Positions 1-58,194 of a stretch of 58,194 nucleotides of DNA are shown piece by piece (the first letter of the stretch is position 1; each line of letters begins with the position of its first letter). Source of the stretch: a virus. Its lineage: Duplodnaviria > Caudoviricetes. Where the stretch lies: positions 1 through 58,194 of the IMG/VR virus record IMGVR_UViG_3300009466_000003. One strand, written 5' to 3'. The notes beneath the pieces were generated by a model. It made no database searches. It saw only the letters and a program-made list of their open reading frames with translations, and had not been told where the DNA came from. The position numbers and the translations under genes are program-made.

Positions 1-1
1 T

Positions 2-571
2 GGAGACTTTAAGCGCATGGAGCAATTGGCTATTGTCAAAATGGCTGACAAATACCATGAGTTGGCCCAATACCATGAGCGGTTCCAGAAGGAGGCCGAA
101 ACCCTCGCAGAGGCCGAAGCCGCCCGAAAAGCCCAGTCTGAACAGGAATTTATTGAGAATGATTTGCGACTCCAGAAAGCATTTACCGCCAAAACGTGGA
201 CAAATCTGGAAGACCGTTACAATTTCCTCCAAGAGGTCGATGGTCAGGATGAGTGGAATAGCCACATCCGTAGTGCCAAGAAGAACGCCGCCGAGACCAA
301 TCTGGACCGTTTGAGCGTCGAAGACCGAAGCGCCATCCTCGCACGGGCTGCTGTTGTCCCCTTCCTAGAATCGGCCATCAACCATTATACCTCCCAGATG
401 GAGAAAGTGAGCGCCGAAAAAGACGCCAAGATCAAGGAACTCCAGACCCAGCTAGAGGGTCTAGTCGGAGCCACCCCCAGCCTTGGCAAGGCCACCGAGA
501 CCGATGTCAACGACGATGATGACACGGACGCCGATAGCCTGATGAATTTCGGAAAATCTATATTCCGCTAA
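2..571 (+). CDS. Probable capsid scaffolding protein, 5'-truncated by the window edge
   Basis: Frame is open from position 2; helical/coiled-coil, acidic C-terminus; lies directly upstream of the major capsid gene. Confidence 0.5.
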   Translation, partial: GDFKRMEQLAIVKMADKYHELAQYHERFQKEAETLAEAEAARKAQSEQEFIENDLRLQKAFTAKTWTNLEDRYNFLQEVDGQDEWNSHIRSAKKNAAETNLDRLSVEDRSAILARAAVVPFLESAINHYTSQMEKVSAEKDAKIKELQTQLEGLVGATPSLGKATETDVNDDDDTDADSLMNFGKSIFR

Positions 572-581
572 AATTCTGCTA

Positions 582-610
582 TTGACAATTTAAGGGAAAT
601 GTAATAACTT
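582..610 (+). promoter_or_regulatory. sigma70-like promoter for the capsid operon
   Basis: TTGACA (582-587), 17-nt spacer, TAACTT (605-610). Confidence 0.7.
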
Positions 611-783
611 CCCACCAAGACTGAAGTCTGAGTTGGTCGCAGACACCTCGCTGGCGGGTTAGCGCCTTCAAAATTTGTAGCCGTAAATCTCTGGTCGCGG
701 CCCAGAAACTAAACCGATAGACGGGCATCCTATGCCTTGCTATCAAAACTAACCCTTAAACCAAATAGAAAGAAACTATTAAT

Positions 784-2037
784 ATGTCAGCACCTGTTGC
801 TTCTACTTGCGAGAGCATCAATGACAATTTCCAGAGAGAGACTGGACGTATTGCCCTTGGTACCCATCGCTTGGGTCTTTATAAAGATCCCTATCTGCGT
901 CTTGTCAATCAGTCGGCGTTCCCCGACAACATGGGCAAAACGATCACCAACACCATTGCTCGCCGCTCGATTGCCTCTGGCAACGGCTGGGAGACCATTG
1001 GCGTCACTGGCGAGTCTGGTCAGGACAACTCCTGCTTGGCTCCCGTCAAAAAGGTCGGCTACGCTTTCGACCAGAAGAACTTTTCGCTCCGCCATCAGGC
1101 TGTTGAGTCGGATTGGATCTGCTTGGAAGACGTTCGCACTTCGGCCTTCCCGATTGACGATGTCAACAACTACATCAAAATCTTGGCCGACAACGTCAAC
1201 GTTGAGTGGATCAAGCGTTACGACAACGACTATCTTTCCCACGTTACCCAACTTAGCGTGGAAGCTGGTCTCGACACCCAGATCAACACTGGTGTCACCT
1301 TCACCAACGACTTGGCTACGATCAGCGGCTTGACCGCCCCGACGAGCGTTCTCACGACTGGCGTCCTGCGTCAGATCTACGACACGCTCTACACGGACAA
1401 CGCTGGCGATGACGGCGATGCGGTGACCGATGACGGTTCGCCTGTTTTCAACGTCATGTCTGATCGCGCCACCATCGAACAGATGGTCAAAATCAACGAG
1501 GATATCCGTCAGGACATCCGCTGGAGTGATCGCATCAACGATCTGCTGGGTTCCAATGGCCAGATGCTTCTTCCCAAGAAGAGCTACGCTGGTTATGTGT
1601 TCCACAGCCGTCCGTTCCCGAAACGCTTCAACGATGGCGAAGGCGGAACCCTTGTCGAGGTTGCTCCGTATATCACGGATTCGGCCTTCAAGGGCACCAA
1701 GGCTATCGTCAACCCCGCCTACAAGAATGCGAAGTATACCTCCACGGTTATCTTCCATCCCAAGGCGATGGAGTGGCTCGTCCCGAACCCGAACCTCAAA
1801 GTCGGCAAGCTTGTCTATGATGCTCAGAACTATCGCGGAGATTTCCGCTGGATCAACGAGTATGATAAGCACTGCAACCCCGACAAGAATTCGGGCTACT
1901 GGCGTGCCAAGATGGCCTGCGCGGTGAAGCAAATCTTCCCTGAGTGGGGCTATTATATCATCCACCTCCGTTGCAGCCTTGCGAACGACCTCGTTCCTTG
2001 CGCGGCAGGAAGCGGATACGGCTATCTGGTTCCCTAA
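784..2037 (+). CDS. Major capsid protein (417 aa)
   Basis: Size, strongly biased codon usage, dedicated promoter, position after a scaffold-like gene, followed by a long hairpin. Confidence 0.75.
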   Translation: MSAPVASTCESINDNFQRETGRIALGTHRLGLYKDPYLRLVNQSAFPDNMGKTITNTIARRSIASGNGWETIGVTGESGQDNSCLAPVKKVGYAFDQKNFSLRHQAVESDWICLEDVRTSAFPIDDVNNYIKILADNVNVEWIKRYDNDYLSHVTQLSVEAGLDTQINTGVTFTNDLATISGLTAPTSVLTTGVLRQIYDTLYTDNAGDDGDAVTDDGSPVFNVMSDRATIEQMVKINEDIRQDIRWSDRINDLLGSNGQMLLPKKSYAGYVFHSRPFPKRFNDGEGGTLVEVAPYITDSAFKGTKAIVNPAYKNAKYTSTVIFHPKAMEWLVPNPNLKVGKLVYDAQNYRGDFRWINEYDKHCNPDKNSGYWRAKMACAVKQIFPEWGYYIIHLRCSLANDLVPCAAGSGYGYLVP

Positions 2038-2045
2038 TTAGTTAG

Positions 2046-2104
2046 TCTCCCTTCATCAAGGCTTGCCTTGGAGTAAAATCTAAGGCAAGCTCTATGAGGA
2101 GAGA
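2046..2104 (+). terminator. Long hairpin after the capsid gene (terminator, stabiliser or processing site)
   Basis: GCTTGCCTTGGA-gtaaaa-TCTAAGGCAAGC core, extended by CTTCAT/ATGAGG; no clear U-tract. Confidence 0.5.
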
Positions 2105-2113
2105 ATAACTATT

Positions 2114-2359
2114 ATGAAACTAACTATACCTGAAGGATATACCCTGCCCGAAGACGTTGCCGATGGCGACACGTTTGAGGAGCTTGTTACGTTCCGTGTG
2201 GACGGCGATTCGCTGACTCCCACTATGTTGGCTGGCGTCGAAATTGCGGCGGAAGCCGAAGATGACGAAATGGACATGGAAGAGGAAGCCACCGCCGAAA
2301 TGGAAGCTGGTGCTTCCCCGATGGCTGGAATGGGCGAGCGAATCATGGGCATGGCCTAG
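2114..2359 (+). CDS. Small acidic protein, probably head-associated
   Basis: 81-aa ORF following the capsid gene, A-rich start context. Confidence 0.65.
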   Translation: MKLTIPEGYTLPEDVADGDTFEELVTFRVDGDSLTPTMLAGVEIAAEAEDDEMDMEEEATAEMEAGASPMAGMGERIMGMA

Positions 2360-2379
2360 CCCAGAAGGGACCATAGACT

Positions 2380-3477
2380 ATGGCCCTTCCAACACTAGAT
2401 GCTACGTTTGCTTCGGCGGCTGATGTGCCCCGAAGGTATATGCTGGCCCAATGGCTGGTTAATGAGTTGGGTTCGGGATCCATCGCTGATTACATTACCC
2501 TCCCAGAACGCTATCTCTGGGCCAAGATCGCCGTAGCCGCAGGCGCACCGAAAGATGAGGCAGCGTATATCGGGATACCCAAACAATACGCTTGGAAGGA
2601 TATCTATGATGCGGTTTCCTCGTCTTCAGATGGAACTATCGACTGGACTGAAAAACAAGCTTTGGGGCATATTGCCGCCGCTTATCGCGGAGACACAGGC
2701 ACCCCAGAAAACCTAGCCACCTATATTGACTGGCCTTGGCGCTATCAAGTTGCTTCTATTATTATCGCAACTTCAATAGATAGCGATGTAGCGGCATTTA
2801 TTGCAGCAAGTGGGGCCACAGACGTTGCAGGATTGGATGCTTTTGTTAGAGGTATAAAAGATTTGGGTCTATGGGATTCCATGGTTGCTTGGCCTCTTCG
2901 GAGCAGCCAAAACGCAGGCACAGGAACCACGGCTTACAGTTTTGGCGGCTTGGGAGGATATAACGGAACTCTTGTTAACGGCCCAATCTGGACGGATGAT
3001 GGAGTTAACTTCTTAACAGGAGATACAACATCAAAAATAACTACAGGTTTTACGGCCACCCAACCATTTAGCTTTTATGGTTGCATGCATTTTGCTTCTA
3101 ATGTTTATTCTGGCGGGGTTCTAATTGGCGCTGGACCTACTGTCTCCGTTAGCAATGCTTTTGCTACAGGAGCCAATAAAGTCGTAATGTATGCTGGTGC
3201 ATCACTTGCTTCTTCAAATACTTATACACCATCGGTAAAATGTTTTATTCAGGGTTATTTTAACGGAGCATCTTCTTCATTGTCGCTTGATGGAATAACT
3301 GTAACTGGAAATGCTGGATCTAATGCTTTTAACAATTTGACAATTGGAAACACTACAACGCAAGCAAATAAAAATTACGAAATCGCATTTCTTATGATTG
3401 TGCCAAATCAAAATGTGAATGCCAGTGTTAGCGATTTATACAAGAATACATTGGGGGTTGGTCTTGGACTGCCATGA
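2380..3477 (+). CDS. Virion fibre/decoration protein with a C-terminal ConA/LamG-like beta domain
   Basis: Repetitive N-terminal Y-x-x-x-P-x-[RQ]-Y helices; Gly/Asn/Thr-rich C-terminal half (NGTLVNGPIW, LTIGN). Confidence 0.55.
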   Translation: MALPTLDATFASAADVPRRYMLAQWLVNELGSGSIADYITLPERYLWAKIAVAAGAPKDEAAYIGIPKQYAWKDIYDAVSSSSDGTIDWTEKQALGHIAAAYRGDTGTPENLATYIDWPWRYQVASIIIATSIDSDVAAFIAASGATDVAGLDAFVRGIKDLGLWDSMVAWPLRSSQNAGTGTTAYSFGGLGGYNGTLVNGPIWTDDGVNFLTGDTTSKITTGFTATQPFSFYGCMHFASNVYSGGVLIGAGPTVSVSNAFATGANKVVMYAGASLASSNTYTPSVKCFIQGYFNGASSSLSLDGITVTGNAGSNAFNNLTIGNTTTQANKNYEIAFLMIVPNQNVNASVSDLYKNTLGVGLGLP

Positions 3478-3821
3478 GCTTTGAACTTTCAGAACGTATC
3501 ATTGCCGTTTCCGCCGAAGCTGTAGATGCGATGTTTCCACAGCTTCTCGCGCAATACGGAGAAGATCTTCCCGATGGTAATCGAAAAATACGAACCATTG
3601 GGGGCCATTGGGATGATGGGGCTAAAACCCGTATTCGCGCAGCATCACTCACTGATGGAACGATTACGGGACAATCGCTCACCAATGGCAAGTTGGCTTT
3701 TTATTGCTTGTGGCAATCTGACTTGGCAAAAGATTTTGATGACGGTAAAATTGCTGGCGTGGAACAACTTACACAAGAACAATTGATCGCATTAACCCCG
3801 AACCCTGAAGTAGCACTATGA
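3474..3821 (+). CDS. Hypothetical protein
   Basis: ATGA-coupled on both sides. Confidence 0.65.
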   Translation: MSFELSERIIAVSAEAVDAMFPQLLAQYGEDLPDGNRKIRTIGGHWDDGAKTRIRAASLTDGTITGQSLTNGKLAFYCLWQSDLAKDFDDGKIAGVEQLTQEQLIALTPNPEVAL

Positions 3822-4090
3822 GTATCGAAACTGTGAGAAATGAACGTGGGGTAAAACTCACCATGAGCGAGTTGATTGCGGGGATTGCCCTGATGGTAAC
3901 TTTATTTTCGGCCCTTAATGGGTGGGTGGTCTTGCCAGAGCAAATGCGAACCATACAAGCCAACGATGCCAAGCAGGATGCGAAGATTGAGGTCATCCAA
4001 AAGGAGGCCCAAGCCCGTAACGAAACCCTAGCTAGGATTGATGAGCGCACAAAAAGGATCGAAGAATACTTGCAATCCAAGGGCTTCTAA
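3818..4090 (+). CDS. Single-TM coiled-coil protein of the lysis module
   Basis: Hydrophobic LIAGIALMVTLFSALNGWVVL followed by a coiled coil (LARIDERTKRIEE). Confidence 0.55.
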   Translation: MSIETVRNERGVKLTMSELIAGIALMVTLFSALNGWVVLPEQMRTIQANDAKQDAKIEVIQKEAQARNETLARIDERTKRIEEYLQSKGF

Positions 4091-4105
4091 TTTAGTTTTA
4101 GATAT

Positions 4106-4390
4106 ATGAAATCATTCTTTGCCAAAATCTGGGGTATCACCACCAATGTGTTCAACTTCTTCCTCCCCGTGCTTCGGGAAATCGCCGCCTCTTCGGTTGC
4201 GGTTCTTCTGCCGATTGCCTTGGAGATTGTCCGCTCGCTGGCCGATACCGATAAAACGGGAGCCGAAAAGCGGGAGGCCGCAGTCAAAAAACTCACCACC
4301 GCCGCCAAGAAACAAGGCGTGGCAGCTTCAGAGTCTCTGATTCGTTTTACCATTGAATCCGCTGTCCAACGCTACAAATTGGAACAATGA
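4106..4390 (+). CDS. Putative holin (LL-H-like)
   Basis: Hydrophobic N-half plus GAEKREAAVKKL motif; next to the endolysin. Confidence 0.5.
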   Translation: MKSFFAKIWGITTNVFNFFLPVLREIAASSVAVLLPIALEIVRSLADTDKTGAEKREAAVKKLTTAAKKQGVAASESLIRFTIESAVQRYKLEQ

Positions 4391-4728
4391 AAGACAAAAT
4401 CCTCGCATTTCTGGTCAGCAAGCTTGGCGGTGTTATCACCCCATTAATCGCCATGGGTGTTGCAGCGGTAGTTTCTCGCCTAGCCATGATTGATCCCAAA
4501 TTGGCCGAATCTGTCGATCAAGTCAGTCTTACGGGCTTTATTGTGGCTTTGATTATCTCGATTGTTAACTACGTCACCAACGAAGTTCAAGTCAAAGGAG
4601 TCAAACAGATTCAAGCTTTGGTTAATACCGATGTTGATGGCGTGGCTGGACCGCTTACCTACACTGAGGTTCGTAGGGCCATCAAGGTTCCCAAAATGAC
4701 AAAGCCTGTCCGCCGCAAAAAGAAGTGA
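4387..4728 (+). CDS. Two-TM membrane protein with a C-terminal peptidoglycan-binding-like motif
   Basis: Two hydrophobic helices, then VKQIQALVNTDVDGVAGPLTY (DGxxGxxT motif of PG_binding_1). Confidence 0.55.
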   Translation: MKDKILAFLVSKLGGVITPLIAMGVAAVVSRLAMIDPKLAESVDQVSLTGFIVALIISIVNYVTNEVQVKGVKQIQALVNTDVDGVAGPLTYTEVRRAIKVPKMTKPVRRKKK

Positions 4729-4901
4729 AACTATCCCATGAAACCCTCAAAGCCATACTCGTCAAAAGCCCGCCCCCAGAAGATCGCAGAAGTTTCCTTG
4801 TCCGTTTACTCAGTTCCCTCAAAGTCGGAATCAAAATCAAGCGGAGCCATGATGGAAAAACTTCCTACCACTGGAGAGTCGGAGGTGGAGCGGATTTCTA
4901 G
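4725..4901 (+). CDS. 58-aa protein absent from the ORF track (MKLSHETLKAILVKSPPPEDRRSFLVRLLSSLKVGIKIKRSHDGKTSYHWRVGGGADF)
   Basis: GTG start overlaps the upstream stop (GTGA); fills the gap before the endolysin. Confidence 0.55.
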   Translation: MKLSHETLKAILVKSPPPEDRRSFLVRLLSSLKVGIKIKRSHDGKTSYHWRVGGGADF

Positions 4902-4958
4902 GAATTGGGATATTGGGCGGCGAGTTTGCAAATGGTGGTAAAACGATGGGATCGACTC

Positions 4959-5552
4959 ATGTGGCAGTCAATCCTGAAACTACTTGGGCTAGGGTCAAAA
5001 AGTGGCCCAGCGCCGTCCTTGCCGAGTTCGCCATCCGCATCCAAGCCGAACTCCACGAAAGAGCCTCCCACAGAAAAGAAGACGTATCGGGAAACAAGGG
5101 TGGTAACCCCGAACAAAAGCTCAAAAAGTATAAAGCCTCTAGCCATCGTCCTCCATCACAGCGGAGGAAGCTATCTGGGCGGGGTAAGCTGGATTAGGAA
5201 TCCCAAAAGCAGGGTCTCCTACCATTGCCTGATCGCCAGAGATGGTCGCAGGACGGTCTTTGGAGATGACACCAGTAGGATGTGGCATGCGGGAGTTAGC
5301 AGCTACAAAGGCAAGAAGGACGCCAATAGCTGGTCAATCGGAGTCAGTTTTGAGGGGGATAGCTATGAGCAACCCTTGAGTGAGGACATGATTGCCAGCG
5401 CCATTGAATACATCAAGCCCCGCATGGAAAAATGGGGAATCGGGCTGGACATGGTGCTGGATCATCGTATCATTTCTGCACCAAGAAAGAACGACCTCAA
5501 TCCCGAAGAGTATCGCAAATTTATTACCAGACTTAAAAAAGAAGTAAAATGA
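4959..5552 (+). CDS. Endolysin, N-acetylmuramoyl-L-alanine amidase (Amidase_2)
   Basis: IVLHHS, VSYHCLI, MWHAG, NSWSIGVSFEG, HR...RKND zinc-amidase motifs; ATG 4959 preferred over TTG 4905. Confidence 0.9.
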   Translation: MWQSILKLLGLGSKSGPAPSLPSSPSASKPNSTKEPPTEKKTYRETRVVTPNKSSKSIKPLAIVLHHSGGSYLGGVSWIRNPKSRVSYHCLIARDGRRTVFGDDTSRMWHAGVSSYKGKKDANSWSIGVSFEGDSYEQPLSEDMIASAIEYIKPRMEKWGIGLDMVLDHRIISAPRKNDLNPEEYRKFITRLKKEVK

Positions 5553-5704
5553 GCAAGCCGTTGAAGCCCAAGAAGAAAAGCTATCCGAAGAAGCCCGAAA
5601 TCACATCCTGCTATTACTGTGGGTCAAATAAAATTGAACAAGTTCCAATCTCGCATGTCGGAGTTATTCGGATATGCAAGAACTGCAAAGAACAACTGGA
5701 CTAA
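5549..5704 (+). CDS. 51-aa basic zinc-ribbon protein (not in ORF track)
   Basis: CYYC...CKNC; ATGA-coupled to the amidase. Confidence 0.6.
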   Translation: MSKPLKPKKKSYPKKPEITSCYYCGSNKIEQVPISHVGVIRICKNCKEQLD

Positions 5705-5708
5705 GTCT

Positions 5709-5966
5709 ATGGCCTCTCACGACAAGAGACTCCAAGAGGTGTTGGACAAGCTTGCCAAAGAACTTGTGGAATACTTTGATTCGGGGTTTGTCGTTGCCAC
5801 CTTCCAAGACGGCGGGGAAACCAAAAACGCTTTTCTCAAATTCGGTAATGACTACGCTATCGAAGGAATTGTCTCCAACATCCATGACATCCTCTACGGA
5901 CAAGACGAAGACGAAGACGACGATCTGGATGACGGAGACCTTAAAAAAGTAATCAAGGACTCTTGA
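5709..5966 (+). CDS. Hypothetical protein with acidic tail
   Basis: ATG 5709 lies just after the previous stop. Confidence 0.6.
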   Translation: MASHDKRLQEVLDKLAKELVEYFDSGFVVATFQDGGETKNAFLKFGNDYAIEGIVSNIHDILYGQDEDEDDDLDDGDLKKVIKDS

Positions 5967-5967
5967 T

Positions 5968-6189
5968 ATGGCTAATGGAACTTTATCCTTCACCCTTCCA
6001 GAAGAGCGACAAGAGTTTGAAGATGCTTGTAAAGCAGGCGATTTTCGTAGTGTTCTTAGTTATCTTGATAGCGAGCTTCGCTCTCATCTTAAGCATGATA
6101 CTCATCCTGAGTGGGATGGGCGCACTGTTGAAGAGATTAGGAAAATTCTTTGGGATCTAGTTGCCGACTACGGCATCCAGATCGATTAA
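5968..6189 (+). CDS. Hypothetical phage protein
   Basis: 73-aa ORF tightly packed in the operon. Confidence 0.65.
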   Translation: MANGTLSFTLPEERQEFEDACKAGDFRSVLSYLDSELRSHLKHDTHPEWDGRTVEEIRKILWDLVADYGIQID

Positions 6190-6212
6190 CAACAAACAAC
6201 CTACACACACCT

Positions 6213-6815
6213 ATGACTACAGCATATATCTGTGGCCCGATGCGGGGCTATCCAAAACTAAATCACGATGCCTTTTTTGAGGCCGAAGAAGAATTAATCA
6301 AAACTGGAAGAAAGGTAATCAATCCTGCCAGAATGGATTTAGAGCTTGGATTAGACCCCTACAATTCCCAGATGGATGCGAAGTTTATTGAGGAAGCCGC
6401 CAAGCGTGATATTAACGCAGTTTTTGAGTGCGACGAAATTGTTGCTCTTTGCAATTGGGAAAAATCCAAGGGGGCCAGAGCGGAAGTTGCTGTGGCCCAA
6501 TGGCTTGGAAAAACCTTGCGTCTCTATCCATCTTTGATTAGATTGGACAAAGAAGATGTGTGCGATATTGCCAAACGTCTTACTTCCTATGATCGGCAAA
6601 CAGACTACGGAAGTCCGATTGAAGACTTTACCAAACAGGCCAAGATGTGGGGAGCCATCCTTGGAGTCAATGTAACCCCGCAACAAATTGCTATGTGCAT
6701 GATTGCCGTGAAACTCAGCCGTCTTACCAACTCACCCCGTCATCGGGATAGTGTGGTGGACATCGTCGGCTATGCGCGGTGTTTAGATCTCTGCAACCAA
6801 GCAACCTCTCTATGA
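6213..6815 (+). CDS. DUF4406 (nucleoside deoxyribosyltransferase-like) fused to DUF6378 (dNTP pyrophosphatase-like)
   Basis: YICGPMRG...VINPA...WEKSKGARAE, then DRQTDYGSP...KLSRL...DSVVDIVGYA. Confidence 0.75.
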   Translation: MTTAYICGPMRGYPKLNHDAFFEAEEELIKTGRKVINPARMDLELGLDPYNSQMDAKFIEEAAKRDINAVFECDEIVALCNWEKSKGARAEVAVAQWLGKTLRLYPSLIRLDKEDVCDIAKRLTSYDRQTDYGSPIEDFTKQAKMWGAILGVNVTPQQIAMCMIAVKLSRLTNSPRHRDSVVDIVGYARCLDLCNQATSL

Positions 6816-7600
6816 GCAAAAAAATAGCAGTCCTTTCGGATTTCCATTGCGGCCACAAGGTCGGACTGACCCCGAAAGGCTATCTACCCGAAGAACCAGC
6901 AAACGAACGTGCAAGGTGGGTTCACGCCAACCAAGCCTATTACAACTGGTACAAGAAAAACATCCACCTCCACGGCCCCTACGATATTATTTTCCTTAAC
7001 GGAGACCTCGTAGACGGCACGGGCAAGAAGTCGGGAGGAACCGAACAGATCACCACCGACATGGAAGAGCAGTGTGATATGGCGGTCAAGATCATCCGTG
7101 AAATCCCGAAAACCAAAAACTGTTCCATCGTCATTACCCGTGGGACGCCCTACCATACAGGGGATTCGGAGGACTGGGAAAACATTATCGCAGATAGGGT
7201 GGGGGCGGCTATTGGAGAACATGAATGGGTAGACGTAGAAGGGGTCGTATTTGACCTTAAACACCACCCAGCAGGCTCCAGCGGCATTCCCCATGGTCGC
7301 CATAGCGGAGTGGCCAGAGATCGTCTCTGGAACCTCATCTGGGCCGAAAAAGAGCTACAGCCCAAGGGGGATGTATTTATCCGCTCCCATGTCCATTACC
7401 ACAACTTCGCAGGAGGACCAGACTGGCTGGCCATGACCACCCCAGCCTTACAGGGATTTGGTAGCCGCTACGGAGCCAGACGCTGCACGGGCATTGTGGA
7501 CTTCGGGTTTATCACCTTCACCGTCAACAAAGGAACATACACATGGCAACCCATCATAGCAAAACTGGAAGAGCAAAAAGCCCCCATGATAAAATTGTAG
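6812..7600 (+). CDS. Calcineurin-like metallophosphoesterase
   Basis: SDFHCG, NGDLVDG, RGTPYH, KHH, RSHVH motifs. Confidence 0.85.
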   Translation: MSKKIAVLSDFHCGHKVGLTPKGYLPEEPANERARWVHANQAYYNWYKKNIHLHGPYDIIFLNGDLVDGTGKKSGGTEQITTDMEEQCDMAVKIIREIPKTKNCSIVITRGTPYHTGDSEDWENIIADRVGAAIGEHEWVDVEGVVFDLKHHPAGSSGIPHGRHSGVARDRLWNLIWAEKELQPKGDVFIRSHVHYHNFAGGPDWLAMTTPALQGFGSRYGARRCTGIVDFGFITFTVNKGTYTWQPIIAKLEEQKAPMIKL

Positions 7601-7833
7601 TCCCGTCATGGGATAGTGTCTGGGATTCCCTAAACGAAGATCGCGGAAAATCAACCATCGAATCCATGAACGCCGATGGATGGAAAACTGTTGTGCAGGC
7701 GGCAGAATCAACGGGACTCTCCCGTCCTCGCGTTAATCATATGGCCCATGAAGGAAAATTGGAGTGGACCAAAAAGCGCGTGTATTCTGGTGGAAAGACC
7801 CGCGAAATGATGTTTGTCAGGCCGAAGGTTTAA
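7543..7833 (+). CDS. Small HTH-like protein
   Basis: WKTVVQAAESTGLSRPRVNHM helix-turn-helix pattern. Confidence 0.5.
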   Translation: MATHHSKTGRAKSPHDKIVVPSWDSVWDSLNEDRGKSTIESMNADGWKTVVQAAESTGLSRPRVNHMAHEGKLEWTKKRVYSGGKTREMMFVRPKV

Positions 7834-8051
7834 GCCTGATCGGCCCGATCACAGCATCCTGACAATCGTTTGCGATTGGATGGATGGGCGCGTTCCGAAG
7901 ATGCGTCGAAAGCAGCCTTGGCTTCTGGCGTGTTGTCTCCGCGCTTGATGCAATCCAAACAATTTCCCAGCCAAGGCCGACCCCCATACCAACCAAGGGC
8001 ACAAGTAAATTGACCTCTATCGCGGTTTCTGGATTGGTGGGGGCAAGTCAT
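7830..8051 (-). CDS. Small Cys-rich protein at the end of the tail-like operon
   Basis: MTCPH...C...CLDC...CC; ATGA-coupled to the upstream gene. Confidence 0.6.
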   Translation of the reverse strand: MTCPHQSRNRDRGQFTCALGWYGGRPWLGNCLDCIKRGDNTPEAKAAFDASSERAHPSNRKRLSGCCDRADQA

Positions 8052-8746
8052 GGAACTACCTCCCAAACATAGTTCCCATCTAAATAAATTCCTTCTGGGC
8101 TATTATACGGTCCCCCATCGGCGCGACCATTTATATTCATAGTCCACATTGATGCGCGTGATGTGTTTTCATTTGGGGTGTTATATCTAAGTTCTACAAT
8201 ATTACCACCACTGTATCTTGAATCAAATCCAGACCAAAGGCACACATCTTGTCTTGTTATGGTAAAAGTGCTGGCTGGTGATCCGCCAACAAAATCATCA
8301 TAAGTGTTTACAGTGTAAGTGTCGGCAAAGTCATCTGGATACATTCCCAATCCAGAATCTCCACCAAGACAATTGCCAACAATTCCGCATGCAAAATCTA
8401 CACAGGTTCCCCACCCAACTTCTGGAATTAGCTGAAAAAATCCTAAATAACCAATATTTCCATATCCTCCGAATGGCCCAGTATAATTATCGAAGTAATA
8501 AGCGAGCAATGGCCCGCCTTCAGTATTTACAATTTCTGGTTCCGAAAGCTTGACCAATGATCCATCGTTCATTGTGTCTGGCAAATCTTCAAAAGAATAA
8601 AATCCGTTCACAAGCCCTTCGGCAGGATACATACAACATCCCTCTGGTGGTTCACAACAAGAACAACTCACCCTGCGATCTCCGCTAACTAATTTGGTAA
8701 TGATGCGGAGTTGGCCCGAAATAAGTTGCGTCTTAATCGTTGACAT
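8048..8746 (-). CDS. Putative tail fibre/receptor-binding protein
   Basis: N-terminal SCSCC...CC, Gly/Tyr/Asp-rich AT-rich body; lies in the structural operon. Confidence 0.45.
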   Translation of the reverse strand: MSTIKTQLISGQLRIITKLVSGDRRVSCSCCEPPEGCCMYPAEGLVNGFYSFEDLPDTMNDGSLVKLSEPEIVNTEGGPLLAYYFDNYTGPFGGYGNIGYLGFFQLIPEVGWGTCVDFACGIVGNCLGGDSGLGMYPDDFADTYTVNTYDDFVGGSPASTFTITRQDVCLWSGFDSRYSGGNIVELRYNTPNENTSRASMWTMNINGRADGGPYNSPEGIYLDGNYVWEVVP

Positions 8747-9151
8747 TTATTCACAATCAACAGTTTCAATCCATTGCAATTCTGTGTCTCGGACACAAAG
8801 AACGTATAATTTATTGTCGTTTGGCCTTGGCGGCAAAATGGTTTCTATTGAATTCTGTTTTTGATCTGCGGCTCTAGTGGCTTGATTTGTTTTGTTTGCA
8901 GAATTTGTTGTCGGCTTGTATTCAACACTGGGCTGTTGTGAAAATTGCAACGAGGGATCTATTTGAGACAAAGCTGCCCTGAGATCTTTATTTGACTGAG
9001 ATTCTTTTTTTAAGAAAAAAGAAACACTATTGGTAGCTTGGGCCTGTTTAAATTCCCTTTCTATCCTCTTGTCTTTTGCCCGACCAAGTCTTGTTTCGCG
9101 AATTTCTTGTTCCAGTTTTTCGCGGGCTGCTCTTTTTTCAAAAAGATTCAT
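8747..9151 (-). CDS. Hypothetical structural-operon protein
   Basis: 134-aa ORF abutting both neighbours. Confidence 0.6.
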   Translation of the reverse strand: MNLFEKRAAREKLEQEIRETRLGRAKDKRIEREFKQAQATNSVSFFLKKESQSNKDLRAALSQIDPSLQFSQQPSVEYKPTTNSANKTNQATRAADQKQNSIETILPPRPNDNKLYVLCVRDTELQWIETVDCE

Positions 9152-11868
9152 TACGCAAATATACTGGCATCAATTGTGGTTGCTCTAACAATAGAGAACC
9201 CATACTTGAAAAATTCCACGCTGCTGTCTATCAAATATTTTCCACTGGTGGGTATTGATGTTGGAGATGTTGATCCGAGGTTTGCGCGTATAAAAGCTGT
9301 GTCGCTCGTATTGCCTCCATCGGTTGTTACCAATGATGAAAAAATAAAATAACTGGCAGTTTTGGCGGTTGCTATTGCTGTTGCGGAAACCGTTCTTGTT
9401 TCGTTGATATTAATATCTGAATGCAAACATGGCGGAATATTAATTGATATGGGGGTTATGGATCTTGAGAAATCCCTTTGTTTGGATTGATCTGTATATC
9501 CTCCAAATACTGATGGTTTGGGTTGTTGAACCGATATTGATGCAGTTACGCCGACTGTTATCCTAACTTCAACGCCCTTGCCAGTAATTGTGTGACTTTT
9601 AGGTTTGAAGGTGGGCCACTCCAGTGCGTTTACTTTTCCAAGGATTGCCGCCTTGGTTACGGGGTTTCTCAAAAAGAAAATATTGACTGTCGCTGGTATA
9701 TTCTGGCCCCACACATCTTTGAAGTTAAGATTAACAAGGGGTGTTGCCGAAGAATAGGACGAAGCCTCGCCCTTATCAGCGTTTGAAAATTGATATATTT
9801 CTCCAGCAGCAACTGGGGTGTTTTCATATGTTCCCTCTTGTGTTTTTTCATCCCACTCAATATCGATGGACTCCAAGACCCTTGGAAGATTCAGATTAAT
9901 AGTCGTTGGATGGGTTTGTAAAAATGAATTAAGATAAGACTCTATCTCGTTTTGATCATATTCTGTTACGAGATATCTGGTGTTATCTATGGGCGTGGCT
10001 TCAGAAGAGGACCCCACTGGGAGGGTCGTTGATATTTTTTCGGTGTATGGTATTTGAACGTCGAAAGATTCTTCATAATCAATACCATTAAGCTCTGGGA
10101 TACTTTTTTCGTCTCTTGTTGTGGTAGATTTTCTTACCCGAAATTCTGTAACTCTTTCTTCTGTTTTTTCCAGTTCGCCTTCTTCAAGAGACAAATCACT
10201 TAATGAATCTTGCTCGACAACTTCTTGTTCTGTTTTTGTTTCTACGCTTGCCCTGAATCTTTCTGGGAGAACATCTGGCTTTGAAACACTCAGCGTTTTG
10301 TTATCGAACGGCGCATCAACCCTGACTTCGGTTTTAATAGTCCGTCCATCTCCCAAAGCCTCAATAGATCCATCAATCAATAATGCATCTGGCTGAATGG
10401 ATTGTGCTTCGCTTGAAAGTCTCAGCGTTCTTTCGGCAAGCTGCCCTTGATTGGTTACAATAAACTCTGTGAGATCTGTCGTTGCCGAAACATCCCGATT
10501 GGTGACAGAGGTTCGCTTGATAAATTCCGTGACCTGTTCTTCTGACTTGGAAAATTCCCCCTCACCAAGAGATATGCTTGTGGATATTGTTCCAGCCACA
10601 CTCTCTTCGGTTATTGTGTCTTCTTGCTGCGCCTTAAATTTTTCGGGTGTAAGATCTGGTTTTGTTTTCCGTATGGTTTTATTTGGGAATACGTTTGGAA
10701 CCTCTACCTCCGTTTTTACTGTTCGCCCATCACCAAGTTCCTCAACACTGGCATCGATAAGTGTGGCTGATGGTGTAAATGATTGGGTTCCCGAAGACAG
10801 CGTAAGCGTTCTGGCTCCAATTTGTCCTTGCGGGGTCAGAACTTTTTCATTAAGTGTAACCGCCGAAGTAATGGAACGAGATGTGGTGGCGACTCGTTTG
10901 GTGAATTGATTGATCTGTTCTTCTGATTTTACAAACTCTCCCGCGCCCAAAATGATATTTGGATTGGCTGTTCCAGCAATTGTTTGCTCAAAAGTGGTGT
11001 CTGATTGCGCGGCTTTGAATTTCTGGGGAGTAATATCCTCTTTGGTTTTTCGGTATACTGCCGCACCAAAAACTTCAGGAACTTCAACAACTCGTTCGAC
11101 CAAGGATTCGGCGTCTTCCCGCGAAACTTCCACAGTCCTTGTCGCGCTTGGACTTGGCGGAATATATCCATCAGCCCCCTTTCGTTGGGTGGTGACAGTT
11201 GCCAGTTGTCGGGCTTCGTCGGTAGCTTTTCCAATCAGTTGCGGGCCGTCCACCGAATAAGTCTGGACAATCTTTACCGAAAGAAATTCATTGTAAGGTT
11301 CGTAGGAAGTCTGAGTGATGACTCCGTTGACGTTCTCCAGAGACCCGACCTCTTCTCCTGTGGGGACAAAGAGTTGTCGGCGTTCTTGGACGGGACCGCG
11401 GGATGCATCATAAAAATCCCGATCCCGAACAGGGAAAAGGGAATTGCCATCATCGTCGGTTTCAATCGACCAAGTCTCCTCAATTTCGGTATAGACAATA
11501 GCCGAACCCTCGCGGGCCTCGTAGGTAACCCGTTTGTCGGCGGTAAGGCTGGCTACTTGTCCTTCGTTTTTAACAGAGCGGCGTCTACCTTGAATCGGGC
11601 CTAGATCATCATCGTAGCGGGTAAACGGCACCCAAGGAGATGGAAGGATCTCGTAGACATGGGTAACAATCTGATCTCCCGAAGACGGTTGGGCACCCGT
11701 AAAAACATGGTTGGGGTAACGTTTGGAATCGGGGTGAGGGCTAAGATCTTCTGGAACCCTGTAGCCAGCAACGCGAGGATCTTTTTTAATCCCGATTACA
11801 GGGAAATCGCGGTCATTGGCCGCATAGGAGACAACGTAGAATTTGTCAAAAGGAGGATAGGAAGCCAT
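9151..11868 (-). CDS. 905-aa putative tail protein with three ~125-aa internal repeats
   Basis: Thr/Glu/Val-rich beta-type sequence; repeat unit LGDGRTxKTEV...KxKPDxxPExF(K/R)A...L(G/E)xGExxKxEExxxxFxxR. Confidence 0.6.
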   Translation of the reverse strand: MASYPPFDKFYVVSYAANDRDFPVIGIKKDPRVAGYRVPEDLSPHPDSKRYPNHVFTGAQPSSGDQIVTHVYEILPSPWVPFTRYDDDLGPIQGRRRSVKNEGQVASLTADKRVTYEAREGSAIVYTEIEETWSIETDDDGNSLFPVRDRDFYDASRGPVQERRQLFVPTGEEVGSLENVNGVITQTSYEPYNEFLSVKIVQTYSVDGPQLIGKATDEARQLATVTTQRKGADGYIPPSPSATRTVEVSREDAESLVERVVEVPEVFGAAVYRKTKEDITPQKFKAAQSDTTFEQTIAGTANPNIILGAGEFVKSEEQINQFTKRVATTSRSITSAVTLNEKVLTPQGQIGARTLTLSSGTQSFTPSATLIDASVEELGDGRTVKTEVEVPNVFPNKTIRKTKPDLTPEKFKAQQEDTITEESVAGTISTSISLGEGEFSKSEEQVTEFIKRTSVTNRDVSATTDLTEFIVTNQGQLAERTLRLSSEAQSIQPDALLIDGSIEALGDGRTIKTEVRVDAPFDNKTLSVSKPDVLPERFRASVETKTEQEVVEQDSLSDLSLEEGELEKTEERVTEFRVRKSTTTRDEKSIPELNGIDYEESFDVQIPYTEKISTTLPVGSSSEATPIDNTRYLVTEYDQNEIESYLNSFLQTHPTTINLNLPRVLESIDIEWDEKTQEGTYENTPVAAGEIYQFSNADKGEASSYSSATPLVNLNFKDVWGQNIPATVNIFFLRNPVTKAAILGKVNALEWPTFKPKSHTITGKGVEVRITVGVTASISVQQPKPSVFGGYTDQSKQRDFSRSITPISINIPPCLHSDININETRTVSATAIATAKTASYFIFSSLVTTDGGNTSDTAFIRANLGSTSPTSIPTSGKYLIDSSVEFFKYGFSIVRATTIDASIFA

Positions 11869-11879
11869 TTGGTCACGAA

Positions 11880-11908
11880 AACTTACTCTAAAAAAGGTTG
11901 AGCGGCAA
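11880..11908 (-). promoter_or_regulatory. Promoter for the tail-like operon, very short leader
   Basis: Minus strand TTGCCG-17-TAAGTT ending 11 nt before the ATG. Confidence 0.5.
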
Positions 11909-11921
11909 GATGATTTTCCGC

Positions 11922-11949
11922 TTGCATTGATTAATGGCTATGCTAGATT
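11922..11949 (+). promoter_or_regulatory. Promoter for the intergenic sRNA
   Basis: TTGCAT-16-TAGATT with extended -10 TG. Confidence 0.55.
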
Positions 11950-11955
11950 ACCACC

Positions 11956-12031
11956 TTGGAAGGCCACTCGGTCTTCCTGTTTTCATGTGTGTGGGGCGGG
12001 GTCGGGCTAAAAACTCGGCCCCGCTTTTTTT
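11956..12031 (+). ncRNA. Putative ~76-nt sRNA: hairpin, 17-nt single-stranded segment, intrinsic terminator
   Basis: GGAAGGCC/GGTCTTCC stem; linker TGTTTTCATGTGTGTGG; GCGGGGTCGGG/CTCGGCCCCGC stem plus T7; no upstream + strand gene to terminate. Confidence 0.6.
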
Positions 12032-12078
12032 GAACGCTTGACAAGTTGGGTTGTCGGATCTACTGAATCCTTATCAAT

Positions 12079-12705
12079 ATGGCATATCAATCCAACAAAC
12101 CTAAAGACCCACCACTCTACCACAGCAACCTCGTCAAAGGAGGCCCGAAACTTGTGTCAATCAAGTCGGCTCCTAAATGGGTGAAGCAGAACACCTTATG
12201 CGTAATCGAAGTTATTGTGGACGGCGTGACCCATGTCTACTTCACGGAAAACCGCGACATCGCCTCCAAGTTTCAGCAATATGTGGGCAAGTCAGTAGTC
12301 TTGATTGCCTCTGGCAACTCCAAGCAGAAGACTGATTCCATGGAGATCCAGCCTGCTGGGGTGCCCGCCTCCAGCCTTCCCGCCGCCCAGAGTGCCCCGC
12401 AATCGCCTCAGAAGCCCGTAGAACAGGTTATTACGGCCCCAGCCCACAAGGACAAGGAAGCCAAGCAATTCCTCTGTCAGGCGGCAAATCTGATGCGCCT
12501 ATGCGTCAAGAAGGCCAACGACATTGCGGTGGAACTTAACCTTCCCGAACAACACCGTCAGGGAATTGCGACCACGTTATTTATTCAAGCAGACCGACAA
12601 GGACATATTGCGGCCATGCCCATCACGGCGTATACTCCCGAACAATTGGGTTTCGGGGCAAGCAAGGCCGAATCCCTCAAGAACCCCGAACCAAACAATG
12701 ACTGA
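12079..12705 (+). CDS. Hypothetical protein, possibly ssDNA-binding/recombination
   Basis: Beta-rich N-domain, Pro/Ala/Gln linker, helical C-domain; TTGACA at 12038; upstream of the exonuclease. Confidence 0.5.
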   Translation: MAYQSNKPKDPPLYHSNLVKGGPKLVSIKSAPKWVKQNTLCVIEVIVDGVTHVYFTENRDIASKFQQYVGKSVVLIASGNSKQKTDSMEIQPAGVPASSLPAAQSAPQSPQKPVEQVITAPAHKDKEAKQFLCQAANLMRLCVKKANDIAVELNLPEQHRQGIATTLFIQADRQGHIAAMPITAYTPEQLGFGASKAESLKNPEPNND

Positions 12706-12955
12706 TGAACGAGAGCGCGGCATCGAAATTCTGTCGCATGATAAGGGATCATTCCTCGTTCAGAGTCGCACCAATAGAGAAGACTACTACATGGTGGAGT
12801 TCACTACCGATGAGGCGGGAGACATCACGGGGTGTGCCTGCTCTTGTCCAAGCTATCAATTCCGCAAAGAGTGCTTCCACATCCGCTACCTCTGCAAACT
12901 CTTGGGCGTCGAAACGCCGAAGCCAACAAACAACAACCAACTAATAGCAGCATAG
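12698..12955 (+). CDS. SWIM zinc-finger protein
   Basis: CSCPSY...ECFHI (CxC...CxH). Confidence 0.75.
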   Translation: MTDERERGIEILSHDKGSFLVQSRTNREDYYMVEFTTDEAGDITGCACSCPSYQFRKECFHIRYLCKLLGVETPKPTNNNQLIAA

Positions 12956-12958
12956 AAT

Positions 12959-13120
12959 ATGAAAAAATCCAAGGGACAAAAGAAAGTGGCAACCGTCATG
13001 CGCGAATACAGCAAGGGCAAACTCAAAAGTAGTTCGGGCCAAAAGGTGACCAACCCTCGCCAAGCGCGAGCAATTGCAATGTCGGAAGCTGGACTCAGTA
13101 AAAAAAAGAAGGGCAAATAA
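12959..13120 (+). CDS. 53-aa basic DUF6496-like protein (not in ORF track)
   Basis: KVATVMREYSKGKLKSSSGQKVTNPRQARAIAMSEAG. Confidence 0.75.
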   Translation: MKKSKGQKKVATVMREYSKGKLKSSSGQKVTNPRQARAIAMSEAGLSKKKKGK

Positions 13121-13126
13121 TCCTTT

Positions 13127-13198
13127 GGCGGGGTGCGCTACTGTTCGCAAGGACGTAGTTGCGCTTAATATGGGGTCGCTCCATGCCCCGCTCTTTTT
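13127..13198 (+). terminator. Three-way-junction RNA element ending in a U-tract
   Basis: Outer GGCGGGGT/GCCCCGCT stem enclosing a GCAA-tetraloop hairpin and an ATGGGG/CTCCAT hairpin, then CTTTTT. Confidence 0.5.
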
Positions 13199-13231
13199 GA
13201 ACAAATCAATCACACACCTGTCAAAGCACAT

Positions 13232-13705
13232 ATGATCACAAAATCTTCATGGAGGATTAACAATCTCTTGCAATGGCGTGATAAAAATCCAGAGCTATAC
13301 AAAGAGAAGTGGCTCAAGGGGATTCGGAGTTCTAAGAAAATAAAAGAAGCGGCGAGGATTGTGTCTTTTAAATATCGCAAAAAAGCAACCATAACCAGAC
13401 TTGCCCTTCCTAAATTTCAAAAGGGAGAACAGCATTTTCGTTCTTCTGTTTGGAGGTTTCGTTCTCCCAAGAATGTTGTTTATGAATTTAAAAACTTGTC
13501 GGAATTTTTACGCACTCATGGCAATCTTTTTGATATTAAAGATTTACAGTGGAAACGTCTTGGGACATCAGATTTATGTAATGCTTATAAATGTCTTTCG
13601 GCGCTTCGCCCACACCTTTCAAATGGAACCCCGAAACAAAAAGTTGCGGGATCTTGGAAGGGATGGCGCTGGTATGCCAGCAAAGAAGTAGAGGAAAAAC
13701 TATGA
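13232..13705 (+). CDS. Basic NUMOD-like DNA-binding protein (homing-endonuclease derived)
   Basis: AT-rich; WRFRSPKNVVYEFKNLSEF...SWKGWRW; no nuclease core recognised. Confidence 0.5.
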   Translation: MITKSSWRINNLLQWRDKNPELYKEKWLKGIRSSKKIKEAARIVSFKYRKKATITRLALPKFQKGEQHFRSSVWRFRSPKNVVYEFKNLSEFLRTHGNLFDIKDLQWKRLGTSDLCNAYKCLSALRPHLSNGTPKQKVAGSWKGWRWYASKEVEEKL

Positions 13706-14574
13706 CCATATCGAATATCTACAATCTCCCCCAGCCGTTCGTTGACTTGGTCAGCGAGTCTTCGTATTCGGCGGGGGAGGCTGATATTACTACAACAAGT
13801 CTCTTCCAACCTCCGAAGATTCGGGAGTTGATGAAACGGCATGGGGACAAAATTACTGAGGATGCGTCTGATAGAGTCTGGGTAATGCTTGGAACCGCTA
13901 ATCATTATGTTTTAGAGAAGATAGCAAAGAAAAACCCCGAAAGATACATTTGTGAACAGAGGTATTACATGGATGTGGACGGCGTGAAACTCGGAGGCCA
14001 GATCGACCTCTATGACAAGCAAGAGCAAATCCTTTATGACTACAAGGTCAGCAGTGTCTACAAGGCCATGAGCGATGATCGCTTTGAGTGGACGGCACAA
14101 GCGGCGGTCAACCGACTGCTATTGGAACATAATGGTTATCCAGTCAAGCGTTCTGCCATCATCTTGGTAATGAAGGATTTCCGTTTGCGGGATTCCAAGA
14201 TCAAAGCCGACTATCCGAAGTGTCCTGTGGTGGAAATCAAGCTGGATGCGTGGAAGCCCGAAGAAACATTTGCATATATCAAAAGTCGGATTACACTCCA
14301 CCAGCAAGCCAAAGACCTTCCCGATGACCAGATCCCGATCTGCACACCAGAAGAGCGGTGGGAAAAACCCACCATCTATGCAGTCCTTCCGAAAGAAGGA
14401 GCGAAACGTGCCGTTAATGGAGGGCTGTACGAATCTGAATCTGAGGCTTTGCTCCACGCAAAAAGAATTTCTGGTGCCGTCGAGAGACGGGAGGGGAGTT
14501 GTACGAGGTGTCTGGACTTCTGTCGCGTTAGGCAATACTGTTCATTCGGAAAAACCCTAAAAACCAACCAATAA
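13702..14574 (+). CDS. PD-(D/E)XK exonuclease (Cas4/RecB-like, Cys-rich C-terminus)
   Basis: LGGQIDLYD...YDYK motif; CTPEERW and RCLDFCRVRQYC. Confidence 0.85.
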   Translation: MTISNIYNLPQPFVDLVSESSYSAGEADITTTSLFQPPKIRELMKRHGDKITEDASDRVWVMLGTANHYVLEKIAKKNPERYICEQRYYMDVDGVKLGGQIDLYDKQEQILYDYKVSSVYKAMSDDRFEWTAQAAVNRLLLEHNGYPVKRSAIILVMKDFRLRDSKIKADYPKCPVVEIKLDAWKPEETFAYIKSRITLHQQAKDLPDDQIPICTPEERWEKPTIYAVLPKEGAKRAVNGGLYESESEALLHAKRISGAVERREGSCTRCLDFCRVRQYCSFGKTLKTNQ

Positions 14575-14576
14575 CT

Positions 14577-14810
14577 ATGAAAAAGAAATTTAGCAAAACA
14601 GTAACCAACCCCGATACGGGGCGAAAGAAGACCGTCAAATACGGAGCAAAAGGCAGCAAGATTGGGCCTATTGGCAGCGCCCGTGCCGATGCCTACTGTG
14701 CCCGAAGCAACAAGATTAAGGGCAATTGGCGCAATGATCCCAACTCTCCTAATCGCCTTTCCCGCAAGAAATGGGGATGCCAAGGAAGCAAATCAGTCAA
14801 AAAGAAATAA
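14577..14810 (+). CDS. Small basic phage protein (DUF6321-like)
   Basis: KTVKYGAKG...AYCARS...PNSPNRLSRKKWGC. Confidence 0.65.
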   Translation: MKKKFSKTVTNPDTGRKKTVKYGAKGSKIGPIGSARADAYCARSNKIKGNWRNDPNSPNRLSRKKWGCQGSKSVKKK

Positions 14811-14815
14811 CCACT

Positions 14816-14953
14816 ATGAAAAAACGAGGACTATACGACAACATCAATGCAAGGAAAAAGGCTGGCACCAGCCGCCCGAAATCCAAATCCACCATCGATC
14901 CCAAGGTCTACAAGAAGATGAAGGCCAAGAAGGGTGGGTTCAAAGAAAAATGA
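14816..14953 (+). CDS. 45-aa Lys-rich protein
   Basis: MKKRGLYDNINARKKAGTSRPKSKSTI; coupled to the next gene. Confidence 0.6.
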   Translation: MKKRGLYDNINARKKAGTSRPKSKSTIDPKVYKKMKAKKGGFKEK

Positions 14954-15177
14954 AACCACATCCAGACGATAGTATCTTCAAGGTCAAAGACTTCATCAAC
15001 GAACTCTCAAGGGTTCAGGATGCCTACTTTGAATCCCTTTGCTTTGAGCTTGGATTAGATGGCGAAGATCAACTCCGAGATCATCTATTCGACTATATCT
15101 ATAACGAAACAGAGATGATCACCTTTGGAGAATATTTGGATAAGTTTGGTATCGGGGATCTTTGGGACGGGCTGTGA
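14950..15177 (+). CDS. Hypothetical acidic protein
   Basis: ATGA and GTGA coupling to its neighbours. Confidence 0.6.
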   Translation: MKPHPDDSIFKVKDFINELSRVQDAYFESLCFELGLDGEDQLRDHLFDYIYNETEMITFGEYLDKFGIGDLWDGL

Positions 15178-15959
15178 CCCTCAACATATTCACGATTGTC
15201 CTTGATGGCTCTCCGTGGATCGGGGCGCAGTTTGCGGAGTTGTGCCGATTAAGAGACGTTGACTGGCATTGGTCGATTGTTGAGGGTGCGGCGATGCCCG
15301 TCAAAGATACGGGATGGATGGGCAACCAGACGGGAAAAGTCTCCCATGATGGAACCCATCAATTTTTACAAGCCCTAGCTTCCCATCCCCGAATCACGGT
15401 TAATAGCAAGTCGGAATGGGGTGGTAAAACGGAGATGATCAATGCGGCGTTGACCGCCTTTAAAAAAGACGGCGTCTTACTCCAAATGGATAGTGATGAG
15501 TTGTGGACGTTCCACCAAATGATTGAACTCCTATATCTGTTTGAGAAAAATCCCGAAGCCAATACCGCACAGTTTGAAATGGATTACATGCTTGGGCCGA
15601 ATGTAAAATCAACATCCACAGATGGTTACGGTAACAGAAAGAGTGAATGGATTCGGGCTTGGCGGTATAGTGTCGGGCTTTGGATGGAGCGCCATGAACC
15701 TCCCGTGTTCAACGGTAATCGCGGACAACTCCTAGATCGCGGCAAGACCTCAATGAGTGTAGGCAAAATCCTCCACATGGCATGGGTAACCCCGCAACAA
15801 GTAGCCCAGAAACAACGTATATACAAAGGTGGATACGAGAATGCCTGCGAGGATTGGGACAGACTTCAAAAGAATACGCAATGGCCCGTCAAGGATCTCA
15901 AACAGTTTCTACCATGGGTTGGTAGCGGGGCTTCGGCTGATTTACTTTTCAAGCAATAA
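15174..15959 (+). CDS. GT-A fold glycosyltransferase-like protein
   Basis: IFTIVLDG, IVEG, SHDGT, QMDSDELW (DxD) and HE motifs. Confidence 0.75.
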   Translation: MTLNIFTIVLDGSPWIGAQFAELCRLRDVDWHWSIVEGAAMPVKDTGWMGNQTGKVSHDGTHQFLQALASHPRITVNSKSEWGGKTEMINAALTAFKKDGVLLQMDSDELWTFHQMIELLYLFEKNPEANTAQFEMDYMLGPNVKSTSTDGYGNRKSEWIRAWRYSVGLWMERHEPPVFNGNRGQLLDRGKTSMSVGKILHMAWVTPQQVAQKQRIYKGGYENACEDWDRLQKNTQWPVKDLKQFLPWVGSGASADLLFKQ

Positions 15960-15966
15960 TCCGCTA

Positions 15967-15995
15967 TTGACCTTCTAGAGAAGGCATGGTAATTT
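15967..15995 (+). promoter_or_regulatory. Promoter of the virion/ejection operon with an inverted repeat over the spacer
   Basis: TTGACC-17-TAATTT, extended -10 TG; CCTTCT-ag-AGAAGG at 15971-15984. Confidence 0.65.
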
Positions 15996-16005
15996 CGCGG
16001 GCAAA

Positions 16006-16980
16006 ATGTCCTCATTGACCCTTGGCCTAGCCGTAGAACGTTTACCTTCTTCTGTTGTCCCTCAACCCGATCCGCCCGATCTGGAGGGATTTGACGCGCA
16101 GGCCGAACTGCGAAGCAACATCAATCGTGTTTTAGAACGCCTGTACTCAGAGGGGAAATGGGAGGGTTTGCTCGTTCAGGCTACCATTACGGCTTACGAG
16201 GACGCCAACGACAACAAATTTATTACTCTCCCGCGCCATCTGGAGACTTGTATTCGGGCGGGAAAATCGGGCTACAAGACCGTAGCCGTACAGAGCGAGT
16301 GGTATCAGTATCTGCCCCAAGGGCGCGGTATCCGCAAATCGGACGAGAAATACTACGGCCCCATCCAAGACATGGGAGAAGGCTTTGTTACATTTCGGGA
16401 CATTGAGACCGCATCACAACTTACCCTATCTAGCAGCGAGACCGAATGTGCAGGAAGCTACATCTGGATTCGCGGAAAGGACTCAAATGGGAATAAAATT
16501 TATTCTACAGTGGATGGAGAACGAGTGGAGGGAATTCGTCTTGACCTTGGAGGCGGAACCCAAACCACCTCCGAGACGTTTGCGGAGATCTATTCTGTCG
16601 AGAAAACCCCTACCACGGGCGTCATCTCTCTATCGGCTGGGGCGACCACCTTGGCCAAATATGAGGCGGGGGAACGCGCTATAAGCTACCGCCGCTATCT
16701 GGTGGATCGCAATTGGGATAGCGTCCAAGGCATCTTCAAGCGCAAGCATTGCTGGGCCATCAGCGACAATGATCCGCTTTATCCCGACTCGCTGGAAGCT
16801 ATCAAGCTTGGTCTCATGGCCCTCAACGCCGAAGAAAAAGCCGATGTCGAGCGCGGACAATATTACATGGACAGAGCAATTTTACTTCTCAACGCCGAAC
16901 TAAAAGAGTATAACGCAGGGCAAGAAGGGGTTATGCAAATCGCTCCTTGGCTCACCCGCCGACTCGTAAACATGACTTGA
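16006..16980 (+). CDS. Putative head-tail adaptor/tail tubular protein
   Basis: 324 aa, helix-beta-helix layout, first gene of the ejection-protein operon. Confidence 0.45.
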   Translation: MSSLTLGLAVERLPSSVVPQPDPPDLEGFDAQAELRSNINRVLERLYSEGKWEGLLVQATITAYEDANDNKFITLPRHLETCIRAGKSGYKTVAVQSEWYQYLPQGRGIRKSDEKYYGPIQDMGEGFVTFRDIETASQLTLSSSETECAGSYIWIRGKDSNGNKIYSTVDGERVEGIRLDLGGGTQTTSETFAEIYSVEKTPTTGVISLSAGATTLAKYEAGERAISYRRYLVDRNWDSVQGIFKRKHCWAISDNDPLYPDSLEAIKLGLMALNAEEKADVERGQYYMDRAILLLNAELKEYNAGQEGVMQIAPWLTRRLVNMT

Positions 16981-16981
16981 T

Positions 16982-18154
16982 ATGCCAGAAACCGAAGAAC
17001 AGCGCAGACTTAGGCAAGCCGATCAGGCTGCAAGAACCATGTTTAATGTGTTCCCACAGGGCGTTGGAGAACGTGTTGGCGGTGCGGCACAAGCTGTAGC
17101 TGGAGCGGTTGGATCTGCCATTAATCGTTTTTCAAATCCATTTGGCGCATTGGCTTCAGATATCGGCGCAGCAAGACAAGCTGTTTCTGGAACAAGACTC
17201 ATTGGTCGCAGAGAGCCAGCGCAAGAAGTCGCTACAGCCCCTACACCAGTTCTTCCAAGTGGAACACCAATGGTTGGATTTGATGCTTATCCTACAATTC
17301 CGCAATCAATCCCTCAAACCGCAAGTGCTACGGCCCCACAACCAGCGACACCGCTAGTGTCTCCGAGTGTCCCAGCGTTTCCGACCACGGGAATGGGACT
17401 TATGGGAAATGAAAATATTAGACCGCTACCTACTGAGCAATTTGCCGCAATGGGACGCATTGAGCCGACATTGGCTGATCGCGGAAAAGTTAGCACAGAT
17501 ATTACTGGAATGCAACGCGCAACGCCGATTCAAACTCCCTACGGAACCATTTATGCCACACCAGAGCAACAAGCGAATCTGCAAAGAACTCGCACTGTTG
17601 CCCAACAAAGCTCCAGATCTCCCGCCGAACAGCAGGCTTTAATCGCACAAATTCGTCAGCAGGGCGCAGACTTGGGTCAGAAAGGACTTCAAGGGCAAGA
17701 GCAATTCTTCGCTCAAAAGCGAGCAGAGCGTGAGGCGTTGCGTTCCGCAGAAAGTGCTGCAAGAGCTAGTGGTGTTCGCTCGATGGACATTATGCGAGCG
17801 AGAGCGGCGACACAGCCATCATCCACACTTGCTGGCATTCGTGGTCAAGCATTTGAATATTCACAACGTCTTCCATCAGAAGGATTACAGCAAAGCGTCA
17901 CTTCTGCATTTAATAGATTTCTTCCTGCTGGTGGAAGCAGACCTCTTCCCGCTGGTCCAATGGGACCAAGTGGTTATGCTTTATACGAGCGCCAGCGCAT
18001 GGCCAGAGGATCATCTAACCCTTACTCAAACGTAGAGGCGGAGCGAAGGCGCAGGACGAGAAACATCGCAATATCACAGGGGCTTCAGCCAGCACTCAGT
18101 CTCCCAGTTCAAGAAAAACAAGAGGATTATTTTCGCCGCAGGGGGTTGATGTAA
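16982..18154 (+). CDS. Putative internal virion (ejection) protein
   Basis: Ala/Gln/Pro-rich low complexity; precedes the giant protein. Confidence 0.5.
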   Translation: MPETEEQRRLRQADQAARTMFNVFPQGVGERVGGAAQAVAGAVGSAINRFSNPFGALASDIGAARQAVSGTRLIGRREPAQEVATAPTPVLPSGTPMVGFDAYPTIPQSIPQTASATAPQPATPLVSPSVPAFPTTGMGLMGNENIRPLPTEQFAAMGRIEPTLADRGKVSTDITGMQRATPIQTPYGTIYATPEQQANLQRTRTVAQQSSRSPAEQQALIAQIRQQGADLGQKGLQGQEQFFAQKRAEREALRSAESAARASGVRSMDIMRARAATQPSSTLAGIRGQAFEYSQRLPSEGLQQSVTSAFNRFLPAGGSRPLPAGPMGPSGYALYERQRMARGSSNPYSNVEAERRRRTRNIAISQGLQPALSLPVQEKQEDYFRRRGLM

Positions 18155-19242
18155 TGGCAAATGGCATTGCAACAGAGTATCCAAGAATGGCACCTTCTGA
18201 AATAGAAGCTATGGTTCAAGAGCGTGTTGGTGGTGGCGGAGGGATTGGACAAGATTTTCAATCTTGGCAGTATAATATCCCCGAAGGTGGAGGAACGGCA
18301 TACCCCAAAAGCCGCAGGCAGATGCGAATGGAGGCAGAATACCAGCAATATCAATTGAAAGAACTTGAACGCATGAAAGCGTTGCAAGCAATGGAAATGG
18401 CTGAAAAGCAATATGGTCTTCAGCTTGAACAAGAACAGAGGTTGCGAGAAAAACAACAGCTTGATCTTGACAGACAGGAAGAAGTTCAAAACCAAGCTCG
18501 CATGGCCATGGGCGCAATTCTGGGATCGGTTCAGCCTGATGGCCAAAGAACTAGGCCAATCAATATTAATGACGATGATGCCGTCGAAAGACTTCAATCT
18601 GTAATTTATTCCAACCAGCTTGGAATGGAGGATCAGGCTACCAAAGAAGCTGTTGTTGGAATGTTGAATGATGCTCTTCGTGTTCGTGAACGTAAACTGC
18701 AAACATCTCAAGAGCAGGAGTTGGCAGCATCAACACTTTCGGCGCAAACTGGAAAACCAATGAAAGAGTTTGGAGAGTATACGGCAGAAGGCATCTTTCG
18801 TCCCAATTTGAATGCCATTGTCAAAGCCAATGAAGAGTTAAAACAGAAAGAAGAAGCTGCTGCTGAAGAAAAAGAAGTAGCCAAAGAAACCCGAAGGGCG
18901 GAAGCAAGAGAGACTGTTGCCGAGAAAAAATCCAAAGAAACTCAAATTATCGGAATTGATAAAGAGTTGCGTAGGGAAGGTCTTGCTTTGGAAGAAGTTG
19001 CGGCAAATCTTGGATTGCAGCGTGACCAGTCTGGAAGGTTTAATATTGGCGGGCTTTCTGATACTCAGAAAAAAACATTTAGGGCGGCTGAGAATCGCGT
19101 TAGACTTTTGGAACAGGACAAGGCACAATTGCAGGGATTTATGTTTGACACAGAGGCAGATGCCCAAGCGGCAATTGAGGCCAAAAGAGTTCCAAAGGGA
19201 GCCATCATATTTATTAATGGCAAAAAAGCTATCAACCGATAA
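18154..19242 (+). CDS. Putative internal virion (ejection) protein
   Basis: Glu/Gln/Lys coiled coils; C-terminal VPKGAIIFINGK motif. Confidence 0.5.
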   Translation: MANGIATEYPRMAPSEIEAMVQERVGGGGGIGQDFQSWQYNIPEGGGTAYPKSRRQMRMEAEYQQYQLKELERMKALQAMEMAEKQYGLQLEQEQRLREKQQLDLDRQEEVQNQARMAMGAILGSVQPDGQRTRPININDDDAVERLQSVIYSNQLGMEDQATKEAVVGMLNDALRVRERKLQTSQEQELAASTLSAQTGKPMKEFGEYTAEGIFRPNLNAIVKANEELKQKEEAAAEEKEVAKETRRAEARETVAEKKSKETQIIGIDKELRREGLALEEVAANLGLQRDQSGRFNIGGLSDTQKKTFRAAENRVRLLEQDKAQLQGFMFDTEADAQAAIEAKRVPKGAIIFINGKKAINR

Positions 19243-22200
19243 TGCCGATAGAATATCTAGATGATATCGAAGAGGATATTACAGAAGCGGCGGACACTAC
19301 TCCCGTAGAGCAACCGCCCGTTGCTGGCGTTTCTGAGCCAGTCGCGCCAGAACCCTCTGGAGAATTTGGCGGAAGGATTGAATACATTGAAGAAGAGCCT
19401 CTAGAAATAGAGCCTCCTAGAGATAATAGCTGGGACACGCTCCGAGGTTTTGAGGTTTCGATGCGGCAAGTTCCGCAGTTGGCTTACGGGGTGGCGGGGT
19501 TGGTCGGTGAGACCGCAGAACAATTGACAGGCTATGGCGAATCGCTCCGAGACTGGGGGTTCCGTGGATACCAAGATTGGGCCGAAAGCATGGAGCCAAT
19601 CTCCAAGGAAACCGATGATGTTACGGTGGCATGGCAGAAAGCCAAAGAAGGAGATATCGGTGCGCTGGTTGATTGGGCGCAATACGGTATTGGTTATGCG
19701 CTAGGACAGCTTGGAGAAACGGCAGCTATTGCAGTCTTGGGCGGTATAGCTGGTGGTGCGGCGGGAGCGGCTGGTGGACCAACGGCAGTTCCAGCGGCGG
19801 CGGGCGGTGCTGTGGTGGCTGCGGCTGGAAAAACTGGATTTAAGGCTCTTGCCAAAAATCTTGTTGAGAAAGCCATCAGCGCACAAGCGAAAAATATTGT
19901 TAAAAAACAAGCTGCAAAAGAAGGAATTGAACTTACTGGTGAACAATTAGCCAAACGCGCACAGCAAGAGGCTATTAAGCGTCAGGCTGGCAGAGAGATT
20001 GGTTCTAATGCTGCCGTGTTTGCCAATGCCATCGGAATGCAACTTGGTGCCATCTACGGATCTGCCGAGGAAAAGGCCCGTGAGGAAGGGCGTGAACTTA
20101 CAGGATTGGACTTGGCTCGCATCTGGGGTAGCGGCATTGCCACGGGCGGACTGGAAGGTGTTGTTGATAAATTTGGATTGGATCTTTTGAAGGGTAAGTT
20201 TGCCGAAGCTCTTCCTGCTGGACGGCTGGCTGGTGCGGCGGTGGCTGGCCCGATTGGTCTTGTTGGCGAAGCGGCAACCGAAGCAGTTCAAACTGTTGGC
20301 GAGCGATTCGGCGCAGGCAGGGAACTTCTTAGCGACGAAGCTATCAACGAATATATCAATGCTTCTGCCTTGGGTGGTATTGGTGGCGGGGTTATTGGCG
20401 GTGCTGGCGGGTTTATCTCTGGCAACCCCAAGGAAAACGCCGCAGCCAAAGCCAAGGTATCTTCAGAGGCTAATAAGGACATCGCTCCCGCTACCGCCGA
20501 GACCGTAGCCAGACAAGCCGATGCCGTAATTGCTGAGACAGTCCAAGAAACTCCCGAACAGCGAGTAGCCCGCCTCCAAGAAGAATCTGCCGCAGCAGCA
20601 GGAATAGAACTAGAAGAAGAAGGGGAAGGCGGGGTTGAGCCGACAGTTCCCGTCACTCCTCCCGTAGCACCCACTCCCGAAGGCGCAGTAGCCCCTGTAG
20701 AGCCAGTTGTTACTCCAGAAGTAGCAGAGCCGCAGCCAGCCGCAGAAGTCGCGCCCACTTCAATTTCAGAATCTGAACAAATTAAAAACATTAAAGACAA
20801 GGGCGTCACCGCCATTCACTTTTCAAGGACTCCAATGCAACTTGAAAAAGGTGTAGATATTTCAAAAATTAAGGGCGCATATCCAGAGGAGTCTGTATTT
20901 GGTCGTGGGTTTTACGCAATGGAACCAGCAGATGAGTCTTCTTGGAGAAGTGCCAGTAGGTTTCAACTTGGAGACTATAGAAATGAAGTAAAATTATCTC
21001 CAAAAAACCCAATCATTATATCTCCAGACACAGTTAAAAAATACGGATATGATGAAATTAAAAATCGCGTTGATCAAGGTGGATACGATGCAATTATTGT
21101 TAGTGGCTGGAATCCCGAATACGATGCTGGCATAGAAAAAAGACTGAACGAGCTTTGGAGTCCAGTCTTTCCAGAAGGAAGGACAAGTGGACAATTTTTA
21201 AACACCAAAGAATATGATGCGGCAATAAGTAGAGCCACAGAAGAAATTACTGGTCTTTCAAGGAAAGACTATGAGGCGATAAGTAAAAGTGGATGGGATC
21301 AAAATCAAGTATTTATCCCACCAGATATTGCTTCTGACATTGTATCGAAGCCAGAAGTGACTCCTCCCGCCGAGGTTGCTCCCGAAGTGACCCCGAATCT
21401 TGAACCCCTACGCCGAGTAGCAAGAGCAGAACAAGCCCCAGAAGATATTCCCTCTTTGGTGGAGGCGGGGTTGGTCGAGGTGTATAAAGATCAACCTGTC
21501 ATTACGGAAGCGGGGATTGCCCAATTGCCCGAAGCAGAACGTCCAAGGCTGACGCCCGAAGCCCGAAAGATCCAAATCGACACAGGAGCAAACGAAGTAG
21601 TAGCCGAAGCCATCTCCAAGAATCTTCGTATCGGGGTCGATCAGGTGGGAGCCAATGTGCGTATGCCCGCAGGCTGGACACTGGTAGAGGATATCTATGT
21701 GCCGCCAGCCAAGCAGGAAGTAGCGAAAGCGGGACAACCAGAACAAGCAGTAACCCCGCCGACATTAAAAACAAAATATACAGACAACAATCTTGAAAAT
21801 GTTTCTTTTCCGCGCACATCTGGTCAACCCAATCAAGCAAGGCAAGCGTTGGAAGTTATTTCCAAAGGAAGTTCTCCGTATGCACAGTTGGCTCAAGAAA
21901 TTCTAAATGCTGCCAGCACCAATCCAGAAATAAGCTTCGCAATTAGCAATTCAAAATTTACCAGATCAACGCCAGCGCAAGACAGGGGAAGATTTAAAAA
22001 CAGATCTTTTTACGAGGCGGCATACAGGACAATAGCCATGAATCCCAATCAGGCTGGGGATACGCGAATTGCCGTCCATGAAATTATCCATGCCATCATC
22101 GCGCACAAACTTCCTAATCAAATATCATCAAGCAAACTCAAGGGTAAAAAATATAAAAATGTTTTAGACAAAGCAATCGCGGATAAGTCTTTGCCCAAAC

Positions 22201-25200
22201 CACTGCGCGACATAATTCGTGGATACATTCTTACCGTTGAAAAAATGGGCGCTGCTGAAACATTGTGGGGCACTGGCCCAGATGCTGGAACCACATCTCA
22301 AACACTTAATGTTTCAGTAAAATATCTTGGTGCGCCGATTGGGGCACAAACCAAGGCGCAAAGAGAGGGCGGCAGGTCATATAGAATCCAAAAGAAATCG
22401 AATGTTCAAAAGCTTCTAAGGTATCTAAAGGAAAACGGGATTACAGAGGTTGATGTTCGTCAAGGATCTTATGGAATTAGATCCAGAGGCGGGCAACCAT
22501 ACTATGATGTAATTATCGCAAATTCTGATCTTGAAAAGATCGCCGTTAATAAAAAGCAGCAGGGCAAGCATCCGTCATATTACGGAAACAAGGGATACGA
22601 TCCGACCAACAATGCTTTAACTTGGAACATAAAAAACAAAAAGTTCCCACTTGCCAATGATCCAGATGCAGTTGTCGAATACGGCTTTGAATACGGTCTT
22701 GGTAATATTGATGAGTTCCTTTCCGAAGCACTGAGCAATCCCGAATTCCAAAAAGTCCTCAACGAGATTGAGATGGAACAAGGAAAAACAATTTGGCAAA
22801 CAATTGTTGACGCCATCGCCCGAATCCTAGGTATCGAAGTGAAGGCGGGATCTGTGCTGGATGTGATATCCAGATCGGCATTTGAGTTGGCTACAGAAGG
22901 AGACCTTCTTCTGGCTGGAGGCCGAACCCCGTCCCCCGCCCCCGAAGTAAGAGAATCCCGCAGGGAACCCGCTCCCCTTACCCAACAAGACAGAGAGTAT
23001 CTGGATGCGGTGGAAAGAGGAGATTTGGATGCGGCGTCGAGGGTCGTGGATGCGGCGGCACAGGCTGCTGGAAATGTGACAACGGCTTATAGGTCAAACA
23101 CACAAACAACCACAGTATTCGACACAAAGAATCGGGCCGCTTGGTTCACCGATGATCTGACTGATGCCCAAGACTATGCATCTATCACAGACGTAGATCC
23201 CGAAACAGTAAGCAAATACTATCTCAACACCGACAACTTCGCGTCACTTGATGATCCGCAAATAGCCCGACAGATCAGAGATATCGTTCCGAACATGAAT
23301 GATCTGATGGCGGTGAGTGATGCTATGCCGCAAATCCGCCAACGACTTGGAGAAAGGTATGACGGCATCAAGGTGACCAGCTTTTCGATGGGCTATGAAA
23401 CGACCCACTACAATCCCTTCAAGCCCGAAAGAATCAAATCGGCAGACGCCGTAACCCGCGATGACCAAGGCAACATCATCCCTCCCAGCCAACGCTTCCA
23501 GCCCACAGAAGAAGATATAAGGTATTCCAGACGGGAGCCAGTCCTTCTAAAGAATCGCTTCTACTCACAGCTTGAGCGCACGGTTGCGGCAAAGATGCCA
23601 AACGTCTCGTCTCCCGAACAGCTTAAAGCCATCATCGATCCTTCTAGGGGAAGCGGGGTCAAGCCCGAAGAAATAAAATGGAGCGGTATCACCGAGGCCA
23701 TTGACCGCATTGCCGCCGAAAACAACGGGCGAGTCCCGAAAGAAGCCATCATCAAGTATATGCAGGATGAAGGCAATGTCCGCTTTGAAGAGGTAACTCT
23801 GGCGAGAAAGAAAGTTCCATATACTGGCGGGGAAATCAAGCGAATGCCCAACGGAACATACAAGTTGTCGTTCTTTGGATACGACAGCATGTATACAAAA
23901 CTAGAAGACGCTGAATCTGATCTCCAAAAAATGCGGGAAGGCGCGAGCAGAACAGAAGACGAGACTACTTATTCACAATATCAACTTCCTAATGGCGAAA
24001 ACTATCGTGAGGTTATATTGACAACGGCTTCTGGTGGTTCTTATCAAGATCCCCAAAGATTACGAGACCTATCTCGCGAAAGGCGCGGCATTCAGGAATC
24101 TGGAAGAATGCTTACCAGAGAAGAGTCGAACAGGATTACTGAAATAGACAAAGAAGTCAGAACTCTTGAAGATAGAATTGAGCAAGCAAAGTCTAAATAC
24201 AAATCTCCTCACTTTGCAAATATACCAAACTACGTTGCCCACATGCGTCTGAATGATCGCAAGGATGCAGAAGGAAAAGACGGAACATTTATTGAAGAAA
24301 TTCAATCAGATCTCCACCAAAAAGCCAGAGAGGTTGGATATAAAGACGAAGGCATTGTTCAGCAGAATTTTGTAAGCTGGTTGGCCGCAAACAAAAAAGA
24401 ACTTTCCGAACAAGAAATTCAAACACAATTTAAAACAAGGATTGGTGAGGAAATCCAGCAATGGACTAAAGACCAAGAAATCGCCGCAAAAAATGCCAGT
24501 GCCGTTCCAGATGCGCCGTTCCGCAAGGATTGGTCGCTGCAAATGTTTAAGAGGGCGTTGGAAGAGGCTGTTGCAAGCGGTAAAGATTGGATTGGATGGA
24601 CAACTGGGGATACGCAGGCGGCACGATATGATTTAAGCAAGCAAGCAAAGGCTGTTATCTATAACAAGAATCGAGATGGTTCATTCACTATTACGGTTAG
24701 AGATCTAAACGATGTAAACTCAAAAATAGGAGACTATTCTGCCGAGAAGTTGCCTGATGTTGTCGGCAAAGAGCTTGCGGAAAAAATCGTAAACGATCCA
24801 AACCCAAATGGAATCTTCGCTGGAAACGACCTAAAGATTGGCGGCGAGGGGATGAAAGGATTTTACGACAATATCCTTCCCAAAGAGATTGCCAAGTATG
24901 TCAAGAAGTGGGGCGCAACTGTTGAGAAGTCTGAGATATCGGCGGGCGTTGGTATTAATGCTTGGGTATTTTTAGATGATGATGGTGTGTTTAGAGTCAA
25001 AGATAGAAAAGACGGAAAAGACCCACAGGCTAAAACTTTGGGAGAATTTGATAATCAAACAGACGCCGAAGAATTTGCGCGTATGTATAAGGGGGAAAAT
25101 GTCCCAATCTGGCGCGTCAGCATCACTCCAGAGATGCGCCGAATCATCGAAGAAGAAGGACAGGCTTTATTCTCTCTACAGATGCCCAGCCGTATTGCTG

Positions 25201-28200
25201 GCATGGAACCCGAAGCAGTGACAACCAAGCTGGAGTCTTTGGGATTCGGGCGGGGTGGGATTGTATCAGTGGTCAACGAACCCGATGCCTCCTTTGAAGG
25301 CCGCACCATCATCCGAGACGGGAAAGTAGTAGGTATAGAGCTAAACGCCGCAGCCTTGAGAGACGATGCCGCTGTAGAGCGAGTCTTGAACCATGAGATT
25401 GCCGAATCCGCCAATGCCGATGGGGCGCTTAATCGTTTGGTGGCGGGGTTGACCCCGAAAGAAAGAAAAGAAATCAACGATGCCATCACTAGGTTGGGCT
25501 ACGCAGAGCGGGCTAGAACCGCCGAGGAAGCCGCCAGAGCCGTCGAATTACTAGCCGAGGGATGGAGGGGCAGACGCTGGTTTGAACGTGCTGTGGCGCG
25601 GATTGAGGCATGGGCCAACAAGCTGGGATACAAGCTCACCCGACGAGCCGCCGAATACATCGCCGCCCGCAACATGGCGGAAGTCAACGATAGCTTCAAA
25701 CAGGCATACAACAAATTTATCAATGTGCAGGGAGAGGCTAGGGAAGCGCGAGTTGGCGAGCAAGCTGTCGTTGATGCCGATATGGGCCGCAGATCGCAGA
25801 CCGAACTAACGCCACAAGAAATAGAACAACTAGAAAGCGGCGAGAAAATCCGAGTCTACAGGGCGATGCAAGTCATTGATGGAAAGCTGTATCCGCCGAT
25901 GTCCGCTTTGGTTGGCGGAAAACTCCGCAAGCCCACAGAAATTGGAACATGGGAAAAGGCCGAAGAGCGCCCAGACTTGCTGGATAAGCGGGGCAAATTC
26001 ATTCTTCAGAAGGGCAACAAAGCGACAGTCCCCGCAGCATACAACCCGTATTTCCACACATCTACCTCACCCCTAAATGATCAGTTTTCTTCGGCATACA
26101 AGAGAGACAATCTTGTCACGGTTGAAGTCGAGGTTCCCGCCAGCGAATTGACCAGTGGCTACAAAGCAGATGGCGCAAAGGATGCCGTGGGCGAAGTCCG
26201 CTGGAATGCTGGCCCCGTGAGCAGCAAGCTCCCCGCCGACAAGAAACGCAAAGTTATTCTTTCGCGCTACGCTAAGGTTGTCCGCATTGTTCCCGACAGC
26301 GAGGTTGCTGGAATCATCGCAAATCTTCTTGAGGGTACTAATCTTTCTATTCCAGAAAACACCGTCACCCCGTCACTAAAAGCTGAACTGGAAAAGCAGG
26401 GAATCAGCGTAACCCCGCGACCAGTAAGAGGTGAGGAGATCCGCGAATCCCGCAGAGAAGACGCCATCCCCACCTTCTCCGAGGGAAGCCCCGAAGCATC
26501 CACTCTATCTACTATGGCCTCATCTATGGCCAAGGTGGATGCGGCGTCCGAGGCCAAGCCAAACCCCGAAAACAAACCCACCTACAAGATCAGCGAGATA
26601 GCCTCTGTCTGGATGGATCAAGGGGGAGATGCCCGTCAACTCCAAGACATGGTGGTGGAGTATACCAACCTCACACCAGCCAATGCCAAGAAGGTAGCCA
26701 ATGCCATTGCCAAGCAATACGATATCCAGCAGTCGATTGCTACGGCATTTTTAGAAACTCCCGCTGGCATTTCGGTGGAAGCCCTACCCGAAGGTGTCAC
26801 GCTCCCGAAAGAGGTTGATCCTGATCGTCCGCGCCCCGTCATGCAGCGCCTCTTTGATGTGTTCATGGGAGTCAGGGTAAAACCCGTCAAGATTACTGGT
26901 GATGAAAAGGCATTGCTTAAAAGCCAGATCCGCCTCAAGGCCGCAGCCAATCGTGCGGCAAAGCAGGAGCAGCAACGCACCGCAGACGAGGTTGTTGAGA
27001 TTATCAAGTCCATGGAGCTTCGCGGCCCCGTCCGCCCAAAACAAGCACAGGCTCTAGCCAAACGCGCAGCCAAGGTGATCTGGACAAGCGAGAAATCCAT
27101 GGAGACCTTTGTCGAATACGCCGCCAAGGTGGTGGAGAACGCCAACTACGATGCGGATCTCCGCGAGGCCAAAGCGGCACAGAAACGCGCCAAGGAACTT
27201 TCCAAACAGAAGAAAGTCGCCATGAGTCCGCAGCGTCTAATCCTCCAACAGATTGGTAATGTCGCAGTTAATAAGCTGGATGATCCGCGCATGTTTGCCG
27301 AGATGATCAACTACTACTTGCGTGGATTCAAGGATGTGCGTTCTCCTGACTATGTGGTGGTTCCCGATGAAGAAATCACGGGCTACATATCTCAACTGGA
27401 AAACGAGTCCGTCACAGATCAAGCCGAGGTGGAGCGCGAGACCAACGAAAGGCTTGCCCGCAAATACGACCTTGATCCCAATACCATTCCAGAGTTGATG
27501 AGCCTTATCAACATCATCGAAGAGATTGAAGGCAGGGAGAACCGCGAAGCCTTGGAATCGATCCTTACTGACAAAGCCATCGAAACCCAAGACGGATTGC
27601 GCGGATATGACACAACCGCGCTTACTAACACTCAAAAGAAATTGGTTGAGTCAATGCTCAATGTAGATCTGAAGTCAATCAATACACAAGAGCGGCAAAT
27701 GTTTATCCGCATTGCCAACAATATGATTTACAACAATCAGACCAATGGCGCGGAATACTTTGTGGCTACGGCCAAGGGGCAAGAAAATGCTCGCAAGGCG
27801 GCAAGAGATTCCAAATTGATCCAACGCAACCAAGCTTGGATTCCGCTTATTCCTTCCTTTGGATCTTTGAAGCTGCAAGAAACCCTTCGCAACTTCTCTT
27901 TGGAATTGCAATCAGTGGCCGACACCTTCCGCAATGTATTCGGAAAAGACTTTATGGCCAAGGCTTACGAGATGATGGGGATGCTGGATCTGAATGAGGG
28001 ATTCACCAAAGCCAACAATACCATTGATGAAATCCAAGATCTGATGGCCGAATTTCACCAAGGCAACAAAAAGAAATATGGTGACGCAGCCCGCAACCAA
28101 GACGGCATTCTCTCCGAGGGTGTGGCTGGATTCTTGATCCAAGAATTCCCGTTCAAGGATGAGGCAACCTCAATTCAGCAACGCCGAAACCTGATCAATG

Positions 28201-30185
28201 AATACATCGCCAATGCCCGCGAATCCCGTCAGAAAGATCGTGTAGCCATGGCGGATCGCGTCGAAACCATCCTTAACAAAATCGATGGTGCTTCGGTTCA
28301 AGAGATCTTGAACAATATGAAGCGCGAATACCGCCCGAACTACGATTCACTCATGTGGTACAAGGATGTGCTGTTCCCTAAATACAAAGACTTCCTCAAA
28401 CAATTTGATGAGAACTTCAACGATCAGGCTAACAACTACGATAGCCCGAATTATCTTCCGATTGCCTTTACTTCGGCTGGCCCAGCCTTGGCTCTTACAA
28501 CAGAAGATGTGAGCATTGCCAACTCCATTTCTCTACAGCCCAAACAATCTGTCTACACTATCAAACGCCAAGATTACACCACACTTCCCAAAGACAGGGA
28601 TGGAAATCCTAAAGAAATTGAATTCAATCTTCGTCGCAACGCCTTCAACAGCTTGTCAGATCAGATCAATAAGGCTTACACCAACCCTTCTTGGCAGCAG
28701 ATCTTTGCGTTTATGAAGACTCCAGAATCTATTGAGTTCTTTGGAGACAAAGCTAACCGCGACTTCTTTGTGGATCGCCTCAATAGGTTGCGTGTTTCCA
28801 GAGCAAGGCGCGGATCTGTCAGTGGTGGGGGATTGGAAAAGGCACTTGATTCTTTAAGTATTATTTCCAGAAAACTTGGCACTGGCATTGCCCTTGGTGG
28901 CGCGTTCCAGTGGATCAAGCAGCCCCCAGACCAGCTTCTTACGGCTTTGGGTAGCGGTGGGCGAGGAGATCTTCTGGCTAAAAATATTGCGCCATCTACC
29001 CAGAAAGCGGCCAGAGAACTTCTGAATCTGTTTTCCATTGGACGCCGTGGAGATTCGTCTGCTGGTTACAAATACATCAACCAGATGGAAGGCCATCAAA
29101 GCCGCATGGAGCGTTACTTTAGTGAGAGCAAATGGGAGCAAGCCAAGGAACAGGGCGGGAAGATTGCCGATGTATGGATGGTGGCATTGAAGAAGTCCGA
29201 TTTCATTTCCGCTTCTGCTGCATGGATGACTTACTACGAAGGCGAACTAAACAAGAATGATATCAAGATTGATGACTGGGCCAAAGAAGCCGAGCTTGTC
29301 AAAACCGATCCCGTCAGGCGTCAAGCGGCGGCGTATGCCGAACAAATGACCGACATTTATCAGGGTTCAAGCGACCCGACATCCATGGCTACGTTTGCAC
29401 AAAGCGGTAAAACTGGTTGGGAAAACTTCGTCAAAGCTCTGTTGGTTCCATTCAACTCGTTCGCTGTCCAGCAACGTATGAGGCTTTACTCCGATGCCAG
29501 AGACGCACTCAACGGAACCAGTGGAGGCAAGGGTGGATTGGCTGGAACAATCGGCGGTCTCATCCTTTTTCATACCACGAAACGATTTGTCCTTCCTGTT
29601 ATTTCTGGCGGCACTGCCGCAGTCCTTTACGGAATGCTTGGCGTTGACATGGAAGAACCCGATGAAGAGAAGCAGAAAGAAATGGCTGATAGGAACTGGC
29701 GTCAGTTCTTGGCAGACATCACTGGTAACTTGCTGGTCGGCGGAACCCCGCAAATCGTTGAAAACAGGGTGATCGAATCTTTCAACTACGCTTCTTACAT
29801 GGTTGGTGTGCAGCTTGAGAGCGAAACGGTGATGGATGAAAACGGCGAGATCATGTCCTTTGACAAGTATTCCAAAGAGCGTTCTCCATTCTATCGCTAC
29901 AAGTCTTACGACAATGCCATGAGTCTTGGCATGTTTGAGATTGGATTTGATCAAGCCAAAGAGGCGGCGCTTCAAACCAAGATGCTCATGGATCGTGAAG
30001 AGATGGAGATGTATACGCCCGAAGAGCAGCGTCTCCTCTACTTCTCTGCACTTTCGGAGTGGCTGTATCTTATGCGCCTCAATGACACGGACTTCGCCCG
30101 TATCGTGAAGAAGGCCCGCCGCGACATGATCAAAGCAGCCGAAGAGCGCGAGAAAGAACTAGCCCGCATCCGCGCTGGACGCTAG
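19242..30185 (+). CDS. 3647-aa large polyvalent (ejected) protein with ART-like and zincin domains
   Basis: Gly/Ala hydrophobic N-terminus; ART-like H...GRGFY domain; HEIIH...EFLSEA metallopeptidase; ART-PolyVal-like AYR...WFTDD...YDGI...IKSAD domain; helical C-terminus. Confidence 0.75.
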   Translation: MPIEYLDDIEEDITEAADTTPVEQPPVAGVSEPVAPEPSGEFGGRIEYIEEEPLEIEPPRDNSWDTLRGFEVSMRQVPQLAYGVAGLVGETAEQLTGYGESLRDWGFRGYQDWAESMEPISKETDDVTVAWQKAKEGDIGALVDWAQYGIGYALGQLGETAAIAVLGGIAGGAAGAAGGPTAVPAAAGGAVVAAAGKTGFKALAKNLVEKAISAQAKNIVKKQAAKEGIELTGEQLAKRAQQEAIKRQAGREIGSNAAVFANAIGMQLGAIYGSAEEKAREEGRELTGLDLARIWGSGIATGGLEGVVDKFGLDLLKGKFAEALPAGRLAGAAVAGPIGLVGEAATEAVQTVGERFGAGRELLSDEAINEYINASALGGIGGGVIGGAGGFISGNPKENAAAKAKVSSEANKDIAPATAETVARQADAVIAETVQETPEQRVARLQEESAAAAGIELEEEGEGGVEPTVPVTPPVAPTPEGAVAPVEPVVTPEVAEPQPAAEVAPTSISESEQIKNIKDKGVTAIHFSRTPMQLEKGVDISKIKGAYPEESVFGRGFYAMEPADESSWRSASRFQLGDYRNEVKLSPKNPIIISPDTVKKYGYDEIKNRVDQGGYDAIIVSGWNPEYDAGIEKRLNELWSPVFPEGRTSGQFLNTKEYDAAISRATEEITGLSRKDYEAISKSGWDQNQVFIPPDIASDIVSKPEVTPPAEVAPEVTPNLEPLRRVARAEQAPEDIPSLVEAGLVEVYKDQPVITEAGIAQLPEAERPRLTPEARKIQIDTGANEVVAEAISKNLRIGVDQVGANVRMPAGWTLVEDIYVPPAKQEVAKAGQPEQAVTPPTLKTKYTDNNLENVSFPRTSGQPNQARQALEVISKGSSPYAQLAQEILNAASTNPEISFAISNSKFTRSTPAQDRGRFKNRSFYEAAYRTIAMNPNQAGDTRIAVHEIIHAIIAHKLPNQISSSKLKGKKYKNVLDKAIADKSLPKPLRDIIRGYILTVEKMGAAETLWGTGPDAGTTSQTLNVSVKYLGAPIGAQTKAQREGGRSYRIQKKSNVQKLLRYLKENGITEVDVRQGSYGIRSRGGQPYYDVIIANSDLEKIAVNKKQQGKHPSYYGNKGYDPTNNALTWNIKNKKFPLANDPDAVVEYGFEYGLGNIDEFLSEALSNPEFQKVLNEIEMEQGKTIWQTIVDAIARILGIEVKAGSVLDVISRSAFELATEGDLLLAGGRTPSPAPEVRESRREPAPLTQQDREYLDAVERGDLDAASRVVDAAAQAAGNVTTAYRSNTQTTTVFDTKNRAAWFTDDLTDAQDYASITDVDPETVSKYYLNTDNFASLDDPQIARQIRDIVPNMNDLMAVSDAMPQIRQRLGERYDGIKVTSFSMGYETTHYNPFKPERIKSADAVTRDDQGNIIPPSQRFQPTEEDIRYSRREPVLLKNRFYSQLERTVAAKMPNVSSPEQLKAIIDPSRGSGVKPEEIKWSGITEAIDRIAAENNGRVPKEAIIKYMQDEGNVRFEEVTLARKKVPYTGGEIKRMPNGTYKLSFFGYDSMYTKLEDAESDLQKMREGASRTEDETTYSQYQLPNGENYREVILTTASGGSYQDPQRLRDLSRERRGIQESGRMLTREESNRITEIDKEVRTLEDRIEQAKSKYKSPHFANIPNYVAHMRLNDRKDAEGKDGTFIEEIQSDLHQKAREVGYKDEGIVQQNFVSWLAANKKELSEQEIQTQFKTRIGEEIQQWTKDQEIAAKNASAVPDAPFRKDWSLQMFKRALEEAVASGKDWIGWTTGDTQAARYDLSKQAKAVIYNKNRDGSFTITVRDLNDVNSKIGDYSAEKLPDVVGKELAEKIVNDPNPNGIFAGNDLKIGGEGMKGFYDNILPKEIAKYVKKWGATVEKSEISAGVGINAWVFLDDDGVFRVKDRKDGKDPQAKTLGEFDNQTDAEEFARMYKGENVPIWRVSITPEMRRIIEEEGQALFSLQMPSRIAGMEPEAVTTKLESLGFGRGGIVSVVNEPDASFEGRTIIRDGKVVGIELNAAALRDDAAVERVLNHEIAESANADGALNRLVAGLTPKERKEINDAITRLGYAERARTAEEAARAVELLAEGWRGRRWFERAVARIEAWANKLGYKLTRRAAEYIAARNMAEVNDSFKQAYNKFINVQGEAREARVGEQAVVDADMGRRSQTELTPQEIEQLESGEKIRVYRAMQVIDGKLYPPMSALVGGKLRKPTEIGTWEKAEERPDLLDKRGKFILQKGNKATVPAAYNPYFHTSTSPLNDQFSSAYKRDNLVTVEVEVPASELTSGYKADGAKDAVGEVRWNAGPVSSKLPADKKRKVILSRYAKVVRIVPDSEVAGIIANLLEGTNLSIPENTVTPSLKAELEKQGISVTPRPVRGEEIRESRREDAIPTFSEGSPEASTLSTMASSMAKVDAASEAKPNPENKPTYKISEIASVWMDQGGDARQLQDMVVEYTNLTPANAKKVANAIAKQYDIQQSIATAFLETPAGISVEALPEGVTLPKEVDPDRPRPVMQRLFDVFMGVRVKPVKITGDEKALLKSQIRLKAAANRAAKQEQQRTADEVVEIIKSMELRGPVRPKQAQALAKRAAKVIWTSEKSMETFVEYAAKVVENANYDADLREAKAAQKRAKELSKQKKVAMSPQRLILQQIGNVAVNKLDDPRMFAEMINYYLRGFKDVRSPDYVVVPDEEITGYISQLENESVTDQAEVERETNERLARKYDLDPNTIPELMSLINIIEEIEGRENREALESILTDKAIETQDGLRGYDTTALTNTQKKLVESMLNVDLKSINTQERQMFIRIANNMIYNNQTNGAEYFVATAKGQENARKAARDSKLIQRNQAWIPLIPSFGSLKLQETLRNFSLELQSVADTFRNVFGKDFMAKAYEMMGMLDLNEGFTKANNTIDEIQDLMAEFHQGNKKKYGDAARNQDGILSEGVAGFLIQEFPFKDEATSIQQRRNLINEYIANARESRQKDRVAMADRVETILNKIDGASVQEILNNMKREYRPNYDSLMWYKDVLFPKYKDFLKQFDENFNDQANNYDSPNYLPIAFTSAGPALALTTEDVSIANSISLQPKQSVYTIKRQDYTTLPKDRDGNPKEIEFNLRRNAFNSLSDQINKAYTNPSWQQIFAFMKTPESIEFFGDKANRDFFVDRLNRLRVSRARRGSVSGGGLEKALDSLSIISRKLGTGIALGGAFQWIKQPPDQLLTALGSGGRGDLLAKNIAPSTQKAARELLNLFSIGRRGDSSAGYKYINQMEGHQSRMERYFSESKWEQAKEQGGKIADVWMVALKKSDFISASAAWMTYYEGELNKNDIKIDDWAKEAELVKTDPVRRQAAAYAEQMTDIYQGSSDPTSMATFAQSGKTGWENFVKALLVPFNSFAVQQRMRLYSDARDALNGTSGGKGGLAGTIGGLILFHTTKRFVLPVISGGTAAVLYGMLGVDMEEPDEEKQKEMADRNWRQFLADITGNLLVGGTPQIVENRVIESFNYASYMVGVQLESETVMDENGEIMSFDKYSKERSPFYRYKSYDNAMSLGMFEIGFDQAKEAALQTKMLMDREEMEMYTPEEQRLLYFSALSEWLYLMRLNDTDFARIVKKARRDMIKAAEEREKELARIRAGR

Positions 30186-30826
30186 ATCAGTCCCCGCTTT
30201 TTAGCCTCGTCCAATTCTTCCTGATTCCATTGCTGGGCATACCAGACTTCAGCATCCCAAGGTAGCGGTCTCATGCGGTCAACCCCGAAAGAAAGTCTCA
30301 CATAGTTGTCTGGACTATTCTCTTCCAGCTTTACAAACTTATCCTCTGGTAGCATGTCCTTGTCATGGGGAAGGAACAGGTAGCCCCGCAAGAAATCCAG
30401 AATAAAACTATGGCGAATCAGGAAGGTCGATTGGGCGCAAGCCATCCAAGGAGCGCCATCCATCTTGGCCCCGAATACCATGCCTTTGTCTCCTAGATCT
30501 TGATACATGCGTTCAGGAATAGGCCCGAACCACAAACAGTCTGCTTCTTTGTAGATGAAGTCTTTGCCGCAATTGTAGGCAATCATGGCCAAGGCGCAGA
30601 TAGAAGCCGACCATCCGCACAGTCCTTCGCGCCCTTCCTTTATTAAGTCTCCTACATGCCCGACATTATGGTTGCAGATAATTTGGTTGGATGTCGGCAC
30701 ACCTCTGTCTGTTGAGATGATGTGGTAATCATGGGTATATTTTTCGGTGTTGTCCCGCCAGATATCAAAGAAAGACCGATCCCAATCAGATCGGTAGTGG
30801 TAGCCCGAACCTACAACGTAATTCAT
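30182..30826 (-). CDS. Glycosyltransferase-like protein
   Basis: DFIYKEADCL (ExD variant of DxD); ATGA-coupled start at 30826. Confidence 0.55.
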   Translation of the reverse strand: MNYVVGSGYHYRSDWDRSFFDIWRDNTEKYTHDYHIISTDRGVPTSNQIICNHNVGHVGDLIKEGREGLCGWSASICALAMIAYNCGKDFIYKEADCLWFGPIPERMYQDLGDKGMVFGAKMDGAPWMACAQSTFLIRHSFILDFLRGYLFLPHDKDMLPEDKFVKLEENSPDNYVRLSFGVDRMRPLPWDAEVWYAQQWNQEELDEAKKRGLI

Positions 30827-31383
30827 TTTTTGCGGTAGATGGATAGGGTGGGCTTGACCCAACGTGCCGTAGCAACAGACCTCAAATCCCGCGAGAAATC
30901 CTCCATCCATTGATAACCCCAGAATTCAAAGATGTCATTCCAGTAGGATTGCGGCTGGCAATTGACATGGTGGTGACCCCCATCGCTCCATTGAGGCTCC
31001 GAGTAGGTCATGGCAACAATCTTGGCTGAGTTAAACGTGGTCATGTAGTTGTTTACATATCGGGCTTCAACGTGTTCGACAAACTCGCAAGACCAAGCCA
31101 TGTCAAATTCTGATTCAACTTTGTATGGCCCTTTGGTGTAATCGTGGAGGATGATACGGTCTTTGACAGGGCTTTTGTCTAGTGCTTTAACCGAACCTTC
31201 AATCCCGATGGCATCCACTCCATTGTCCACAAACCATTTGACTGAGTGTCCCTCACCGCACCCGATGTCGATCAGGTTCTTAGGTTGGAAGGTGTCGATT
31301 AACTTCTGCCATATGACTGGGTCATAGGTATCGGGGTCGCCCCCCTGAACAAATCCTCCGAGATGGCCGTCTTGAATAAGCAT
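30823..31383 (-). CDS. Class I SAM-dependent methyltransferase
   Basis: LIDIGCGEG, GIEGS, FDMAWSCEFVEH, GGHHHVN. Confidence 0.85.
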   Translation of the reverse strand: MLIQDGHLGGFVQGGDPDTYDPVIWQKLIDTFQPKNLIDIGCGEGHSVKWFVDNGVDAIGIEGSVKALDKSPVKDRIILHDYTKGPYKVESEFDMAWSCEFVEHVEARYVNNYMTTFNSAKIVAMTYSEPQWSDGGHHHVNCQPQSYWNDIFEFWGYQWMEDFSRDLRSVATARWVKPTLSIYRKK

Positions 31384-31893
31384 CTACTTCACTGCCTCCA
31401 TAATAATGGTTTCGATTTTGTTGTTGTGGTCTCCAATGACTTTGCCATGACCCTCCAGTTCGCTGAAGTCGCAGCCATAGATCTTATCAGGGTCAAACCC
31501 CGCAGCAAAGAGACAAGCCTCAAGGATGGAATGATTCCAAGCTGATAGATGGCCATGGTCTAGAAGGATGGAGCGAACCGCACCGAGCTTTGATCCATCC
31601 CCGAATCCAGATTGTCCATGCCACTTGAGGTAGGCCCCATCTGCCAAATCATAGATCTTGTCGGCACTTGGAACAGCCACGCGCAAGGTTCCTTCTGGTT
31701 TTAGAACGCGCAAAGCTTCTACAAAAAACCGCACCGCATCAGGTGTGGTGGTGTGTTCTACGCAGTGTTCTATGAAAATAAAATCAATCGAATTATCTTC
31801 GTATGGTAATGGCTTGGTGATGTCCACATCCATATCGTGGTTTTCCCAGCCAGCTAAAATGTTCCCCCCACAGCCTAAGTTTAGTTTTCTCAT
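31384..31893 (-). CDS. Class I SAM-dependent methyltransferase (Methyltransf_11-like)
   Basis: KLNLGCG, LPYEDNSIDFIFIEHCVEH, RVLKPEGTLRVAVP. Confidence 0.85.
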   Translation of the reverse strand: MRKLNLGCGGNILAGWENHDMDVDITKPLPYEDNSIDFIFIEHCVEHTTTPDAVRFFVEALRVLKPEGTLRVAVPSADKIYDLADGAYLKWHGQSGFGDGSKLGAVRSILLDHGHLSAWNHSILEACLFAAGFDPDKIYGCDFSELEGHGKVIGDHNNKIETIIMEAVK

Positions 31894-32420
31894 TTTTGAA
31901 ATGCGACTGCACCATTAGCTGCATCAGTAATCCAAATTGACTGAGATGGCTTGTAATCAGCCTCAAACTTCTTGGTCATGTCCATCAGGTAGGTGTGGGC
32001 TTTGTGGGTAATATCATCAAAGACGATCCATCCCCCAGAATTAACCATCTTCCATCCATCAATTAGATCTTGTTCTCCACCCTTATATGAATGGTCTCCG
32101 TCTATGGTGACCAAATCAAACGATGCCCCCTCTTGAATGAGTTGCGGAAGAATTTGATGCGAGTCGCCATCGATAAATCTGGTTTGTCCTTTGTATCCAA
32201 GGCGATTGAGAAGATCAATGATGTGGTTGTGGTTGCCGCGCCCTGTGCCTCCATAGGCATATCCCCACATATCGACAAGAGTCAGGCTTTCGATAGTAGG
32301 ACACTCATTGATCACTACTTCCAAGCTTGTTCCTTCATTAACCCCGACTTCCAAATAAGATTTAGATCCTTGGCACACACGGGATAGCGCCTCCCTGATT
32401 GCATAAAAGTGTTTGTTCAT
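31890..32420 (-). CDS. Class I SAM-dependent methyltransferase (Methyltransf_24-like)
   Basis: YLEVGVNEGTS, GDSH, FDLVTIDGDHSY, GGWIVFDD. Confidence 0.85.
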   Translation of the reverse strand: MNKHFYAIREALSRVCQGSKSYLEVGVNEGTSLEVVINECPTIESLTLVDMWGYAYGGTGRGNHNHIIDLLNRLGYKGQTRFIDGDSHQILPQLIQEGASFDLVTIDGDHSYKGGEQDLIDGWKMVNSGGWIVFDDITHKAHTYLMDMTKKFEADYKPSQSIWITDAANGAVAFQK

Positions 32421-33739
32421 GTTAATAGCATTTTGAATATTCTTTCATTCCATTTTGAAGCTGGTTGTTCCATTGATCCCGTCCAGCTTGATTGATGGTC
32501 TGAATGGTAGAGGATTTTTTCATTCGGGATTTCGGCAGGATAGCGGTCTTCGATCAGGTTGTCTAGTGTGGAAACCCAGCCGAATTGCCGCCTAATCCAC
32601 GCAGCTACAGCAAGATCAAACCAAGGCGAGGCCACGGCGCAATCTGGGAAATTGTAGATGCGGTCTGCCAGCCAGTCCCAACGGAAGGCAAATAGTTCTC
32701 GTCCTATATGGGCGGGATCACGCCGAACCCCGACAGCCCCGAACTTTCGGCAATGCTCTACTACTTTGTGAAGGTTGATGATCTGCACATCATCATTTGT
32801 CCAGACGATGATATCCCGACCCCTTGTAAACTTCAGAGCCTTGGCCAACATCTCCTTGAGCATTGGTAGAGGACGCCGATCCCCGATAGACTGAGCCGTC
32901 CGAAGGATATTCTCTGCTGTAAGCATGTGGTCGAAGTGGGCTTTTTGGCTCTTAAATGCCTCTCTATGGCGTTTTTCCTGCCCGAATCGGTCCACAATCG
33001 CCCATACTTCGCCTGTTGGTAGTAGGGTTTTCTCAACCTCGTCACAGATCTGGTCTATCTGGAACTGTGAATATCGGAAGGTGGCGGTAGCGGTTACGGG
33101 TGGAGGACTGGCCCTCCAACCATTCATATGATCGTTTACCAAAGCTACTGTCGGACACTTGGCGGCATTAGCCAGCCATAGGTGGAGGGTATCGATAGTG
33201 ACTAGACAGGACGCCGCATCCAGAACCCCCAATAAATCAAATGGCTTTTCTGCTTGGATCTTGGATAGGTCTACAATTTCGTGTTCGGGAAATCTGGATT
33301 GCAATCCACTTATCAATTGTTTGCTATTCGCGAATGGCGAAGACACTCCATGAGGAGCCACGGCAATAAACGGAGATTCTGGGATTAGCTTTTGTTCCCG
33401 TTCGGGATTGCGCCGATCAAACACATAGGGATGCTTCCTCCAAAGATCCCGAAATTTTCCCAAGCGGTAACTTTCCAAAGCATAGTTGGATTCCTGCTTG
33501 GTTTCCTTGGGATGCATGAAGACTTGGGCAACCCGAAGATCTGGCAATCCTTGGCAAAGATTGATGGCATGGTGGAGTTCAACGGGATCTCCGCTGTAGT
33601 TGCGAGTCTGACAATAGCTAGTTCCCTCAAATATATCGGCATACTTCGCCGCAGTGACGAAGGTGGTTCCCTTGTTGGCGTAAGCCACGGGTAAAAGATT
33701 GATATGATCTCCAAGCCTTCCAAGATTTAGGATAGTCAT
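32417..33739 (-). CDS. GT9 (heptosyltransferase-like) glycosyltransferase fused to a GT-A-like domain
   Basis: LGRLGDHINLLP, VTIDTLHLWLANA, C-terminal IVWTNDD. Confidence 0.7.
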   Translation of the reverse strand: MTILNLGRLGDHINLLPVAYANKGTTFVTAAKYADIFEGTSYCQTRNYSGDPVELHHAINLCQGLPDLRVAQVFMHPKETKQESNYALESYRLGKFRDLWRKHPYVFDRRNPEREQKLIPESPFIAVAPHGVSSPFANSKQLISGLQSRFPEHEIVDLSKIQAEKPFDLLGVLDAASCLVTIDTLHLWLANAAKCPTVALVNDHMNGWRASPPPVTATATFRYSQFQIDQICDEVEKTLLPTGEVWAIVDRFGQEKRHREAFKSQKAHFDHMLTAENILRTAQSIGDRRPLPMLKEMLAKALKFTRGRDIIVWTNDDVQIINLHKVVEHCRKFGAVGVRRDPAHIGRELFAFRWDWLADRIYNFPDCAVASPWFDLAVAAWIRRQFGWVSTLDNLIEDRYPAEIPNEKILYHSDHQSSWTGSMEQPASKWNERIFKMLLT

Positions 33740-34140
33740 TTGATAAATGAAATAACTTTGTTGACCCAGACCTCTGCGTCTTCCATAAGATCATGGTAGT
33801 AGACAATCATCCTGTTGGGGACAGGCGAGATAATCCATTTAGAAACAAACTCTCCGTAGAAACATCGTTTATTCGGCCAAGTAGGGGCTATCTGCTCCCA
33901 GCTTTTAATGCAATCATCAATCACTCTGCATTGCACGATGTGGAGGTATTCGGGATTCTTTGGTAAGTCCAATTCAAAGTCGTGGGTCTTTTGAGCGGTA
34001 ATTTCTGGGGAATTCTCCAAGGTCTTCCCGTTGCTGTGGTATTCACTGTAAACAAATTCATCCCCAAGTCTTTCTTGGAGCATGGACACTAGCCAATGGT
34101 GGCCCGATCTTGGAAAGGTGACAAATCTGGTTCGCTTCAC
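33736..34140 (-). CDS. Sulfotransferase-like protein
   Basis: FVTFPRSGHHWL PAPS-binding loop, KTHD, VYYHDLMED. Confidence 0.75.
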   Translation of the reverse strand: MKRTRFVTFPRSGHHWLVSMLQERLGDEFVYSEYHSNGKTLENSPEITAQKTHDFELDLPKNPEYLHIVQCRVIDDCIKSWEQIAPTWPNKRCFYGEFVSKWIISPVPNRMIVYYHDLMEDAEVWVNKVISFIK

Positions 34141-35717
34141 AGAGACTTGAGCGTATCCAATAACGGCATCAAGTCAACCATGGAGGTGCGGCGTTTGATC
34201 TCCGCTTCCAGCATGGACTTGTATATACTGCGTATATCCAGATCGGCTATATCTTGGTGGGATATCCCACTGATTGCCGCTTCCGCATTGTTATCCAGTT
34301 GAGAAATAACCTTGGCTATGGAGGCGGGGTTTCCTGCCTCGTAATCTGCTGCCATGATGGTAGAAATGTCATCGTCCGCCAACAAATCCCAGTTGTAGGC
34401 GTTCGCTGGCTCCTTGCCGCAAAGTAGAAGATGGGCTACCAACTGCTTCCAAGACTCTCCTTTCTGCTCCCCGTAGCGGGTTTCGGTAGGTAAAGCCCGA
34501 TGGCCCCCTCCCATGGCAGCTTGTTTCTTTAGCTGAGAAGACTTGATACCAAGCAGCTTCGCACACCGATTAGCCAATTCGTCCCGCTCAATGCCGTCTT
34601 CCAAGACCGACAAGGCTTGCCCGACCTTGCCCATGGCAATCTGTTTATCCTCAATTGATTTTTTATCCAGTGATTCAGCCAGTGCTTCGGGATAGAGCTT
34701 TGCTTCTGAGATAAGACTCGCAAGATCCCCGCCCGAAACCAAGAAGGAATCAGGATCTCCCTCTGGCAGCATGACAGCCCTGACCCTCACCCCAAGGCTT
34801 GCCAGCCCCGCAAAAGCTTTAAATGACGCCTCCTTGCCCGCTTTGTCCCCGTCGAATACCAAGACCGCCTCGCCGCATAAACGCCTCACTGTGGCCCCGT
34901 GGGAAGCGGTAAACCCTGTCCCCAAAGGTGCAATAGCGTTGGTAATCCCCGACAAATGGCATCTGATTGTATCAATCTGACCCTCGACAATGACCGCTTG
35001 CCCCGAATCAATGATGGATCGTTTGGCTTTATCCAGCCCGTAGAGCAGCTTGCCCTTGTGGAATATGGGAGACTCTGGACTATTGAGATATTTAGCAGGG
35101 TGGTTGTCGGTGGTGCGTCCGCTGAATCCAACCAGTGTTCCCGACTCATCCGCTATCCCAAACATGATACGGTTGGTAAAACGTAGGGTTCCGTTGTCGT
35201 AGGTCAAACCCGACAGGGTATGATGGGAGGCACTACCAGACAAAGCGTAGCTTTTGGGCGCATATCCGATCTTCCAATCCTCGCAGATCTCCCGATTGAA
35301 TCCACGTTCCTTGAGGATCTTTCGGGCTTCCGACCCCTCCTTGCTTAAAAGCAAACTGAAAAATTGTTGGTGGGCTTTGTAGACTACCGATACCAAGCCC
35401 CTTCGTATCTTGTCGGCCTCACTTTCCTGTTCCTCTATGGCTATCCCCGCCTTGGCCCCAAGCTTGCGGACAGCCTCTGGAAAGTTGATCTTGTCCATCT
35501 CCATGACGAAGCGGAAGACCGACCCTCCTGCCCCGCAACCAAAGCAGTGGTAGCTCCCCTTGTCATCATTGATAAAAAAAGAAGGAGTCCTCTCCCGATG
35601 GAAAGGACAAAGCGCAACGAATCGTCCGCCCCTCCTTTTCACAGGAAAGTAATCTCCTGCTACTTCAGAGAGACGGACGTTCGCCGCTATCGAAGCAATG
35701 GTGGAGTCAGAGATCAA
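34137..35717 (-). CDS. dnaG: DNA primase, DnaG type
   Basis: CPFH...CFGC zinc finger, KYLNSPE, TOPRIM VIVEGQID and FDGDKAG. Confidence 0.95.
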   Translation of the reverse strand: MISDSTIASIAANVRLSEVAGDYFPVKRRGGRFVALCPFHRERTPSFFINDDKGSYHCFGCGAGGSVFRFVMEMDKINFPEAVRKLGAKAGIAIEEQESEADKIRRGLVSVVYKAHQQFFSLLLSKEGSEARKILKERGFNREICEDWKIGYAPKSYALSGSASHHTLSGLTYDNGTLRFTNRIMFGIADESGTLVGFSGRTTDNHPAKYLNSPESPIFHKGKLLYGLDKAKRSIIDSGQAVIVEGQIDTIRCHLSGITNAIAPLGTGFTASHGATVRRLCGEAVLVFDGDKAGKEASFKAFAGLASLGVRVRAVMLPEGDPDSFLVSGGDLASLISEAKLYPEALAESLDKKSIEDKQIAMGKVGQALSVLEDGIERDELANRCAKLLGIKSSQLKKQAAMGGGHRALPTETRYGEQKGESWKQLVAHLLLCGKEPANAYNWDLLADDDISTIMAADYEAGNPASIAKVISQLDNNAEAAISGISHQDIADLDIRSIYKSMLEAEIKRRTSMVDLMPLLDTLKSL

Positions 35718-35875
35718 AAACTAAGCGGATTAGGATTTGATGGCATGGACTCCACGCGAGGCAAGACATAGACCTTGTCCTGCTGCTTTGGTTTGCGCGG
35801 TGCTTCGATGGCAGTCACCACAAACAAAAACGAAGTGACTAAGACTATCAGTGCGAGGAATGCGTAGGGTTTCAT
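35714..35875 (-). CDS. 53-aa membrane/secreted peptide (MKPYAFLALIVLVTSFLFVV...)
   Basis: N-terminal TM; stop overlaps the primase start (TTGA). Confidence 0.5.
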   Translation of the reverse strand: MKPYAFLALIVLVTSFLFVVTAIEAPRKPKQQDKVYVLPRVESMPSNPNPLSF

Positions 35876-36057
35876 TTATTTTTCCTTACAAGTTTGTAGT
35901 ATGCTTTTTGATAATCTGAATTTGTATAATTTGCATTTTTTAATCCGTATTTTTTAGCAATTTTTATTTTTCTTTTCCATTGTTTCCTAGCTTTTGAATA
36001 CTCTGGGTTTAAAACCCCAAATCCAAGCCAGACTGGTGGCAATGACAACGCTTTCAT
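35872..36057 (-). CDS. Small basic protein
   Basis: ATGA-coupled, AT-rich. Confidence 0.5.
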   Translation of the reverse strand: MKALSLPPVWLGFGVLNPEYSKARKQWKRKIKIAKKYGLKNANYTNSDYQKAYYKLVRKNK

Positions 36058-36221
36058 TTCTTTTTTAGTAGTTCGACTATTTGGTAGAACATGGTCGCCG
36101 CGAACAAGACAACCACGATAAATAAAACAATCGTATTAACGATAGTTCCACGGACTTCCCGCGACTTCGCGAATAGCCAGAGGATCGCCGCCGACAACAG
36201 GATAAAACAGATCAGTTCCAT
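36054..36221 (-). CDS. 55-aa two-TM peptide (MELICFILLSAAILWLF...)
   Basis: Two hydrophobic stretches; coupled to neighbours. Confidence 0.5.
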   Translation of the reverse strand: MELICFILLSAAILWLFAKSREVRGTIVNTIVLFIVVVLFAATMFYQIVELLKKK

Positions 36222-36313
36222 TATTTCCGATACTTTCTGATTTGATCGATGTTGTAGAAGATCACATATCCGAAGACGAATATGAACAGCAGGATAAAGA
36301 GTGCGTCGATCAT
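36221..36313 (-). CDS. 30-aa TM peptide (MIDALFILLFIFVFGYVIFYNIDQIRKYRK)
   Basis: Coupled start and stop; TM plus basic tail. Confidence 0.45.
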   Translation of the reverse strand: MIDALFILLFIFVFGYVIFYNIDQIRKYRK

Positions 36314-36564
36314 ACGAGCATCATATCCTCTGCATCGTAGAGTTGGCCCAGATCGCGGAAATGTTCCAAGATCTTCCCCATCAACTCGTTAGAGATAACG
36401 TCTTCGATATCGATAAAGAATCGGCGTTCCAGTTGTTTGACTTCGGCCACGCTCAGAGTCAACTCAATATTATTTGAATCGTTCCAGACTGTGACCCGTC
36501 CCCTGCAACGCTTTTCGGCGTTGAGGCCAGCTTTAGTTATGTGGTGATGCGTCACGGTCAGCAA
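36310..36564 (-). CDS. Hypothetical protein
   Basis: ORF track, TTG start. Confidence 0.5.
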   Translation of the reverse strand: MLTVTHHHITKAGLNAEKRCRGRVTVWNDSNNIELTLSVAEVKQLERRFFIDIEDVISNELMGKILEHFRDLGQLYDAEDMMLV

Positions 36565-36874
36565 ACAATCAGAAGATTATTCTTCATCCAATCTTTGCTG
36601 ATTCCTTTTTCAACAAGACGATTGGTGATGGCTTTCTTGATTTGTTTTTCGCGCTGCGAAGCGCCCGACTTTTTACTTTTGGTTTTCTGTTTCATGGTGT
36701 TGTTTATTGGATAGCCAGTTGTCTAACTGGCGGTAGGCTACAAGACGTTCCATCCAATTAGCTTTGGTGCTGAACTGGATACCCCGCGCTAATAGCGAAG
36801 GTTGTTGTTTCGGGGTTCCCCGCAACCAGAGCATGATGTCATGCCACAGATCGCGGATAAATCTTACTTGTTCT

Positions 36875-37093
36875 TTAGACATAGGAATCCTCCTGACGTT
36901 GGCATTCCTCGCGGATTGCCGCCAGATCTTCGACATAGGGCAAACATCCAAGGTGGATACAGGCATCCAATACTTGGGCGTCCCCGAACTCGTTGCAGAT
37001 GTTGAACAAGGGACGGGACTGGTAGGTCTTGCCGTTAAGCTTTATACCTTCCCAGAATTCCCAATGGTCGTTGCCCAGTGCATCAGTCCACAT
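36875..37093 (-). CDS. Hypothetical early protein
   Basis: ORF in the packed early operon. Confidence 0.5.
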   Translation of the reverse strand: MWTDALGNDHWEFWEGIKLNGKTYQSRPLFNICNEFGDAQVLDACIHLGCLPYVEDLAAIREECQRQEDSYV

Positions 37094-37289
37094 GGCAGAC
37101 CTCCGTTTCCTTGATCATGCGGTAGGCTTTTATGGTGTCGCGGATATCGTCGCGTCTCCATTTTCTGACCAGACCGAAGTCTGATTGGTTGCGGGATTTG
37201 AGTCCGTTGCGGATGGCACGGGACAAGACCGCATCCATCAACATCAGGTTTTCCAGTGAGGGTTTAAACTTTCCGATTTTAGTTTTCAT
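37083..37289 (-). CDS. Hypothetical early protein
   Basis: MKT start, ATGA-coupled. Confidence 0.6.
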   Translation of the reverse strand: MKTKIGKFKPSLENLMLMDAVLSRAIRNGLKSRNQSDFGLVRKWRRDDIRDTIKAYRMIKETEVCHVD

Positions 37290-37468
37290 ATGTATTGTTC
37301 TCCGCGCACGTTGTAGAGGTTTGCCATCTTGCGGCGTAAGCGAATGCGCTTTTTGATATCTTTCCGAAACTCAGGGTTGCGGATGAATGGCTTGTGGTAG
37401 TGGTTAACGAGCAACAAGCAGGACATGAGCATGACTTGCTCATCCATTGTTAGTTCGACTGTTTTCAT
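37286..37468 (-). CDS. Hypothetical early protein
   Basis: MKT start with CACC context. Confidence 0.6.
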   Translation of the reverse strand: MKTVELTMDEQVMLMSCLLLVNHYHKPFIRNPEFRKDIKKRIRLRRKMANLYNVRGEQYI

Positions 37469-37722
37469 GGTGGTATTTGATTAGACAGTGTGTTAGGGGT
37501 TTTGTTCAATGAAATCTTCATGGTCTATCCACGATTTTCCTGCCGAAGAAGGCGAGCAACCCGCGCCCGAAGCAGACAAACCTTGGGTTCCGCCGCCCCT
37601 AACCAATAAGGAAAAGCAAGCCCTCAAGTTTGCCATGATTCGGAACAGACCTGACCGCAAGGGACGGGGAGCCAGACGGCGAGCAGGGGAGAAGAAGTGG
37701 GCAACAAAAGGCAAATAGTTTT

Positions 37723-38013
37723 TCATGCGGTTCTCCAGATGCGGATGGTTTTCCCCTTGTCACCCTGCCAAGGGCGCGGCCAGATCGTCCGCAAAGTAAA
37801 TCTTTTTCCAGTTGATTTTTGATGGCGTTGCATGATGGCCCGAAGCTTGTTTGGGTTTTGCTCGTTCAGGTCTCTCGGCCAATCCATAGCCTGACCAACC
37901 TCCAAAACTTTGAGCATTTCATGGAGGGGATGCTTCATGGTGGGAAAGGATCGGACTTTCGCGGGGATCGGCAAATCATCCCACACCCACACTTTGACCA
38001 GACGGCGAGGCAT
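37723..38013 (-). CDS. Small DNA-binding-like protein
   Basis: PIP...HPLHEMLKVLEVGQ...KRFTLR...IRIWRTA pattern. Confidence 0.55.
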   Translation of the reverse strand: MPRRLVKVWVWDDLPIPAKVRSFPTMKHPLHEMLKVLEVGQAMDWPRDLNEQNPNKLRAIMQRHQKSTGKRFTLRTIWPRPWQGDKGKTIRIWRTA

Positions 38014-38345
38014 TAGAGGTCTCTTTCGTCGCGGGCATCCCGCATATCGCGGGCAATGTCGCAGAGATTGTCTTCTGTATAGGTTTGGATCTCATCCCAC
38101 AGGGCTTGATCAATAGCCTCTGTAAGCTCTGGATGGCCCGTGACGATGACTTTTTCGATAGTCCGCCCCTCGTAGTCCAGCGGCATATTCTCGCCGTCTA
38201 GAGGGGCAACCTCCGCTTTGGTGATCTCCAGCCCACAGGGTTCAGGGTCTTCCTCGCATCGGAAGGAAACGTCCGCCTCGACAAAGGCATAGAACAGTTG
38301 GTCTCCGATTGAGAACTCTTTGTCTATTTCGATTGAGTAGCTCAC
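38013..38345 (-). CDS. Acidic hypothetical early protein
   Basis: GTG start coupled to the stop of the histone-fold gene. Confidence 0.55.
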   Translation of the reverse strand: MSYSIEIDKEFSIGDQLFYAFVEADVSFRCEEDPEPCGLEITKAEVAPLDGENMPLDYEGRTIEKVIVTGHPELTEAIDQALWDEIQTYTEDNLCDIARDMRDARDERDL

Positions 38346-38521
38346 AGCGTTTTTCCTTTCGATGGGGCTGAAGTGACGACAGCCTTGCAAGCCGCTCGCG
38401 CTGCTGCCTCGACTCTGTCGATAGCTTCCTGACTGACTCTGGAAAACTTGTGGGCGCGGTTAGCCTCCGCGAATTCCAGAATGAATTTTTTGACTTTGGA
38501 TTTGTTGATCAGTGTGTTCAT
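38342..38521 (-). CDS. Histone-fold protein (bacterial type, lacking alpha3), 59 aa
   Basis: LINKSKVKKFI (alpha1), SRVSQEAIDRV (L1/alpha2), KGKTL (L2); pattern as I recall it for Bdellovibrio Bd0055-type histones. Confidence 0.7.
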   Translation of the reverse strand: MNTLINKSKVKKFILEFAEANRAHKFSRVSQEAIDRVEAAARAACKAVVTSAPSKGKTL

Positions 38522-38691
38522 GGTGTGGTTTTGTTTTTGCAGATTGTGACCAGCATTTCTTGGGTAATCCTTGTCCCGCATGGGGCAAGGTATTCCATCT
38601 CGACTGACGGGAAATCGGGGCTAGTCACCCTTTTCCCATCGAACAGGCAAGGCACTTGCTCGCCTGCAATATTCAACGTGATTGTTTTCAT
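38518..38691 (-). CDS. 57-aa early protein (MKTITLNIAGEQVPC...; not in ORF track)
   Basis: ATGA-coupled on both sides. Confidence 0.55.
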   Translation of the reverse strand: MKTITLNIAGEQVPCLFDGKRVTSPDFPSVEMEYLAPCGTRITQEMLVTICKNKTTP

Positions 38692-39254
38692 TGGTCGTTT
38701 CCGCTCATCATTTTCCAGATCAGGAGATCCGCATCCGCTAGTGACAGATTCGGATAACTTTGCCCGATAAGGGTGATGGCTTGCTTTTCTAGTTCCTCAT
38801 ACCGCTTGCCTGACGGGGTTTGTTTCGGGGTTTTGATCCCGTGAACCTCGCGCATCCAGCGGAGAATGTGAACATCCAGCACAGCACCTTTGTGATCGGG
38901 GCGGGAATGCAGAAGAAACATATTCGCCGTCTTCAGCCCGATCCCGTGGACGGCAAGCAAATCCGCCATCGTGCAAGTGCGAAGGTTAAGCTTCATCACT
39001 CCCCGTATGGCAGGAATAATCCTCCCGTATTGTCCAACCCTCCAGAAACGAAGGTGATCTTCCAGCGGGATGCGGGACAGGAAATCAAACGGGGATTCGT
39101 TTTCCTTGGCCTCGCCCAACACCTTGCCGATCAGGTTGGCAGTGGTCAGTGCGTTTTTGCTGGCAACCGCAATCGAAAAGATTGCTAGTGCCTCCAATTC
39201 CGCATCAGTGCGATTGAAATTAGTGAGTTGCTTGGGATCGATTAACTGTTTCAT
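38688..39254 (-). CDS. HhH-GPD superfamily DNA glycosylase/lyase (Ogg-like)
   Basis: LLAVHGIGLKTANMFL HhH motif, AVLDVHILRW catalytic Asp, YEELE, DLLIW. Confidence 0.8.
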   Translation of the reverse strand: MKQLIDPKQLTNFNRTDAELEALAIFSIAVASKNALTTANLIGKVLGEAKENESPFDFLSRIPLEDHLRFWRVGQYGRIIPAIRGVMKLNLRTCTMADLLAVHGIGLKTANMFLLHSRPDHKGAVLDVHILRWMREVHGIKTPKQTPSGKRYEELEKQAITLIGQSYPNLSLADADLLIWKMMSGNDQ

Positions 39255-39258
39255 GGTG

Positions 39259-39465
39259 TTATCGGATTCCGAATGCTTCAGGTTTCGCGGCATAGAAGGC
39301 AAACGCATCCCGCAAGCGGTAACGCTCCAGAATGCGCGTAATCTTGTCCATGCGCGGATGGATTTTGGCATACTCGTAGAGTGCCAGTTTCAGGGCGCGG
39401 CATTTCATCATGGATTGATCCAATCCGAAATGCTTTGCTGCTTGGATTTTGTCGGTTTGTTTCAT
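39259..39465 (-). CDS. Hypothetical early protein
   Basis: ACACC-ATG start context. Confidence 0.55.
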   Translation of the reverse strand: MKQTDKIQAAKHFGLDQSMMKCRALKLALYEYAKIHPRMDKITRILERYRLRDAFAFYAAKPEAFGIR

Positions 39466-39537
39466 GGTGTTTTGATCGGGGAAGGTTCCCCCTGCTATCC
39501 TCCCGCCCGAATTGACGGGAGGACAGACGGGACAACC

Positions 39538-40581
39538 CTAGTTCAGGGCAGTGGCGAGCGTGACTCGCGCACCTAGTTCTTCCAGTGCCTCGCGGCGATT
39601 GGAATCGCGGATCAGGGTGAGGAAGCGTTCTTTATGCTCCGCCGCCGAACCGAATTCCGAACGATAAGTTTTGACCAGTGAGGTTCCAGTTTTTCCGACT
39701 CCATCCCCGTGGGTATAGAATTCGGTGACTCCATTGACAAGATCGTAGAGAGTCTCTCCACGATTGCCCTTGCCCGTGCGAAACGTCGAGACGATGCCGT
39801 CCACAGTGTTTGCCGTGCGCGTAGCGAATTCGGTATTTCCGCCCTGCAAACGGGAGAAATATCCGTTGATGATGCGCCGTGCTTTCACGATATCGCATTT
39901 GATCCCCGCCAGATGCGCGAGTGCCTCGACCATGTCGGTTTGCTTGTTCCGCATGGCGACGAGGATTTCGGGCAAGGCGTCGAGTTGCATATCGGCGTTT
40001 TTGGTATGGAATATCTTTACCTTAACGTCCGATGAATCGATGGATGCGCGGACAGTGTTCCAGCAGACTTGTCGGAATCCGCAAATCGTGGAGACCAGAG
40101 CATCAGTGCCATCGTGGGAGGTTGCAAGGTTAAGGTAGAACGTCCAGCGATCCCCCTCGCGCAATTCCACTTCGTAGCTTTGTGCCTGTTGCAGGGAGAT
40201 GAAGAACGAGCGACCCCTTCGGACTGTTCCAGCGGTCACGATTTCGGCGTCGAGTCCGAAATTTTCAATTGCGTTTTTCACCGCATTGAAAACCTCACGA
40301 TTGGAAATGACCCGATAGTCTTTCCCCATGATGGAAAGCGGAACAAGTTGCTCCCCTTGGGGAATGTCATCGCGAAAGCGATAGTCCGCCACGATTGCTT
40401 TTTTATTTTCCAGCGAGACTTGCTCGCCATCGATGTTCACCGCGATTTCGCCCTCGACCATGCGGGGCATAATGGGGGTGATGGTTTCTTCGTTTATGAC
40501 AGGAGTCACGATAGCTTTCCCGTGCCATTCGCGGGAAACCTTGCTGTAGACCTTGTCAACTGTTGCGTCGATCATATCCAT
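39538..40581 (-). CDS. DUF932/DUF945 family protein
   Basis: WHG, YRVISNREVF, TAGTVRRG, TSHDG, RQVCWNT, HTKN, TLYDLVNGVTEFYTH. Confidence 0.85.
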   Translation of the reverse strand: MDMIDATVDKVYSKVSREWHGKAIVTPVINEETITPIMPRMVEGEIAVNIDGEQVSLENKKAIVADYRFRDDIPQGEQLVPLSIMGKDYRVISNREVFNAVKNAIENFGLDAEIVTAGTVRRGRSFFISLQQAQSYEVELREGDRWTFYLNLATSHDGTDALVSTICGFRQVCWNTVRASIDSSDVKVKIFHTKNADMQLDALPEILVAMRNKQTDMVEALAHLAGIKCDIVKARRIINGYFSRLQGGNTEFATRTANTVDGIVSTFRTGKGNRGETLYDLVNGVTEFYTHGDGVGKTGTSLVKTYRSEFGSAAEHKERFLTLIRDSNRREALEELGARVTLATALN

Positions 40582-40672
40582 GATGTTTTGTTTTCTATTT
40601 GTGTTTTGTGGTGTTTTGTTCGCCGCCCCTTGTCACCCTCATTTGAGGAACAGAGTTTGTCGAACGAAAATG

Positions 40673-40700
40673 AATTTATTCGGGGAAGCTTGTTTGTCAA
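40673..40700 (-). promoter_or_regulatory. Early sigma70-like promoter
   Basis: Minus strand TTGACA-16-TAAATT. Confidence 0.55.
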
Positions 40701-40720
40701 ATGTTTTTTTTCGCATCCCA

Positions 40721-41128
40721 TCAAAAAAGTTTTCGGGCAATGATTCCACGGGAAAAGACAGGTTGCGGCTTGCACCTTGTCACCATTGTAAGCGGGTATC
40801 CGAATTTGCCGCCCCGCTTAAATCCGAATTTGCTTTTGTCACCTACTTGATGCCGCGCAAAATCGGCGGAAAATTCCGCTTTTGTTCTGTAAAATACAGG
40901 TTCCCCGATCACCGCGAAACCGACAAGCATTGCCTGCCCCTTCCCTGTCCGAATTAGTCCGACACGCTGGCCGATATAGGGGCGGAGGGAATTCGTTCGC
41001 CTCGTTTCAATTGTTTTTTGTCCCGTCAGGATTTGATCGGTGAAGGGTTGCGCGGAGTCATTAATGTTTACGCCCCTTGTCACCTTGTCACGGGAGCCTG
41101 ATTTTGTGATGGATTGTCGGAGGGTCAC
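40721..41128 (-). CDS. ASCH (PUA-like) domain protein
   Basis: QPFTDQILTGQKTIETR (GxKxxExR); start uncertain. Confidence 0.75.
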   Translation of the reverse strand: MTLRQSITKSGSRDKVTRGVNINDSAQPFTDQILTGQKTIETRRTNSLRPYIGQRVGLIRTGKGQAMLVGFAVIGEPVFYRTKAEFSADFARHQVGDKSKFGFKRGGKFGYPLTMVTRCKPQPVFSRGIIARKLF

Positions 41129-41227
41129 GATAGCGGGGAGGGAATAAAAATGGCTCAGAGGGGCTTTTAAAGCGCAAAAATCGGGGGGATTGGCGGGGAT
41201 TGGACCCGCCCGCCCCTTGTCACTCTG

Positions 41228-41683
41228 TTAGACTTCAGCGGGGAAGCTTTCCTCAAATTGCCCCGCATAATCCTCCCGCGAGCATTTCGCCCTGACAATG
41301 GCATTGTGCATTGCGTTGCGCTTGTCAATCGCGTTGTCGAATTTGATATTTAACTTGTCATATTCCTTGGCAAGATATTGCGCGGTTTCGGATTCCCCGC
41401 CCGCATAGTCTTCCGCAAGGGCGATTGCCCCCCCCGCAAGCTTCATTGCCTCAAAGAATAGTTCACGCACGGCGGAATCCCCTTGCGGCATTTGTTCAGG
41501 ATTTACGAAATGCGCGGGAGTGTTTTCTCCGCCGCCCAACGTCTCGCAAGTGCGATTTCCCGCCGCATCGATGAACATTGCGCGACCTTCCGCGAATCCA
41601 TCATGGCGGACAGATTCGCCGCAATTGATACAGGTATGCGCGGCGGATTCCCCGCGCCCGTTTTCGGTGTTTGGTGTTGTCAT
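41228..41683 (-). CDS. Hypothetical early protein
   Basis: ACACC-ATG start; CxxC near the N-terminus. Confidence 0.6.
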   Translation of the reverse strand: MTTPNTENGRGESAAHTCINCGESVRHDGFAEGRAMFIDAAGNRTCETLGGGENTPAHFVNPEQMPQGDSAVRELFFEAMKLAGGAIALAEDYAGGESETAQYLAKEYDKLNIKFDNAIDKRNAMHNAIVRAKCSREDYAGQFEESFPAEV

Positions 41684-41745
41684 GGTGTTTTTATGGGTTT
41701 CCCCGTGCGCCCCGCGACCATAGCCGCGAGGCGAGGCGGGAAAGC

Positions 41746-42456
41746 CTAGATTTGGACAACGAATCCTGACAGATCCTTTCGCGCTTTGCCCTTGGCCTTA
41801 AGCCCGACAACGCATCCGCGAGGATCTAGAAAGCGCAAATCGGACTCATCCCCATCCACTACGGGCTTGCCCTGATAGCTTTCGGGAAGCTTGGCAGAGG
41901 AAAAGACGATTGCGACATTCCCCCCGCTGCCAAGGATGGAAAGCGCAACCTGCCCGTTATCCTCTGACCTGCTGAAGGTCAGTTGATAGTTTGACGGCAT
42001 TTTCCCTTCAAGATAAGCCGCAATCCGATTCGGATTTTTGGTGTAATCGTAAAACTGAATCGCGGGGAATCGTTCCATGATGTTGGCAAAGCTTCCGCAT
42101 GGGATTTTTTCCCACGGGAGATCACTTGTCCCATTTAAACGGACGCATGGAGTCATGCCCGCTTTGCTGGCCTTTTTGACAAGCCGCGCAACATCCCCCG
42201 CGAGGGTTTCCATGAATGCGGAGCGGTCTTGAACGAATGCCAGCGTCTTTGCAACGCGAGCGGAGCGGACATTATCAAACGCCCCGCGCCCCGCCGTGAA
42301 TAGGCAAGCCGCCGCGCATCCTGCTGACGCATGGGGGCAAACGTTAATCGCTCCCGATTCTTTAACGGGGGCAAGGTAGAGAATGCCCGTCAGGAATCCC
42401 TTGGCCTGCCCTTTGATTGTTTTTGCGTTGGTGTCGATTGATAGGAGTGTTTTCAT
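41746..42456 (-). CDS. GP88 family (radical-SAM-like) protein
   Basis: CPHASAGCAAACL, RLNGTSD, QFYDYTK, LTFSRSE, DGDESDLRFLDP, VGLKAKG; alternative start 42516. Confidence 0.8.
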   Translation of the reverse strand: MKTLLSIDTNAKTIKGQAKGFLTGILYLAPVKESGAINVCPHASAGCAAACLFTAGRGAFDNVRSARVAKTLAFVQDRSAFMETLAGDVARLVKKASKAGMTPCVRLNGTSDLPWEKIPCGSFANIMERFPAIQFYDYTKNPNRIAAYLEGKMPSNYQLTFSRSEDNGQVALSILGSGGNVAIVFSSAKLPESYQGKPVVDGDESDLRFLDPRGCVVGLKAKGKARKDLSGFVVQI

Positions 42457-42512
42457 TGGTGTTGGTGTTGGTGTTGGAGTATTGCCCCCTACGGGGAAGA
42501 TCTCAATCTTTT

Positions 42513-42647
42513 TCATTTGCTTTTGACAAGCTGAATAGATGAGAATCCTACGGAAGCAATGCGCCAGCCGCGAGCGCATAGCGTTTCCGCCCGTTTCAGG
42601 TCTTTTTCGTTTCGTATCTGTAACGTTTTGTATTTTGTTGTTTTCAT
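42513..42647 (-). CDS. 44-aa early protein (MKTTKYKTLQ...; not in ORF track)
   Basis: MKT start; stop overlaps an ATG in the GP88 frame. Confidence 0.45.
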   Translation of the reverse strand: MKTTKYKTLQIRNEKDLKRAETLCARGWRIASVGFSSIQLVKSK

Positions 42648-42654
42648 GGATGGG

Positions 42655-42846
42655 TTAGTGTTGAGAAAAAAACTTGACTAGGCAAAGCCCGAAAAAAGGA
42701 CTCATCCCCGCTACGCAAACAAGCGCAAAGGGCGAAGCTTCCTTGAATTCCCGACAGATCCCGCGAACGTAGAAAGCAAAGCGGGATGGATTACGAATGA
42801 TGCAACGCGCATGAAGCGCAATGCGGTGAGATGATGGATTGATCAT
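42655..42846 (-). CDS. Hypothetical early protein
   Basis: ORF track; hydrophobic C-terminus. Confidence 0.45.
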   Translation of the reverse strand: MINPSSHRIALHARCIIRNPSRFAFYVRGICREFKEASPFALVCVAGMSPFFGLCLVKFFSQH

Positions 42847-43009
42847 AGGTCAAAATATGAATGAACGAACGTCCAGAGGATAAGGAAAGATCCGAAAAGA
42901 ATCATTCCGTTGATGAATGTGTCGGTGATTTGCATATGTGTTTTAGGTGTTGCGGGATTGTCTCCCCTACTCCCCGCGAGACTTGGCCCACGGGGAGACG
43001 GGGAAGCAA

Positions 43010-43411
43010 TCAGGAATATTGCCGCAATCCCTCAAAGCTAACAAGAGCGGGAAGGATGTTGAACATGGTGAAGAATTGCGAGACAGTGTCAGGCAATCTG
43101 TCCCAACCTTCATTCATGTTCGGGCCTCCGCCGCATTGCTTGCCCCAAGTGAATTGAGTGTAGGAAGAACCCCAATTAACTTTTTCCCCCCCCCAATCCT
43201 CAATGATGCCCTTCTTAACAAGTGAAGATACAACGCCCGAAACCTGATTGCGCTCCATGATCTTTGCATCTATCAGGTCATCAATGAATCCGAAATCATG
43301 GCCGTTGCCCTCTGCACTATCGAAAAGAACGTGCATTGCTTTGGTTTCTAGTTCGGTCAAACGCACGGCGGAAATCCCCGCGCCCGTCATGTTTTCAGTG
43401 GTGTTTTCCAT
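43010..43411 (-). CDS. Winged-helix-like protein, first early gene
   Basis: LTELE...NQVSGVVSSLVKKGII MarR-type pattern; ATG 43411 directly after a promoter. Confidence 0.6.
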   Translation of the reverse strand: MENTTENMTGAGISAVRLTELETKAMHVLFDSAEGNGHDFGFIDDLIDAKIMERNQVSGVVSSLVKKGIIEDWGGEKVNWGSSYTQFTWGKQCGGGPNMNEGWDRLPDTVSQFFTMFNILPALVSFEGLRQYS

Positions 43412-43421
43412 AACGAGAAAA

Positions 43422-43450
43422 AAAATAAGGCGGGGACCGAAAAAGCACAA
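43422..43450 (-). promoter_or_regulatory. First early promoter, near-leaderless
   Basis: Minus strand TTGTGC-17-TATTTT ending 10 nt before the ATG. Confidence 0.55.
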
Positions 43451-44167
43451 GGAATATTTTCAATTGATTTTTGGCAATGCTAATTGGAATAATTCCAAAT
43501 AAGAATTGACGGACTGCGGGAGAACAACGCATCAACATATCCGCATATGATGATATGTCCCAAGGCGGGGGACGCTAGGTCAAACGTCCGCATGAAATGC
43601 GGGGAAGGGAATTGCGGGAGATAGTTTCCCGCTAGGGTTGGCAATGGGCTATTGTCTCCCCTAGTAGGTTGGGAAAGGGTTGGTCATGTTTCGGGATTTG
43701 GCCCTAGCTCCTCTGTCGGTTGTCGGCGTTGAGTAGTCCCGAAAAATGGAAAGTCTCGCCACAGGGCCGTATAAGCGGACAATCACCTATCAAATCAGGT
43801 GATCGGGGCGGGATGGGCATGACAACTGAGAGCCAGCTATCAGCCCTGACAGGGGGACGGGACAGAGGCGAGCGGACAGTGGAACAGCGTAGCGAGCGGG
43901 GACAGCTAGGGGCGGGAGCCTAGCGCGGTGAGCCTGACAGCCTGACGGGAACCTAGCGGACCAGCATGATAACAGCCTCGCACAGCGGACCCCCACCACA
44001 CCCGTCTTACCCCCACACCTTCGTCAGCGCGAACACGTTGCGCTGGAAAAATACCCCCTCTCAAAAATTTTCTGTGCAAAAGTAATCCGTCAACAGATTA
44101 TTTTCTACCCCTCCACCCCCATCTCTTCTATTTTCGGAGACTCCCCCTACCCCCCATTCAAGGGACG
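43451..44167. other. Non-coding spacer, probable genome terminus/packaging region
   Basis: No credible ORF; purine-rich GACAG repeats then C-tracts and A/T tracts; directly upstream of the early genes. Confidence 0.5.
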
Positions 44168-44479
44168 TTAGCCCGTCTCAAATTTTTGATATCTGAATGT
44201 TTCGGGCTTGTAGCGTTTTCTCAAGTATTCTGGGAGTGGTGCTTTTTGTGGTCTTTTGGTCTTTAGGCGATATAGGTCTAGGTATATGCCTTGGAACATG
44301 TGTTCGGCGCATTTGGGGCAAAAGGACATGTTTTGCCGCCCCATCCAATGGATAAAGGGGAAGGTTAGTTCTTTTCCGCAGCAGAAGCAGCCTTCGTCTG
44401 TGTTTGTAACGTCTAGCTCAGAGTTTGTTACCTCTCCTGTGAATGGGCGTATGGATTTTTCTTTGGTTATTAGGCTCAT
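44168..44479 (-). CDS. Zinc-finger-like protein
   Basis: CFCC...CPKC. Confidence 0.55.
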   Translation of the reverse strand: MSLITKEKSIRPFTGEVTNSELDVTNTDEGCFCCGKELTFPFIHWMGRQNMSFCPKCAEHMFQGIYLDLYRLKTKRPQKAPLPEYLRKRYKPETFRYQKFETG

Positions 44480-44552
44480 AGTGTGTTGGTATGGTTGCGG
44501 GATTTGGTCTGATCTATGCCCGTGGATGGGCCGTAATTGCGTTTTAATGGGC

Positions 44553-44810
44553 CTAGGAGGCGTCTTCTAGGAAGATTGGGGTCTGCTCCCCGACATAGCT
44601 TCCAATGACGTTGTAGTCGAAATATTCGTAGGCTTGTTCTTCGTCCATACCCTGCTCCATGAAGTATTGGATGGCCTTCTTCTTGGAGTAGATAGCTATC
44701 GGGGTGTTGAATTGATAGCCTATTCCAATAAAGGCTTCTTCTAGTCCGTCTGCCAGTAAGAAGGATTCTTCTCTATCTTTTAGGATTAGGTCTGCTTCGG
44801 TGGTGGTCAT
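44553..44810 (-). CDS. Conserved-looking small phage protein
   Basis: ADGLEEAFIG...AYEYFDYNVIGSYVGEQTPIF. Confidence 0.7.
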   Translation of the reverse strand: MTTTEADLILKDREESFLLADGLEEAFIGIGYQFNTPIAIYSKKKAIQYFMEQGMDEEQAYEYFDYNVIGSYVGEQTPIFLEDAS

Positions 44811-44992
44811 GTGGTTTCGGGCTTGGTCTCAACTGGCCCCAAGACTATGGGTTGTTTGAGCATAAATGGCTTGTGGTGGGCTTTTCTGCTGGTTGGCTTC
44901 CTCCGATAGCCTACGAGGCATAAAGACTCGTCTAGGACGTTGTAGATGGGGAGTAGCCTTCCTTGCTTTAGGAGTTTGTTTAAGTCTCTCAT
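44807..44992 (-). CDS. Hypothetical protein
   Basis: ATGA-coupled. Confidence 0.5.
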   Translation of the reverse strand: MRDLNKLLKQGRLLPIYNVLDESLCLVGYRRKPTSRKAHHKPFMLKQPIVLGPVETKPETT

Positions 44993-45123
44993 TTGGGTTC
45001 GGGGTTTTGGGTGTCAATAGGTTTTTTCTTCTTCCACGCAATAGAGTCGTAGTTAGACCGATACTTCGGCCCATTAACTTTCCTTGGACGATCCCCTTTG
45101 CCGTTGGGCCTGCTACTCGCCAT
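44989..45123 (-). CDS. Small basic protein
   Basis: GKGDRPRKV...YRSNYDSIAW motif. Confidence 0.55.
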   Translation of the reverse strand: MASSRPNGKGDRPRKVNGPKYRSNYDSIAWKKKKPIDTQNPEPK

Positions 45124-45496
45124 GATCTTTGTTTCTTTTTTCAGCTTTGTTTCTAAAATACTCCTTAATGGCATCAATCCAACCTTGGGTCTCGTTTTTT
45201 AACGATTCGATAAATTCATCTGAATTTTTTGTCCATTCGTCTGGCCCCTCTTCTTGCCACGCCTCACAATATTCAACAACCTCCTCAAGTTCATTGACAA
45301 GTGAACTAATTGTGTCTTCATAAAGATTGACTTCGTCGTAAACATTTACCCAGAAAAAATCAAGTTCATCATCAAGTTCTTTTAGAAGCCCCTTCATTTC
45401 TGGGTGTTTTTCGGCCAGTTTTTCTTTTTTAATCCACTCGTTAAGCTTTTCAAGCTTATCATCGATACTGCCAGCTATATCTATTAGATGATCCAT
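45113..45496 (-). CDS. Acidic helical protein
   Basis: ACACA-ATG start, AT-rich. Confidence 0.55.
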   Translation of the reverse strand: MDHLIDIAGSIDDKLEKLNEWIKKEKLAEKHPEMKGLLKELDDELDFFWVNVYDEVNLYEDTISSLVNELEEVVEYCEAWQEEGPDEWTKNSDEFIESLKNETQGWIDAIKEYFRNKAEKRNKDHGE

Positions 45497-45521
45497 TGTG
45501 TGTAGTTATTCTATTTTCTGA

Positions 45522-45719
45522 CTAAAACTCCAATGGATCTACCATCCACCCCATGGAGGGATGGCGGGTAATGATGCGGGATTTGATGCCTTTGACGAAG
45601 TCTTCTCCAGACTCCTTGATTTCACTATCCAGCCAGTCCCGACAGCTTACAAGGATGGCGCTTATCGTAGCTTCGGCGTACGTTAAGCTATCGCTAAGTT
45701 GTTCTATTTGAGGATTCAT
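45522..45719 (-). CDS. Hypothetical protein
   Basis: ORF track. Confidence 0.55.
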   Translation of the reverse strand: MNPQIEQLSDSLTYAEATISAILVSCRDWLDSEIKESGEDFVKGIKSRIITRHPSMGWMVDPLEF

Positions 45720-45790
45720 TGTTAAGTTTGGGGCGGGGAGTAGGTCGAATTACCCCCCACCCCGTTTTGGGCCGTGCTGACGATCCAAAG

Positions 45791-46039
45791 TTAAAATGCT
45801 TCGTCTACTTCAGACTCTTCGCGCTTCTTGAACGGAAGGGAAACTTTGATGCTTTCGTATTTCTTTCCGTCTTTGGAAACTTGATTCCAGATTGCCAAAT
45901 CAACTGACTCGCCGCGATTAAGGGCGTCGAGAACTTCTCCGCTAATGGACAAGCTTCCTTTTTTGGCTGGAGCCTTCGGGTTGGTGCTTTGATTCGGGAA
46001 CAAAACTCCCGTGTTAGGTTTACGTTGCTGATTGCTCAT
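45791..46039 (-). CDS. DUF736-like small ssDNA-binding protein
   Basis: GVLFPN...KAP..KG...LAIWNQVSKDGKKY plus an acidic C-terminal tip ending in F. Confidence 0.6.
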   Translation of the reverse strand: MSNQQRKPNTGVLFPNQSTNPKAPAKKGSLSISGEVLDALNRGESVDLAIWNQVSKDGKKYESIKVSLPFKKREESEVDEAF

Positions 46040-46502
46040 ATATATTAGGTTTCTTTATTGTTGCTTCACTAATGGCCAATAGGTCTACGGTTGGAACTAC
46101 GGTCATCAGATCTTTTCTACCAGTTCTTTGGTAAAGTTTATAGACAGCGGGTTCATCGCTATGTTCATTCTTTTCGGTCAATCCTTCGATATAGGGCATG
46201 AGGGAGCGGCGATTGACCACAATCCAATACCGTCTTGTTTCAAAGACGATGTAGTCGGCCTCCCCGTAGAGCCAGCCCAGTTCCCCATGGACGTTGCGTA
46301 GTTCGACAAAATGCATGCGGTCTGTGGGTTCTGGGGCGCTGCGTTTCCATTTCTTCATCGCCTTCACATCATAGCGTTTACCGTCCGCTTCCACATCCCA
46401 ATGCTGGGTCATGTCCTCTTCTGGAGTTGAAAATCGCGGGTTATTTAGTAGTTCGGCAAATCGTTGTTCGGCGCGTTGCCCGACTTCGTAGCATGTGTCC
46501 AT
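46020..46502 (-). CDS. PD-(D/E)XK-like nuclease
   Basis: GQRAE...HWD...YDVK; GWLYGEADY. Confidence 0.6.
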   Translation of the reverse strand: MDTCYEVGQRAEQRFAELLNNPRFSTPEEDMTQHWDVEADGKRYDVKAMKKWKRSAPEPTDRMHFVELRNVHGELGWLYGEADYIVFETRRYWIVVNRRSLMPYIEGLTEKNEHSDEPAVYKLYQRTGRKDLMTVVPTVDLLAISEATIKKPNIYEQSAT

Positions 46503-46508
46503 ACGTTA

Positions 46509-46715
46509 TTAGACGCCGTGGCGCTGCAAATGTTCAAAGTTTTTTGCCAGCCACCACATAGCCTCCCGATCATTGCCAACATGCCTAGCCCATTCGGCGT
46601 TATCGCTCACCACCCCGTAATCTTGGAGGATGTTCATTATCTCGCGCTCGTCGGCAAAACGGGCCTTGATCCAGTTTTCCAGCTTATTGCCAGTAGAAGA
46701 AGGCATAGACACCAT
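46509..46715 (-). CDS. Hypothetical protein
   Basis: MNILQDYGVVSDNA core; start uncertain. Confidence 0.5.
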   Translation of the reverse strand: MVSMPSSTGNKLENWIKARFADEREIMNILQDYGVVSDNAEWARHVGNDREAMWWLAKNFEHLQRHGV

Positions 46716-47114
46716 AGAAGGTAAACACCCAGAAGAAGGCGGAGAAGATGATGGATATGGTTAAAATGACGGGGTTCATTTTTCTGGCTTTACCCTGTCC
46801 TTGATTACCTTGAGAACCACGACAAGCATAGCCCCCCAGAATATTAAGGCTGTGAATGTGTCGATCATTTGTCGAGGTGGCGTCCAGTTACCTTCCACCA
46901 TCCAATAAATACGCAACCAAACATTGCGTAAAGTAGTCCTATTGTTTCCATTGTGTTATTTGCCTCCGTAAAGTGTGATCCAAAGTAGTCCCCATTGGGA
47001 AAAACAATAGCCTCCCCAAATAACTGATAGGGCGTAGTTTCCGCGAATTGCCTGCTCTAGCGCAACAATTCCGTAACATATTCCCACTGCCCCGATCAGC
47101 CATAGACTGGTCAT
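46684..47114 (-). CDS. Four tandem micro membrane proteins (52, 28, 30 and 31 aa)
   Basis: ORFs 47114-46956, 46951-46865, 46868-46776 and 46779-46684, each hydrophobic, mostly ATGA-coupled. Confidence 0.5.
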
Positions 47115-47407
47115 TTTTTCTTTACCAGTTTCTTTTTCTTGGTTGCGGTCTTTTTCGGCGCGGGCTTGCACTTGGCCGACTTGGGCTTGACCGAAGCTTT
47201 ACTAACCACAAACTGCGCCTCTGGGTGCATCATCGAAAGAAAGGCCCATGTGTAGTAGGCCGCTTTTTCGGACAAGAATAGCGGAGTGTACTCTTCTCCG
47301 TTGAAATAGGTAAAGCAGTAGGTGTTGCTTTCGGGGATATGCCAAGCGCGGACGCTACCCAAGGCTCCCACCCTTGCCTCGTAGACGGGATAGATATCAC
47401 TCGCCAT
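47111..47407 (-). CDS. Hypothetical protein with Lys-rich tail
   Basis: ORF track, coupled. Confidence 0.55.
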   Translation of the reverse strand: MASDIYPVYEARVGALGSVRAWHIPESNTYCFTYFNGEEYTPLFLSEKAAYYTWAFLSMMHPEAQFVVSKASVKPKSAKCKPAPKKTATKKKKLVKKK

Positions 47408-47648
47408 CCTTCGCTACCTCCTTGGGTTTTGTTTCGGGCGCAAGCTGGTCAACCATCTCTTTGGCTCCTTCAAAGGTCATCAAGATGTCGGCGTTAGCCT
47501 CGTTCTTTTCGCCTTGGATCATCAAGATGTTGTCGGTTCCTCCGTTGAGAAGCGTGTATCCCTTGGCGATATACGCCTTGTCTACACGTTCTTGGAGAGA
47601 GTTAGGGGCCAGAGGACTGGCGGCTTGTTCGTTGGTTTCTTCACTCAT
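47397..47648 (-). CDS. Hypothetical protein
   Basis: ORF track, coupled. Confidence 0.55.
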   Translation of the reverse strand: MSEETNEQAASPLAPNSLQERVDKAYIAKGYTLLNGGTDNILMIQGEKNEANADILMTFEGAKEMVDQLAPETKPKEVAKDGE

Positions 47649-47869
47649 AAATTGATTTGGTAAGATTCGCTGAATCGGACGAAAAGGGTTCCGTCCATGT
47701 ACATATGGTCGAGGTGGACGGGTTCTTTGTCAACCCTCCAAAGGAACATTGCTTTCCTGTCTTCCCCGACACGTTCGGTAGTGATGTAACCTTCGTGGTC
47801 GTGTTCAAACTCCGAATACTCCCGCCAGCCAGTCACTTTTTCAAAGACTCTAGCTAGTCCTTCGCTCAT
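47645..47869 (-). CDS. Hypothetical protein
   Basis: ORF track, coupled. Confidence 0.55.
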   Translation of the reverse strand: MSEGLARVFEKVTGWREYSEFEHDHEGYITTERVGEDRKAMFLWRVDKEPVHLDHMYMDGTLFVRFSESYQINL

Positions 47870-47905
47870 AATTGGGGGTTAATAGATACGGGGATTCGGG
47901 GTCTG

Positions 47906-48352
47906 TCAAGAGAAAATCACACGGACTTCGGCCTCGTCAAACATCTGTAAAGCGGCTTTGAAGGAATCTGCCCACCGCTCGTAGGTGTCCAGATGGGCAT
48001 TGAACGGGCAATAAACATCTTTGATTCCAGCTTGAATGATGGAGCCTGCACAATGAGCGCAAGGCTGGAAGGGCCAGACAAAAATAGAGTAGTCTTTAAG
48101 TGGTTCTTTGGCCGATAGTATTGCGTTAACTTCGGCGTGAATTGTGTAGAGCAGTTTGGTGTCGCGATTTGCGATACGATCATGTGTGTCCTCCACCCCA
48201 CGGGGGAAGCCGTTGAATCCCACCGATGCGATGGTTCGGTCTGGGCGGACGATCACCGCACCGACTTGGGACGAAGCATCCTTTGACCATGTAGCGATTT
48301 CTTTGGCCAGCTTGCCAAACCGTGCTTGCCACTTGCTGTCAATTGTTGCCAT
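47906..48352 (-). CDS. dCMP deaminase
   Basis: WSKD...VGAVIV, GFNGFPRG, HAEVNA, PCAHC. Confidence 0.9.
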   Translation of the reverse strand: MATIDSKWQARFGKLAKEIATWSKDASSQVGAVIVRPDRTIASVGFNGFPRGVEDTHDRIANRDTKLLYTIHAEVNAILSAKEPLKDYSIFVWPFQPCAHCAGSIIQAGIKDVYCPFNAHLDTYERWADSFKAALQMFDEAEVRVIFS

Positions 48353-48605
48353 CGATTTCAAATCCTTGGTTTTCCATTTTCTTGACCATATTGGCAATCA
48401 TGGTGGATTTCAACTTGCGCTCGTAGCTATCTTTAGCTCTCCACATCTTGACTTCCGAAATTAGTAGATCAATTGAGATAATCGGGCTTTCTCCTTCAAA
48501 TGTCTGGTATTCAGCGATTAACTGCTTTATCTCATTAAGTTGGCTGCACGAAGGACAGTTGGTAAATTCTTTGCCATTAAGCCCGTTGTTCATTAAGTCA
48601 ATCAT
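48339..48605 (-). CDS. Hypothetical protein
   Basis: ORF track; CPSC. Confidence 0.5.
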   Translation of the reverse strand: MIDLMNNGLNGKEFTNCPSCSQLNEIKQLIAEYQTFEGESPIISIDLLISEVKMWRAKDSYERKLKSTMIANMVKKMENQGFEIDGNN

Positions 48606-49170
48606 AGTATGGATCGGTAAGTTTGCTAGGAGGAAATAGTGCGGTCTTTAAGGGTAGGATCTTTTCGGGCATTTGGCTCCAGATCCTTGTGGTTTCATAG
48701 CTCTTCTTGCACCACTTGCGGGTGTTGTATGTCCAATGGTAGCCCAAGATGTAGGCATTGGCCATCTGGGCATACTGCTTGAGGTTTACGGGGAGTTTGT
48801 TTCGGGCGATCTTGCGGACAGCCCGCATCTCGCAATCCCACTCCAGTTCAACAACGAGACGTATATACTTGTCGATATAGTCTACTTTCTTGCCATCTAA
48901 CCAATCATCCAGTTTGCCCACAGCGTTTTCACGGATATCGTGCCAGCGGGGGCGTTGAAGCTGTTGGTCTAGGTGACAGGTCTCATGGACGAATACATCC
49001 AGCCATGTGGGGATCGGGCGCTTGGTGGCTATGCGTAGTTCTTTGTCATCTGCCCAGCCTGTCGAAGTGGCTTTGCCTGTAATAAGATACTTCTGGGGAA
49101 CGAAAGTTAACTTGAACTTTCGGTATTTGAGGATGGCCCGCCCCAAAAAGTTGATCGTTGCTTGATCCAT
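48598..49170 (-). CDS. Zincin-like metallopeptidase
   Basis: VFVHETCHLDQ (HExxH) and downstream ELEWDCE. Confidence 0.7.
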   Translation of the reverse strand: MDQATINFLGRAILKYRKFKLTFVPQKYLITGKATSTGWADDKELRIATKRPIPTWLDVFVHETCHLDQQLQRPRWHDIRENAVGKLDDWLDGKKVDYIDKYIRLVVELEWDCEMRAVRKIARNKLPVNLKQYAQMANAYILGYHWTYNTRKWCKKSYETTRIWSQMPEKILPLKTALFPPSKLTDPYYD

Positions 49171-49306
49171 TTATTCCTCTTCTTGGACATCTTCTTCCTC
49201 AACTTGTTCAAATAACCTTCTGATAGGGTTGTCGCAAAAACCTTCTTCCTGTTCTGGAAATGGCATCAGAACTCCTGTGTCATCGTAGGCGACTTTTAGA
49301 TCTGCA

Positions 49307-49687
49307 TCAAACTGCGACTGATTCACGAAACAACTCTATAATCGTCTCTTCTTTTTGACGAGTCTTTTCTTGTTTTGTTTCAATAGTGACATCTTCCGCA
49401 CGGTCATCTGGAATTGCTCCAGCATAGCGGAGGCAGTCAATGAAGTATTTGAAAACGAGATTGTCGGGATCAATAAGTCGCTTCCTTCTTGCCGTAAGGC
49501 GGATATGAATGCGTCCTGTATTTTCTTTTTTGCCGCCTGTCTTCGCCAATGGTTCATTGCGAATAGGGCGTTTAGACTTGGGGTTACTGCTCCCACTCTT
49601 ACGGTTAGGAACGGTTGGTTTGATGAGATCTCTGCGGACATAGACTCCTTTACTTGTTTCTACATAGCCTGCGGGGATGGTGTTCAT
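49307..49687 (-). CDS. rusA: RusA-like Holliday junction resolvase, catalytic C-terminal part
   Basis: RLIDPDNL..KYFIDCL...IPDD; ATG coupled to the upstream stop. Confidence 0.7.
   Translation of the reverse strand: MNTIPAGYVETSKGVYVRRDLIKPTVPNRKSGSSNPKSKRPIRNEPLAKTGGKKENTGRIHIRLTARRKRLIDPDNLVFKYFIDCLRYAGAIPDDRAEDVTIETKQEKTRQKEETIIELFRESVAV
49336..49641 (-). CDS. Nested out-of-frame ORF carrying RusA N-terminal motifs
   Basis: VTPSLNALFAMNHWRRQAAKKKIQDAF (PSxN plus helix); AAGGAG shortly upstream of its ATG. Confidence 0.55.
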   Translation of the reverse strand: MSAEISSNQPFLTVRVGAVTPSLNALFAMNHWRRQAAKKKIQDAFISALRQEGSDLLIPTISFSNTSLTASAMLEQFQMTVRKMSLLKQNKKRLVKKKRRL

Positions 49688-49856
49688 TGTTCAAGCAATA
49701 CTTCCTCTTTAAGTCTTTCGGCTTCGGCGTCTGGGGCCACACACATCATTAGTGCTTTGCGGGCTTTCTCCAGTTGGGCTTCTTTTTGTTCCAATAGTGC
49801 CTCCAAGATACCCGAAACAGGAGGGGGAGCCATTGTGCTATGGATGCGGCCCACAG

Positions 49857-50165
49857 TCACTTGATGATTCCCTCTTGGCGGGCGATGGCCTCAATCTGGC
49901 TCACATACTCGCGGGTGCAGTTGAATTGCTCGGCTACGGCAGCAAAGTTCATTTCGGGGTTGGCCATGAGATAGCCAAGGACTTTGAAAGCCCGACCTCC
50001 ATGCATGCGCCTCTTGGTAGTCTTCTTGCGCTTGGCCCGAATCCCATTCTTACGCAATGCCTGTGCCATGGCTCCGTATTTGACTCCATGCTTTTCGGCA
50101 AGTTCGCCAATGGTGATTTCGGGGTTTTGTTCGATTTCTTGTGGTAGTAAGGATGCTTTGATCAT
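49857..50165 (-). CDS. Double-HTH DNA-binding protein
   Basis: ITIGELAEKHGVKYGAM and MNFAAVAEQFNCTREYVSQI. Confidence 0.7.
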   Translation of the reverse strand: MIKASLLPQEIEQNPEITIGELAEKHGVKYGAMAQALRKNGIRAKRKKTTKRRMHGGRAFKVLGYLMANPEMNFAAVAEQFNCTREYVSQIEAIARQEGIIK

Positions 50166-50182
50166 AGAATTAGTGTTGACTT

Positions 50183-50213
50183 ACAACAGTAGCTGTTGTT
50201 CAATCGCCGTCAA
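50183..50213 (-). promoter_or_regulatory. Promoter with a palindromic operator over the -10
   Basis: TTGACG-16-TACTGT; ACAACAG-tag-CTGTTGT at 50183-50199. Confidence 0.55.
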
Positions 50214-50500
50214 ATAATATTATTGGAGAGGCGTGGAGACTTTCGTTTCCGCGCCTTTCGCGGTTTACGGGCCTTCCTCTGCTCCTTGTGGAACAATTTG
50301 TGGCACACCTTACATAGGCAGATCAGATCGTCCAAGTGGTTGAGTTCATCTCCTTGGTGTTCGTAGGTGCGGTGGTGGGCTTGGAGTTCCAGAGGGCTAT
50401 TGCATACCCCACATCTCCAGCCGTAGCGTTTCTTCACCAGTCGGCTTACTTCTTTCCAATAAGGCGTTCTCAAGTAGGATCTATAAGATTCTTTATCCAC
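50210..50500 (-). CDS. HNH endonuclease
   Basis: RCGVC...AHHRTY...LICLCKVCH. Confidence 0.85.
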   Translation of the reverse strand: MDKESYRSYLRTPYWKEVSRLVKKRYGWRCGVCNSPLELQAHHRTYEHQGDELNHLDDLICLCKVCHKLFHKEQRKARKPRKARKRKSPRLSNNII

Positions 50501-50520
50501 AGAGAAATACTACTCTCTTG

Positions 50521-50549
50521 TTGACAGTGTGGCCACCCTTAGTTATTTT
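50521..50549 (+). promoter_or_regulatory. Promoter P1 of the ncRNA locus
   Basis: TTGACA-17-TATTTT. Confidence 0.7.
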
Positions 50550-50554
50550 GGCGC

Positions 50555-50629
50555 AGGCGATTTGGGTGCGGTCTCTAGGAGCGGATGTTTCTATCAAGAC
50601 ATCAGTGAGGGGCCGCACCCTCTTTTTTT
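50555..50629 (+). ncRNA. Putative sRNA-1 (~75 nt): stem with large loop plus U-tract
   Basis: GGGTGCGGTCTCT/AGGGGCCGCACCC stem followed by TCTTTTTTT. Confidence 0.6.
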
Positions 50630-50633
50630 GATA

Positions 50634-50662
50634 TTGACTTATTTTTGAACGCCTGATAGGTT
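50634..50662 (+). promoter_or_regulatory. Promoter P2 of the ncRNA locus
   Basis: TTGACT-17-TAGGTT with extended -10 TG. Confidence 0.65.
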
Positions 50663-50668
50663 GCCGTG

Positions 50669-51390
50669 GTCTTGATAGATTCAGACATCCGCTCACGGCG
50701 AGCTAGACATATTGTAGCCGAATCTCCAGCGCAGGTATGCAAGGGTCACACCGCCGAACGTTGGAATATCCGAACCAAGCCTCGCCCGCTTGGTAATCCA
50801 GAAATAGTCTGGTAAAGCGACAGGGACATGCCCTGTGGAGTGCATCGACGTTATTGGGTCATCAGAATGGCAGCCTCGGAGCCTAGACGTTGGTGGTAGG
50901 GCTGAAGCAACTCATCTCGGAGGGATGAATACTTCGACTTTTTACAAAACTCCTGCCCCGTAGCTGGGGCGGAGTGTGTGGAGGACATCGCAATCTATCT
51001 GGATGGATTAATCTCCGACTATGCGGCGTTCGGGCGAACTGCGTAAAGAAGCCGCTATACTAGGCGGGGCGCACGGCTTTAGCCCCGCCGAATATCCCCC
51101 CAAAGAAAAAAGAAGAAAAAAGATTGAACGCCCCGAAGGGGCTATGGTCTATTACTCCATGGACAATTTAAGGGGGAGACTAGGTTCGACGCGCAAAACC
51201 AAGCGCGGACTCGGCTGCAATGCCGACTCCTCCACCAATTCGGAGGGGATCATTGAGGGCAAGATGAGTGTAAACTCCTTGAGCGACCTGAGTCCTCTCC
51301 CATTTTTTTTGGAGGCGGGGAAGACCCGACTGCAAAGTCGAAAGCTTCAAAGGCTGGGGGGCTAATGAAGTTGCGCCACCTCGCCTCCAA
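50669..51390 (+). ncRNA. Putative long structured RNA-2 (or long leader/origin transcript)
   Basis: Series of at least eight hairpins, no convincing ORF; 3' end unknown. Confidence 0.45.
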
Positions 51391-51398
51391 TTCTCTTT

Positions 51399-51752
51399 AT
51401 GAATAGACAAGAAGCAATACAACTACAGATTGATGACATCCTTGACAGTTTCGATTTTCAGGCGGTTATGAAGTCATTGGAAGTCTATAAGTCCATGGAG
51501 CGGGGTTATCCGTCCGATTGGTTCCTAGATGATGAGCCGTTTGAACCCGCGATTCGGGCAGCGGCTCGCGATTGCATGAAAGCGGCCATCAAAGAGGGCT
51601 ATGCTGGTCATAGCTACTTTGAAGCCCGCTTTACTGAAGGAGAAGACGAAGAAGGCCCGTGGGTCAGAATCACTCTTAATTTCGGGCTTCATTCTTACAA
51701 TGACGGAGTATCTTATGAAAAAACTACTACTACTACCCCTGTTACTGAGTAA
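51399..51752 (+). CDS. Hypothetical phage protein
   Basis: IDDILDSFDFQAV motif. Confidence 0.65.
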   Translation: MNRQEAIQLQIDDILDSFDFQAVMKSLEVYKSMERGYPSDWFLDDEPFEPAIRAAARDCMKAAIKEGYAGHSYFEARFTEGEDEEGPWVRITLNFGLHSYNDGVSYEKTTTTTPVTE

Positions 51753-51996
51753 TACCATTGCCCAAGACGGATCGTTCAATGGGACGGTCTTTGACTTGGA
51801 TTCAGGGCGCACACAGGTCATCAGTGGATCGGTTGATGTGAAACCCGCCGAAAGCCCGTATCTCACCACGCTACGCAGGATCAATGCGGAGTTGGCCGAA
51901 TCAAACGCTCGTTTAAGCGCGGAGATTGCCGCCAACAACCAACTCTACGAACTGCGCGAGCAGACAAGGCTCCTTCGCAAGATTGCCAACCAGTGA
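51715..51996 (+). CDS. Secreted protein with signal peptide
   Basis: MKKLLLLPLLLSNTIA signal, C-terminal coiled coil. Confidence 0.6.
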   Translation: MKKLLLLPLLLSNTIAQDGSFNGTVFDLDSGRTQVISGSVDVKPAESPYLTTLRRINAELAESNARLSAEIAANNQLYELREQTRLLRKIANQ

Positions 51997-52259
51997 ATCG
52001 TTGGATAATTACAGCAATACTTGTTACAAGTGGTTGTGCTTCTTATCCACGCCCCTACCCTTGGAACTTCCCCCCAGAAGAGGAATGGAATCAACCACTT
52101 GAAACAAGCTGGGTTAATGCCGTTGACGCCTACCGCAACTGGACGGCCCCGAAAGGAAAAGTATGGAATCCGCTTATTCGGGAGTATGAGCCTGACTTTG
52201 GCTATGAGATTGAACTTCTGAAGCTTCGGGATCTTGAGGAACATGAGTTGTATCAATAA
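51993..52259 (+). CDS. Lipoprotein
   Basis: MNRWIITAILVTSG-C lipobox. Confidence 0.65.
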   Translation: MNRWIITAILVTSGCASYPRPYPWNFPPEEEWNQPLETSWVNAVDAYRNWTAPKGKVWNPLIREYEPDFGYEIELLKLRDLEEHELYQ

Positions 52260-52572
52260 TCCAGCCAAGCCTGCGGGCTTCTTTTCCATTCTCATGCACC
52301 CAACGATGGCATCCCGAACAGAGCGCGGCAAAAAGGTCGTAGCGGTTAAGCAGCGACCCATGGCGTTGGGCTTTATGATGCACTTCGGTGGCTTTGCTTT
52401 TCTTGCAACGCTCACAAATCGGGTGGAGAGCCAGATAGGCTTTGCGAACATTTGCATACTCCTTGTATTCACGCTGGCGCTTGGGGGATGCATTCCTCAA
52501 CCGTCCGCCGCGCTTGAGGCCATTCGATCTTTTCAGTGGAGTTTTTGAACGAAGGGGAGTTTTTCTTGTCAT
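52174..52572 (-). CDS. HNH endonuclease-like protein
   Basis: PICERC...EVHH...ALCSGCHRWVH...GW; basic N-terminal repeats. Confidence 0.75.
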   Translation of the reverse strand: MTRKTPLRSKTPLKRSNGLKRGGRLRNASPKRQREYKEYANVRKAYLALHPICERCKKSKATEVHHKAQRHGSLLNRYDLFAALCSGCHRWVHENGKEARRLGWIIDTTHVPQDPEASEVQSHSQSQAHTPE

Positions 52573-52578
52573 ACTTTT

Positions 52579-52818
52579 ATGGAGATTCACTGGAATAAAT
52601 ACGAAGATAGCAAGCCCGTCAAGAACGGTGTTTACTTGATTGCCAACGAAGATATTGACCCGCCACTTAGGGCGTGTTCATATTACGATATGACCCACGG
52701 CTGGACAGGAATAGCCCATACTTTGGAAAAGCTAATCCAATGCTGGGCTGATTTTCCCGCAACCCAATCTTTTACAAACCATGCCAAAGTTCAAAGTCGT
52801 TTTAACTGTTATCAATGA
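52579..52818 (+). CDS. DUF551-like protein
   Basis: W...KP...GVYL...W...WADFP. Confidence 0.55.
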   Translation: MEIHWNKYEDSKPVKNGVYLIANEDIDPPLRACSYYDMTHGWTGIAHTLEKLIQCWADFPATQSFTNHAKVQSRFNCYQ

Positions 52819-53008
52819 AGACTCTGTATCCCCATTCGTGGTTGGCCCACGATTCCGTCGAGGAGGACAAATGCCAATGGAAAGGCTATCAACAGAGCGA
52901 AGCGGCTATTGGTTCGACCCAGAAACAGAAAAAGATCTCGCGCAAGAATGTGCAGACCAATTCACTAAATATATCCAACAAGCAGAAGCAAAGAAAAAGA
53001 AAAAATGA
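52781..53008 (+). CDS. Hypothetical protein
   Basis: ACC-ATG start, coupled to the next gene. Confidence 0.55.
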   Translation: MPKFKVVLTVINEDSVSPFVVGPRFRRGGQMPMERLSTERSGYWFDPETEKDLAQECADQFTKYIQQAEAKKKKK

Positions 53009-53196
53009 GCGATAAAACCAAAACATTCATTGTGTCCCACGGGGAGAAGATTGTTGAACTCCATGGATTCGGGCTTTCCCATGAAGAAGCGACACTACAG
53101 TCCGATCAATTGACACGGGCTGGCAAGCGCAACGTCCGCATTCGTCTGGAAGATCCCGTCCATCCAAGCTGGCCGCTCAACTTCGACGCACAATGA
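53005..53196 (+). CDS. Hypothetical protein
   Basis: ATGA-coupled on both sides. Confidence 0.55.
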   Translation: MSDKTKTFIVSHGEKIVELHGFGLSHEEATLQSDQLTRAGKRNVRIRLEDPVHPSWPLNFDAQ

Positions 53197-54245
53197 ATAT
53201 TGTCTTTGCCTACCACAACGGAGATGCTGATCTGGCTATGGAGTCCGCCAAGGCTATCACAGCTATGGGGCTGAACATGCGTCACAAGGCTTATGTCTGT
53301 ACCAGAACTGGTACTAAAGATTGTAACACCGTCATCCAAGAACTGAAGAAAAGCTTCCCTGAAGTTGACCAAATAACCGCACAAGATGGTTTCGACGGCT
53401 GGCCGCTTGGCCCAAATCAGATGTTCAGTGATGTGGCTGCTGCGATGTATTCAACCAAGGTTCCCTTCTACTTCTGGGAACCAGATTGTGTCCCGATGAA
53501 AGAGGGTTGGTTAGATGATCTCGACGCCGAATACCACCGAAAAGTCGGCATCATGGGCCATCTCTACGAAGGAGGCATGGCAACCAATGGCAAGAATATC
53601 TACAAGATGATTGTTGGTAGTGCGGTTTACCCTCCCAACTTCTTGGACTTTTGTCCTTCCGCGCAATCCTTATCAACCTACAACTTGGCCTATAAGAATG
53701 CAGGCACCATCCCCGAACCATGGGATGTTCGTTGTCGGTGGAACTTTATGAAGATCGGGCGGGACACCCCACTCATCCGCACTTATTGGAAAAGTGTGAA
53801 CTACCAGTGGAAAGACGGAAAGATCGTCTTCTACGCCGAAGACCCCGAAGCCCAAGCTGTCCAAGGGGTCACATGCCCAGACAGAATTATCTCCAGCCAA
53901 GCGGTGGTCATCCATGGGTGCAAAGATGGGTCGCTTCACAAGATGGCTCAAGAAGGATTCCCAATGCCGTCAGATTCGACGGGATTAGAAGGAGGGGGAC
54001 AAATTGCCACCCCCCTTGTGCAAAACGTCAACAATGAAGTACAAAGTCCTACAGTTTGTAACAAAGCGTCAGAAGTGGTGCAAATCGTCACAAAAGACGA
54101 GTTAAGGCCCAAATCCCGCAACAAATCGTCAGATAAGACGAAAAAGAAGCGAGTAATCTCCGAAGCGGAGCGCGAACGCCGCAGGCAATCAATGCTGGCA
54201 ATTTTGGCAAGAAAGCGTGAACGAAAAGCCCAAGCGGCTGTCTAA
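53193..54245 (+). CDS. GT-A glycosyltransferase-like protein with basic tail
   Basis: GPNQMF, FYFWEPDCVPMKEGWL (ExD), GSAVYP, PWD, VIHGCKD. Confidence 0.6.
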   Translation: MNIVFAYHNGDADLAMESAKAITAMGLNMRHKAYVCTRTGTKDCNTVIQELKKSFPEVDQITAQDGFDGWPLGPNQMFSDVAAAMYSTKVPFYFWEPDCVPMKEGWLDDLDAEYHRKVGIMGHLYEGGMATNGKNIYKMIVGSAVYPPNFLDFCPSAQSLSTYNLAYKNAGTIPEPWDVRCRWNFMKIGRDTPLIRTYWKSVNYQWKDGKIVFYAEDPEAQAVQGVTCPDRIISSQAVVIHGCKDGSLHKMAQEGFPMPSDSTGLEGGGQIATPLVQNVNNEVQSPTVCNKASEVVQIVTKDELRPKSRNKSSDKTKKKRVISEAERERRRQSMLAILARKRERKAQAAV

Positions 54246-54253
54246 CGCTTCCT

Positions 54254-55558
54254 ATGCACGAAGTCATCTACGAACCCTCGGCGGAAACCGCAATACTGTC
54301 CTGCCTCTGCCACGCGCCGACAGAGGACCAAAGGGAAATCTTACTTTCCATCAAGGAGGATCATTTCTACCTTCAGGAAAATAAAATTATCTTTCGGGCA
54401 ATCATGCGATGTATCGCCAAGGGGATGCAGGCCGATATCATCAATGTGAAGGCCGAAATCGAAGCGGCCAACGAATACGACATCATCGGGGGTGAACAAA
54501 AGATTGCAGAAGTTGCAACTTCATGTGTGGCCCACAACAATTGGAAACGCTACTACCCCAAGCTGGAAGAAGCCCGTTACAGAAGGTCATTGGAGTATCT
54601 GGCCAATGACATGGTTCACAAGGCCCGTGACCGCGAACTCAAGATTGACGAACTCAAGAACTGGTCGGAAACCACCGTAATGAAGGCCGACTATGAGATG
54701 GATGACGGGGACAAGCTATCCATCATTAGCGCCCTAGACCGCGCTGCCCAGAACATCGAATCCACCATTGCGGGTAAGCCCTGTGTCGGCATCAAGACGG
54801 GACTGGTTCCAGTAGATGATCTTTTAATCTTCGGCATGCGAGGAGGAGATATGGTAGTGGTCGCCGCCCGTCCAGCAGTTGGAAAGACCAGTAGCGCCAT
54901 GCAGATTGCAGAGCATGTGGCTCTCAACCAGCAAAAACGGGTATTGGTGTTTTCTCTTGAGATGACCAGTGTTGCTCTCATGGAGCGACTGATCCGCTCC
55001 CGTGCGCGTGTGCGAGCGGCTGACATTCTGGCTAGGACGGTGACCCCGCTACAAAAGAAAGCACTGGCAGATGCCACAATGGAAATCCAAGGCTCCAAGA
55101 TCTTGTGTGATGATAGTTCGGCCAAGTCCATCGGCTATCTCAAGGCAGTAGCTCGCCGCGCCCACCAGCGCGAACCACTCGACCTCATCATTATCGACTA
55201 CCTCCAGCTTGTCAGAGGGGACAGTCGGCGCGGAAAAGAAAACCGTGTGTGCGAGGTGGAAGAGATTAGCGGCGGCATAAAAGACCTAGCCAAGACGCTC
55301 AAGGTTCCTGTTCTGGTTCTGGCTCAACTCAATCGCGACCCCGACAAGCGCGGAGGACGCCCAAGTCTGGCCGACCTCAAGGGATCAAGCGCCATTGAGA
55401 TGGATGCCGATATTGTCATCATGCTCCACAGCGAAGAAGCCGCCGATCACGGGCAAAATCCCACCATGGAATTTATCGTAGCCAAGCATCGTGAAGGCCC
55501 GACAGGTGTGGCCAACATGGTCTTTAACAAGGCTATTACCCGATTTGAGGTGGCGTAG
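54254..55558 (+). CDS. dnaB: Replicative DNA helicase
   Basis: AARPAVGKT Walker A, FSLEM, IIIDYLQL, LAQLNR, DLKGSSAIEMDAD, AKHREGPTG. Confidence 0.95.
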   Translation: MHEVIYEPSAETAILSCLCHAPTEDQREILLSIKEDHFYLQENKIIFRAIMRCIAKGMQADIINVKAEIEAANEYDIIGGEQKIAEVATSCVAHNNWKRYYPKLEEARYRRSLEYLANDMVHKARDRELKIDELKNWSETTVMKADYEMDDGDKLSIISALDRAAQNIESTIAGKPCVGIKTGLVPVDDLLIFGMRGGDMVVVAARPAVGKTSSAMQIAEHVALNQQKRVLVFSLEMTSVALMERLIRSRARVRAADILARTVTPLQKKALADATMEIQGSKILCDDSSAKSIGYLKAVARRAHQREPLDLIIIDYLQLVRGDSRRGKENRVCEVEEISGGIKDLAKTLKVPVLVLAQLNRDPDKRGGRPSLADLKGSSAIEMDADIVIMLHSEEAADHGQNPTMEFIVAKHREGPTGVANMVFNKAITRFEVA

Positions 55559-56144
55559 CCTTCCAGCAAAAATCAGGAAAATCCAGATTCTCCCCGCCTT
55601 GCACTTCAACTGGTAGGTGGACGCTGACAGCATTGTAGCAACCACAGACGCCACAAGCCTTGAGTTGCATATCGTAAGAAGTTTTTCTAGCTCCTGCGAT
55701 ATGTGGCAGCATTCCTGCAATACCCTTGCACCCCCAACATCCAGAAGTGGCGATCTGATGAGGGCATGCCGCACAGATCTTGGCGCGGCGTTCGGCTTCT
55801 TCTTGGGGGACAAGCTCAAACTTGCCCTTGGTGGCAAATTGATACATGGCCCGAACCCAGCGGACAATCTCGGCAAACCCCAAAGTTTGCTTCTTGCTAG
55901 TGCAAGGAACACAGCCTTGATGGCCAGCCAATCGGTCACAAAGATTGTGTTCTATTTGTGACACAAGATCGGTGGGAGGGGTGATACCTTTGGATACCAA
56001 AAGCTTCTCGCAGTTTCCGACCATATCCCAAAAATCCCCGCCATAGACTTCCTCGTTGACAATCGGACATTTAACGATCCACCCTTTCGGCGGGACATCT
56101 GTCTTGCGCGGATAGCAAAATTTAGGAGCCTCACTCATTGACAA
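55536..56144 (-). CDS. Cys-rich hypothetical protein
   Basis: CAACP, CWGC, CGVCGC, CW. Confidence 0.65.
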   Translation of the reverse strand: MSMSEAPKFCYPRKTDVPPKGWIVKCPIVNEEVYGGDFWDMVGNCEKLLVSKGITPPTDLVSQIEHNLCDRLAGHQGCVPCTSKKQTLGFAEIVRWVRAMYQFATKGKFELVPQEEAERRAKICAACPHQIATSGCWGCKGIAGMLPHIAGARKTSYDMQLKACGVCGCYNAVSVHLPVEVQGGENLDFPDFCWKATPPQIG

Positions 56145-56901
56145 CTAGCTCCGCTTCGTAGGTTGAATCTTCGGGAATCTTCATGGATTCCAGCTTGGTG
56201 GCGATATTGATTTGGATGGCGTTTTGTTGATTGACGCCTTCGGAGAAGTTGATGGCAGCAGCTTCAGCCAGTTGCTTGATATTCCGCATCATTCCAAGAG
56301 CCTCCATGCCGTCGAGATCTTGCGCGGCATCAGCGGCCTTGACTAATACTTTACCAGTAAGAAACTTGATTGATTTTTTCATGGTCTCCAATGAAGCCGT
56401 AATTTCCGACATCAAAGTGGGAACCCCATCATCCTCCCAAGGGGCAGGAGATTGTTCGTTGACCAGTCGTTCTCGACATTGAATCCAACGCTGAGTATCG
56501 CGCCATAGACAGACCGTAGACTCACTAACTTTTAGTTCTTCGGCAATGTCCCGAATCGTCCTTCCCGAACAATACATGGAGAATCCCTTGATACACTCAA
56601 GCCTGCGCTTCTTGTCCATCTCTTCCATCTTGGCGGGAGGCGGAACTAAAGCTACGGGCTTTTCCACATCCCAAGGATAGAGGTTTTCTTTTTCGGGATT
56701 TGCCTGCCAGATCTTTGCATGGTCATCCCATTTCTCGCTATAGATAAGCTTCTCAAGTGTGGGTTTGTGCTTGGTGTCCAAGGCTTGCATGACTTCTGGC
56801 ATCTTTCGACCAGCGGCATACAATCGAAAGGCGTTTTGTTTTTTAAGTCGATTTTCGGGGCTGTCCCAATCCCGTTCTGCAACCTTGCGCTTTTTCTCCA
56901 T
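56131..56901 (-). CDS. Putative terminase small subunit with two gpP-like HTH units
   Basis: AFRLYAAG...W and GFSMYCSGRTIRDIAEELKVSESTVCLWRDTQRW; adjacent to TerL. Confidence 0.6.
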   Translation of the reverse strand: MEKKRKVAERDWDSPENRLKKQNAFRLYAAGRKMPEVMQALDTKHKPTLEKLIYSEKWDDHAKIWQANPEKENLYPWDVEKPVALVPPPAKMEEMDKKRRLECIKGFSMYCSGRTIRDIAEELKVSESTVCLWRDTQRWIQCRERLVNEQSPAPWEDDGVPTLMSEITASLETMKKSIKFLTGKVLVKAADAAQDLDGMEALGMMRNIKQLAEAAAINFSEGVNQQNAIQINIATKLESMKIPEDSTYEAELVVNE

Positions 56902-56929
56902 TGCGATTAGTGTAGTATAAATTTCATAA

Positions 56930-58194
56930 ATGGCAACAGTTGATCAAGGGATAGAGAAATACGGGAGGTTATGGCTACCCAAAGACGGACAGGCGATTAC
57001 GCCGATCCGTATTGAGATGGATGCATTCCTGCAAGGGCTGACGCCCGAAGAAGGAGGGCTCGGAAAAGCCCGCCATTACAGAAACATCGTTTCAGCTATC
57101 TGGCCCACATTCCAATGGCACAAGTGGGCGGAATTGGCTGCACAGGCATTTTGTTCCACGGTTCACGAAGTAGACGAAGTCACGGGCAACCGATTTATCC
57201 GAAGCGTGACAGGTCTGGCGGGCGGCACCGATTCTGGTAAGTCCTATGGCATGGCGGCGTTTGGGCTAGTCAACTGGTTCTGCGACCCAATCAATACGAT
57301 GTGTATTGTGGTGTCTACGAGCAAGATTGACGCCAAGCAGCGTATCTGGGCGGCACTGGTCAAGATGTATCGCGAAGCCCGAAATATGGGACTGGCCTCT
57401 GGCCGACTGATTGAATCCATGGATATCATCAAGCTCTCAGACGAAGAGGGAGCTATTATTGACCCCGAAACAGGGGTAAGCGATGCGTCTTCGATTATGC
57501 TTCTCGCGGCGGGTGACGAATACAAAGATGACGCCCAAAAGCGACTTCAAGGTAAAAAGAATCGTCGTATCGTGTTGATAATAGATGAGTTACAAGATTG
57601 TTCGCCCTCCGTGATATCCCAAGCTGTGTGGGGATTTAAGGGAGCGCAAGAACTCTACATCGTCGGCGCGGGAAACCCCGCCTCCATCTTCGATCCCCAT
57701 GGGAAGTTTTGCGAACCCATCAAGGGGTGGATGAGCGTTGACGAGGACACCCCGAACTGGAAGATACGGGTGGCTGGTATTGAAGGCGTATGCATCCGAT
57801 TTGACTCTGAAAAAGACAATCCAAACCAACAATCATTTGAGGCTGGCAAGGGACTCCGCTATCCATTCCTTCCCAAGCCCAACGATGTGGCGTTGGCCCG
57901 AAAAGAACTCGGAGAACTCAACCCGCAGTATTGGAGAAAGTTCAGAGGCTTTTGGCCTCCAGCAGATGCCGATGATTCTACGATTGTCTCAGACATCCTT
58001 CTAGCTCGCCATGGAGCCATGGACAAACCCATCTGGGACGGAACCCCGAAAGATATTGCAGGAATCGACCCAAGCTATACCGAAGGTGGTGACCGTTTTG
58101 TCTTCACTCACATGAAGTATGGGAAACTAATCAGTGGGAAATGGGCAATAGCGGTGGAGAAACAATATGTTCTCAACCGAAGGGCTGGGTCTCA
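56930..58194 (+). CDS. terL: Terminase large subunit, 3'-truncated (absent from ORF track)
   Basis: Manual translation MATVDQGIEKYG...: GGTDSGKS Walker A, VLIIDE Walker B, AGNP coupling motif, AGIDPS nuclease motif. Confidence 0.9.
   Translation, partial: MATVDQGIEKYGRLWLPKDGQAITPIRIEMDAFLQGLTPEEGGLGKARHYRNIVSAIWPTFQWHKWAELAAQAFCSTVHEVDEVTGNRFIRSVTGLAGGTDSGKSYGMAAFGLVNWFCDPINTMCIVVSTSKIDAKQRIWAALVKMYREARNMGLASGRLIESMDIIKLSDEEGAIIDPETGVSDASSIMLLAAGDEYKDDAQKRLQGKKNRRIVLIIDELQDCSPSVISQAVWGFKGAQELYIVGAGNPASIFDPHGKFCEPIKGWMSVDEDTPNWKIRVAGIEGVCIRFDSEKDNPNQQSFEAGKGLRYPFLPKPNDVALARKELGELNPQYWRKFRGFWPPADADDSTIVSDILLARHGAMDKPIWDGTPKDIAGIDPSYTEGGDRFVFTHMKYGKLISGKWAIAVEKQYVLNRRAGS

What the first reader, a model, noticed from the sequence alone, without database searches (positions are those of the whole stretch)
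11922..12031. Stand-alone sRNA whose exposed segment is antisense to the shared start codon region of early genes
Seen: between two divergent genes there is a + strand promoter, a 5' hairpin, a 17-nt unpaired linker UGUUUUCAUGUGUGUGG and a strong intrinsic terminator that has no upstream gene to terminate. The linker is the reverse complement of CCACACAC-AUG-AAA-ACA. Four minus-strand early genes begin ATG AAA ACA (starts 37468, 38691, 42456, 42647), a fifth begins ATG AAA ACT (37289), and others begin CACC-ATG-AAA-CA (36695, 39254, 39465) with AC-rich upstream context. Inference: one guide-like sRNA could block the initiation sites of many early mRNAs, or of host mRNAs, in a system that lacks Shine-Dalgarno sites, acting as an early-to-late switch. 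I know of no described example. Caveat: MK/MKT starts are common, so chance matches are plausible.
Basis: partly seen in the sequence, partly recalled or inferred. Interest (0 to 1): 0.82.

Follow-up and report, generated by a model that had tools for sequence, protein, structure and literature searches.

The report
Conserved small RNA gene of a phage
A family of uncultured aquatic phages carries a self-contained gene for a roughly 75-base RNA whose exposed G/U-rich stretch is conserved while its two hairpins change, so it is very likely a real regulatory RNA, but which messages it acts on is still unproven.

Summary
At 11922-12031 (+) there is a promoter, a 5' hairpin, the unpaired UGUUUUCAUGUGUGUGG and a strong terminator, between divergent genes.

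- **Distribution:** the unit is single-copy. It is present in 42 of 44 relatives found through the leftward gene, and the other two contigs end before it. It is present in 64 of 64 found through the rightward gene.
- **RNA structure:** both helices covary (15 of 18 pairs changed on both sides; 0 of 500 shuffles reach this). Insertions in relatives fall just outside its borders.
- **Minus-strand ORF:** not conserved.
- **Interpretation, partly supported:** across the wider family the constant part is AUG plus a (UG)n run, about 88% G+U. The U4 that matches "AAA AC" is not constant. In the window, pairing to start regions is no better than shuffled linkers give. An ortholog-level test over 11 genomes gives modest support for a few conserved start regions.
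- **Evidence gaps:** RNA-library evidence is inconclusive and the host is unknown.
- **Closest mechanism in print:** the G/U-rich seed R1 of GcvB.

First readers of this scan noted the same element in five other genomes.

The parts
11880..11908 (-). Inferred promoter of the divergent 905-aa gene. The -35 TTGCCG is at 11908-11903 and the -10 TAAGTT at 11885-11880, with a 17-nt spacer. It leaves a leader of about 5 nt before ATG 11868. Its -35 and that of the sRNA promoter form the inverted repeat GCAAG-N11-CTTGC.
   Evidence: Sequence. The blocks are conserved in the alignment of relatives. The transcription start is inferred, not shown.
11922..11949 (+). Promoter of the small RNA: -35 TTGCAT (11922-11927), 16-nt spacer, extended -10 TGcTAGATT (11941-11949).
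   Evidence: TTGCA[T/A] and TA..T[T/A] are kept in all 37 distinct units while the spacer varies freely. The consensus scan did not call it.
11958..11977 (+). 5' hairpin: 8 bp with loop ACUC. The RNA probably begins at about 11956-11958.
   Evidence: The window has an extra C-G pair through a paired 2-nt insertion. Relatives show G.U to A-U and G.U to G-C changes, and a different stem (GAGGG/CCCUC) in the second subgroup. In helix 1, 5 of 7 pairs changed on both sides.
11978..11994 (+). Single-stranded G/U-rich segment UGUUUUCAUGUGUGUGG (15 of 17 bases are G or U). This is the proposed seed.
   Evidence: Unpaired probability 0.59-1.0 over the first 13 nt. GTTTTCATGTGT is kept where both stems are replaced. 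Family-wide, ATG is in 62 of 62 properly parsed loci, as is a (TG)3-type run.
11996..12031 (+). Intrinsic terminator: 11-bp G+C-rich stem (11996-12006 with 12014-12024), loop CUAAAAA, U7 at 12025-12031.
   Evidence: In helix 2, 10 of 11 pairs changed on both sides and 100% of cells are paired. It is the strongest of the 4 strong terminators found in the window, and the relatives have 2-4 each. On the minus strand no U-run follows the stem.
12030..12057 (+). Promoter region of the next operon, starting inside the U-tract. It holds TTGAACG (12030-12036), TTGACA (12038-12043) and TGTCGG (12052-12057).
   Evidence: Sequence. TTGAACG-N15-TGTC is kept upstream of the 208-aa gene in all subgroups inspected, whereas TTGACA is not. 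Function is inferred.
7535..7545 (+). Candidate target: start region ACAUACACAUG of a conserved 96-aa gene (7543-7833).
   Evidence: Duplex of -17.3 kcal/mol with CAUGUGUGUG. It is the best ortholog group with the 15-nt cores, score -2.34. Computational only.
37282..37298 (-). Candidate target: start region of the conserved 68-aa MKTKI gene (37083-37289).
   Evidence: -17.3 kcal/mol, 14 bp with 2 G.U pairs. Third-ranked ortholog group. Computational only.
38516..38528 (-). Candidate target: CCACACCAUGAAC at the start (38521) of a conserved 59-aa gene.
   Evidence: -18.8 kcal/mol. Fourth-ranked ortholog group. Computational only.
42448..42464 (-).
   Evidence: Duplex of -15.5 kcal/mol. The ATG is an internal candidate start of ORF 41746-42579.

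Best explanation
This is a self-contained gene for a non-coding RNA of about 75 nt.

Expression and anatomy:
- A sigma-70-type promoter with an extended -10 (11922-11949) starts the RNA at the foot of a protective 5' hairpin.
- A 13-17-nt G/U-rich stretch stays single-stranded.
- A strong intrinsic terminator ends the RNA directly in front of the promoter of the next operon.

Proposed action: the RNA acts in trans by base pairing. Its (U)CAUG(UG)n core pairs with C/A-rich leader plus AUG regions of mRNAs and keeps the 30S subunit off start sites that have no Shine-Dalgarno sequence. GcvB seed R1 acts in this way on C/A-rich enhancer elements.

The best phage candidates are:
- the start of the 96-aa gene at 7543;
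- the start of the 68-aa MKTKI gene at 37289;
- the start of the 59-aa gene at 38521;
- the orthologues of the 347-aa gene 39538-40581.
Host mRNAs may be the main targets but could not be examined.

Shown:
- the anatomy;
- single copy per genome;
- presence throughout the phage clade;
- covariation of both helices;
- conservation of the single-stranded core;
- non-conservation of any ORF.

Inferred:
- transcription start and expression;
- action in trans;
- pairing at start sites;
- the identity of the targets.
For: (1) Gene-like module.
- The -35 and -10 boxes and the TG are kept while the spacer is free. The unit holds a hairpin, a linker and a terminator, and the 37 distinct sequences each fold the same way on their own.
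- 42 of 44 loci found through the 905-aa gene carry it. The other two contigs end before the region.
- 64 of 64 loci found through the 208-aa gene carry it.
- The covariance model finds one hit per locus and none elsewhere in the window.
- 34 viral contigs hold the exact 19-mer once each. One of them (L138) is an unrelated chance match.

(2) RNA-level selection.
- 97.8% of cells are paired and 15 of 18 pairs have changes on both sides, against a shuffle mean of 5.7. 0 of 500 shuffles reach this, and slid controls give 5-7.
- This alignment was fitted to the model and includes L138 as 1 of 36 distinct rows.

(3) Stems versus core. Stems are replaced outright in subgroups while GUUUUCAUGUGU stays.

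(4) Module borders. An HNH-like gene sits just left of the -35 in L005 and L008. In L019/L184 it sits just after the U-tract. In L205 it sits after the downstream promoter region.

(5) Conservation. The intergenic DNA is 82-93% identical in 33 loci, where the flanking coding DNA is about 75-80%.

(6) Rarity of terminators. Strong terminators number 2-4 per genome, and this one is the strongest in G001-G004 and the window; G005's copy fell outside that scan's T-run criterion.

(7) Targets.
- The seed is 88% G+U, the figure given for GcvB R1 (passages of PMC7769764).
- In the ortholog-level scan of 87 groups in 11 genomes, the best group scores -2.34 against a same-permutation null of -1.37 +/- 0.32. 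1.5% of 195 permutations reach it.
- The second group scores -2.01, and 0 of 195 permutations have a second-best that low.
- Independent shuffles gave 0 of 40.
- 7 of 84 starts against 11 of 600 internal ATGs pair at -14 kcal/mol or below.
Against: Expression is not shown.
- Both RNA libraries laid (X7 and X20) are from the same study as the source sample, and neither shows a discrete small transcript. Only X7 covers the unit, with one 311-nt contig over 11769-12079.
- That contig also spans the presumed untranscribed promoter region. It is therefore DNA carry-over or a longer transcript, not a discrete sRNA.

Within the window the linker pairs with start regions no better than controls:
- 15 sites at -12 or below, matched by 71% of CAU-keeping shuffles, 32% of plain shuffles and 24% of genomic CAT-17-mers.
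- Top-5 mean matched by 37%, 8% and 27% respectively.

Further points against:
- Mean energies of starts and internal ATGs are equal (-8.31 against -8.25, p = 0.75).
- A (UG)n run pairs promiscuously: there are 34-43 sites at -15 or below per group-1 genome on both strands.
- No site among the top 40 per genome is shared by both subgroups.
- In the ortholog test the reversed cores gave a single group at -2.55, better than the real best.
- That test takes the minimum over up to 4 candidate starts, includes shadow ORFs, and 4 of the 11 genomes share one linker.
- The top candidates differ in strength between genomes. For example, the 347-aa gene scores -20.6 in G001 and G003 but -12.1 in the window.
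- Linker variants could not be matched to changed targets, because the records with variant linkers do not reach the small-gene region.
- The host is unknown, so host targets and any chaperone are untested.
Confidence: 0.42

Rival explanations
1. One reading: one guide-like RNA blocks the AUG-AAA-AC(A) starts of many early genes, or of host genes, and so drives an early-to-late switch.
For: - ATGAAAACA occurs 7 times, all on the minus strand, against 1.12 expected. It is the joint top ATG-9-mer.
- Four or five small minus-strand genes at 37-43 kb begin this way.
- Relatives also have ACACATGAAAAC-like sites above the reversed-pattern control: 10 v 4, 10 v 3, 7 v 6, 8 v 2 and 4 v 1, each including the element itself.
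- The MKTKI gene keeps such a start in 6 of the 7 genomes in which it was found.
Against: - The U4 opposite AAAA is missing in 20 of 63 parsed loci (16 of 26 distinct linkers), and CAU is lost in 5 of 64.
- L017, L018 and L020 changed UGUUUUCAU to AUUUAUCAU or AGUUAUCAU.
- There is no excess of pairings over shuffles that keep CAU.
- MK starts are the commonest start anyway: ATGAAA in 11 of 93.
- The best ortholog-level candidate (7543) lies in the rightward block with virion-type neighbours, not among the small genes.
- Timing classes are unknown.
Confidence: 0.12
2. A conditional terminator in a leader. Transcripts from the upstream promoter either stop, giving a by-product RNA, or read through into the rightward operon under control of a factor. 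Models are the lambda PR'-6S-tR' system and the 5'UTR terminators of virulent Pseudomonas phages.
For: - The layout is promoter, short terminated RNA, then operon, and it recurs at 50521-50630 in this window.
- Virulent phages have many such units: 42 terminators in 5'UTRs, for example an RNA of about 71 nt in phiKZ with over 90% termination (section 20 of PMC10914365).
- Lambda 6S is itself found bound to Hfq (passage of PMC12197685).
Against: - A separate conserved promoter region lies between the terminator and the gene in all subgroups.
- The unit stays intact when an HNH-like gene is inserted between it and the operon (L184).
- The spacer between -35 and -10, where lambda Q binds, is not conserved.
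- No antiterminator family appears among the 25 Pfam or 25 PHROG families listed for 87 proteins. 12 further Pfam and 27 further PHROG families were not shown.
- A simple by-product would not need an invariant single-stranded core.
Confidence: 0.13
3. A protein-binding RNA, acting as decoy or sponge. The AUG(UG)n tract next to a hairpin is a binding site for a host or phage RNA-binding protein rather than a pairing seed.
For: - What is constant across the whole family is a simple G/U repeat of variable length, (UG)3 to (UG)7, rather than a fixed sequence.
- L185 and L186 carry two UUCAUGU copies and no 5' hairpin, as sponges with repeated sites do.
- No unique strong mRNA partner emerged.
Against: - No candidate protein is known.
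- No RNA-chaperone family appears among the listed families.
- One or two sites per RNA is few for a sponge.
- The modest ortholog-level pairing signal would be unexplained.
Confidence: 0.15
4. The conserved sequence serves a short minus-strand gene (MKTGRPSGLPRW), or acts only at the DNA level as an operator or an alternating purine-pyrimidine tract.
For: - The reverse complement CCACACAC-ATG-AAA-ACA looks like a typical start site of this phage.
- The two -35 boxes form an inverted repeat that could be an operator.
Against: - The ORF is 6 to 31 codons long in different relatives, and the window has a frameshift after MKTGR.
- Codons 2-3 change non-synonymously (KT to IN or IT).
- The ATG is lost in L015 and becomes TTG in L008.
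- The changes in the stem are pair-preserving, as for RNA.
- No minus-strand promoter or upstream minus-strand gene is present.
Confidence: 0.04

Closest known systems
GcvB sRNA, seed region R1 (enterobacteria)
   Same: - A G/U-rich single-stranded seed, given as 88% G/U. The linker here is 15 of 17 G or U.
- It pairs with C/A-rich elements in or upstream of ribosome-binding regions of many mRNAs and represses their translation (passages of PMC7769764).
   Different: - No sequence or family relation: there is no Rfam hit.
- This RNA is phage-encoded and much shorter (about 75 nt).
- Its seed lies directly against the terminator and contains the complement of AUG.
- The genome lacks Shine-Dalgarno sites.
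- Targets and chaperone are unknown.
Phage antisense and trans-acting RNAs that block translation starts: P1/P7 c4, P22 sar, Qin-prophage DicF, lambda PreS
   Same: Small phage or prophage RNAs that pair at or near ribosome-binding sites of phage (c4, sar) or host (DicF with ftsZ, PreS with dnaN) mRNAs (passages of PMC12197685; abstract listing of bioRxiv 10.1101/2024.10.31.621285).
   Different: - Those come from temperate phages of enterobacteria and have defined single or few targets.
- sar and OOP are cis-antisense. Here no gene lies on the opposite strand.
- This phage shows no integrase or repressor among the listed families, and no exact copy with the unit's context was found in 185,579 species genomes. 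That scan gave 14 chance hits.
Short RNAs ended by terminators just downstream of promoters in virulent Pseudomonas phages (phiKZ, PAK_P3, YuA and others)
   Same: Promoter, RNA of 70-250 nt, terminator, then a gene. They are conserved within a phage genus and their function is unknown (section 20 of PMC10914365).
   Different: Those were mapped by sequencing and show read-through into the gene from the same promoter. Here a second promoter region follows the terminator and expression is not shown.
Lambda PR'-6S RNA-tR' with Q antitermination
   Same: A constitutive promoter gives a short terminated RNA in front of an operon.
   Different: - The spacer where Q would bind is not conserved.
- No Q-like family is listed.
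- A second promoter region is present.
- The features of the lambda system are recalled, not taken from a call.

Membership tests
Trans-acting base-pairing sRNA with its own promoter and intrinsic terminator | Independent transcription unit without a conserved ORF | tested here: met
   Promoter boxes and terminator are conserved. Insertions respect the borders. Plus- and minus-strand ORFs are not conserved.
Trans-acting base-pairing sRNA with its own promoter and intrinsic terminator | Conserved, accessible single-stranded seed | tested here: met
   Unpaired probability 0.59-1.0. The core is kept while the stems change.
Trans-acting base-pairing sRNA with its own promoter and intrinsic terminator | Seed-target complementarity above chance and kept in relatives | tested here: inconclusive
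   No excess in the window (means). Modest ortholog-level signal and tail excess. A reversed control reaches a similar best score.
Trans-acting base-pairing sRNA with its own promoter and intrinsic terminator | Accumulates as a discrete small transcript | tested here: inconclusive
   One metatranscriptome contig covers 11769-12079, including the promoter. Contigs cannot show ends or strand.
Trans-acting base-pairing sRNA with its own promoter and intrinsic terminator | Regulation of targets, chaperone dependence | not testable with these tools
   Host unknown; no experiment possible.
GcvB (Rfam family) or any other curated RNA family | Match to the family's covariance model | tested here: not met
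   0 matches at gathering scores in the whole window. At E of 10 or less, the only hits in 11850-12100 are L20_leader at 15.6 bits and COG2908 at 13.8 bits, far below their cut-offs.
Cis-antisense phage RNAs (OOP, sar type) | A target gene encoded on the opposite strand of the same DNA | tested here: not met
   The unit lies in a gap between divergent genes. The only minus-strand ORF there is not conserved.
Q-type late-promoter leader (lambda PR'-tR') | Conserved factor-binding sequence between -35 and -10, and a single promoter for the operon | tested here: not met
   The spacer is variable. A second conserved promoter region lies after the terminator.
Q-type late-promoter leader (lambda PR'-tR') | Antiterminator protein encoded by the phage | tested here: inconclusive
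   None among the 25 listed Pfam and 25 listed PHROG families of 87 proteins. Further families were not shown, and most proteins have no family.
5'UTR conditional terminators of virulent phages | Two transcript forms from one start: short, and read-through | not testable with these tools
   Needs end-mapped RNA from infected cells. Only contigs of two metatranscriptomes were on hand.

The most novel reading that the evidence does not exclude
The phage clade encodes a general 'anti-leader' riboregulator for a translation system without Shine-Dalgarno sites. A G/U-repeat seed carrying the complement of AUG masks C/A-rich leader-plus-start regions on a set of phage mRNAs, and possibly many host mRNAs. 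One 75-nt RNA made by the host polymerase would then re-programme which messages are translated during infection. The variable (UG)n length would tune its reach.
Probability: 0.15. Interest if true: 0.75.

Novelty: new member of a known kind. Interest (0 to 1): 0.45.

Why it matters
Almost all functionally understood phage small RNAs come from temperate phages of enterobacteria. Here a whole clade of uncultured aquatic phages of about 70 kb keeps one small RNA gene. Evidence for selection on its structure is unusually clear, and its single-stranded core is nearly fixed. It is also in no curated RNA family. That makes it a well-defined, cheaply testable candidate (75 nt, one seed, a short list of candidate start sites).

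If the seed does act on C/A-rich leaders and start codons, it would show how RNA-based control of initiation works where no Shine-Dalgarno pairing exists. It would also carry the GcvB-type mechanism over to a phage. If it does not, the unit is still a useful marker and a compact promoter-terminator module of this clade.

Tried and rejected
**Named relatives and host**
- blastn of 11000-13500 and tblastn of the 905-aa protein against 50,697 phage records found nothing.
- DnaB tblastn gave only hits of 33% identity or less, to unrelated phages.
- An exact 18-mer scan of 185,579 species genomes gave 14 hits. None has the hairpin or terminator context, and by my own estimate about 17 were expected by chance. 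No prophage copy and no host clue came out of it.

**Curated RNA families and tRNA**
- None.

**RNA evidence**
- Two metatranscriptome runs of the source's own study hold parts of 8000-16000 (shares 0.12 and 0.06).
- Laid as contigs, they cannot show ends or strand. Parts without cover say nothing.

**Do linker variants track changed gene starts?**
- The records with AUUUAUCAU, AGUUAUCAU, CAAUG or AAUG linkers are fragments (15-39% complete). They cover only window positions of about 0.3-30 kb.
- No further record with the variant exists in the viral collection. The test could not be made.

**Other searches for a target**
- Extended pairing beyond the linker: no site with fewer than 5 mismatches to the 21-nt complement in six genomes.
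- Shared motif TGTGTGTGG: 13 matches at 1 mismatch or fewer against 8.85 expected, so not enriched.
- TTTGAACG: 5 against 2.77 expected, so not enriched as a word, although its placement is striking.

**Alignment and parsing**
- The MAFFT alignment of all variants mis-registers the second subgroup's hairpin, so RNAalifold on it gave only 13 pairs. I used a model-guided alignment instead, which leans towards the structure.
- L065 was not found by the model at E of 1 or less.
- L138 is an unrelated chance match that entered alignment A4.
- My regex censuses missed or mis-parsed L170, L184, L188, L192, L197, L205 and L210. I checked L170, L184, L188, L192 and L205 by eye and with the model. L197 and L210 are the contigs of L023 and L065, seen.

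**Other checks**
- Phage sigma factor: region 2 gave none. Region 4 gave 17 bits, below the 25.7 cut-off, in 56131-56901.
- A plus-strand mini-ORF from the linker AUG was rejected. The frame shifts with (TG)n length, and stops appear in some variants and not in others (sequences).

**Literature limits**
- Supplementary tables of PMC10914365 (ncRNA lists) and PMC12197685 (38 sRNAs without function) were not open. They could hold comparable units.
- Literature searches were only, so I make no claim that the family is absent from print.
Full report
**What is there**

The window is a linear IMG/VR virus record of 58,194 bp, estimated 80% complete. Positions 11869-12078 are a 210-nt gap between a 905-aa gene on the minus strand and a 208-aa gene on the plus strand. 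Reading rightward, the gap holds:
- TTGCAT (11922-11927), a 16-nt spacer, then TGcTAGATT (11941-11949);
- six bases, then an 8-bp hairpin (11958-11977);
- UGUUUUCAUGUGUGUGG (11978-11994);
- an 11-bp G+C-rich hairpin (11996-12024) and U7 (12025-12031);
- starting inside the U-run, TTGAACG, TTGACA and TGTCGG, ahead of the ATG at 12079.

The 83-nt stretch folds at -39.1 kcal/mol, z = -5.2. With a start at 11956-11958 the first 13 linker bases are unpaired with probability 0.59-1.0. The consensus scan did not call the promoter. It is weak in the -35 (3 of 6) and rests on the TG-extended -10 and on conservation. No curated RNA family and no tRNA match.

**Relatives**

The phage has no named relative. 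The viral collection, however, holds a clade.

The 905-aa protein found 44 loci at 46-76% protein identity.
- The gap is 82-93% identical at the DNA level in 33 of them. The flanking coding DNA is about 75-80% identical.
- Two loci have a more distant version of the gap.
- Seven have a second form of the unit.
- Two contigs end before the region.

Anchoring on the 208-aa gene instead gave 64 loci. All of them carry the unit upstream.

Three complete relatives with terminal repeats are 68.5-72.8 kb. The unit is single-copy. There is one model hit per locus and none elsewhere in the window. The exact 19-mer occurs once in each of 34 contigs, one of which (L138) is an unrelated chance match.

**Evidence that it is an RNA gene**

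- *Promoter pattern.* The -35, the TG and the -10 are kept in all 37 distinct units while the spacer is free.
- *Structure.* Every variant folded alone gives 5' hairpin, open linker, terminator.
  - The window's own hairpin is one pair longer through a paired C...G insertion.
  - Relatives show G.U to A-U or G-C changes.
  - The second subgroup uses a different hairpin (GAGGG-N8-10-CCCUC) and a different terminator (GCGGGGGGUAGG...CCUGCCCCCCGC), yet keeps GUUUUCAUGUGU between them.
- *Covariation.* On a model-guided alignment of 36 distinct rows, 97.8% of cells pair and 15 of 18 pairs have changes on both sides.
  - 0 of 500 shuffles and none of the slid registers (5-7 pairs) reach this.
  - The alignment is fitted to the structure and includes L138, so the numbers lean upward. 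The per-sequence folds are independent of that.
- *Module borders.* An HNH-like gene is inserted immediately left of the -35 in L005 and L008. In L019/L184 it is immediately after the U-tract, and in L205 after the downstream promoter region. The unit is intact each time.
- *Rarity of terminators.* Strong intrinsic terminators number 2-4 per genome. This one is the strongest in G001-G004 and the window; G005's copy fell outside that scan's T-run criterion.

**The minus-strand ORF**

MKTGRPSGLPRW is not conserved.
- The ORF is 6-31 codons long in relatives.
- The window is frameshifted after MKTGR.
- Codons 2-3 change to IN or IT.
- The ATG is lost in L015 and becomes TTG in L008.

A plus-strand mini-ORF from the linker AUG is equally inconsistent (sequences).

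**What is conserved in the linker**

The wider set changes the picture. Distinct linkers include:
- UUUUUUCAUGGUGUGUGUUGG;
- AAACAUG(UG)7UUGG;
- UUCAUAUG(UG)5-6;
- CAUAUGUUG(UG)4GG;
- CUAGUGUGUGUAUGUGG;
- forms with two UUCAUGU copies and no 5' hairpin.

Of 62 properly parsed loci, all have AUG and a (UG)3-type run next to the terminator. TTTTCAT is present in 43 of 63 parsed loci (10 of 26 distinct linkers). CAU is absent in 5 of 64 loci (L154, L171, L183, L187, L209).

So the constant is a G/U-rich tract, nearly always with (C)AUG. The complement of 'AAA AC' is not constant.

**Tests of the target idea**

In the window:
- The 9-mer ATGAAAACA is over-represented: 7 including the element, against 1.12 expected. 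It is the joint top ATG-9-mer.
- The other half of the linker is not matched. Only 42448-42464 comes within 3 mismatches of the 17-mer.
- Against 93 objectively called start regions the real linker has 15 duplexes at -12 kcal/mol or below and 7 at -14 or below. 71% and 52% of CAU-keeping shuffles do as well, as do 32% and 18% of plain shuffles and 24% of genomic CAT-17-mers.
- Starts and internal ATG contexts have the same mean energy (p = 0.75). The strong tail is richer at starts: 7 of 84 against 11 of 600 at -14 or below. For the reversed linker the shares are 2.4% and 2.2%.
- Genome-wide the (UG)n seed is promiscuous, with 34-43 sites at -15 or below per group-1 genome. No top site is shared by both subgroups.

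Across genomes, I ran an ortholog-level test with 11 genomes, each with its own core, over 87 ortholog groups. Five groups come first:
- the 96-aa gene at 7543;
- the 347-aa gene 39538-40581;
- the 68-aa MKTKI gene at 37289;
- the 59-aa gene starting at 38521;
- the gene at 6213.

The null applied one and the same position permutation to all cores. 1.5% of 195 permutations reach the best score (-2.34 against -1.37 +/- 0.32). None has a second-best as low as -2.01.

Caveats:
- The reversed cores gave one group at -2.55.
- Up to four candidate starts per ORF were tried.
- Shadow ORFs are in the set.
- Four genomes share one linker.

I read this as modest support for pairing with a few C/A-rich start regions. 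It is not a demonstration.

**Expression**

Two metatranscriptomes of the source's own study hold parts of the region. One 311-nt contig covers 11769-12079 exactly. This includes the promoter and the first 100 nt of the divergent gene. It therefore reflects DNA carry-over or a longer transcript and says nothing about a discrete 75-nt RNA.

**Context**

- The genome lacks Shine-Dalgarno sites (14 of 93 starts against 10.8% background).
- Families listed for 87 proteins include DnaB, DnaG, an exonuclease, dCMP deaminase, amidase, holin and methyltransferases. No antiterminator or RNA chaperone is among those shown.
- A second unit of promoter, short hairpin RNA, terminator and promoter lies at 50521-50630. 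It has a different sequence and is only weakly conserved.

**Comparison with what is known**

- The mechanism I favour is that of GcvB seed R1. It is 88% G/U and targets C/A-rich enhancer elements in or upstream of ribosome-binding regions (passages of PMC7769764).
- Phage RNAs that block translation starts are known, namely c4, sar, DicF and PreS (passages of PMC12197685).
- Short terminated RNAs just downstream of promoters are common in virulent Pseudomonas phages, with unknown function (section 20 of PMC10914365).
- The unit is a member of none of these families by sequence.

It is best filed as a new family of a known kind.

**Verdict**

| Reading | Probability |
|---|---|
| A real, selected, stand-alone small RNA gene | about 0.8 |
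| It acts by pairing its G/U-rich core with C/A-rich leader-plus-AUG regions | about 0.4 |

First readers of this scan flagged the same element in five other genomes with the same reading. That is not independent evidence.

Noticed in passing
window 50521-50700: A second unit with the same layout. TTGACA-17-TATTTT is followed by a long hairpin of about 75 nt (-32.2 kcal/mol, z = -4.0) with a U-run, and then another promoter-like region. Its sequence is unrelated to the first unit, and it is only weakly matched in one of five other genomes.
   Followed up: partly
window 12030-12057, 50645-50671, 52545-52570; loci L185-L208 upstream of the 208-aa gene: A bipartite motif TTGAACG-N15-TGTC (TGGTC at 50667) sits in front of rightward operons. 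It is kept upstream of the 208-aa gene in every subgroup inspected, even where TTGACA is absent. From memory it resembles ECF-sigma-type promoters (GAAC...GTC). The only sigma-like hit in the window is a sub-threshold region-4 match (17 bits) in 56131-56901, and there is no region 2.
   Followed up: partly
L184 about 560-1190, L205 about 300-1190, L005 and L008 left of the unit: An HNH-like homing-endonuclease gene (motif ...HIDHIRPL...NLQPL...) is inserted at different places right beside the sRNA unit in different relatives. It does not interrupt the unit in any of the four.
   Followed up: partly
window 11903-11927: The -35 boxes of the two back-to-back promoters form an inverted repeat, GCAAG-N11-CTTGC (GCAAGG-N9-CCTTGC in the second subgroup). 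It is a possible operator controlling both.
   Followed up: no
whole window and genomes G001-G005: Strong intrinsic terminators are very rare, 2-4 per genome of 48-73 kb. Operon ends mostly lack them.
   Followed up: partly
whole window: There is no Shine-Dalgarno enrichment upstream of the 93 called starts. Many small genes at 36-46 kb have A/C-rich leaders. The inferred leaders of the 905-aa and 208-aa genes are only about 5-8 nt long.
   Followed up: partly
L185, L186 (about 1080-1156): In one subgroup the 5' hairpin is replaced by a second copy of the UUCAUGU motif, so that RNA has two such motifs in tandem.
   Followed up: no
window 12025-12043: The terminator's T-run lies at about -40 to -50 of the next promoter region, where an A/T-rich UP-like element would sit. 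One sequence may serve both.
   Followed up: no
window 7543-7600: The conserved 96-aa gene, the best candidate target, starts 58 nt inside the 3' end of the preceding ORF (6812-7600). It has an AAGGA 9 nt upstream, one of the few SD-like contexts in the window.
   Followed up: no

What the first reader, a model, noticed from the sequence alone, without database searches (positions are those of the whole stretch)
50521..50700. Tandem two-promoter ncRNA pair: the sRNA-1 loop is complementary to the 5' end of RNA-2
Seen: P1 (TTGACA-17-TATTTT) drives a ~75-nt terminated hairpin, and P2 (TTGACT-17-TAGGTT) starts right after it. The sRNA-1 loop contains GAGCGGATGT (50579-50588) and TCTATCAAGAC (50590-50600), exact reverse complements of ACATCCGCTC (50685-50694) and GTCTTGATAGA (50669-50679), which are the first bases of the predicted P2 transcript. 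That is 21 paired bases in two blocks. The target lies beyond the terminator, so simple attenuation does not explain it. Inference: a trans-acting antisense controller analogous to RNAI/RNAII or type I antitoxin RNAs, but encoded in tandem instead of overlapping.
Basis: partly seen in the sequence, partly recalled or inferred. Interest (0 to 1): 0.8.

Follow-up and report, generated by a model that had tools for sequence, protein, structure and literature searches.

The report
Phage small RNA pairs neighbouring RNA
An uncultured phage encodes a short hairpin RNA whose loop is the mirror image of the first hairpin of a large folded RNA encoded just after it on the same strand, and related phages have changed both sides together, so the two very probably pair; same-strand antisense control is known from phages P1 and P4, but here the target is a large RNA of unknown function.

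Summary
The two loop blocks (50579-50588, 50590-50600) are exact reverse complements of 50685-50694 and 50669-50679. Relatives from viral metagenomes keep the promoter, hairpin, T-run and complementarity but with different loop and target sequences. On 19 distinct sequences, 93% of cells pair, against 36-50% when the partner is slid. Sixty-two cells changed on both sides, against 22 in shuffles. G-U pairs make the + strand duplex the more stable one in 19 of 21 combinations, so this is RNA pairing, not a DNA palindrome.

The target is the first hairpin of a conserved, structured RNA of about 450 nt with no Rfam match. It has no conserved reading frame.

The reading is partly supported. Pairing is real, but action in trans is not shown. 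One contig from an RNA library bridges the terminator. "P2" overlaps a phage-specific promoter-like motif.

The tandem arrangement is not new in kind: P1/P7 c4, P4 CI and Gifsy-1 IsrK work this way. No membership in Rfam C4 was found. This scan noted a similar tandem pair in another phage (e1-5404307, not tested here).

Verdict: a new variant of a known kind.

The parts
50521..50549 (+). P1, sigma-70-like promoter (TTGACA, 17, TATTTT)
   Evidence: 10 of 12 matches. Relatives keep TTGAC(A/T) and a TAnnnT hexamer 16-17 nt apart in three different leader versions (read by eye in the outputs).
50556..50629 (+). sRNA-1, predicted unit of about 73 nt from the P1 start to the end of the T-run (both ends predicted, not measured)
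   Evidence: alone it folds at -32.2 kcal/mol as one long hairpin. Conserved in 30 of 37 distinct relatives.
50564..50620 (+). Terminator-type hairpin: stem 50564-50576 with 50608-50620, then T7 at 50623-50629
   Evidence: (I7). The eight outer pairs are invariant in 19 of 19 sequences. Three distant relatives have another G+C-rich stem in the same place.
50579..50600 (+). Variable loop of sRNA-1: block 2 (50579-50588) and block 1 (50590-50600), complementary to the target
   Evidence: Mean pairwise identity is 0.63 in the loop, against 1.00 in the stem.
50634..50662 (+). P2, sigma-70-like promoter (TTGACT, 17, TAGGTT)
   Evidence: TTGAC and TAG..T are invariant, with constant spacing, in alignment A2.
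50645..50671 (+). Phage-specific promoter-like motif TTGAAC-N18-GTC, overlapping P2 and the start of the target
   Evidence: 11 in the window, 2.14 +/- 1.53 expected, 0 of 100 shuffles reach 11. (8 of the 11 lie 8-23 nt before an ORF start on the same strand). TTTGAAC and GTC are invariant in A2.
50663..50699 (+). H1, first hairpin of RNA-2 (closing stem GCCGTG with CACGGC). It holds target block 1 (50669-50679) and block 2 (50685-50694)
   Evidence: Mean pairwise identity of the target is 0.51.
50703..50719 (+). Further stretches of RNA-2 (in hairpin H2) that can pair with the 5' arm of the sRNA-1 hairpin (50564-50578)
   Evidence: minimum-energy fold of 50555-50720, and cofold. Relatives show the same kind of extension (duplex strings).
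50669..51110 (+). RNA-2 core: conserved structured non-coding RNA of about 450 nt (ends not measured)
   Evidence: Alignment A1. RNAalifold gives 54 pairs, 29 of them with compensatory change. No Rfam family. 48 viral stretches carry its core motif. An RNA-library contig covers 50653-50861.

Best explanation
The locus encodes a same-strand, tandem antisense pair. P1, a near-consensus sigma-70-type promoter, makes a short RNA (sRNA-1, about 73 nt). This RNA is one long hairpin ending in an intrinsic terminator.

The variable upper part of that hairpin base-pairs with H1, the first hairpin of the large structured RNA-2, which begins about 40 nt after the terminator. Pairing probably starts loop to loop. 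It can then spread into a duplex of 26-31 pairs that opens H1, the foot of H2 and the terminator hairpin itself.

I take sRNA-1 to be a regulator of RNA-2, acting on its folding or stability. It would act in trans on RNA-2 molecules started at P2 or the overlapping phage-type promoter, and equally on any read-through transcript.

Loop and target are the most variable parts of an otherwise conserved locus, and they fall into several specificity classes. The pair therefore probably also sets which relatives cross-react in a mixed infection, as the c4 loops do for P1 and P7.

Shown: the complementarity, its covariation, its strand, and the structured non-coding nature of the target.
Inferred: two separate transcripts, action in trans, the direction of control, and the effect on RNA-2.
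For: 1. Exact two-block complementarity at the stated coordinates, and no other exact site for either block in the window.

2. Covariation on alignment A2 (19 distinct sequences):
- 93.0% of cells pair, against 82.6 +/- 1.0 in shuffles (0 of 500 reach it) and 36-50% when the partner is slid by 1-3 columns.
- 62 cells changed on both sides, against 22 +/- 4 (0 of 500).
- Covariation score is 0.323, against 0.144 in shuffles and 0.04-0.08 when slid.
- 10 of the 19 loop-target pairs have double changes.

3. All 21 distinct loop/target combinations examined give cognate duplexes of -30.7 to -40.4 kcal/mol. This includes three distant relatives whose terminator stem is itself different (L182, L185, L186).

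4. The cognate mean is -36.2, against a non-cognate mean of -26.3 (15 x 15 matrix).

5. Strand: 66 of 413 duplex pairs are G-U. The + strand duplex is more stable than its reverse complement in 14 of 15 and 5 of 6 combinations.

6. The small RNA unit is conserved with promoter, invariant stem and T-run. Loop and target are the least conserved parts (identity 0.63 and 0.51, against 1.00 for the stem).

7. Seven of 37 distinct relatives have RNA-2 with its own H1 hairpin but no sRNA-1. RNA-2 therefore does not need the small RNA as part of its fold, which fits an accessory regulator.

8. A two-molecule complex is favoured: cofold -73.0 against -60.6 for the parts, or -71.9 against -54.3.

9. The target is non-coding. 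A start codon is present in only 9 of 18 relatives, the frame relative to the conserved core varies (9, 5 and 4 relatives in the three frames), and open lengths are 2-62 aa. RNA-2 has 29 of 54 predicted pairs with compensatory change.

10. RNA libraries of several studies hold parts of the locus.

11. Precedents for the logic: passages read in PMC5320573 (c4 loops a' and b'; processing), PMC8198154 (c4, icd and ant in one operon), PMC12197685 (heteroimmunity), PMC4825925 (P4 CI; IsrK).
Against: - No transcript end has been measured. All runs laid were contigs, which cannot show starts, ends or strand.
- A 151-nt contig of an RNA library spans 50555-50705, with more than 31 nt on each side of the terminator. 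Read-through molecules, or carried-over DNA, therefore exist. A contig of run X3, which is probably DNA, bridges it too.
- The RNA contig of X1 covers 50653-50861. It reaches 16 nt upstream of the predicted P2 start, which does not fit a start at 50669.
- The GTC that opens target block 1 belongs to the recurrent motif TTGAAC-N16-19-GTC. If that GTC acts as a -10-like element, transcripts from that promoter would begin downstream of block 1.
- For the 166-nt read-through RNA, the minimum-energy fold is itself the loop/target helix at -58.5. An intramolecular reading is therefore energetically possible.
- Specificity is not sharp inside a class. Some non-cognate pairs are as stable as cognate ones, the best at -40.7.
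- The energy test alone is weak. Single shuffled targets equalled or beat the cognate in 2 of 5 sets (L009, L014) and in 1 of 6 sets (L185).
- L009 and L182 show no + strand advantage.
- The effect on RNA-2 is unknown because the function of RNA-2 is unknown.
Confidence: 0.5

Rival explanations
1. One RNA, not two. P1 transcripts read through the hairpin, and the loop/H1 helix is an intramolecular long-range helix. It would be either a structural part of an enlarged RNA-2 or a switch between a 'terminator hairpin plus H1' fold and a 'long helix' fold.
For: The contig of an RNA library spans 50555-50705. The minimum-energy fold of 50555-50720 is the long helix, -58.5 kcal/mol. The hairpin is long for a terminator, at 57 nt. 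Covariation alone cannot tell cis from trans.
Against: The stem and T-run of a strong intrinsic terminator are invariant or kept in all carriers. Seven of 37 distinct relatives lack the whole sRNA-1 part yet keep RNA-2 with H1. A promoter pair (P2 and TTGAAC-N18-GTC) lies conserved between the two partners. The shorter stretch 50550-50700 folds into the terminator hairpin and H1 separately. Hypervariability of both partners is not expected for a purely structural helix.
Confidence: 0.27
2. The direction of control is the reverse. The 5' end of RNA-2 binds the nascent P1 transcript (5' arm and loop) before its terminator closes. This causes read-through, so that RNA-2 feeds forward on its own synthesis.
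For: The complementarity extends into the 5' arm of the terminator stem (50564-50578 with 50703-50719; similar extensions). A bridging contig exists.
Against: There is no direct evidence. It requires fast pairing in trans during the few seconds of transcription. The extension into the stem arm rests largely on G-U pairs and was not tested for covariation.
Confidence: 0.08
3. A DNA-level element: an inverted repeat that binds a protein or forms a cruciform at a replication origin or operator between the divergent gene blocks.
For: The locus lies at the point where gene orientation diverges, near a DnaB-like helicase gene (54254-55558). The target overlaps promoter motifs.
Against: 66 of 413 pairs are G-U, which would be A-C mismatches on the other strand. 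The + strand is favoured in 19 of 21 combinations. The arms are interrupted and 68-96 nt apart. The A-rich tract at the end of RNA-2 belongs to another copy of the TTGAAC promoter-like motif rather than to an obvious origin.
Confidence: 0.04
4. Type I toxin-antitoxin or leader-peptide control: sRNA-1 blocks translation of a small ORF that starts at the target.
For: In the window a 49-aa ORF (50666-50815) starts at the target. Some relatives have ATG just before the conserved TC.
Against: A start codon is present in 9 of 18 relatives. The frame relative to the invariant core differs (9, 5 and 4 relatives), lengths are 2-62 aa, and the products are not hydrophobic. Conservation is of RNA structure.
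Confidence: 0.02

Closest known systems
c4 antisense RNA of phages P1 and P7 (immI operon c4-icd-ant; Rfam C4, RF01695)
   Same: A small phage RNA encoded upstream of its target on the same strand. Two separate stretches in loops (a', b') pair with two target stretches. Small differences in loop and target set specificity between related phages (heteroimmunity). Basis: passages read in PMC5320573, PMC8198154 and PMC12197685.
   Different: c4 is cut out of the operon transcript by RNase P (PMC5320573), whereas here there is an own promoter and an intrinsic terminator. The c4 target covers a ribosome-binding site, whereas here it is the first hairpin of a non-coding structured RNA. No match to the Rfam C4 model. 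No integrase was found in the 80%-complete record, so a lysogenic immunity role is not evident.
CI RNA of satellite phage P4 (targets seqA and seqC)
   Same: An antisense RNA and its targets lie on the same strand of one untranslated leader region. It controls downstream expression of the element's own genes (passage read in PMC4825925).
   Different: CI is made by processing and causes premature termination. It has targets on both sides, whereas here only a downstream target was found and the effect is unknown.
IsrK of the Gifsy-1 prophage
   Same: A short isoform ends at a Rho-independent terminator. It acts in trans on the longer read-through isoform from the same promoter by pairing with downstream sequence (abstract and passage read in PMC4825925).
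   Different: IsrK opens a ribosome-binding site of an mRNA. Here the target has no conserved ORF, and a further promoter lies between the partners.
ColE1 RNA I / RNA II (and R1 CopA/CopT)
   Same: A small hairpin RNA meets the 5' hairpins of a long, structured, non-coding RNA, and loop sequences define specificity groups. Basis: recalled textbook knowledge. The abstract of PMC4872101, seen in a search listing, names kissing loops in plasmid copy-number control.
   Different: Those antisense RNAs are transcribed from the opposite strand of the same DNA, so complementarity is automatic. Here the genes are separate and complementarity must be kept by paired mutations. A primer role for RNA-2 is not supported by anything tested here.
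   Same: The same architecture as described in that note.
   Different: It is another genome. No sequence relation is known and it was not tested here, so it is a lead, not support.

Membership tests
C4 antisense RNA (Rfam RF01695) | Match to the family's covariance model | tested here: not met
   No Rfam family reaches its gathering score in the window. C4 is not among the matches up to E = 10 in 50400-51500.
C4 antisense RNA (Rfam RF01695) | Two loop stretches complementary to two stretches downstream on the same strand | tested here: met
C4 antisense RNA (Rfam RF01695) | Target overlaps the ribosome-binding site of the next gene (icd/ant type) | tested here: not met
   No conserved ORF at the target. 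The target is hairpin H1 of a structured RNA.
C4 antisense RNA (Rfam RF01695) | Released from a longer transcript by RNase P | not testable with these tools
   Here an own promoter and a terminator are predicted. No raw reads were available.
ColE1-type RNA I / RNA II | Antisense RNA transcribed from the opposite strand, overlapping the target gene | tested here: not met
   Both partners are on the + strand, 68-96 nt apart. G-U pairs favour the + strand.
ColE1-type RNA I / RNA II | Target is the 5' part of a long structured non-coding RNA | tested here: met
ColE1-type RNA I / RNA II | The long RNA primes DNA replication at an origin | not testable with these tools
   Nothing tested bears on it. 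The A-rich tract at 51098-51123 is followed by another copy of the promoter-like motif.
IsrK-type short/long isoform pair | Short isoform ends at an intrinsic terminator and a long isoform arises by read-through | tested here: inconclusive
   A terminator is predicted. One contig of an RNA library bridges it, but contigs show neither ends nor strand and may come from DNA.
Type I toxin-antitoxin | Small conserved, usually hydrophobic, toxin ORF whose mRNA is the target | tested here: not met
   (start codon in 9 of 18; three different frames; 2-62 aa).
Transcription attenuator (terminator/antiterminator in one leader) | The competing sequence lies upstream of or within the terminator, so that it can act before termination | tested here: not met
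   The partner of the loop lies 40-90 nt beyond the T-run.

The most novel reading that the evidence does not exclude
The loop/H1 pair is an RNA 'identity tag' under diversifying selection in a phage family with no sign of lysogeny. The small RNA of one phage would shut down or license the large RNA-2 of any co-infecting relative that carries the same tag. RNA-2 is a new class of about 450 nt, encoded next to a tmRNA-like tRNA-like domain that has no tag-coding part. That would make the pair an RNA-only incompatibility or superinfection system aimed at a non-coding RNA rather than at an mRNA or a replication primer.
Probability: 0.22. Interest if true: 0.8.

Novelty: new variant of a known kind. 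Interest (0 to 1): 0.6.

Why it matters
This is a clean natural case of two separately encoded RNA segments kept complementary by paired mutations across about 20 sequence versions. That gives a ready-made set of orthogonal RNA-RNA pairs.

It also points to a function for an uncatalogued large phage RNA, because whatever RNA-2 does is important enough to have its own dedicated RNA regulator. If the specificity classes govern cross-talk between co-infecting relatives, P1/P7-type RNA immunity would extend to phages without a lysogeny module and to a non-coding target.

The locus further shows how this phage family organises transcription. Near-consensus sigma-70-type promoters sit beside a private promoter-like motif.

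Tried and rejected
- N4-like phage idea. The 3647-aa ORF made me think of a virion RNA polymerase. PHROGs gave no family for it, so I dropped the idea.
- Cultured relatives. There is no DNA match in the phage collection. The primase finds only phages at 36% identity or less, with Porphyromonas and other phages best. The host stays unknown.
- Broad hairpin pattern scan. It was too unspecific: the pattern is its own reverse complement, and the scan stopped at 120 stretches. After filtering, only 6 belonged to the family.
- Genome-contig scan with the RNA-2 core motif. It gave 86 stretches, which is about the number I estimate for chance (my own rough arithmetic). None has the TTTGAAC box upstream. 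So no prophage or host copy was found, but this is no proof of absence.
- Partner small RNA elsewhere in relatives that lack sRNA-1. Only chance-sized 8-9-nt matches turned up. One 11-nt match in L158 lies in another copy of the promoter-like motif, not in a small RNA. Only the fetched parts of those contigs were searched.
- Sigma factor for the TTGAAC-N-GTC motif. There is no Sigma70_r2 match. The only other signal is a 17-bit Sigma70_r4_2 match below the cut-off at 56512-56577. This is unresolved, and the record is 80% complete.
- RNA-primed origin reading of RNA-2. Nothing tested supports it (see membership rows).
- Sequencing runs. All shares were small (0.04-0.18, with one unlabelled run at 0.42), and all four runs laid were contigs. 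Stretches without cover (for example sRNA-1 in X1, or 50862 onward in X1) are not evidence of absence. That the X6 contig begins at 50555, where the P1 start is predicted, and the X1 contig at 50653, are at most weak hints.
- Paper searches. They found nothing on this locus. The 11-letter core motif occurs only in unrelated human primer lists.

Full report
**What is there**

The window is one IMG/VR virus record of 58,194 bases, estimated 80% complete. At 50500 the gene orientation diverges. To the left lie minus-strand genes: a small HNH-like ORF at 50210-50500 and a helix-turn-helix protein at 49857-50165. To the right, no convincing ORF follows for about 900 bases.

Every letter and coordinate of the finding is correct:
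- P1 is TTGACA-17-TATTTT at 50521-50549.
- A 57-nt hairpin has its stem at 50564-50576 with 50608-50620 and is followed by T7.
- TTGACT-17-TAGGTT lies at 50634-50662.
- The two loop blocks have exact reverse complements at 50669-50679 and 50685-50694.
- Neither block occurs exactly anywhere else in the window.
- Rfam and ARAGORN find nothing at their normal thresholds.

**Relatives**

The neighbouring helix-turn-helix protein brought in 35 related viral loci. BLAST of 50500-50720 matched 23 of the 35. In all but two near-identical ones (L004, L005), only the first 152 bases matched: P1, the hairpin stem, the T-run and the start of P2.

Reading the sequences showed why. The loop and the segment after P2 differ from phage to phage, yet within each phage they remain complementary. 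A scan with the conserved core motif of the downstream RNA gave 48 viral stretches, and the same contigs were often fetched twice. After removing duplicates there are 37 distinct upstream regions, which divide as follows:
- 26 have the same hairpin stem.
- 3 (L182, L185, L186) have a different G+C-rich stem and T-run in the same place.
- 1 is cut by a contig end.
- 7 have no small-RNA unit at all but keep the downstream RNA.

**Is the pairing selected, and on which strand?**

All 21 distinct loop/target combinations give cognate duplexes of -30.7 to -40.4 kcal/mol. In a 15 x 15 matrix the cognate mean is -36.2 and the non-cognate mean -26.3. Inside a sequence class, however, non-cognate pairs can be as good as cognate ones, the best at -40.7.

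Shuffled targets average -14 to -22. Single shuffles equalled or beat the cognate in 3 of the 11 sets, so energy alone is not decisive.

The decisive test is the pair count on alignment A2 (19 distinct sequences). The register was taken from one sequence, which the tool warns favours the unslid register.

| Measure | Observed | Shuffles | Partner slid 1-3 columns |
|---|---|---|---|
| Cells that pair | 93% | 82.6% | 36-50% |
| Cells changed on both sides | 62 | 22 +/- 4 (0 of 500 reach 62) | 4-10 |
| Covariation score | 0.323 | 0.144 | 0.04-0.08 |

Ten of the 19 loop-target pairs have double changes. For example, columns 39-41 with 119-121 switch between pair types in 8-10 sequences each.

Sixty-six of 413 duplex pairs are G-U, and the + strand duplex is the more stable one in 19 of 21 combinations. 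This fits pairing of + strand RNA. It does not fit a protein-binding palindrome or a minus-strand RNA.

Loop and target are the least conserved parts of the locus, at 0.63 and 0.51 mean identity against 1.00 for the stem.

**What the target is**

The target is the first hairpin (H1, 50663-50699) of a conserved RNA. Thirteen diverse sequences from the promoter to an A-rich tract align over 576 columns. RNAalifold predicts 54 pairs, of which 29 show compensatory change. Hairpin tips carry insertions of 60-100 nt in some relatives. No Rfam family matches even at E = 10, apart from three weak hits elsewhere in the region.

There is no conserved reading frame at the target. A start codon is present in 9 of 18 relatives, three different frames are used relative to the invariant core, and open lengths are 2-62 aa. 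That removes the type I toxin and leader-peptide readings.

**One transcript or two?**

This is not settled.

For two transcripts:
- The terminator stem is invariant and the T-run is kept.
- Promoter elements are conserved between the partners.
- Relatives exist that lack the small RNA.

For a single transcript or read-through:
- A 151-nt contig from an RNA library spans 50555-50705. A contig from a run that is probably DNA also bridges the terminator.
- The minimum-energy fold of 50555-50720 is the loop/target helix itself. It extends into the 5' arm of the terminator stem.

The shorter stretch 50550-50700 instead folds into the terminator hairpin plus H1. As two molecules, the complex is favoured by 12-18 kcal/mol over the separate folds. 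Another RNA-library contig covers 50653-50861 at depth 27 with no difference. RNA of this region therefore seems to be present in nature, though an RNA library can also hold DNA. That contig reaches upstream of the predicted P2 start.

**P2 needs amending**

TTGAAC-N16-19-GTC occurs 11 times in the window, against 2.1 expected, and no shuffle reaches 11. Eight copies lie 8-23 nt before an ORF start on the same strand. Two lie in the non-coding locus, one of them overlapping P2 with its GTC at 50669-50671. The motif TTGAC-N5/6-TTGAAC occurs only at P2 and at the leftward promoter of the helix-turn-helix gene.

From memory, the motif resembles promoters of ECF-type sigma factors. No sigma factor was found in the record. 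If GTC is a -10-like element, transcripts from it would start inside or after block 1. Because block 1 covaries, an RNA containing it must exist.

**Comparison with known systems**

Same-strand antisense control is established in phages:
- c4 of P1/P7 is processed from the immI operon transcript. Its loops a' and b' pair with targets downstream, and a few changed letters give heteroimmunity (passages in PMC5320573, PMC8198154, PMC12197685).
- CI of P4 pairs with seqA and seqC on the same leader (passage in PMC4825925).
- IsrK is a terminated short isoform that acts on its own read-through isoform (PMC4825925).

The present pair works like these but is not a member of Rfam C4. It differs in three ways: it has its own promoter and terminator, its target is non-coding, and there is no sign of a lysogeny module (no integrase; the record is incomplete).

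It shares with ColE1 RNA I/II only the kind of target. I did not test it.

**Verdict**

- I put the pairing at about 0.9 probable as a selected RNA-RNA interaction.
- The full reading, in which a trans-acting regulator of RNA-2 carries specificity classes, I put at about 0.5.
- It is a new variant of a known kind, attached to an uncatalogued large phage RNA.

Noticed in passing
window 50669-51110: A conserved structured non-coding RNA of about 450 nt (RNA-2) with no Rfam match. 29 of 54 predicted pairs show compensatory change. It has invariant single-stranded motifs, and some relatives carry insertions of 60-100 nt at hairpin tips. Its core motif occurs in 48 viral stretches. Function unknown.
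   Followed up: partly
window 51172-51237: A tmRNA-like tRNA-like domain without a tag-coding part. It has a 7-bp acceptor stem with G-U at the third pair, a GGTTCGACG stretch, a short hairpin, GGAC, a 5-bp T-arm, and an encoded ACCA end. Rfam tmRNA_permuted scores 21.9 bits (E 0.003, gathering score 47) and alpha_tmRNA 12.5 bits. It folds at -23 kcal/mol, z -2.3, and ARAGORN does not call it. Similar stretches were seen by eye in L009, L016 and L168. That G3-U70 marks alanine identity, and that TLD-only tmRNAs exist in some mitochondria, is recalled and not tested.
   Followed up: partly
window 5634, 12030, 13197, 37002, 50645, 51124, 52545 (+); 37509, 46537, 49211, 50203 (-): A promoter-like motif TTGAAC-N16-19-GTC occurs 11 times against 2.1 expected. 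Eight copies lie 8-23 nt before ORF starts, which would give very short or no leaders. No sigma factor was found to match it.
   Followed up: partly
window 51241-51310: A second closed element: a 7-bp stem GGAGGGG with CCTCTCC around a branched interior, followed by T8. It is conserved, with a covarying closing stem in L011 (GGTGG with CCACC), as seen by eye. It may end the non-coding transcript.
   Followed up: no
L011, L157, L158, L161, L168, L189, L195: These relatives keep RNA-2 but lack sRNA-1. In L011 the HNH gene is missing as well, and the leftward promoter abuts P2.
   Followed up: partly
window 19242-30185: A 3647-aa ORF with no PHROG family at E 1e-5.
   Followed up: no
L002 (upstream region, bases about 60-140 of the print) and L185: A stretch that looks like a tRNA gene lies between the helix-turn-helix gene and the next element in these relatives. 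Seen by eye and not run through ARAGORN.
   Followed up: no

Follow-up and report, generated by a model that had tools for sequence, protein, structure and literature searches.

What occupies the roughly 900 bases between the two gene blocks of a lake phage, at the site where the blocks diverge? The window, by which we mean the whole stretch of DNA analysed, is the 58,194-nt IMG/VR record IMGVR_UViG_3300009466_000003 (Duplodnaviria; Caudoviricetes). An initial annotation had read 50669..51390 as one hairpin-rich non-coding transcript of about 700 nt, either an undescribed large phage ncRNA or a replication primer controlled by an upstream small RNA, sRNA-1. We find that the gap carries several real RNA genes: a large folded RNA, its antisense RNA and a stripped-down mini-tmRNA. 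The interval is probably best explained as a composite plus-strand RNA island of two transcription units rather than as one 700-nt RNA, and the island is kept in related uncultured phages of lake, marsh and estuary. Its features are collected in Table 1.

All eight stems named in the initial annotation lie where it had placed them, as does its G6 run. Seven of these stems are perfectly complementary and the eighth, CAGCCT/GGGCTG, closes with a U.G wobble; the stem at 50949-50975 reads ACUCC..GCCCC/GGGGC..GGAGU. When the 722-nt stretch was folded against 20 shuffles per strand, z was -2.98 for the plus strand and -2.42 for the minus strand. A fold somewhat better than that of shuffled sequence is weak evidence if taken alone, and it is because of conservation and covariation, not the fold z alone, that the stems are held to be more than chance. 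The Rfam search that had been proposed found nothing in the window at gathering score and no relevant hit at E≤10, and no DNA match was found in the phage collection searched. RNA-library contigs from three studies cover 50555-50861, 50851-51025 and 51155-51300; these are assembled contigs, which may contain DNA and cannot prove transcription, ends or strand, and gaps in their coverage of the interval were given no weight.

Table 1. Features of the RNA island and its flanks, in coordinates of the window.
Feature	Positions	Strand	Description and basis
P1, putative promoter of sRNA-1	50521..50549	+	sigma-70-like (TTGACA, 17 nt, TATTTT); consensus scan; outside the flagged interval, part of the system
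sRNA-1	50556..50630	+	ends approximate; long hairpin 50564-50576 with 50608-50620, then U7; terminator-like site
P2, putative promoter of the core RNA	50635..50663	+	sigma-70-like (TTGACT, 17 nt, TAGGTT); read from sequence
Core ncRNA (unit A)	50669 to ~51100	+	putatively promoter-driven, highly structured; ~430 nt in all, ~300 nt conserved
5' hairpin of the core RNA	50669..50694	+	sRNA-1 target; block 1 GUCUUGAUAGA, block 2 ACAUCCGCUC; complementarity, co-variation
Conserved multi-helix domain of the core ncRNA	50700..50985	+	alignments A3 and A5, RNAalifold, pair counts
Less conserved 3' part of the core RNA	50990..51102	+	two GC-rich hairpins and a C6 run; helices 16, 17
A-rich tract and P3, phage promoter-like motif	51103..51152	+	TTGAAC 51124-51129, 18 nt, TCTAT 51148-51152
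Leader reading frame	51159..51365	+	AUG 7 nt after the P3 motif, 68 codons, UAA 51363-51365
Tag-less mini-tmRNA	51172..51237	+	tRNA-like domain only, 66 nt; read from sequence, in the leader frame
K-turn-like hairpin module	51244..51311	+	stem GGAGGGGAU with GUCCUCUCC, invariant CAUUGAGGG and GCGACCUGA, variable tip
Three-helix element	51309..51390	+	3' end 8 nt upstream of the first gene's AUG
First gene of the rightward block, 117 aa	51399..51752	+	no family match; no Shine-Dalgarno before the AUG

The left-hand unit would begin at P2, whose pattern TTGAC[TC]-N-TAGG[GT]T is retained in 12 relatives; a simple promoter consensus scan did not list it. The strongest evidence for the core RNA is covariation, counted among related sequences on the same alignments that predicted the structures: in 12 relatives, 28 of 107 consensus pairs have changes on both sides and 94.9% of cells are paired (37-46% in slid controls), and in 20 more diverse relatives double changes occur in 26 of 50 consensus pairs (1-8 when slid), 58 further pair types are seen against 48.6 (0 of 500 shuffles), and all five measures exceed those of 500 out of 500 shuffles. 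The stems at 50774-50794, 50798-50812, 50820-50836, 50949-50975 and 51063-51089 correspond to helices 6, 7, 8, 13 and 17, with compensatory changes in each. Since the U.G pairs are invariant, the plus strand is taken as the RNA strand. The single-stranded motifs of the multi-helix domain are likewise invariant (AGGUAUGCAAGG..CCGCCG, AUCCG, UCGGAGCC and GCCCC..GGGGCG), and two RNA-library contigs lie over it (X15, 50653-50861; X16, 50851-51025). In the 3' part the hairpins are GCGGC..GCCGC and, at 51063-51089, GGCGGGGC..GCCCCGCC; helices 16 and 17 have four compensatory pairs each in the 12-relative alignment, and this part has been replaced or has diverged in several lineages. An apparent closing of the 5' end onto 50983-50999 (inverted repeat I4) in the MFE fold was lost in the consensus.

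No protein appears to be encoded by the core RNA, in which ORFs are out of frame between lineages and long ORFs are open on both strands. The 49-codon GTG ORF at 50666-50815, once offered as an alternative target, is found in just two of 12 relatives (the window and L004). No Rfam family matched the core RNA when the window and its relatives were searched. The idea of an undescribed large phage ncRNA therefore holds as far as a large structured plus-strand RNA with strong covariation and no Rfam match is concerned; its extension to a single 700-nt transcript does not. Seven of 30 relatives have the rest of the island but not the core RNA, and for that reason an accessory RNA fits better than an essential origin.

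The proposed connection of the large RNA with sRNA-1 is borne out, in that the base-pairing between them co-varies. The 5' end of the core RNA finds its complement in the inner loop region of sRNA-1 (50579-50600), and the two complementary blocks co-vary with the 5' hairpin in at least nine versions. The cognate sRNA ranked first or second of 16 targets in 10 of the 11 lineages that possess the sRNA. The arrangement of P1 is the same in eight relatives, and inverted repeats I2, I8 and I9 were found at sRNA-1; in five lineages the sRNA is replaced by a divergent HTH-like gene. Two RNA-library contigs, X17 (50569-50749) and X19 (50555-50705), cover sRNA-1, continue beyond its U-tract and bridge the terminator and P2, so the sRNA and the core RNA may be one transcript. 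A type I toxin-antitoxin pair, made of sRNA-1 and a small ORF, was rejected for want of a conserved small ORF.

A second promoter, this one of phage type, at 51124-51152 appears to begin a separate unit, with the mini-tmRNA and a stop-free leader frame, which is where the reading as one transcript of about 700 nt fails. TTGAAC-N18-TCTAT occurs 80 times in 65 of 72 family loci, with a spacer that is always 18 nt even when 16-20 is allowed. Within the window there are six matches at ≤1 mismatch against 1.0 expected (0 of 100 shuffles). The motif sits 7 nt ahead of real gene starts, and the same geometry is repeated before a 160-aa ORF that starts at 46502 on the minus strand. From this pattern we infer that P3 is the promoter of unit B; it deviates from the sigma-70 -10 consensus, and P2, like P3, was called from a consensus or motif. 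The GCCCC/GGGGC hairpin at 51130-51142, listed among the eight stems, falls in the P3 spacer. A terminator role was considered for it and rejected: diverged relatives no longer have the stem but retain the flanking hexamers at the same spacing.

Downstream of the mini-tmRNA, unit B contains two further modules. The first, K-turn-like as judged by eye, was found in 26 distinct copies, 23 of which have at least eight contiguous basal pairs, with 16 different flank pairs. It is followed in the window phage by U8 and is there terminator-like; the U-run is not kept at this place in L004 and L006. The second, the three-helix element, consists of helix P1 (51309-51320 with 51379-51390), helix P2, a GNRA hairpin (51327-51340), and helix P3 (51344-51349 with 51366-51371), within which an inner stem closes a loop in the G6 run (51356-51361). 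Inverted repeat I11 was found here. Across 25 distinct sequences the element has 26 pairs, four with double changes, and the plus strand is marked by a G.U in 18 of 25 at one pair of helix P1. A long-range pairing of the C6 and G6 runs (I20) was also seen; the C-run is replaced in the lineage of L014, L020 and L026 while G6 stays. In many relatives the place of the first gene is held by a secreted-protein gene.

No intrinsic terminator separates unit A from P3 in the terminator-site scan, and transcription of unit A may therefore continue into unit B. This raises the possibility that the whole interval is one long cis-acting leader, transcribed from promoter P2 (or P1) into the rightward operon, with the structured RNA as attenuator or sensor. 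Pairing of sRNA-1 to the 5' end would then redirect folding, and internal terminators (the hairpin with U8, 51244-51311) would stop or pass RNA polymerase, much as in the c4/ant system of phage P1 or the CI immunity RNA of P4. Besides the missing terminator, such a leader would account for the contigs that bridge the sRNA terminator and promoter P2, for the terminator-like hairpin and U8 ahead of the first gene in the window phage, and for an sRNA located upstream of its target on the same strand, the layout that PMC8198154 describes for the immI operon of phage P1, and complementary to that target in two blocks. Yet the 7 of 30 relatives without core RNA and sRNA retain P3, the leader and the operon; P3 itself recurs as a promoter-type motif and has an A-tract and AUG geometry of its own; relatives do not conserve the U-run behind the hairpin module; the Rfam C4 family gave no match; and a 300-nt domain with invariant loops exceeds the usual needs of an attenuator. 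We regard a single leader as unlikely and proceed with two units.

That the interval is non-coding proved too simple for its right-hand third, 51159-51365. In all 32 distinct relatives the leader frame is without stops until ≤69 nt before the main AUG. The mean number of stops is 0.375 in this frame against 4.66 and 3.84 in the others, which contain 4-11 stops across long cassettes. Variable sites are distributed over the three codon positions as 55/49/57, 15/11/12 and 8/5/8, with no excess at third positions. By this pattern of change the leader frame appears to be kept open and to encode no conserved protein. Its AUG is predicted to lie at or near the 5' end of the RNA.

Within this frame lies the mini-tmRNA. 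Its acceptor stem pairs 51172-51178 with 51227-51233 and includes G3.U70; ACUA follows, then GGUUCGAC (51183-51190), a 4-bp hairpin (51191-51206) that replaces the whole mRNA/pseudoknot domain, GGAC (51207-51210), the T arm (51211-51226) and ACCA (51234-51237). Compared with the Rfam 5' and 3' consensus, the tmRNA traits present are the acceptor with G3.U70, the 3' ACCA, the D-loop analogue ending in GGNUUCGAC, and GGAC with the T arm. The mRNA-like domain (resume codon, tag frame and pseudoknots) is absent, there being only the 4-bp hairpin between UUCGAC and GGAC. Rfam tmRNA_permuted (RF04321) scored 21.9 bits (E 0.003) over 91 nt (51160-51250), below its gathering score of 47, and RF01849 scored 12.5 bits on the same stretch, below its threshold of 50. 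The standard tmRNA model RF00023 had no match anywhere in the genome, and ARAGORN reported no tmRNA.

The mini-tmRNA is an exact 66-nt insertion relative to L003, and 12 variants were found in 28 loci. Its fold z is -3.83 in the window and -3.3 to -4.1 overall. The pair that closes the T stem is C-G in 3 of 11 variants and U-A in the other eight, and is never a mismatch; the loop of the closing hairpin varies freely from 5 to 8 nt. Nine of the 12 variants encode ACCA. In 11 the T loop is 6 nt long instead of 7, and L181 has the full 7. The same compensatory pair recurs in an RNA-library contig, from a relative, that spans 51155-51300. L158 and L159 bear decayed or truncated copies, and in L178 a tRNA-Met gene occupies the slot. 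A loose pattern for the element matched at least 118 stretches of viral contigs; after filtering, only this phage group was seen among the matches listed. Two other readings of this region were rejected. A permuted two-piece tmRNA, in which the T arm would go with the downstream GGAGGCG..CCCGAC, uses a stretch that is window-specific, and a perfect stem containing G3.U70 is available with the upstream GGGGGAG. The possible tag frame downstream of the G6 run (ANEV..) is not conserved and is shifted by single-base indels.

Could the right-hand part, from 51021 or 51159 to 51365, instead be an ordinary small protein gene, its likeness to tmRNA an accident? The frame is open in 32 of 32 relatives, indels in the closing loop of the mini-tmRNA come in 3-nt steps, and a fusion of the frame to the secreted-protein gene is seen in four lineages, all as a protein gene would have it. 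However, the even spread of variable sites over codon positions does not fit one, and neither do the single-base indels that shift the frame in its last 70 nt between relatives, nor the stems that swap both strands as the encoded residues change. There is no Pfam or PHROGs match, and in the L173/L178 lineage the same promoter would drive either a mini-tmRNA or a tRNA-Met gene without any AUG. A protein gene is thus very unlikely. The 114-codon ORF at 51021-51365 should not be called a protein gene, which is a lesson for annotation.

We now turn to the origin. On that proposal the structured RNA would be an R-loop replication primer of ColE1 type, sRNA-1 its RNA I, and the G6 run would help the hybrid to persist. 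As with RNA I and RNA II of ColE1, the 5' end of a long folded ncRNA has a small RNA complementary to it; G6 and C6 runs are present, and the site lies where two gene blocks diverge. DnaB (54254-55558) and DnaG (34137-35717, minus strand) were confirmed, and, as had been stated, no polymerase or initiator was found in the ORFs scanned (24 with Pfam, 52 with PHROGs); with the record at only about 80% completeness, little can be read into the absence of replication genes. Against an origin, no iterons were found in the interval, and neither an AT-rich dip nor the switch in GC skew that had been suggested as a check was found there. DnaA boxes number 15 against 12.2 expected, which is at chance level, and the lone perfect box is in the start of an HNH gene. 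ColE1 RNA I is transcribed from the strand opposite to RNA II, whereas the promoter-like and terminator-like sites of the sRNA lie on the plus strand, upstream of promoter P2. The long RNA is dispensable in 7 of 30 relatives, a divergent HTH-like gene takes the place of the sRNA in five lineages, and the G6 run is a conserved hairpin loop inside the stop-free leader frame. The primer model under sRNA-1 found no positive support, and we consider it highly improbable.

Weakest of all is the reading of the tmRNA-like piece as an attachment-site remnant, a copy of the host ssrA 3' end that integration left behind: many temperate elements integrate into ssrA and carry its 3' end (PMC11915505), but both strands of the acceptor stem are present and closed by a short hairpin, the 31-nt 3' half has no exact match in one genome per species of 185,579 species, the 5' 19-mer has only three chance matches with no tmRNA among them, no integrase was found in the ORFs scanned (Pfam, PHROGs), and the 12 variants show compensatory change, which together make a copy extremely improbable.

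How the two units might work can be outlined. In unit A, promoter P2 would drive the ncRNA of about 430 nt, and sRNA-1 would pair with its 5' hairpin, most likely to control folding or stability of the ncRNA, whether in trans or within read-through transcripts from promoter P1, where the pairing would form a long hairpin. The core ncRNA itself may act in trans as an accessory RNA of the phage, broadly comparable in kind to GOLLD and ROOL. The RNA of unit B would begin at promoter P3, at or near AUG 51159. Ribosomes are predicted to translate the leader frame across all three RNA modules and to stop 34 nt short of AUG 51399, which lacks an SD; in passing they would unfold the three-helix element and so move on to that AUG, a putative coupling. 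We propose that RNase P and 3' trimming excise the 66-nt mini-tmRNA and that AlaRS charges it via G3.U70 and A73. Bound by SmpB, it could compete with the host tmRNA and so damp trans-translation during infection; no SmpB gene was found among the 52 ORFs scanned with PHROGs.

Taken at its fullest, the scheme places RNA genes inside a translated message: a leaderless, stop-free frame would hold the mini-tmRNA (or, in a relative, a tRNA behind the same promoter) together with the K-turn-like hairpin and other structured modules, alongside a new ornate class of phage RNA under its own antisense RNA. We hold this full form to be unlikely. If true, transit of ribosomes from a 5'-terminal AUG and excision by RNase P would compete on the same RNA. 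Because excision would remove the sole ribosome entry site, the two would form a switch between an inhibitor of trans-translation and translation of the early secreted-protein operon. The leader frame allows one to test directly how a single transcript serves both translation and RNA processing; we found no precedent for a stop-free, non-conserved leader frame across structured RNA modules in the literature on tmRNA, GOLLD/ROOL and c4.

Comparison with known systems places each RNA of the island. In phage P1, c4 pairs with its target via two separate blocks, and the P4 CI RNA is comparable. Like P1/P7 c4 (Rfam C4, RF01695), sRNA-1 is a small RNA that lies upstream of its target on the same strand and shows two-block pairing. 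The target of c4 is a ribosome-binding site, whereas that of sRNA-1 is the 5' hairpin of a structured ncRNA, and sRNA-1, unlike c4, has its own promoter-like and terminator-like sites; RF01695 gave no match at E≤10 over 50400-51500, sRNA-1 included. According to the part of PMC8198154 that deals with immI of P1, c4, icd and ant share one operon.

The core RNA resembles GOLLD (RF01998) and ROOL (RF03087) in context and size only, being large, ornate, phage-borne and beside tRNA-like genes. Those two are characterised, in the relevant section of PMC5737381, as large multi-helix ncRNAs, often of phages or prophages, that adjoin tRNA genes, are perhaps co-transcribed with them and have no known function. 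Their models gave no match at E≤10 in 50400-51500, and none in the relatives at gathering score, at E≤5 or at E≤10. The core RNA is smaller than either and, unlike them, has a dedicated antisense sRNA partner. Only a few large, intricately folded RNAs of bacteria and phages have no known function, and any new class may reveal new RNA biochemistry. Three unusually useful handles are available here: an antisense partner with clean co-variation, natural relatives that lack it, and an adjoining slot that swaps tRNA-like modules.

The closest relation of the mini-tmRNA is the TLD-only tmRNA of Mycobacterium phage DS6A (JN698994, 28478-28560; tmRNA Website tmID 11587). Both are phage-encoded and share a 7-bp acceptor that includes G3.U70, a T arm and a D-loop analogue whose last bases are UCGAC; in each, a short closed helix stands where the message and pseudoknots would be, and neither has a tag frame. 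The window element measures 66 nt against 83, has a 6-nt T loop and encodes CCA; RF00023 gives DS6A 43.2 bits and the window element no score, and a covariance model (R1) built from four near-identical copies, and narrow for that reason, did not find the DS6A element. Complete, closed by a short helix, without a tag and apparently under selection, the window element would by its sequence be classed as a TLD-only, CDS-less tmRNA of DS6A type. The passages on DS6A in PMC4131195 and PMC11915505 report that its TLD-only form inhibits endogenous tmRNA in E. coli, perhaps by titrating SmpB. The window element is a compact natural addition to the short published list of tag-less tmRNAs and supports the idea that phages commonly interfere with ribosome rescue. 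Unlike DS6A, it is a swappable module of a larger RNA island, set in a stop-free leader frame behind a phage-type promoter.

A minus-strand gene block that ends at 50500 and a plus-strand block that begins at 51399 are separated by ~900 bp. This gap contains the interval 50669-51390, which the initial annotation had read as a single hairpin-rich transcript of ~700 nt. That observation is real and its interpretation is partly correct. From comparison with relatives, the interval appears to hold a new large structured phage RNA (the core RNA) with a dedicated antisense partner, as the annotation had supposed; the 3' portion, which it had joined to this RNA, belongs instead to a separate promoter-leader unit, in which a mini-tmRNA lacking a tag, together with further RNA modules, apparently lies within a stop-free frame.

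The record, linear, 58,194 bp long and about 80% complete, comes from a poorly annotated tailed phage with no DNA match in the INPHARED phage collection. Scans of 24 ORFs against Pfam and 52 against PHROGs recognised few genes: those tabulated below, a holin, an endolysin, a RusA-like protein, HNH proteins and a terminase-like ORF. One ORF of 3647 aa occupies the structural region (19242-30185, +), and a small HTH protein (49857-50165) weakly matches Sigma70_r4. In the ORF at 6150-6815 (+), PHROGs matches are to nucleoside 2-deoxyribosyltransferase over the N-terminal half and to families annotated as phosphofructokinase over the C-terminal half; combined with the dCMP deaminase, this ORF is a hint of nucleotide modification or salvage. 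Relatives were collected with the 117-aa protein 3' of the gap (6 viral loci), with motifs from the conserved 3' part (29 loci) and the 5' part (44 loci) of the gap, and with a pattern for the tmRNA-like piece (13 metagenome loci). The runs bearing the sequence were lake, freshwater, marsh, oyster and aquatic metagenomes.

Features of the gap and of the genes and motif sites discussed in the text
Feature	Position	Strand	Remark
DnaG	34137-35717	minus	Pfam/PHROGs scan
TTGAAC-N18-TCTAT, further site	37481-37509	minus	
TTGAAC-N18-TCTAT before gene	46509-46537	minus	ATG at 46502 begins a 160-aa ORF
dCMP deaminase	47906-48397		Pfam/PHROGs scan
HNH gene	50210-50500	minus	
Perfect DnaA-box 9-mer	50493-50501		at start of HNH gene
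sRNA-1 promoter-like site	50521-50549	+	upstream of core RNA
Sigma-70-like pattern TTGACT-17-TAGGTT	50635-50663		kept in 12 relatives
Promoter-like motif TTGAAC-N18-TCTAT	51124-51152	+	preceded by A-rich tract
Leader frame	51159-51365		AUG at 51159, UAA at 51363-51365
Module 1 (mini-tmRNA)	51172-51237		exact 66-nt insertion relative to the related locus L003
Module 2, hairpin	51244-51302	+	26 copies compared
Module 3, three-helix element	51309-51390	+	12-bp P1, GNRA hairpin, hairpin with G6 run in loop
DnaB	54254-55558		Pfam/PHROGs scan

All eight stems and the G6 run named in the initial annotation were found where it had placed them, the closing pair of CAGCCT/GGGCTG being U.G. Since the whole stretch folds only slightly better than shuffles (20 per strand; plus strand z -2.98, minus strand z -2.42), the case for meaningful stems rests on the relatives. 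An alignment of 12 of them gave 107 consensus pairs in 18 helices, 28 of them changed on both sides. Paired cells made up 94.9%, as against 37-46% when the 3' partners were slid by 1-3 columns, and the slid controls had double changes in just 3-9 pairs; on four of five measures, none of 500 shuffles matched the observed values. With 20 sequences (14 clusters at 92% identity) the common core is 50 pairs, of which 26 show double changes versus 1-8 when slid, and all five measures exceed 500/500 shuffles; one of the five, a conservative tally of further pair types, is 58 versus 48.6 in shuffles. These structures were predicted from the same alignments in which the changes were then counted, and the sequences are related; an artefact is made less likely by the slid controls and by how many pair types occur. 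Several U.G pairs are invariant, which places the RNA on the plus strand. The conserved part spans approximately 50700-50985, while the remainder, to ~51100, differs between lineages. The region is not protein-coding: ORFs shift frame between lineages, single-base indels are frequent, and long ORFs are open simultaneously on both strands. The 49-codon GTG ORF offered initially as an alternative is present in just 2 of 12 relatives.

An RNA-primed (R-loop) origin, the other reading proposed initially, is unlikely, with nothing found to support it: there is no direct-repeat family above two-copy chance matches, DnaA boxes are not in excess (15 versus 12.2 expected), and the gap shows no AT-rich dip (GC 0.46-0.56) or skew switch. 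Some relatives do without the core RNA. The sole perfect DnaA-box 9-mer is kept in relatives with the HNH gene, as a single box at chance level.

Upstream of the core RNA lies sRNA-1, a small RNA whose promoter-like site is followed by a hairpin and U7. The inner part of the hairpin (50579-50600) is complementary to 50669-50694, as seen in inverted repeats I2 and I9. In relatives the two blocks of this complementarity have quite different sequences and retain their complementarity, with at least nine versions of the pair counted by eye. We also ranked each sRNA against the targets of 16 lineages, a noisy comparison owing to its long windows; the cognate target ranked 1-2 in 10 of the 11 lineages with an sRNA hairpin (the exception, L029, ranked 4), and the five lineages with a divergent HTH-like gene in place of the sRNA ranked 5-16. 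The co-changing blocks and this ranking bear out the suggested interaction between the small and the long RNA, which may occur either in trans or within a read-through transcript. In five loci (L172, L173, L181, L194 and L178) the sRNA is absent and the divergent gene adjoins the core RNA promoter; its reverse translation resembles a small HTH regulator, from sequence only. Such lineages suggest that there a protein, not an antisense RNA, controls the core RNA.

RNA evidence comes from assembled RNA-library contigs, which carry no information on ends, strand or level and derive from libraries that may contain DNA. Contigs 50653-50861 and 50569-50749 (two runs of one study, possibly the one from which the window's DNA came) and 50555-50705 (a separate study) are 100% identical to the window, the latter two spanning the U-tract of the sRNA. 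A DNase-treated marsh library yielded contigs 50851-51025 and 51155-51300; the second comes from a relative, in which the T stem of the mini-tmRNA again has the compensatory pair and the closing loop has lost 3 nt.

The second unit opens with the motif TTGAAC-N18-TCTAT, retained even in relatives that lack a hairpin in the spacer. It occurs 80 times in 65 of the 72 family loci, always with an 18-nt spacer when 16-20 were permitted, and six times in the window at no more than one mismatch, versus 1.0 expected (0/100 shuffles). Elsewhere it lies just upstream of genuine gene starts; an A-tract often precedes the motif, and an ATG follows at 5-7 nt. We infer a phage promoter type, which we take to be closer to ECF-sigma than to sigma-70 promoters, with mRNAs starting at or near the AUG; the spacing suggests that leaderless mRNAs are common among these phages. 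Among 30 relatives, 7 have the second unit without the core RNA, 20 have the core RNA and 3 could not be assigned.

In 32 of 32 distinct relatives the counterpart of the leader frame runs without a stop to within 69 nt of the main AUG, that of the 51399 gene, and it ends between -69 and +38 relative to that AUG or fuses in frame with the next gene. Stops average 0.375 in this frame versus 4.66 and 3.84 in the other two; cassettes of 383-582 nt have, for example, 0, 8 and 9, 0, 7 and 11, or 1, 10 and 11 stops per frame. All three codon positions hold similar numbers of variable sites (55/49/57, 15/11/12 and 8/5/8), and near its end the frame is shifted by single-base indels, so what is maintained appears to be the openness of the frame and not a conserved protein product. 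No Shine-Dalgarno sequence precedes the main AUG, and ribosomes would have to traverse the leader to reach it. In L184, L191, L192 and L195 the frame is fused with a secreted-protein gene (MKYILL...RKIANE), whose signal peptide would be internal if translation began at the first AUG. RNA modules inside a translated yet non-conserved frame would be the least expected feature of this arrangement.

From the AUG to the three-helix element, relatives differ by whole modules, giving cassettes of 16, 82, 156 (the window) or 327-385 nt. The basal stem of module 2 changes freely (16 flank pairs among 26 copies) and keeps at least 8 contiguous pairs in 23 of 26, whereas the internal CAYUGAGGG and GCGACCYRA are invariant; by eye, this would fit a kink-turn. 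In the window phage the hairpin is followed by U8. Across 25 distinct sequences, module 3 has double changes at 4 of its 26 pairs; at one pair, 18 of the sequences have G.U. The long cassettes (L004, L006, L014, L020, L029, L021, L009, L016, L023 and L025), running from promoter motif to three-helix element, include two extra long structured modules, without a match in Rfam, whose stems are fully swapped between relatives (e.g. GUGUAGA/UCUACAC versus GCACGGA/UCCGUGC).

In the mini-tmRNA the acceptor pairs GGGGGAG with CUCCUCC, producing G3.U70. ACUA GGUUCGAC follows the acceptor strand, a layout shared with the 5' consensus of two Rfam tmRNA families, and then come a 4-bp hairpin with a free loop and a 3' part of GGAC, a 5-bp T stem, a 6-nt T loop and ACCA. 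The Rfam permuted tmRNA model scores it at 21.9 bits (E 0.003 on 91 nt; threshold 47), the standard model does not match it, and ARAGORN reports no tmRNA. We found 12 variants in 28 of the 72 loci, 13 of the 28 having been retrieved with the pattern for the element itself; among loci retrieved otherwise the figure is 8 of 30. Of 11 variants, 3 close the T stem with C-G and 8 with U-A, none with a mismatch; the closing loop measures 5-8 nt. In two diverged variants the classical GGAUUCGAC and a UUCGA T-loop core are present; one copy has decayed to G.U pairs and another is truncated. Searches with the 31-nt 3' half (one genome for each of 185,579 species) and with the 5' 19-mer turned up no bacterial tmRNA sharing these ends, which argues against a remnant of an attachment site. 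In L178 a tRNA-Met gene occupies the slot that the mini-tmRNA takes in the near relative L173; this lineage has no AUG downstream of the promoter motif. Genes for tRNA-Met (CAU) lie in the RNA island of L003 (2643-2717, +), L029 (4374-4449, -), L191 (3756-3830, -) and L178 (5091-5165, +); in L003 and L029 they precede the sRNA promoter.

Rfam gave no match at gathering score in the window or in six relatives, none in three more permissive searches on relatives, and at E<=10 only three weak matches, which pointed to the tmRNA-like piece; the core RNA is a new family among the large ornate phage RNAs, a loosely defined kind. With the mini-tmRNA, a known kind, that of TLD-only tmRNAs, gains a new member. 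The entries listed by Hudson, Lau and Williams include 'Mycobacterium phage DS6A (TLD only)', and their text ascribes to a similar molecule strong tmRNA inhibition, perhaps through SmpB titration (PMC4131195; repeated in PMC11915505, 2025); the latter, a database paper, also describes forms from plastids, ~65 bp long. We placed the DS6A element at 28478-28560 (RF00023, 43.2 bits), and its architecture is the same as that of the window's mini-tmRNA.
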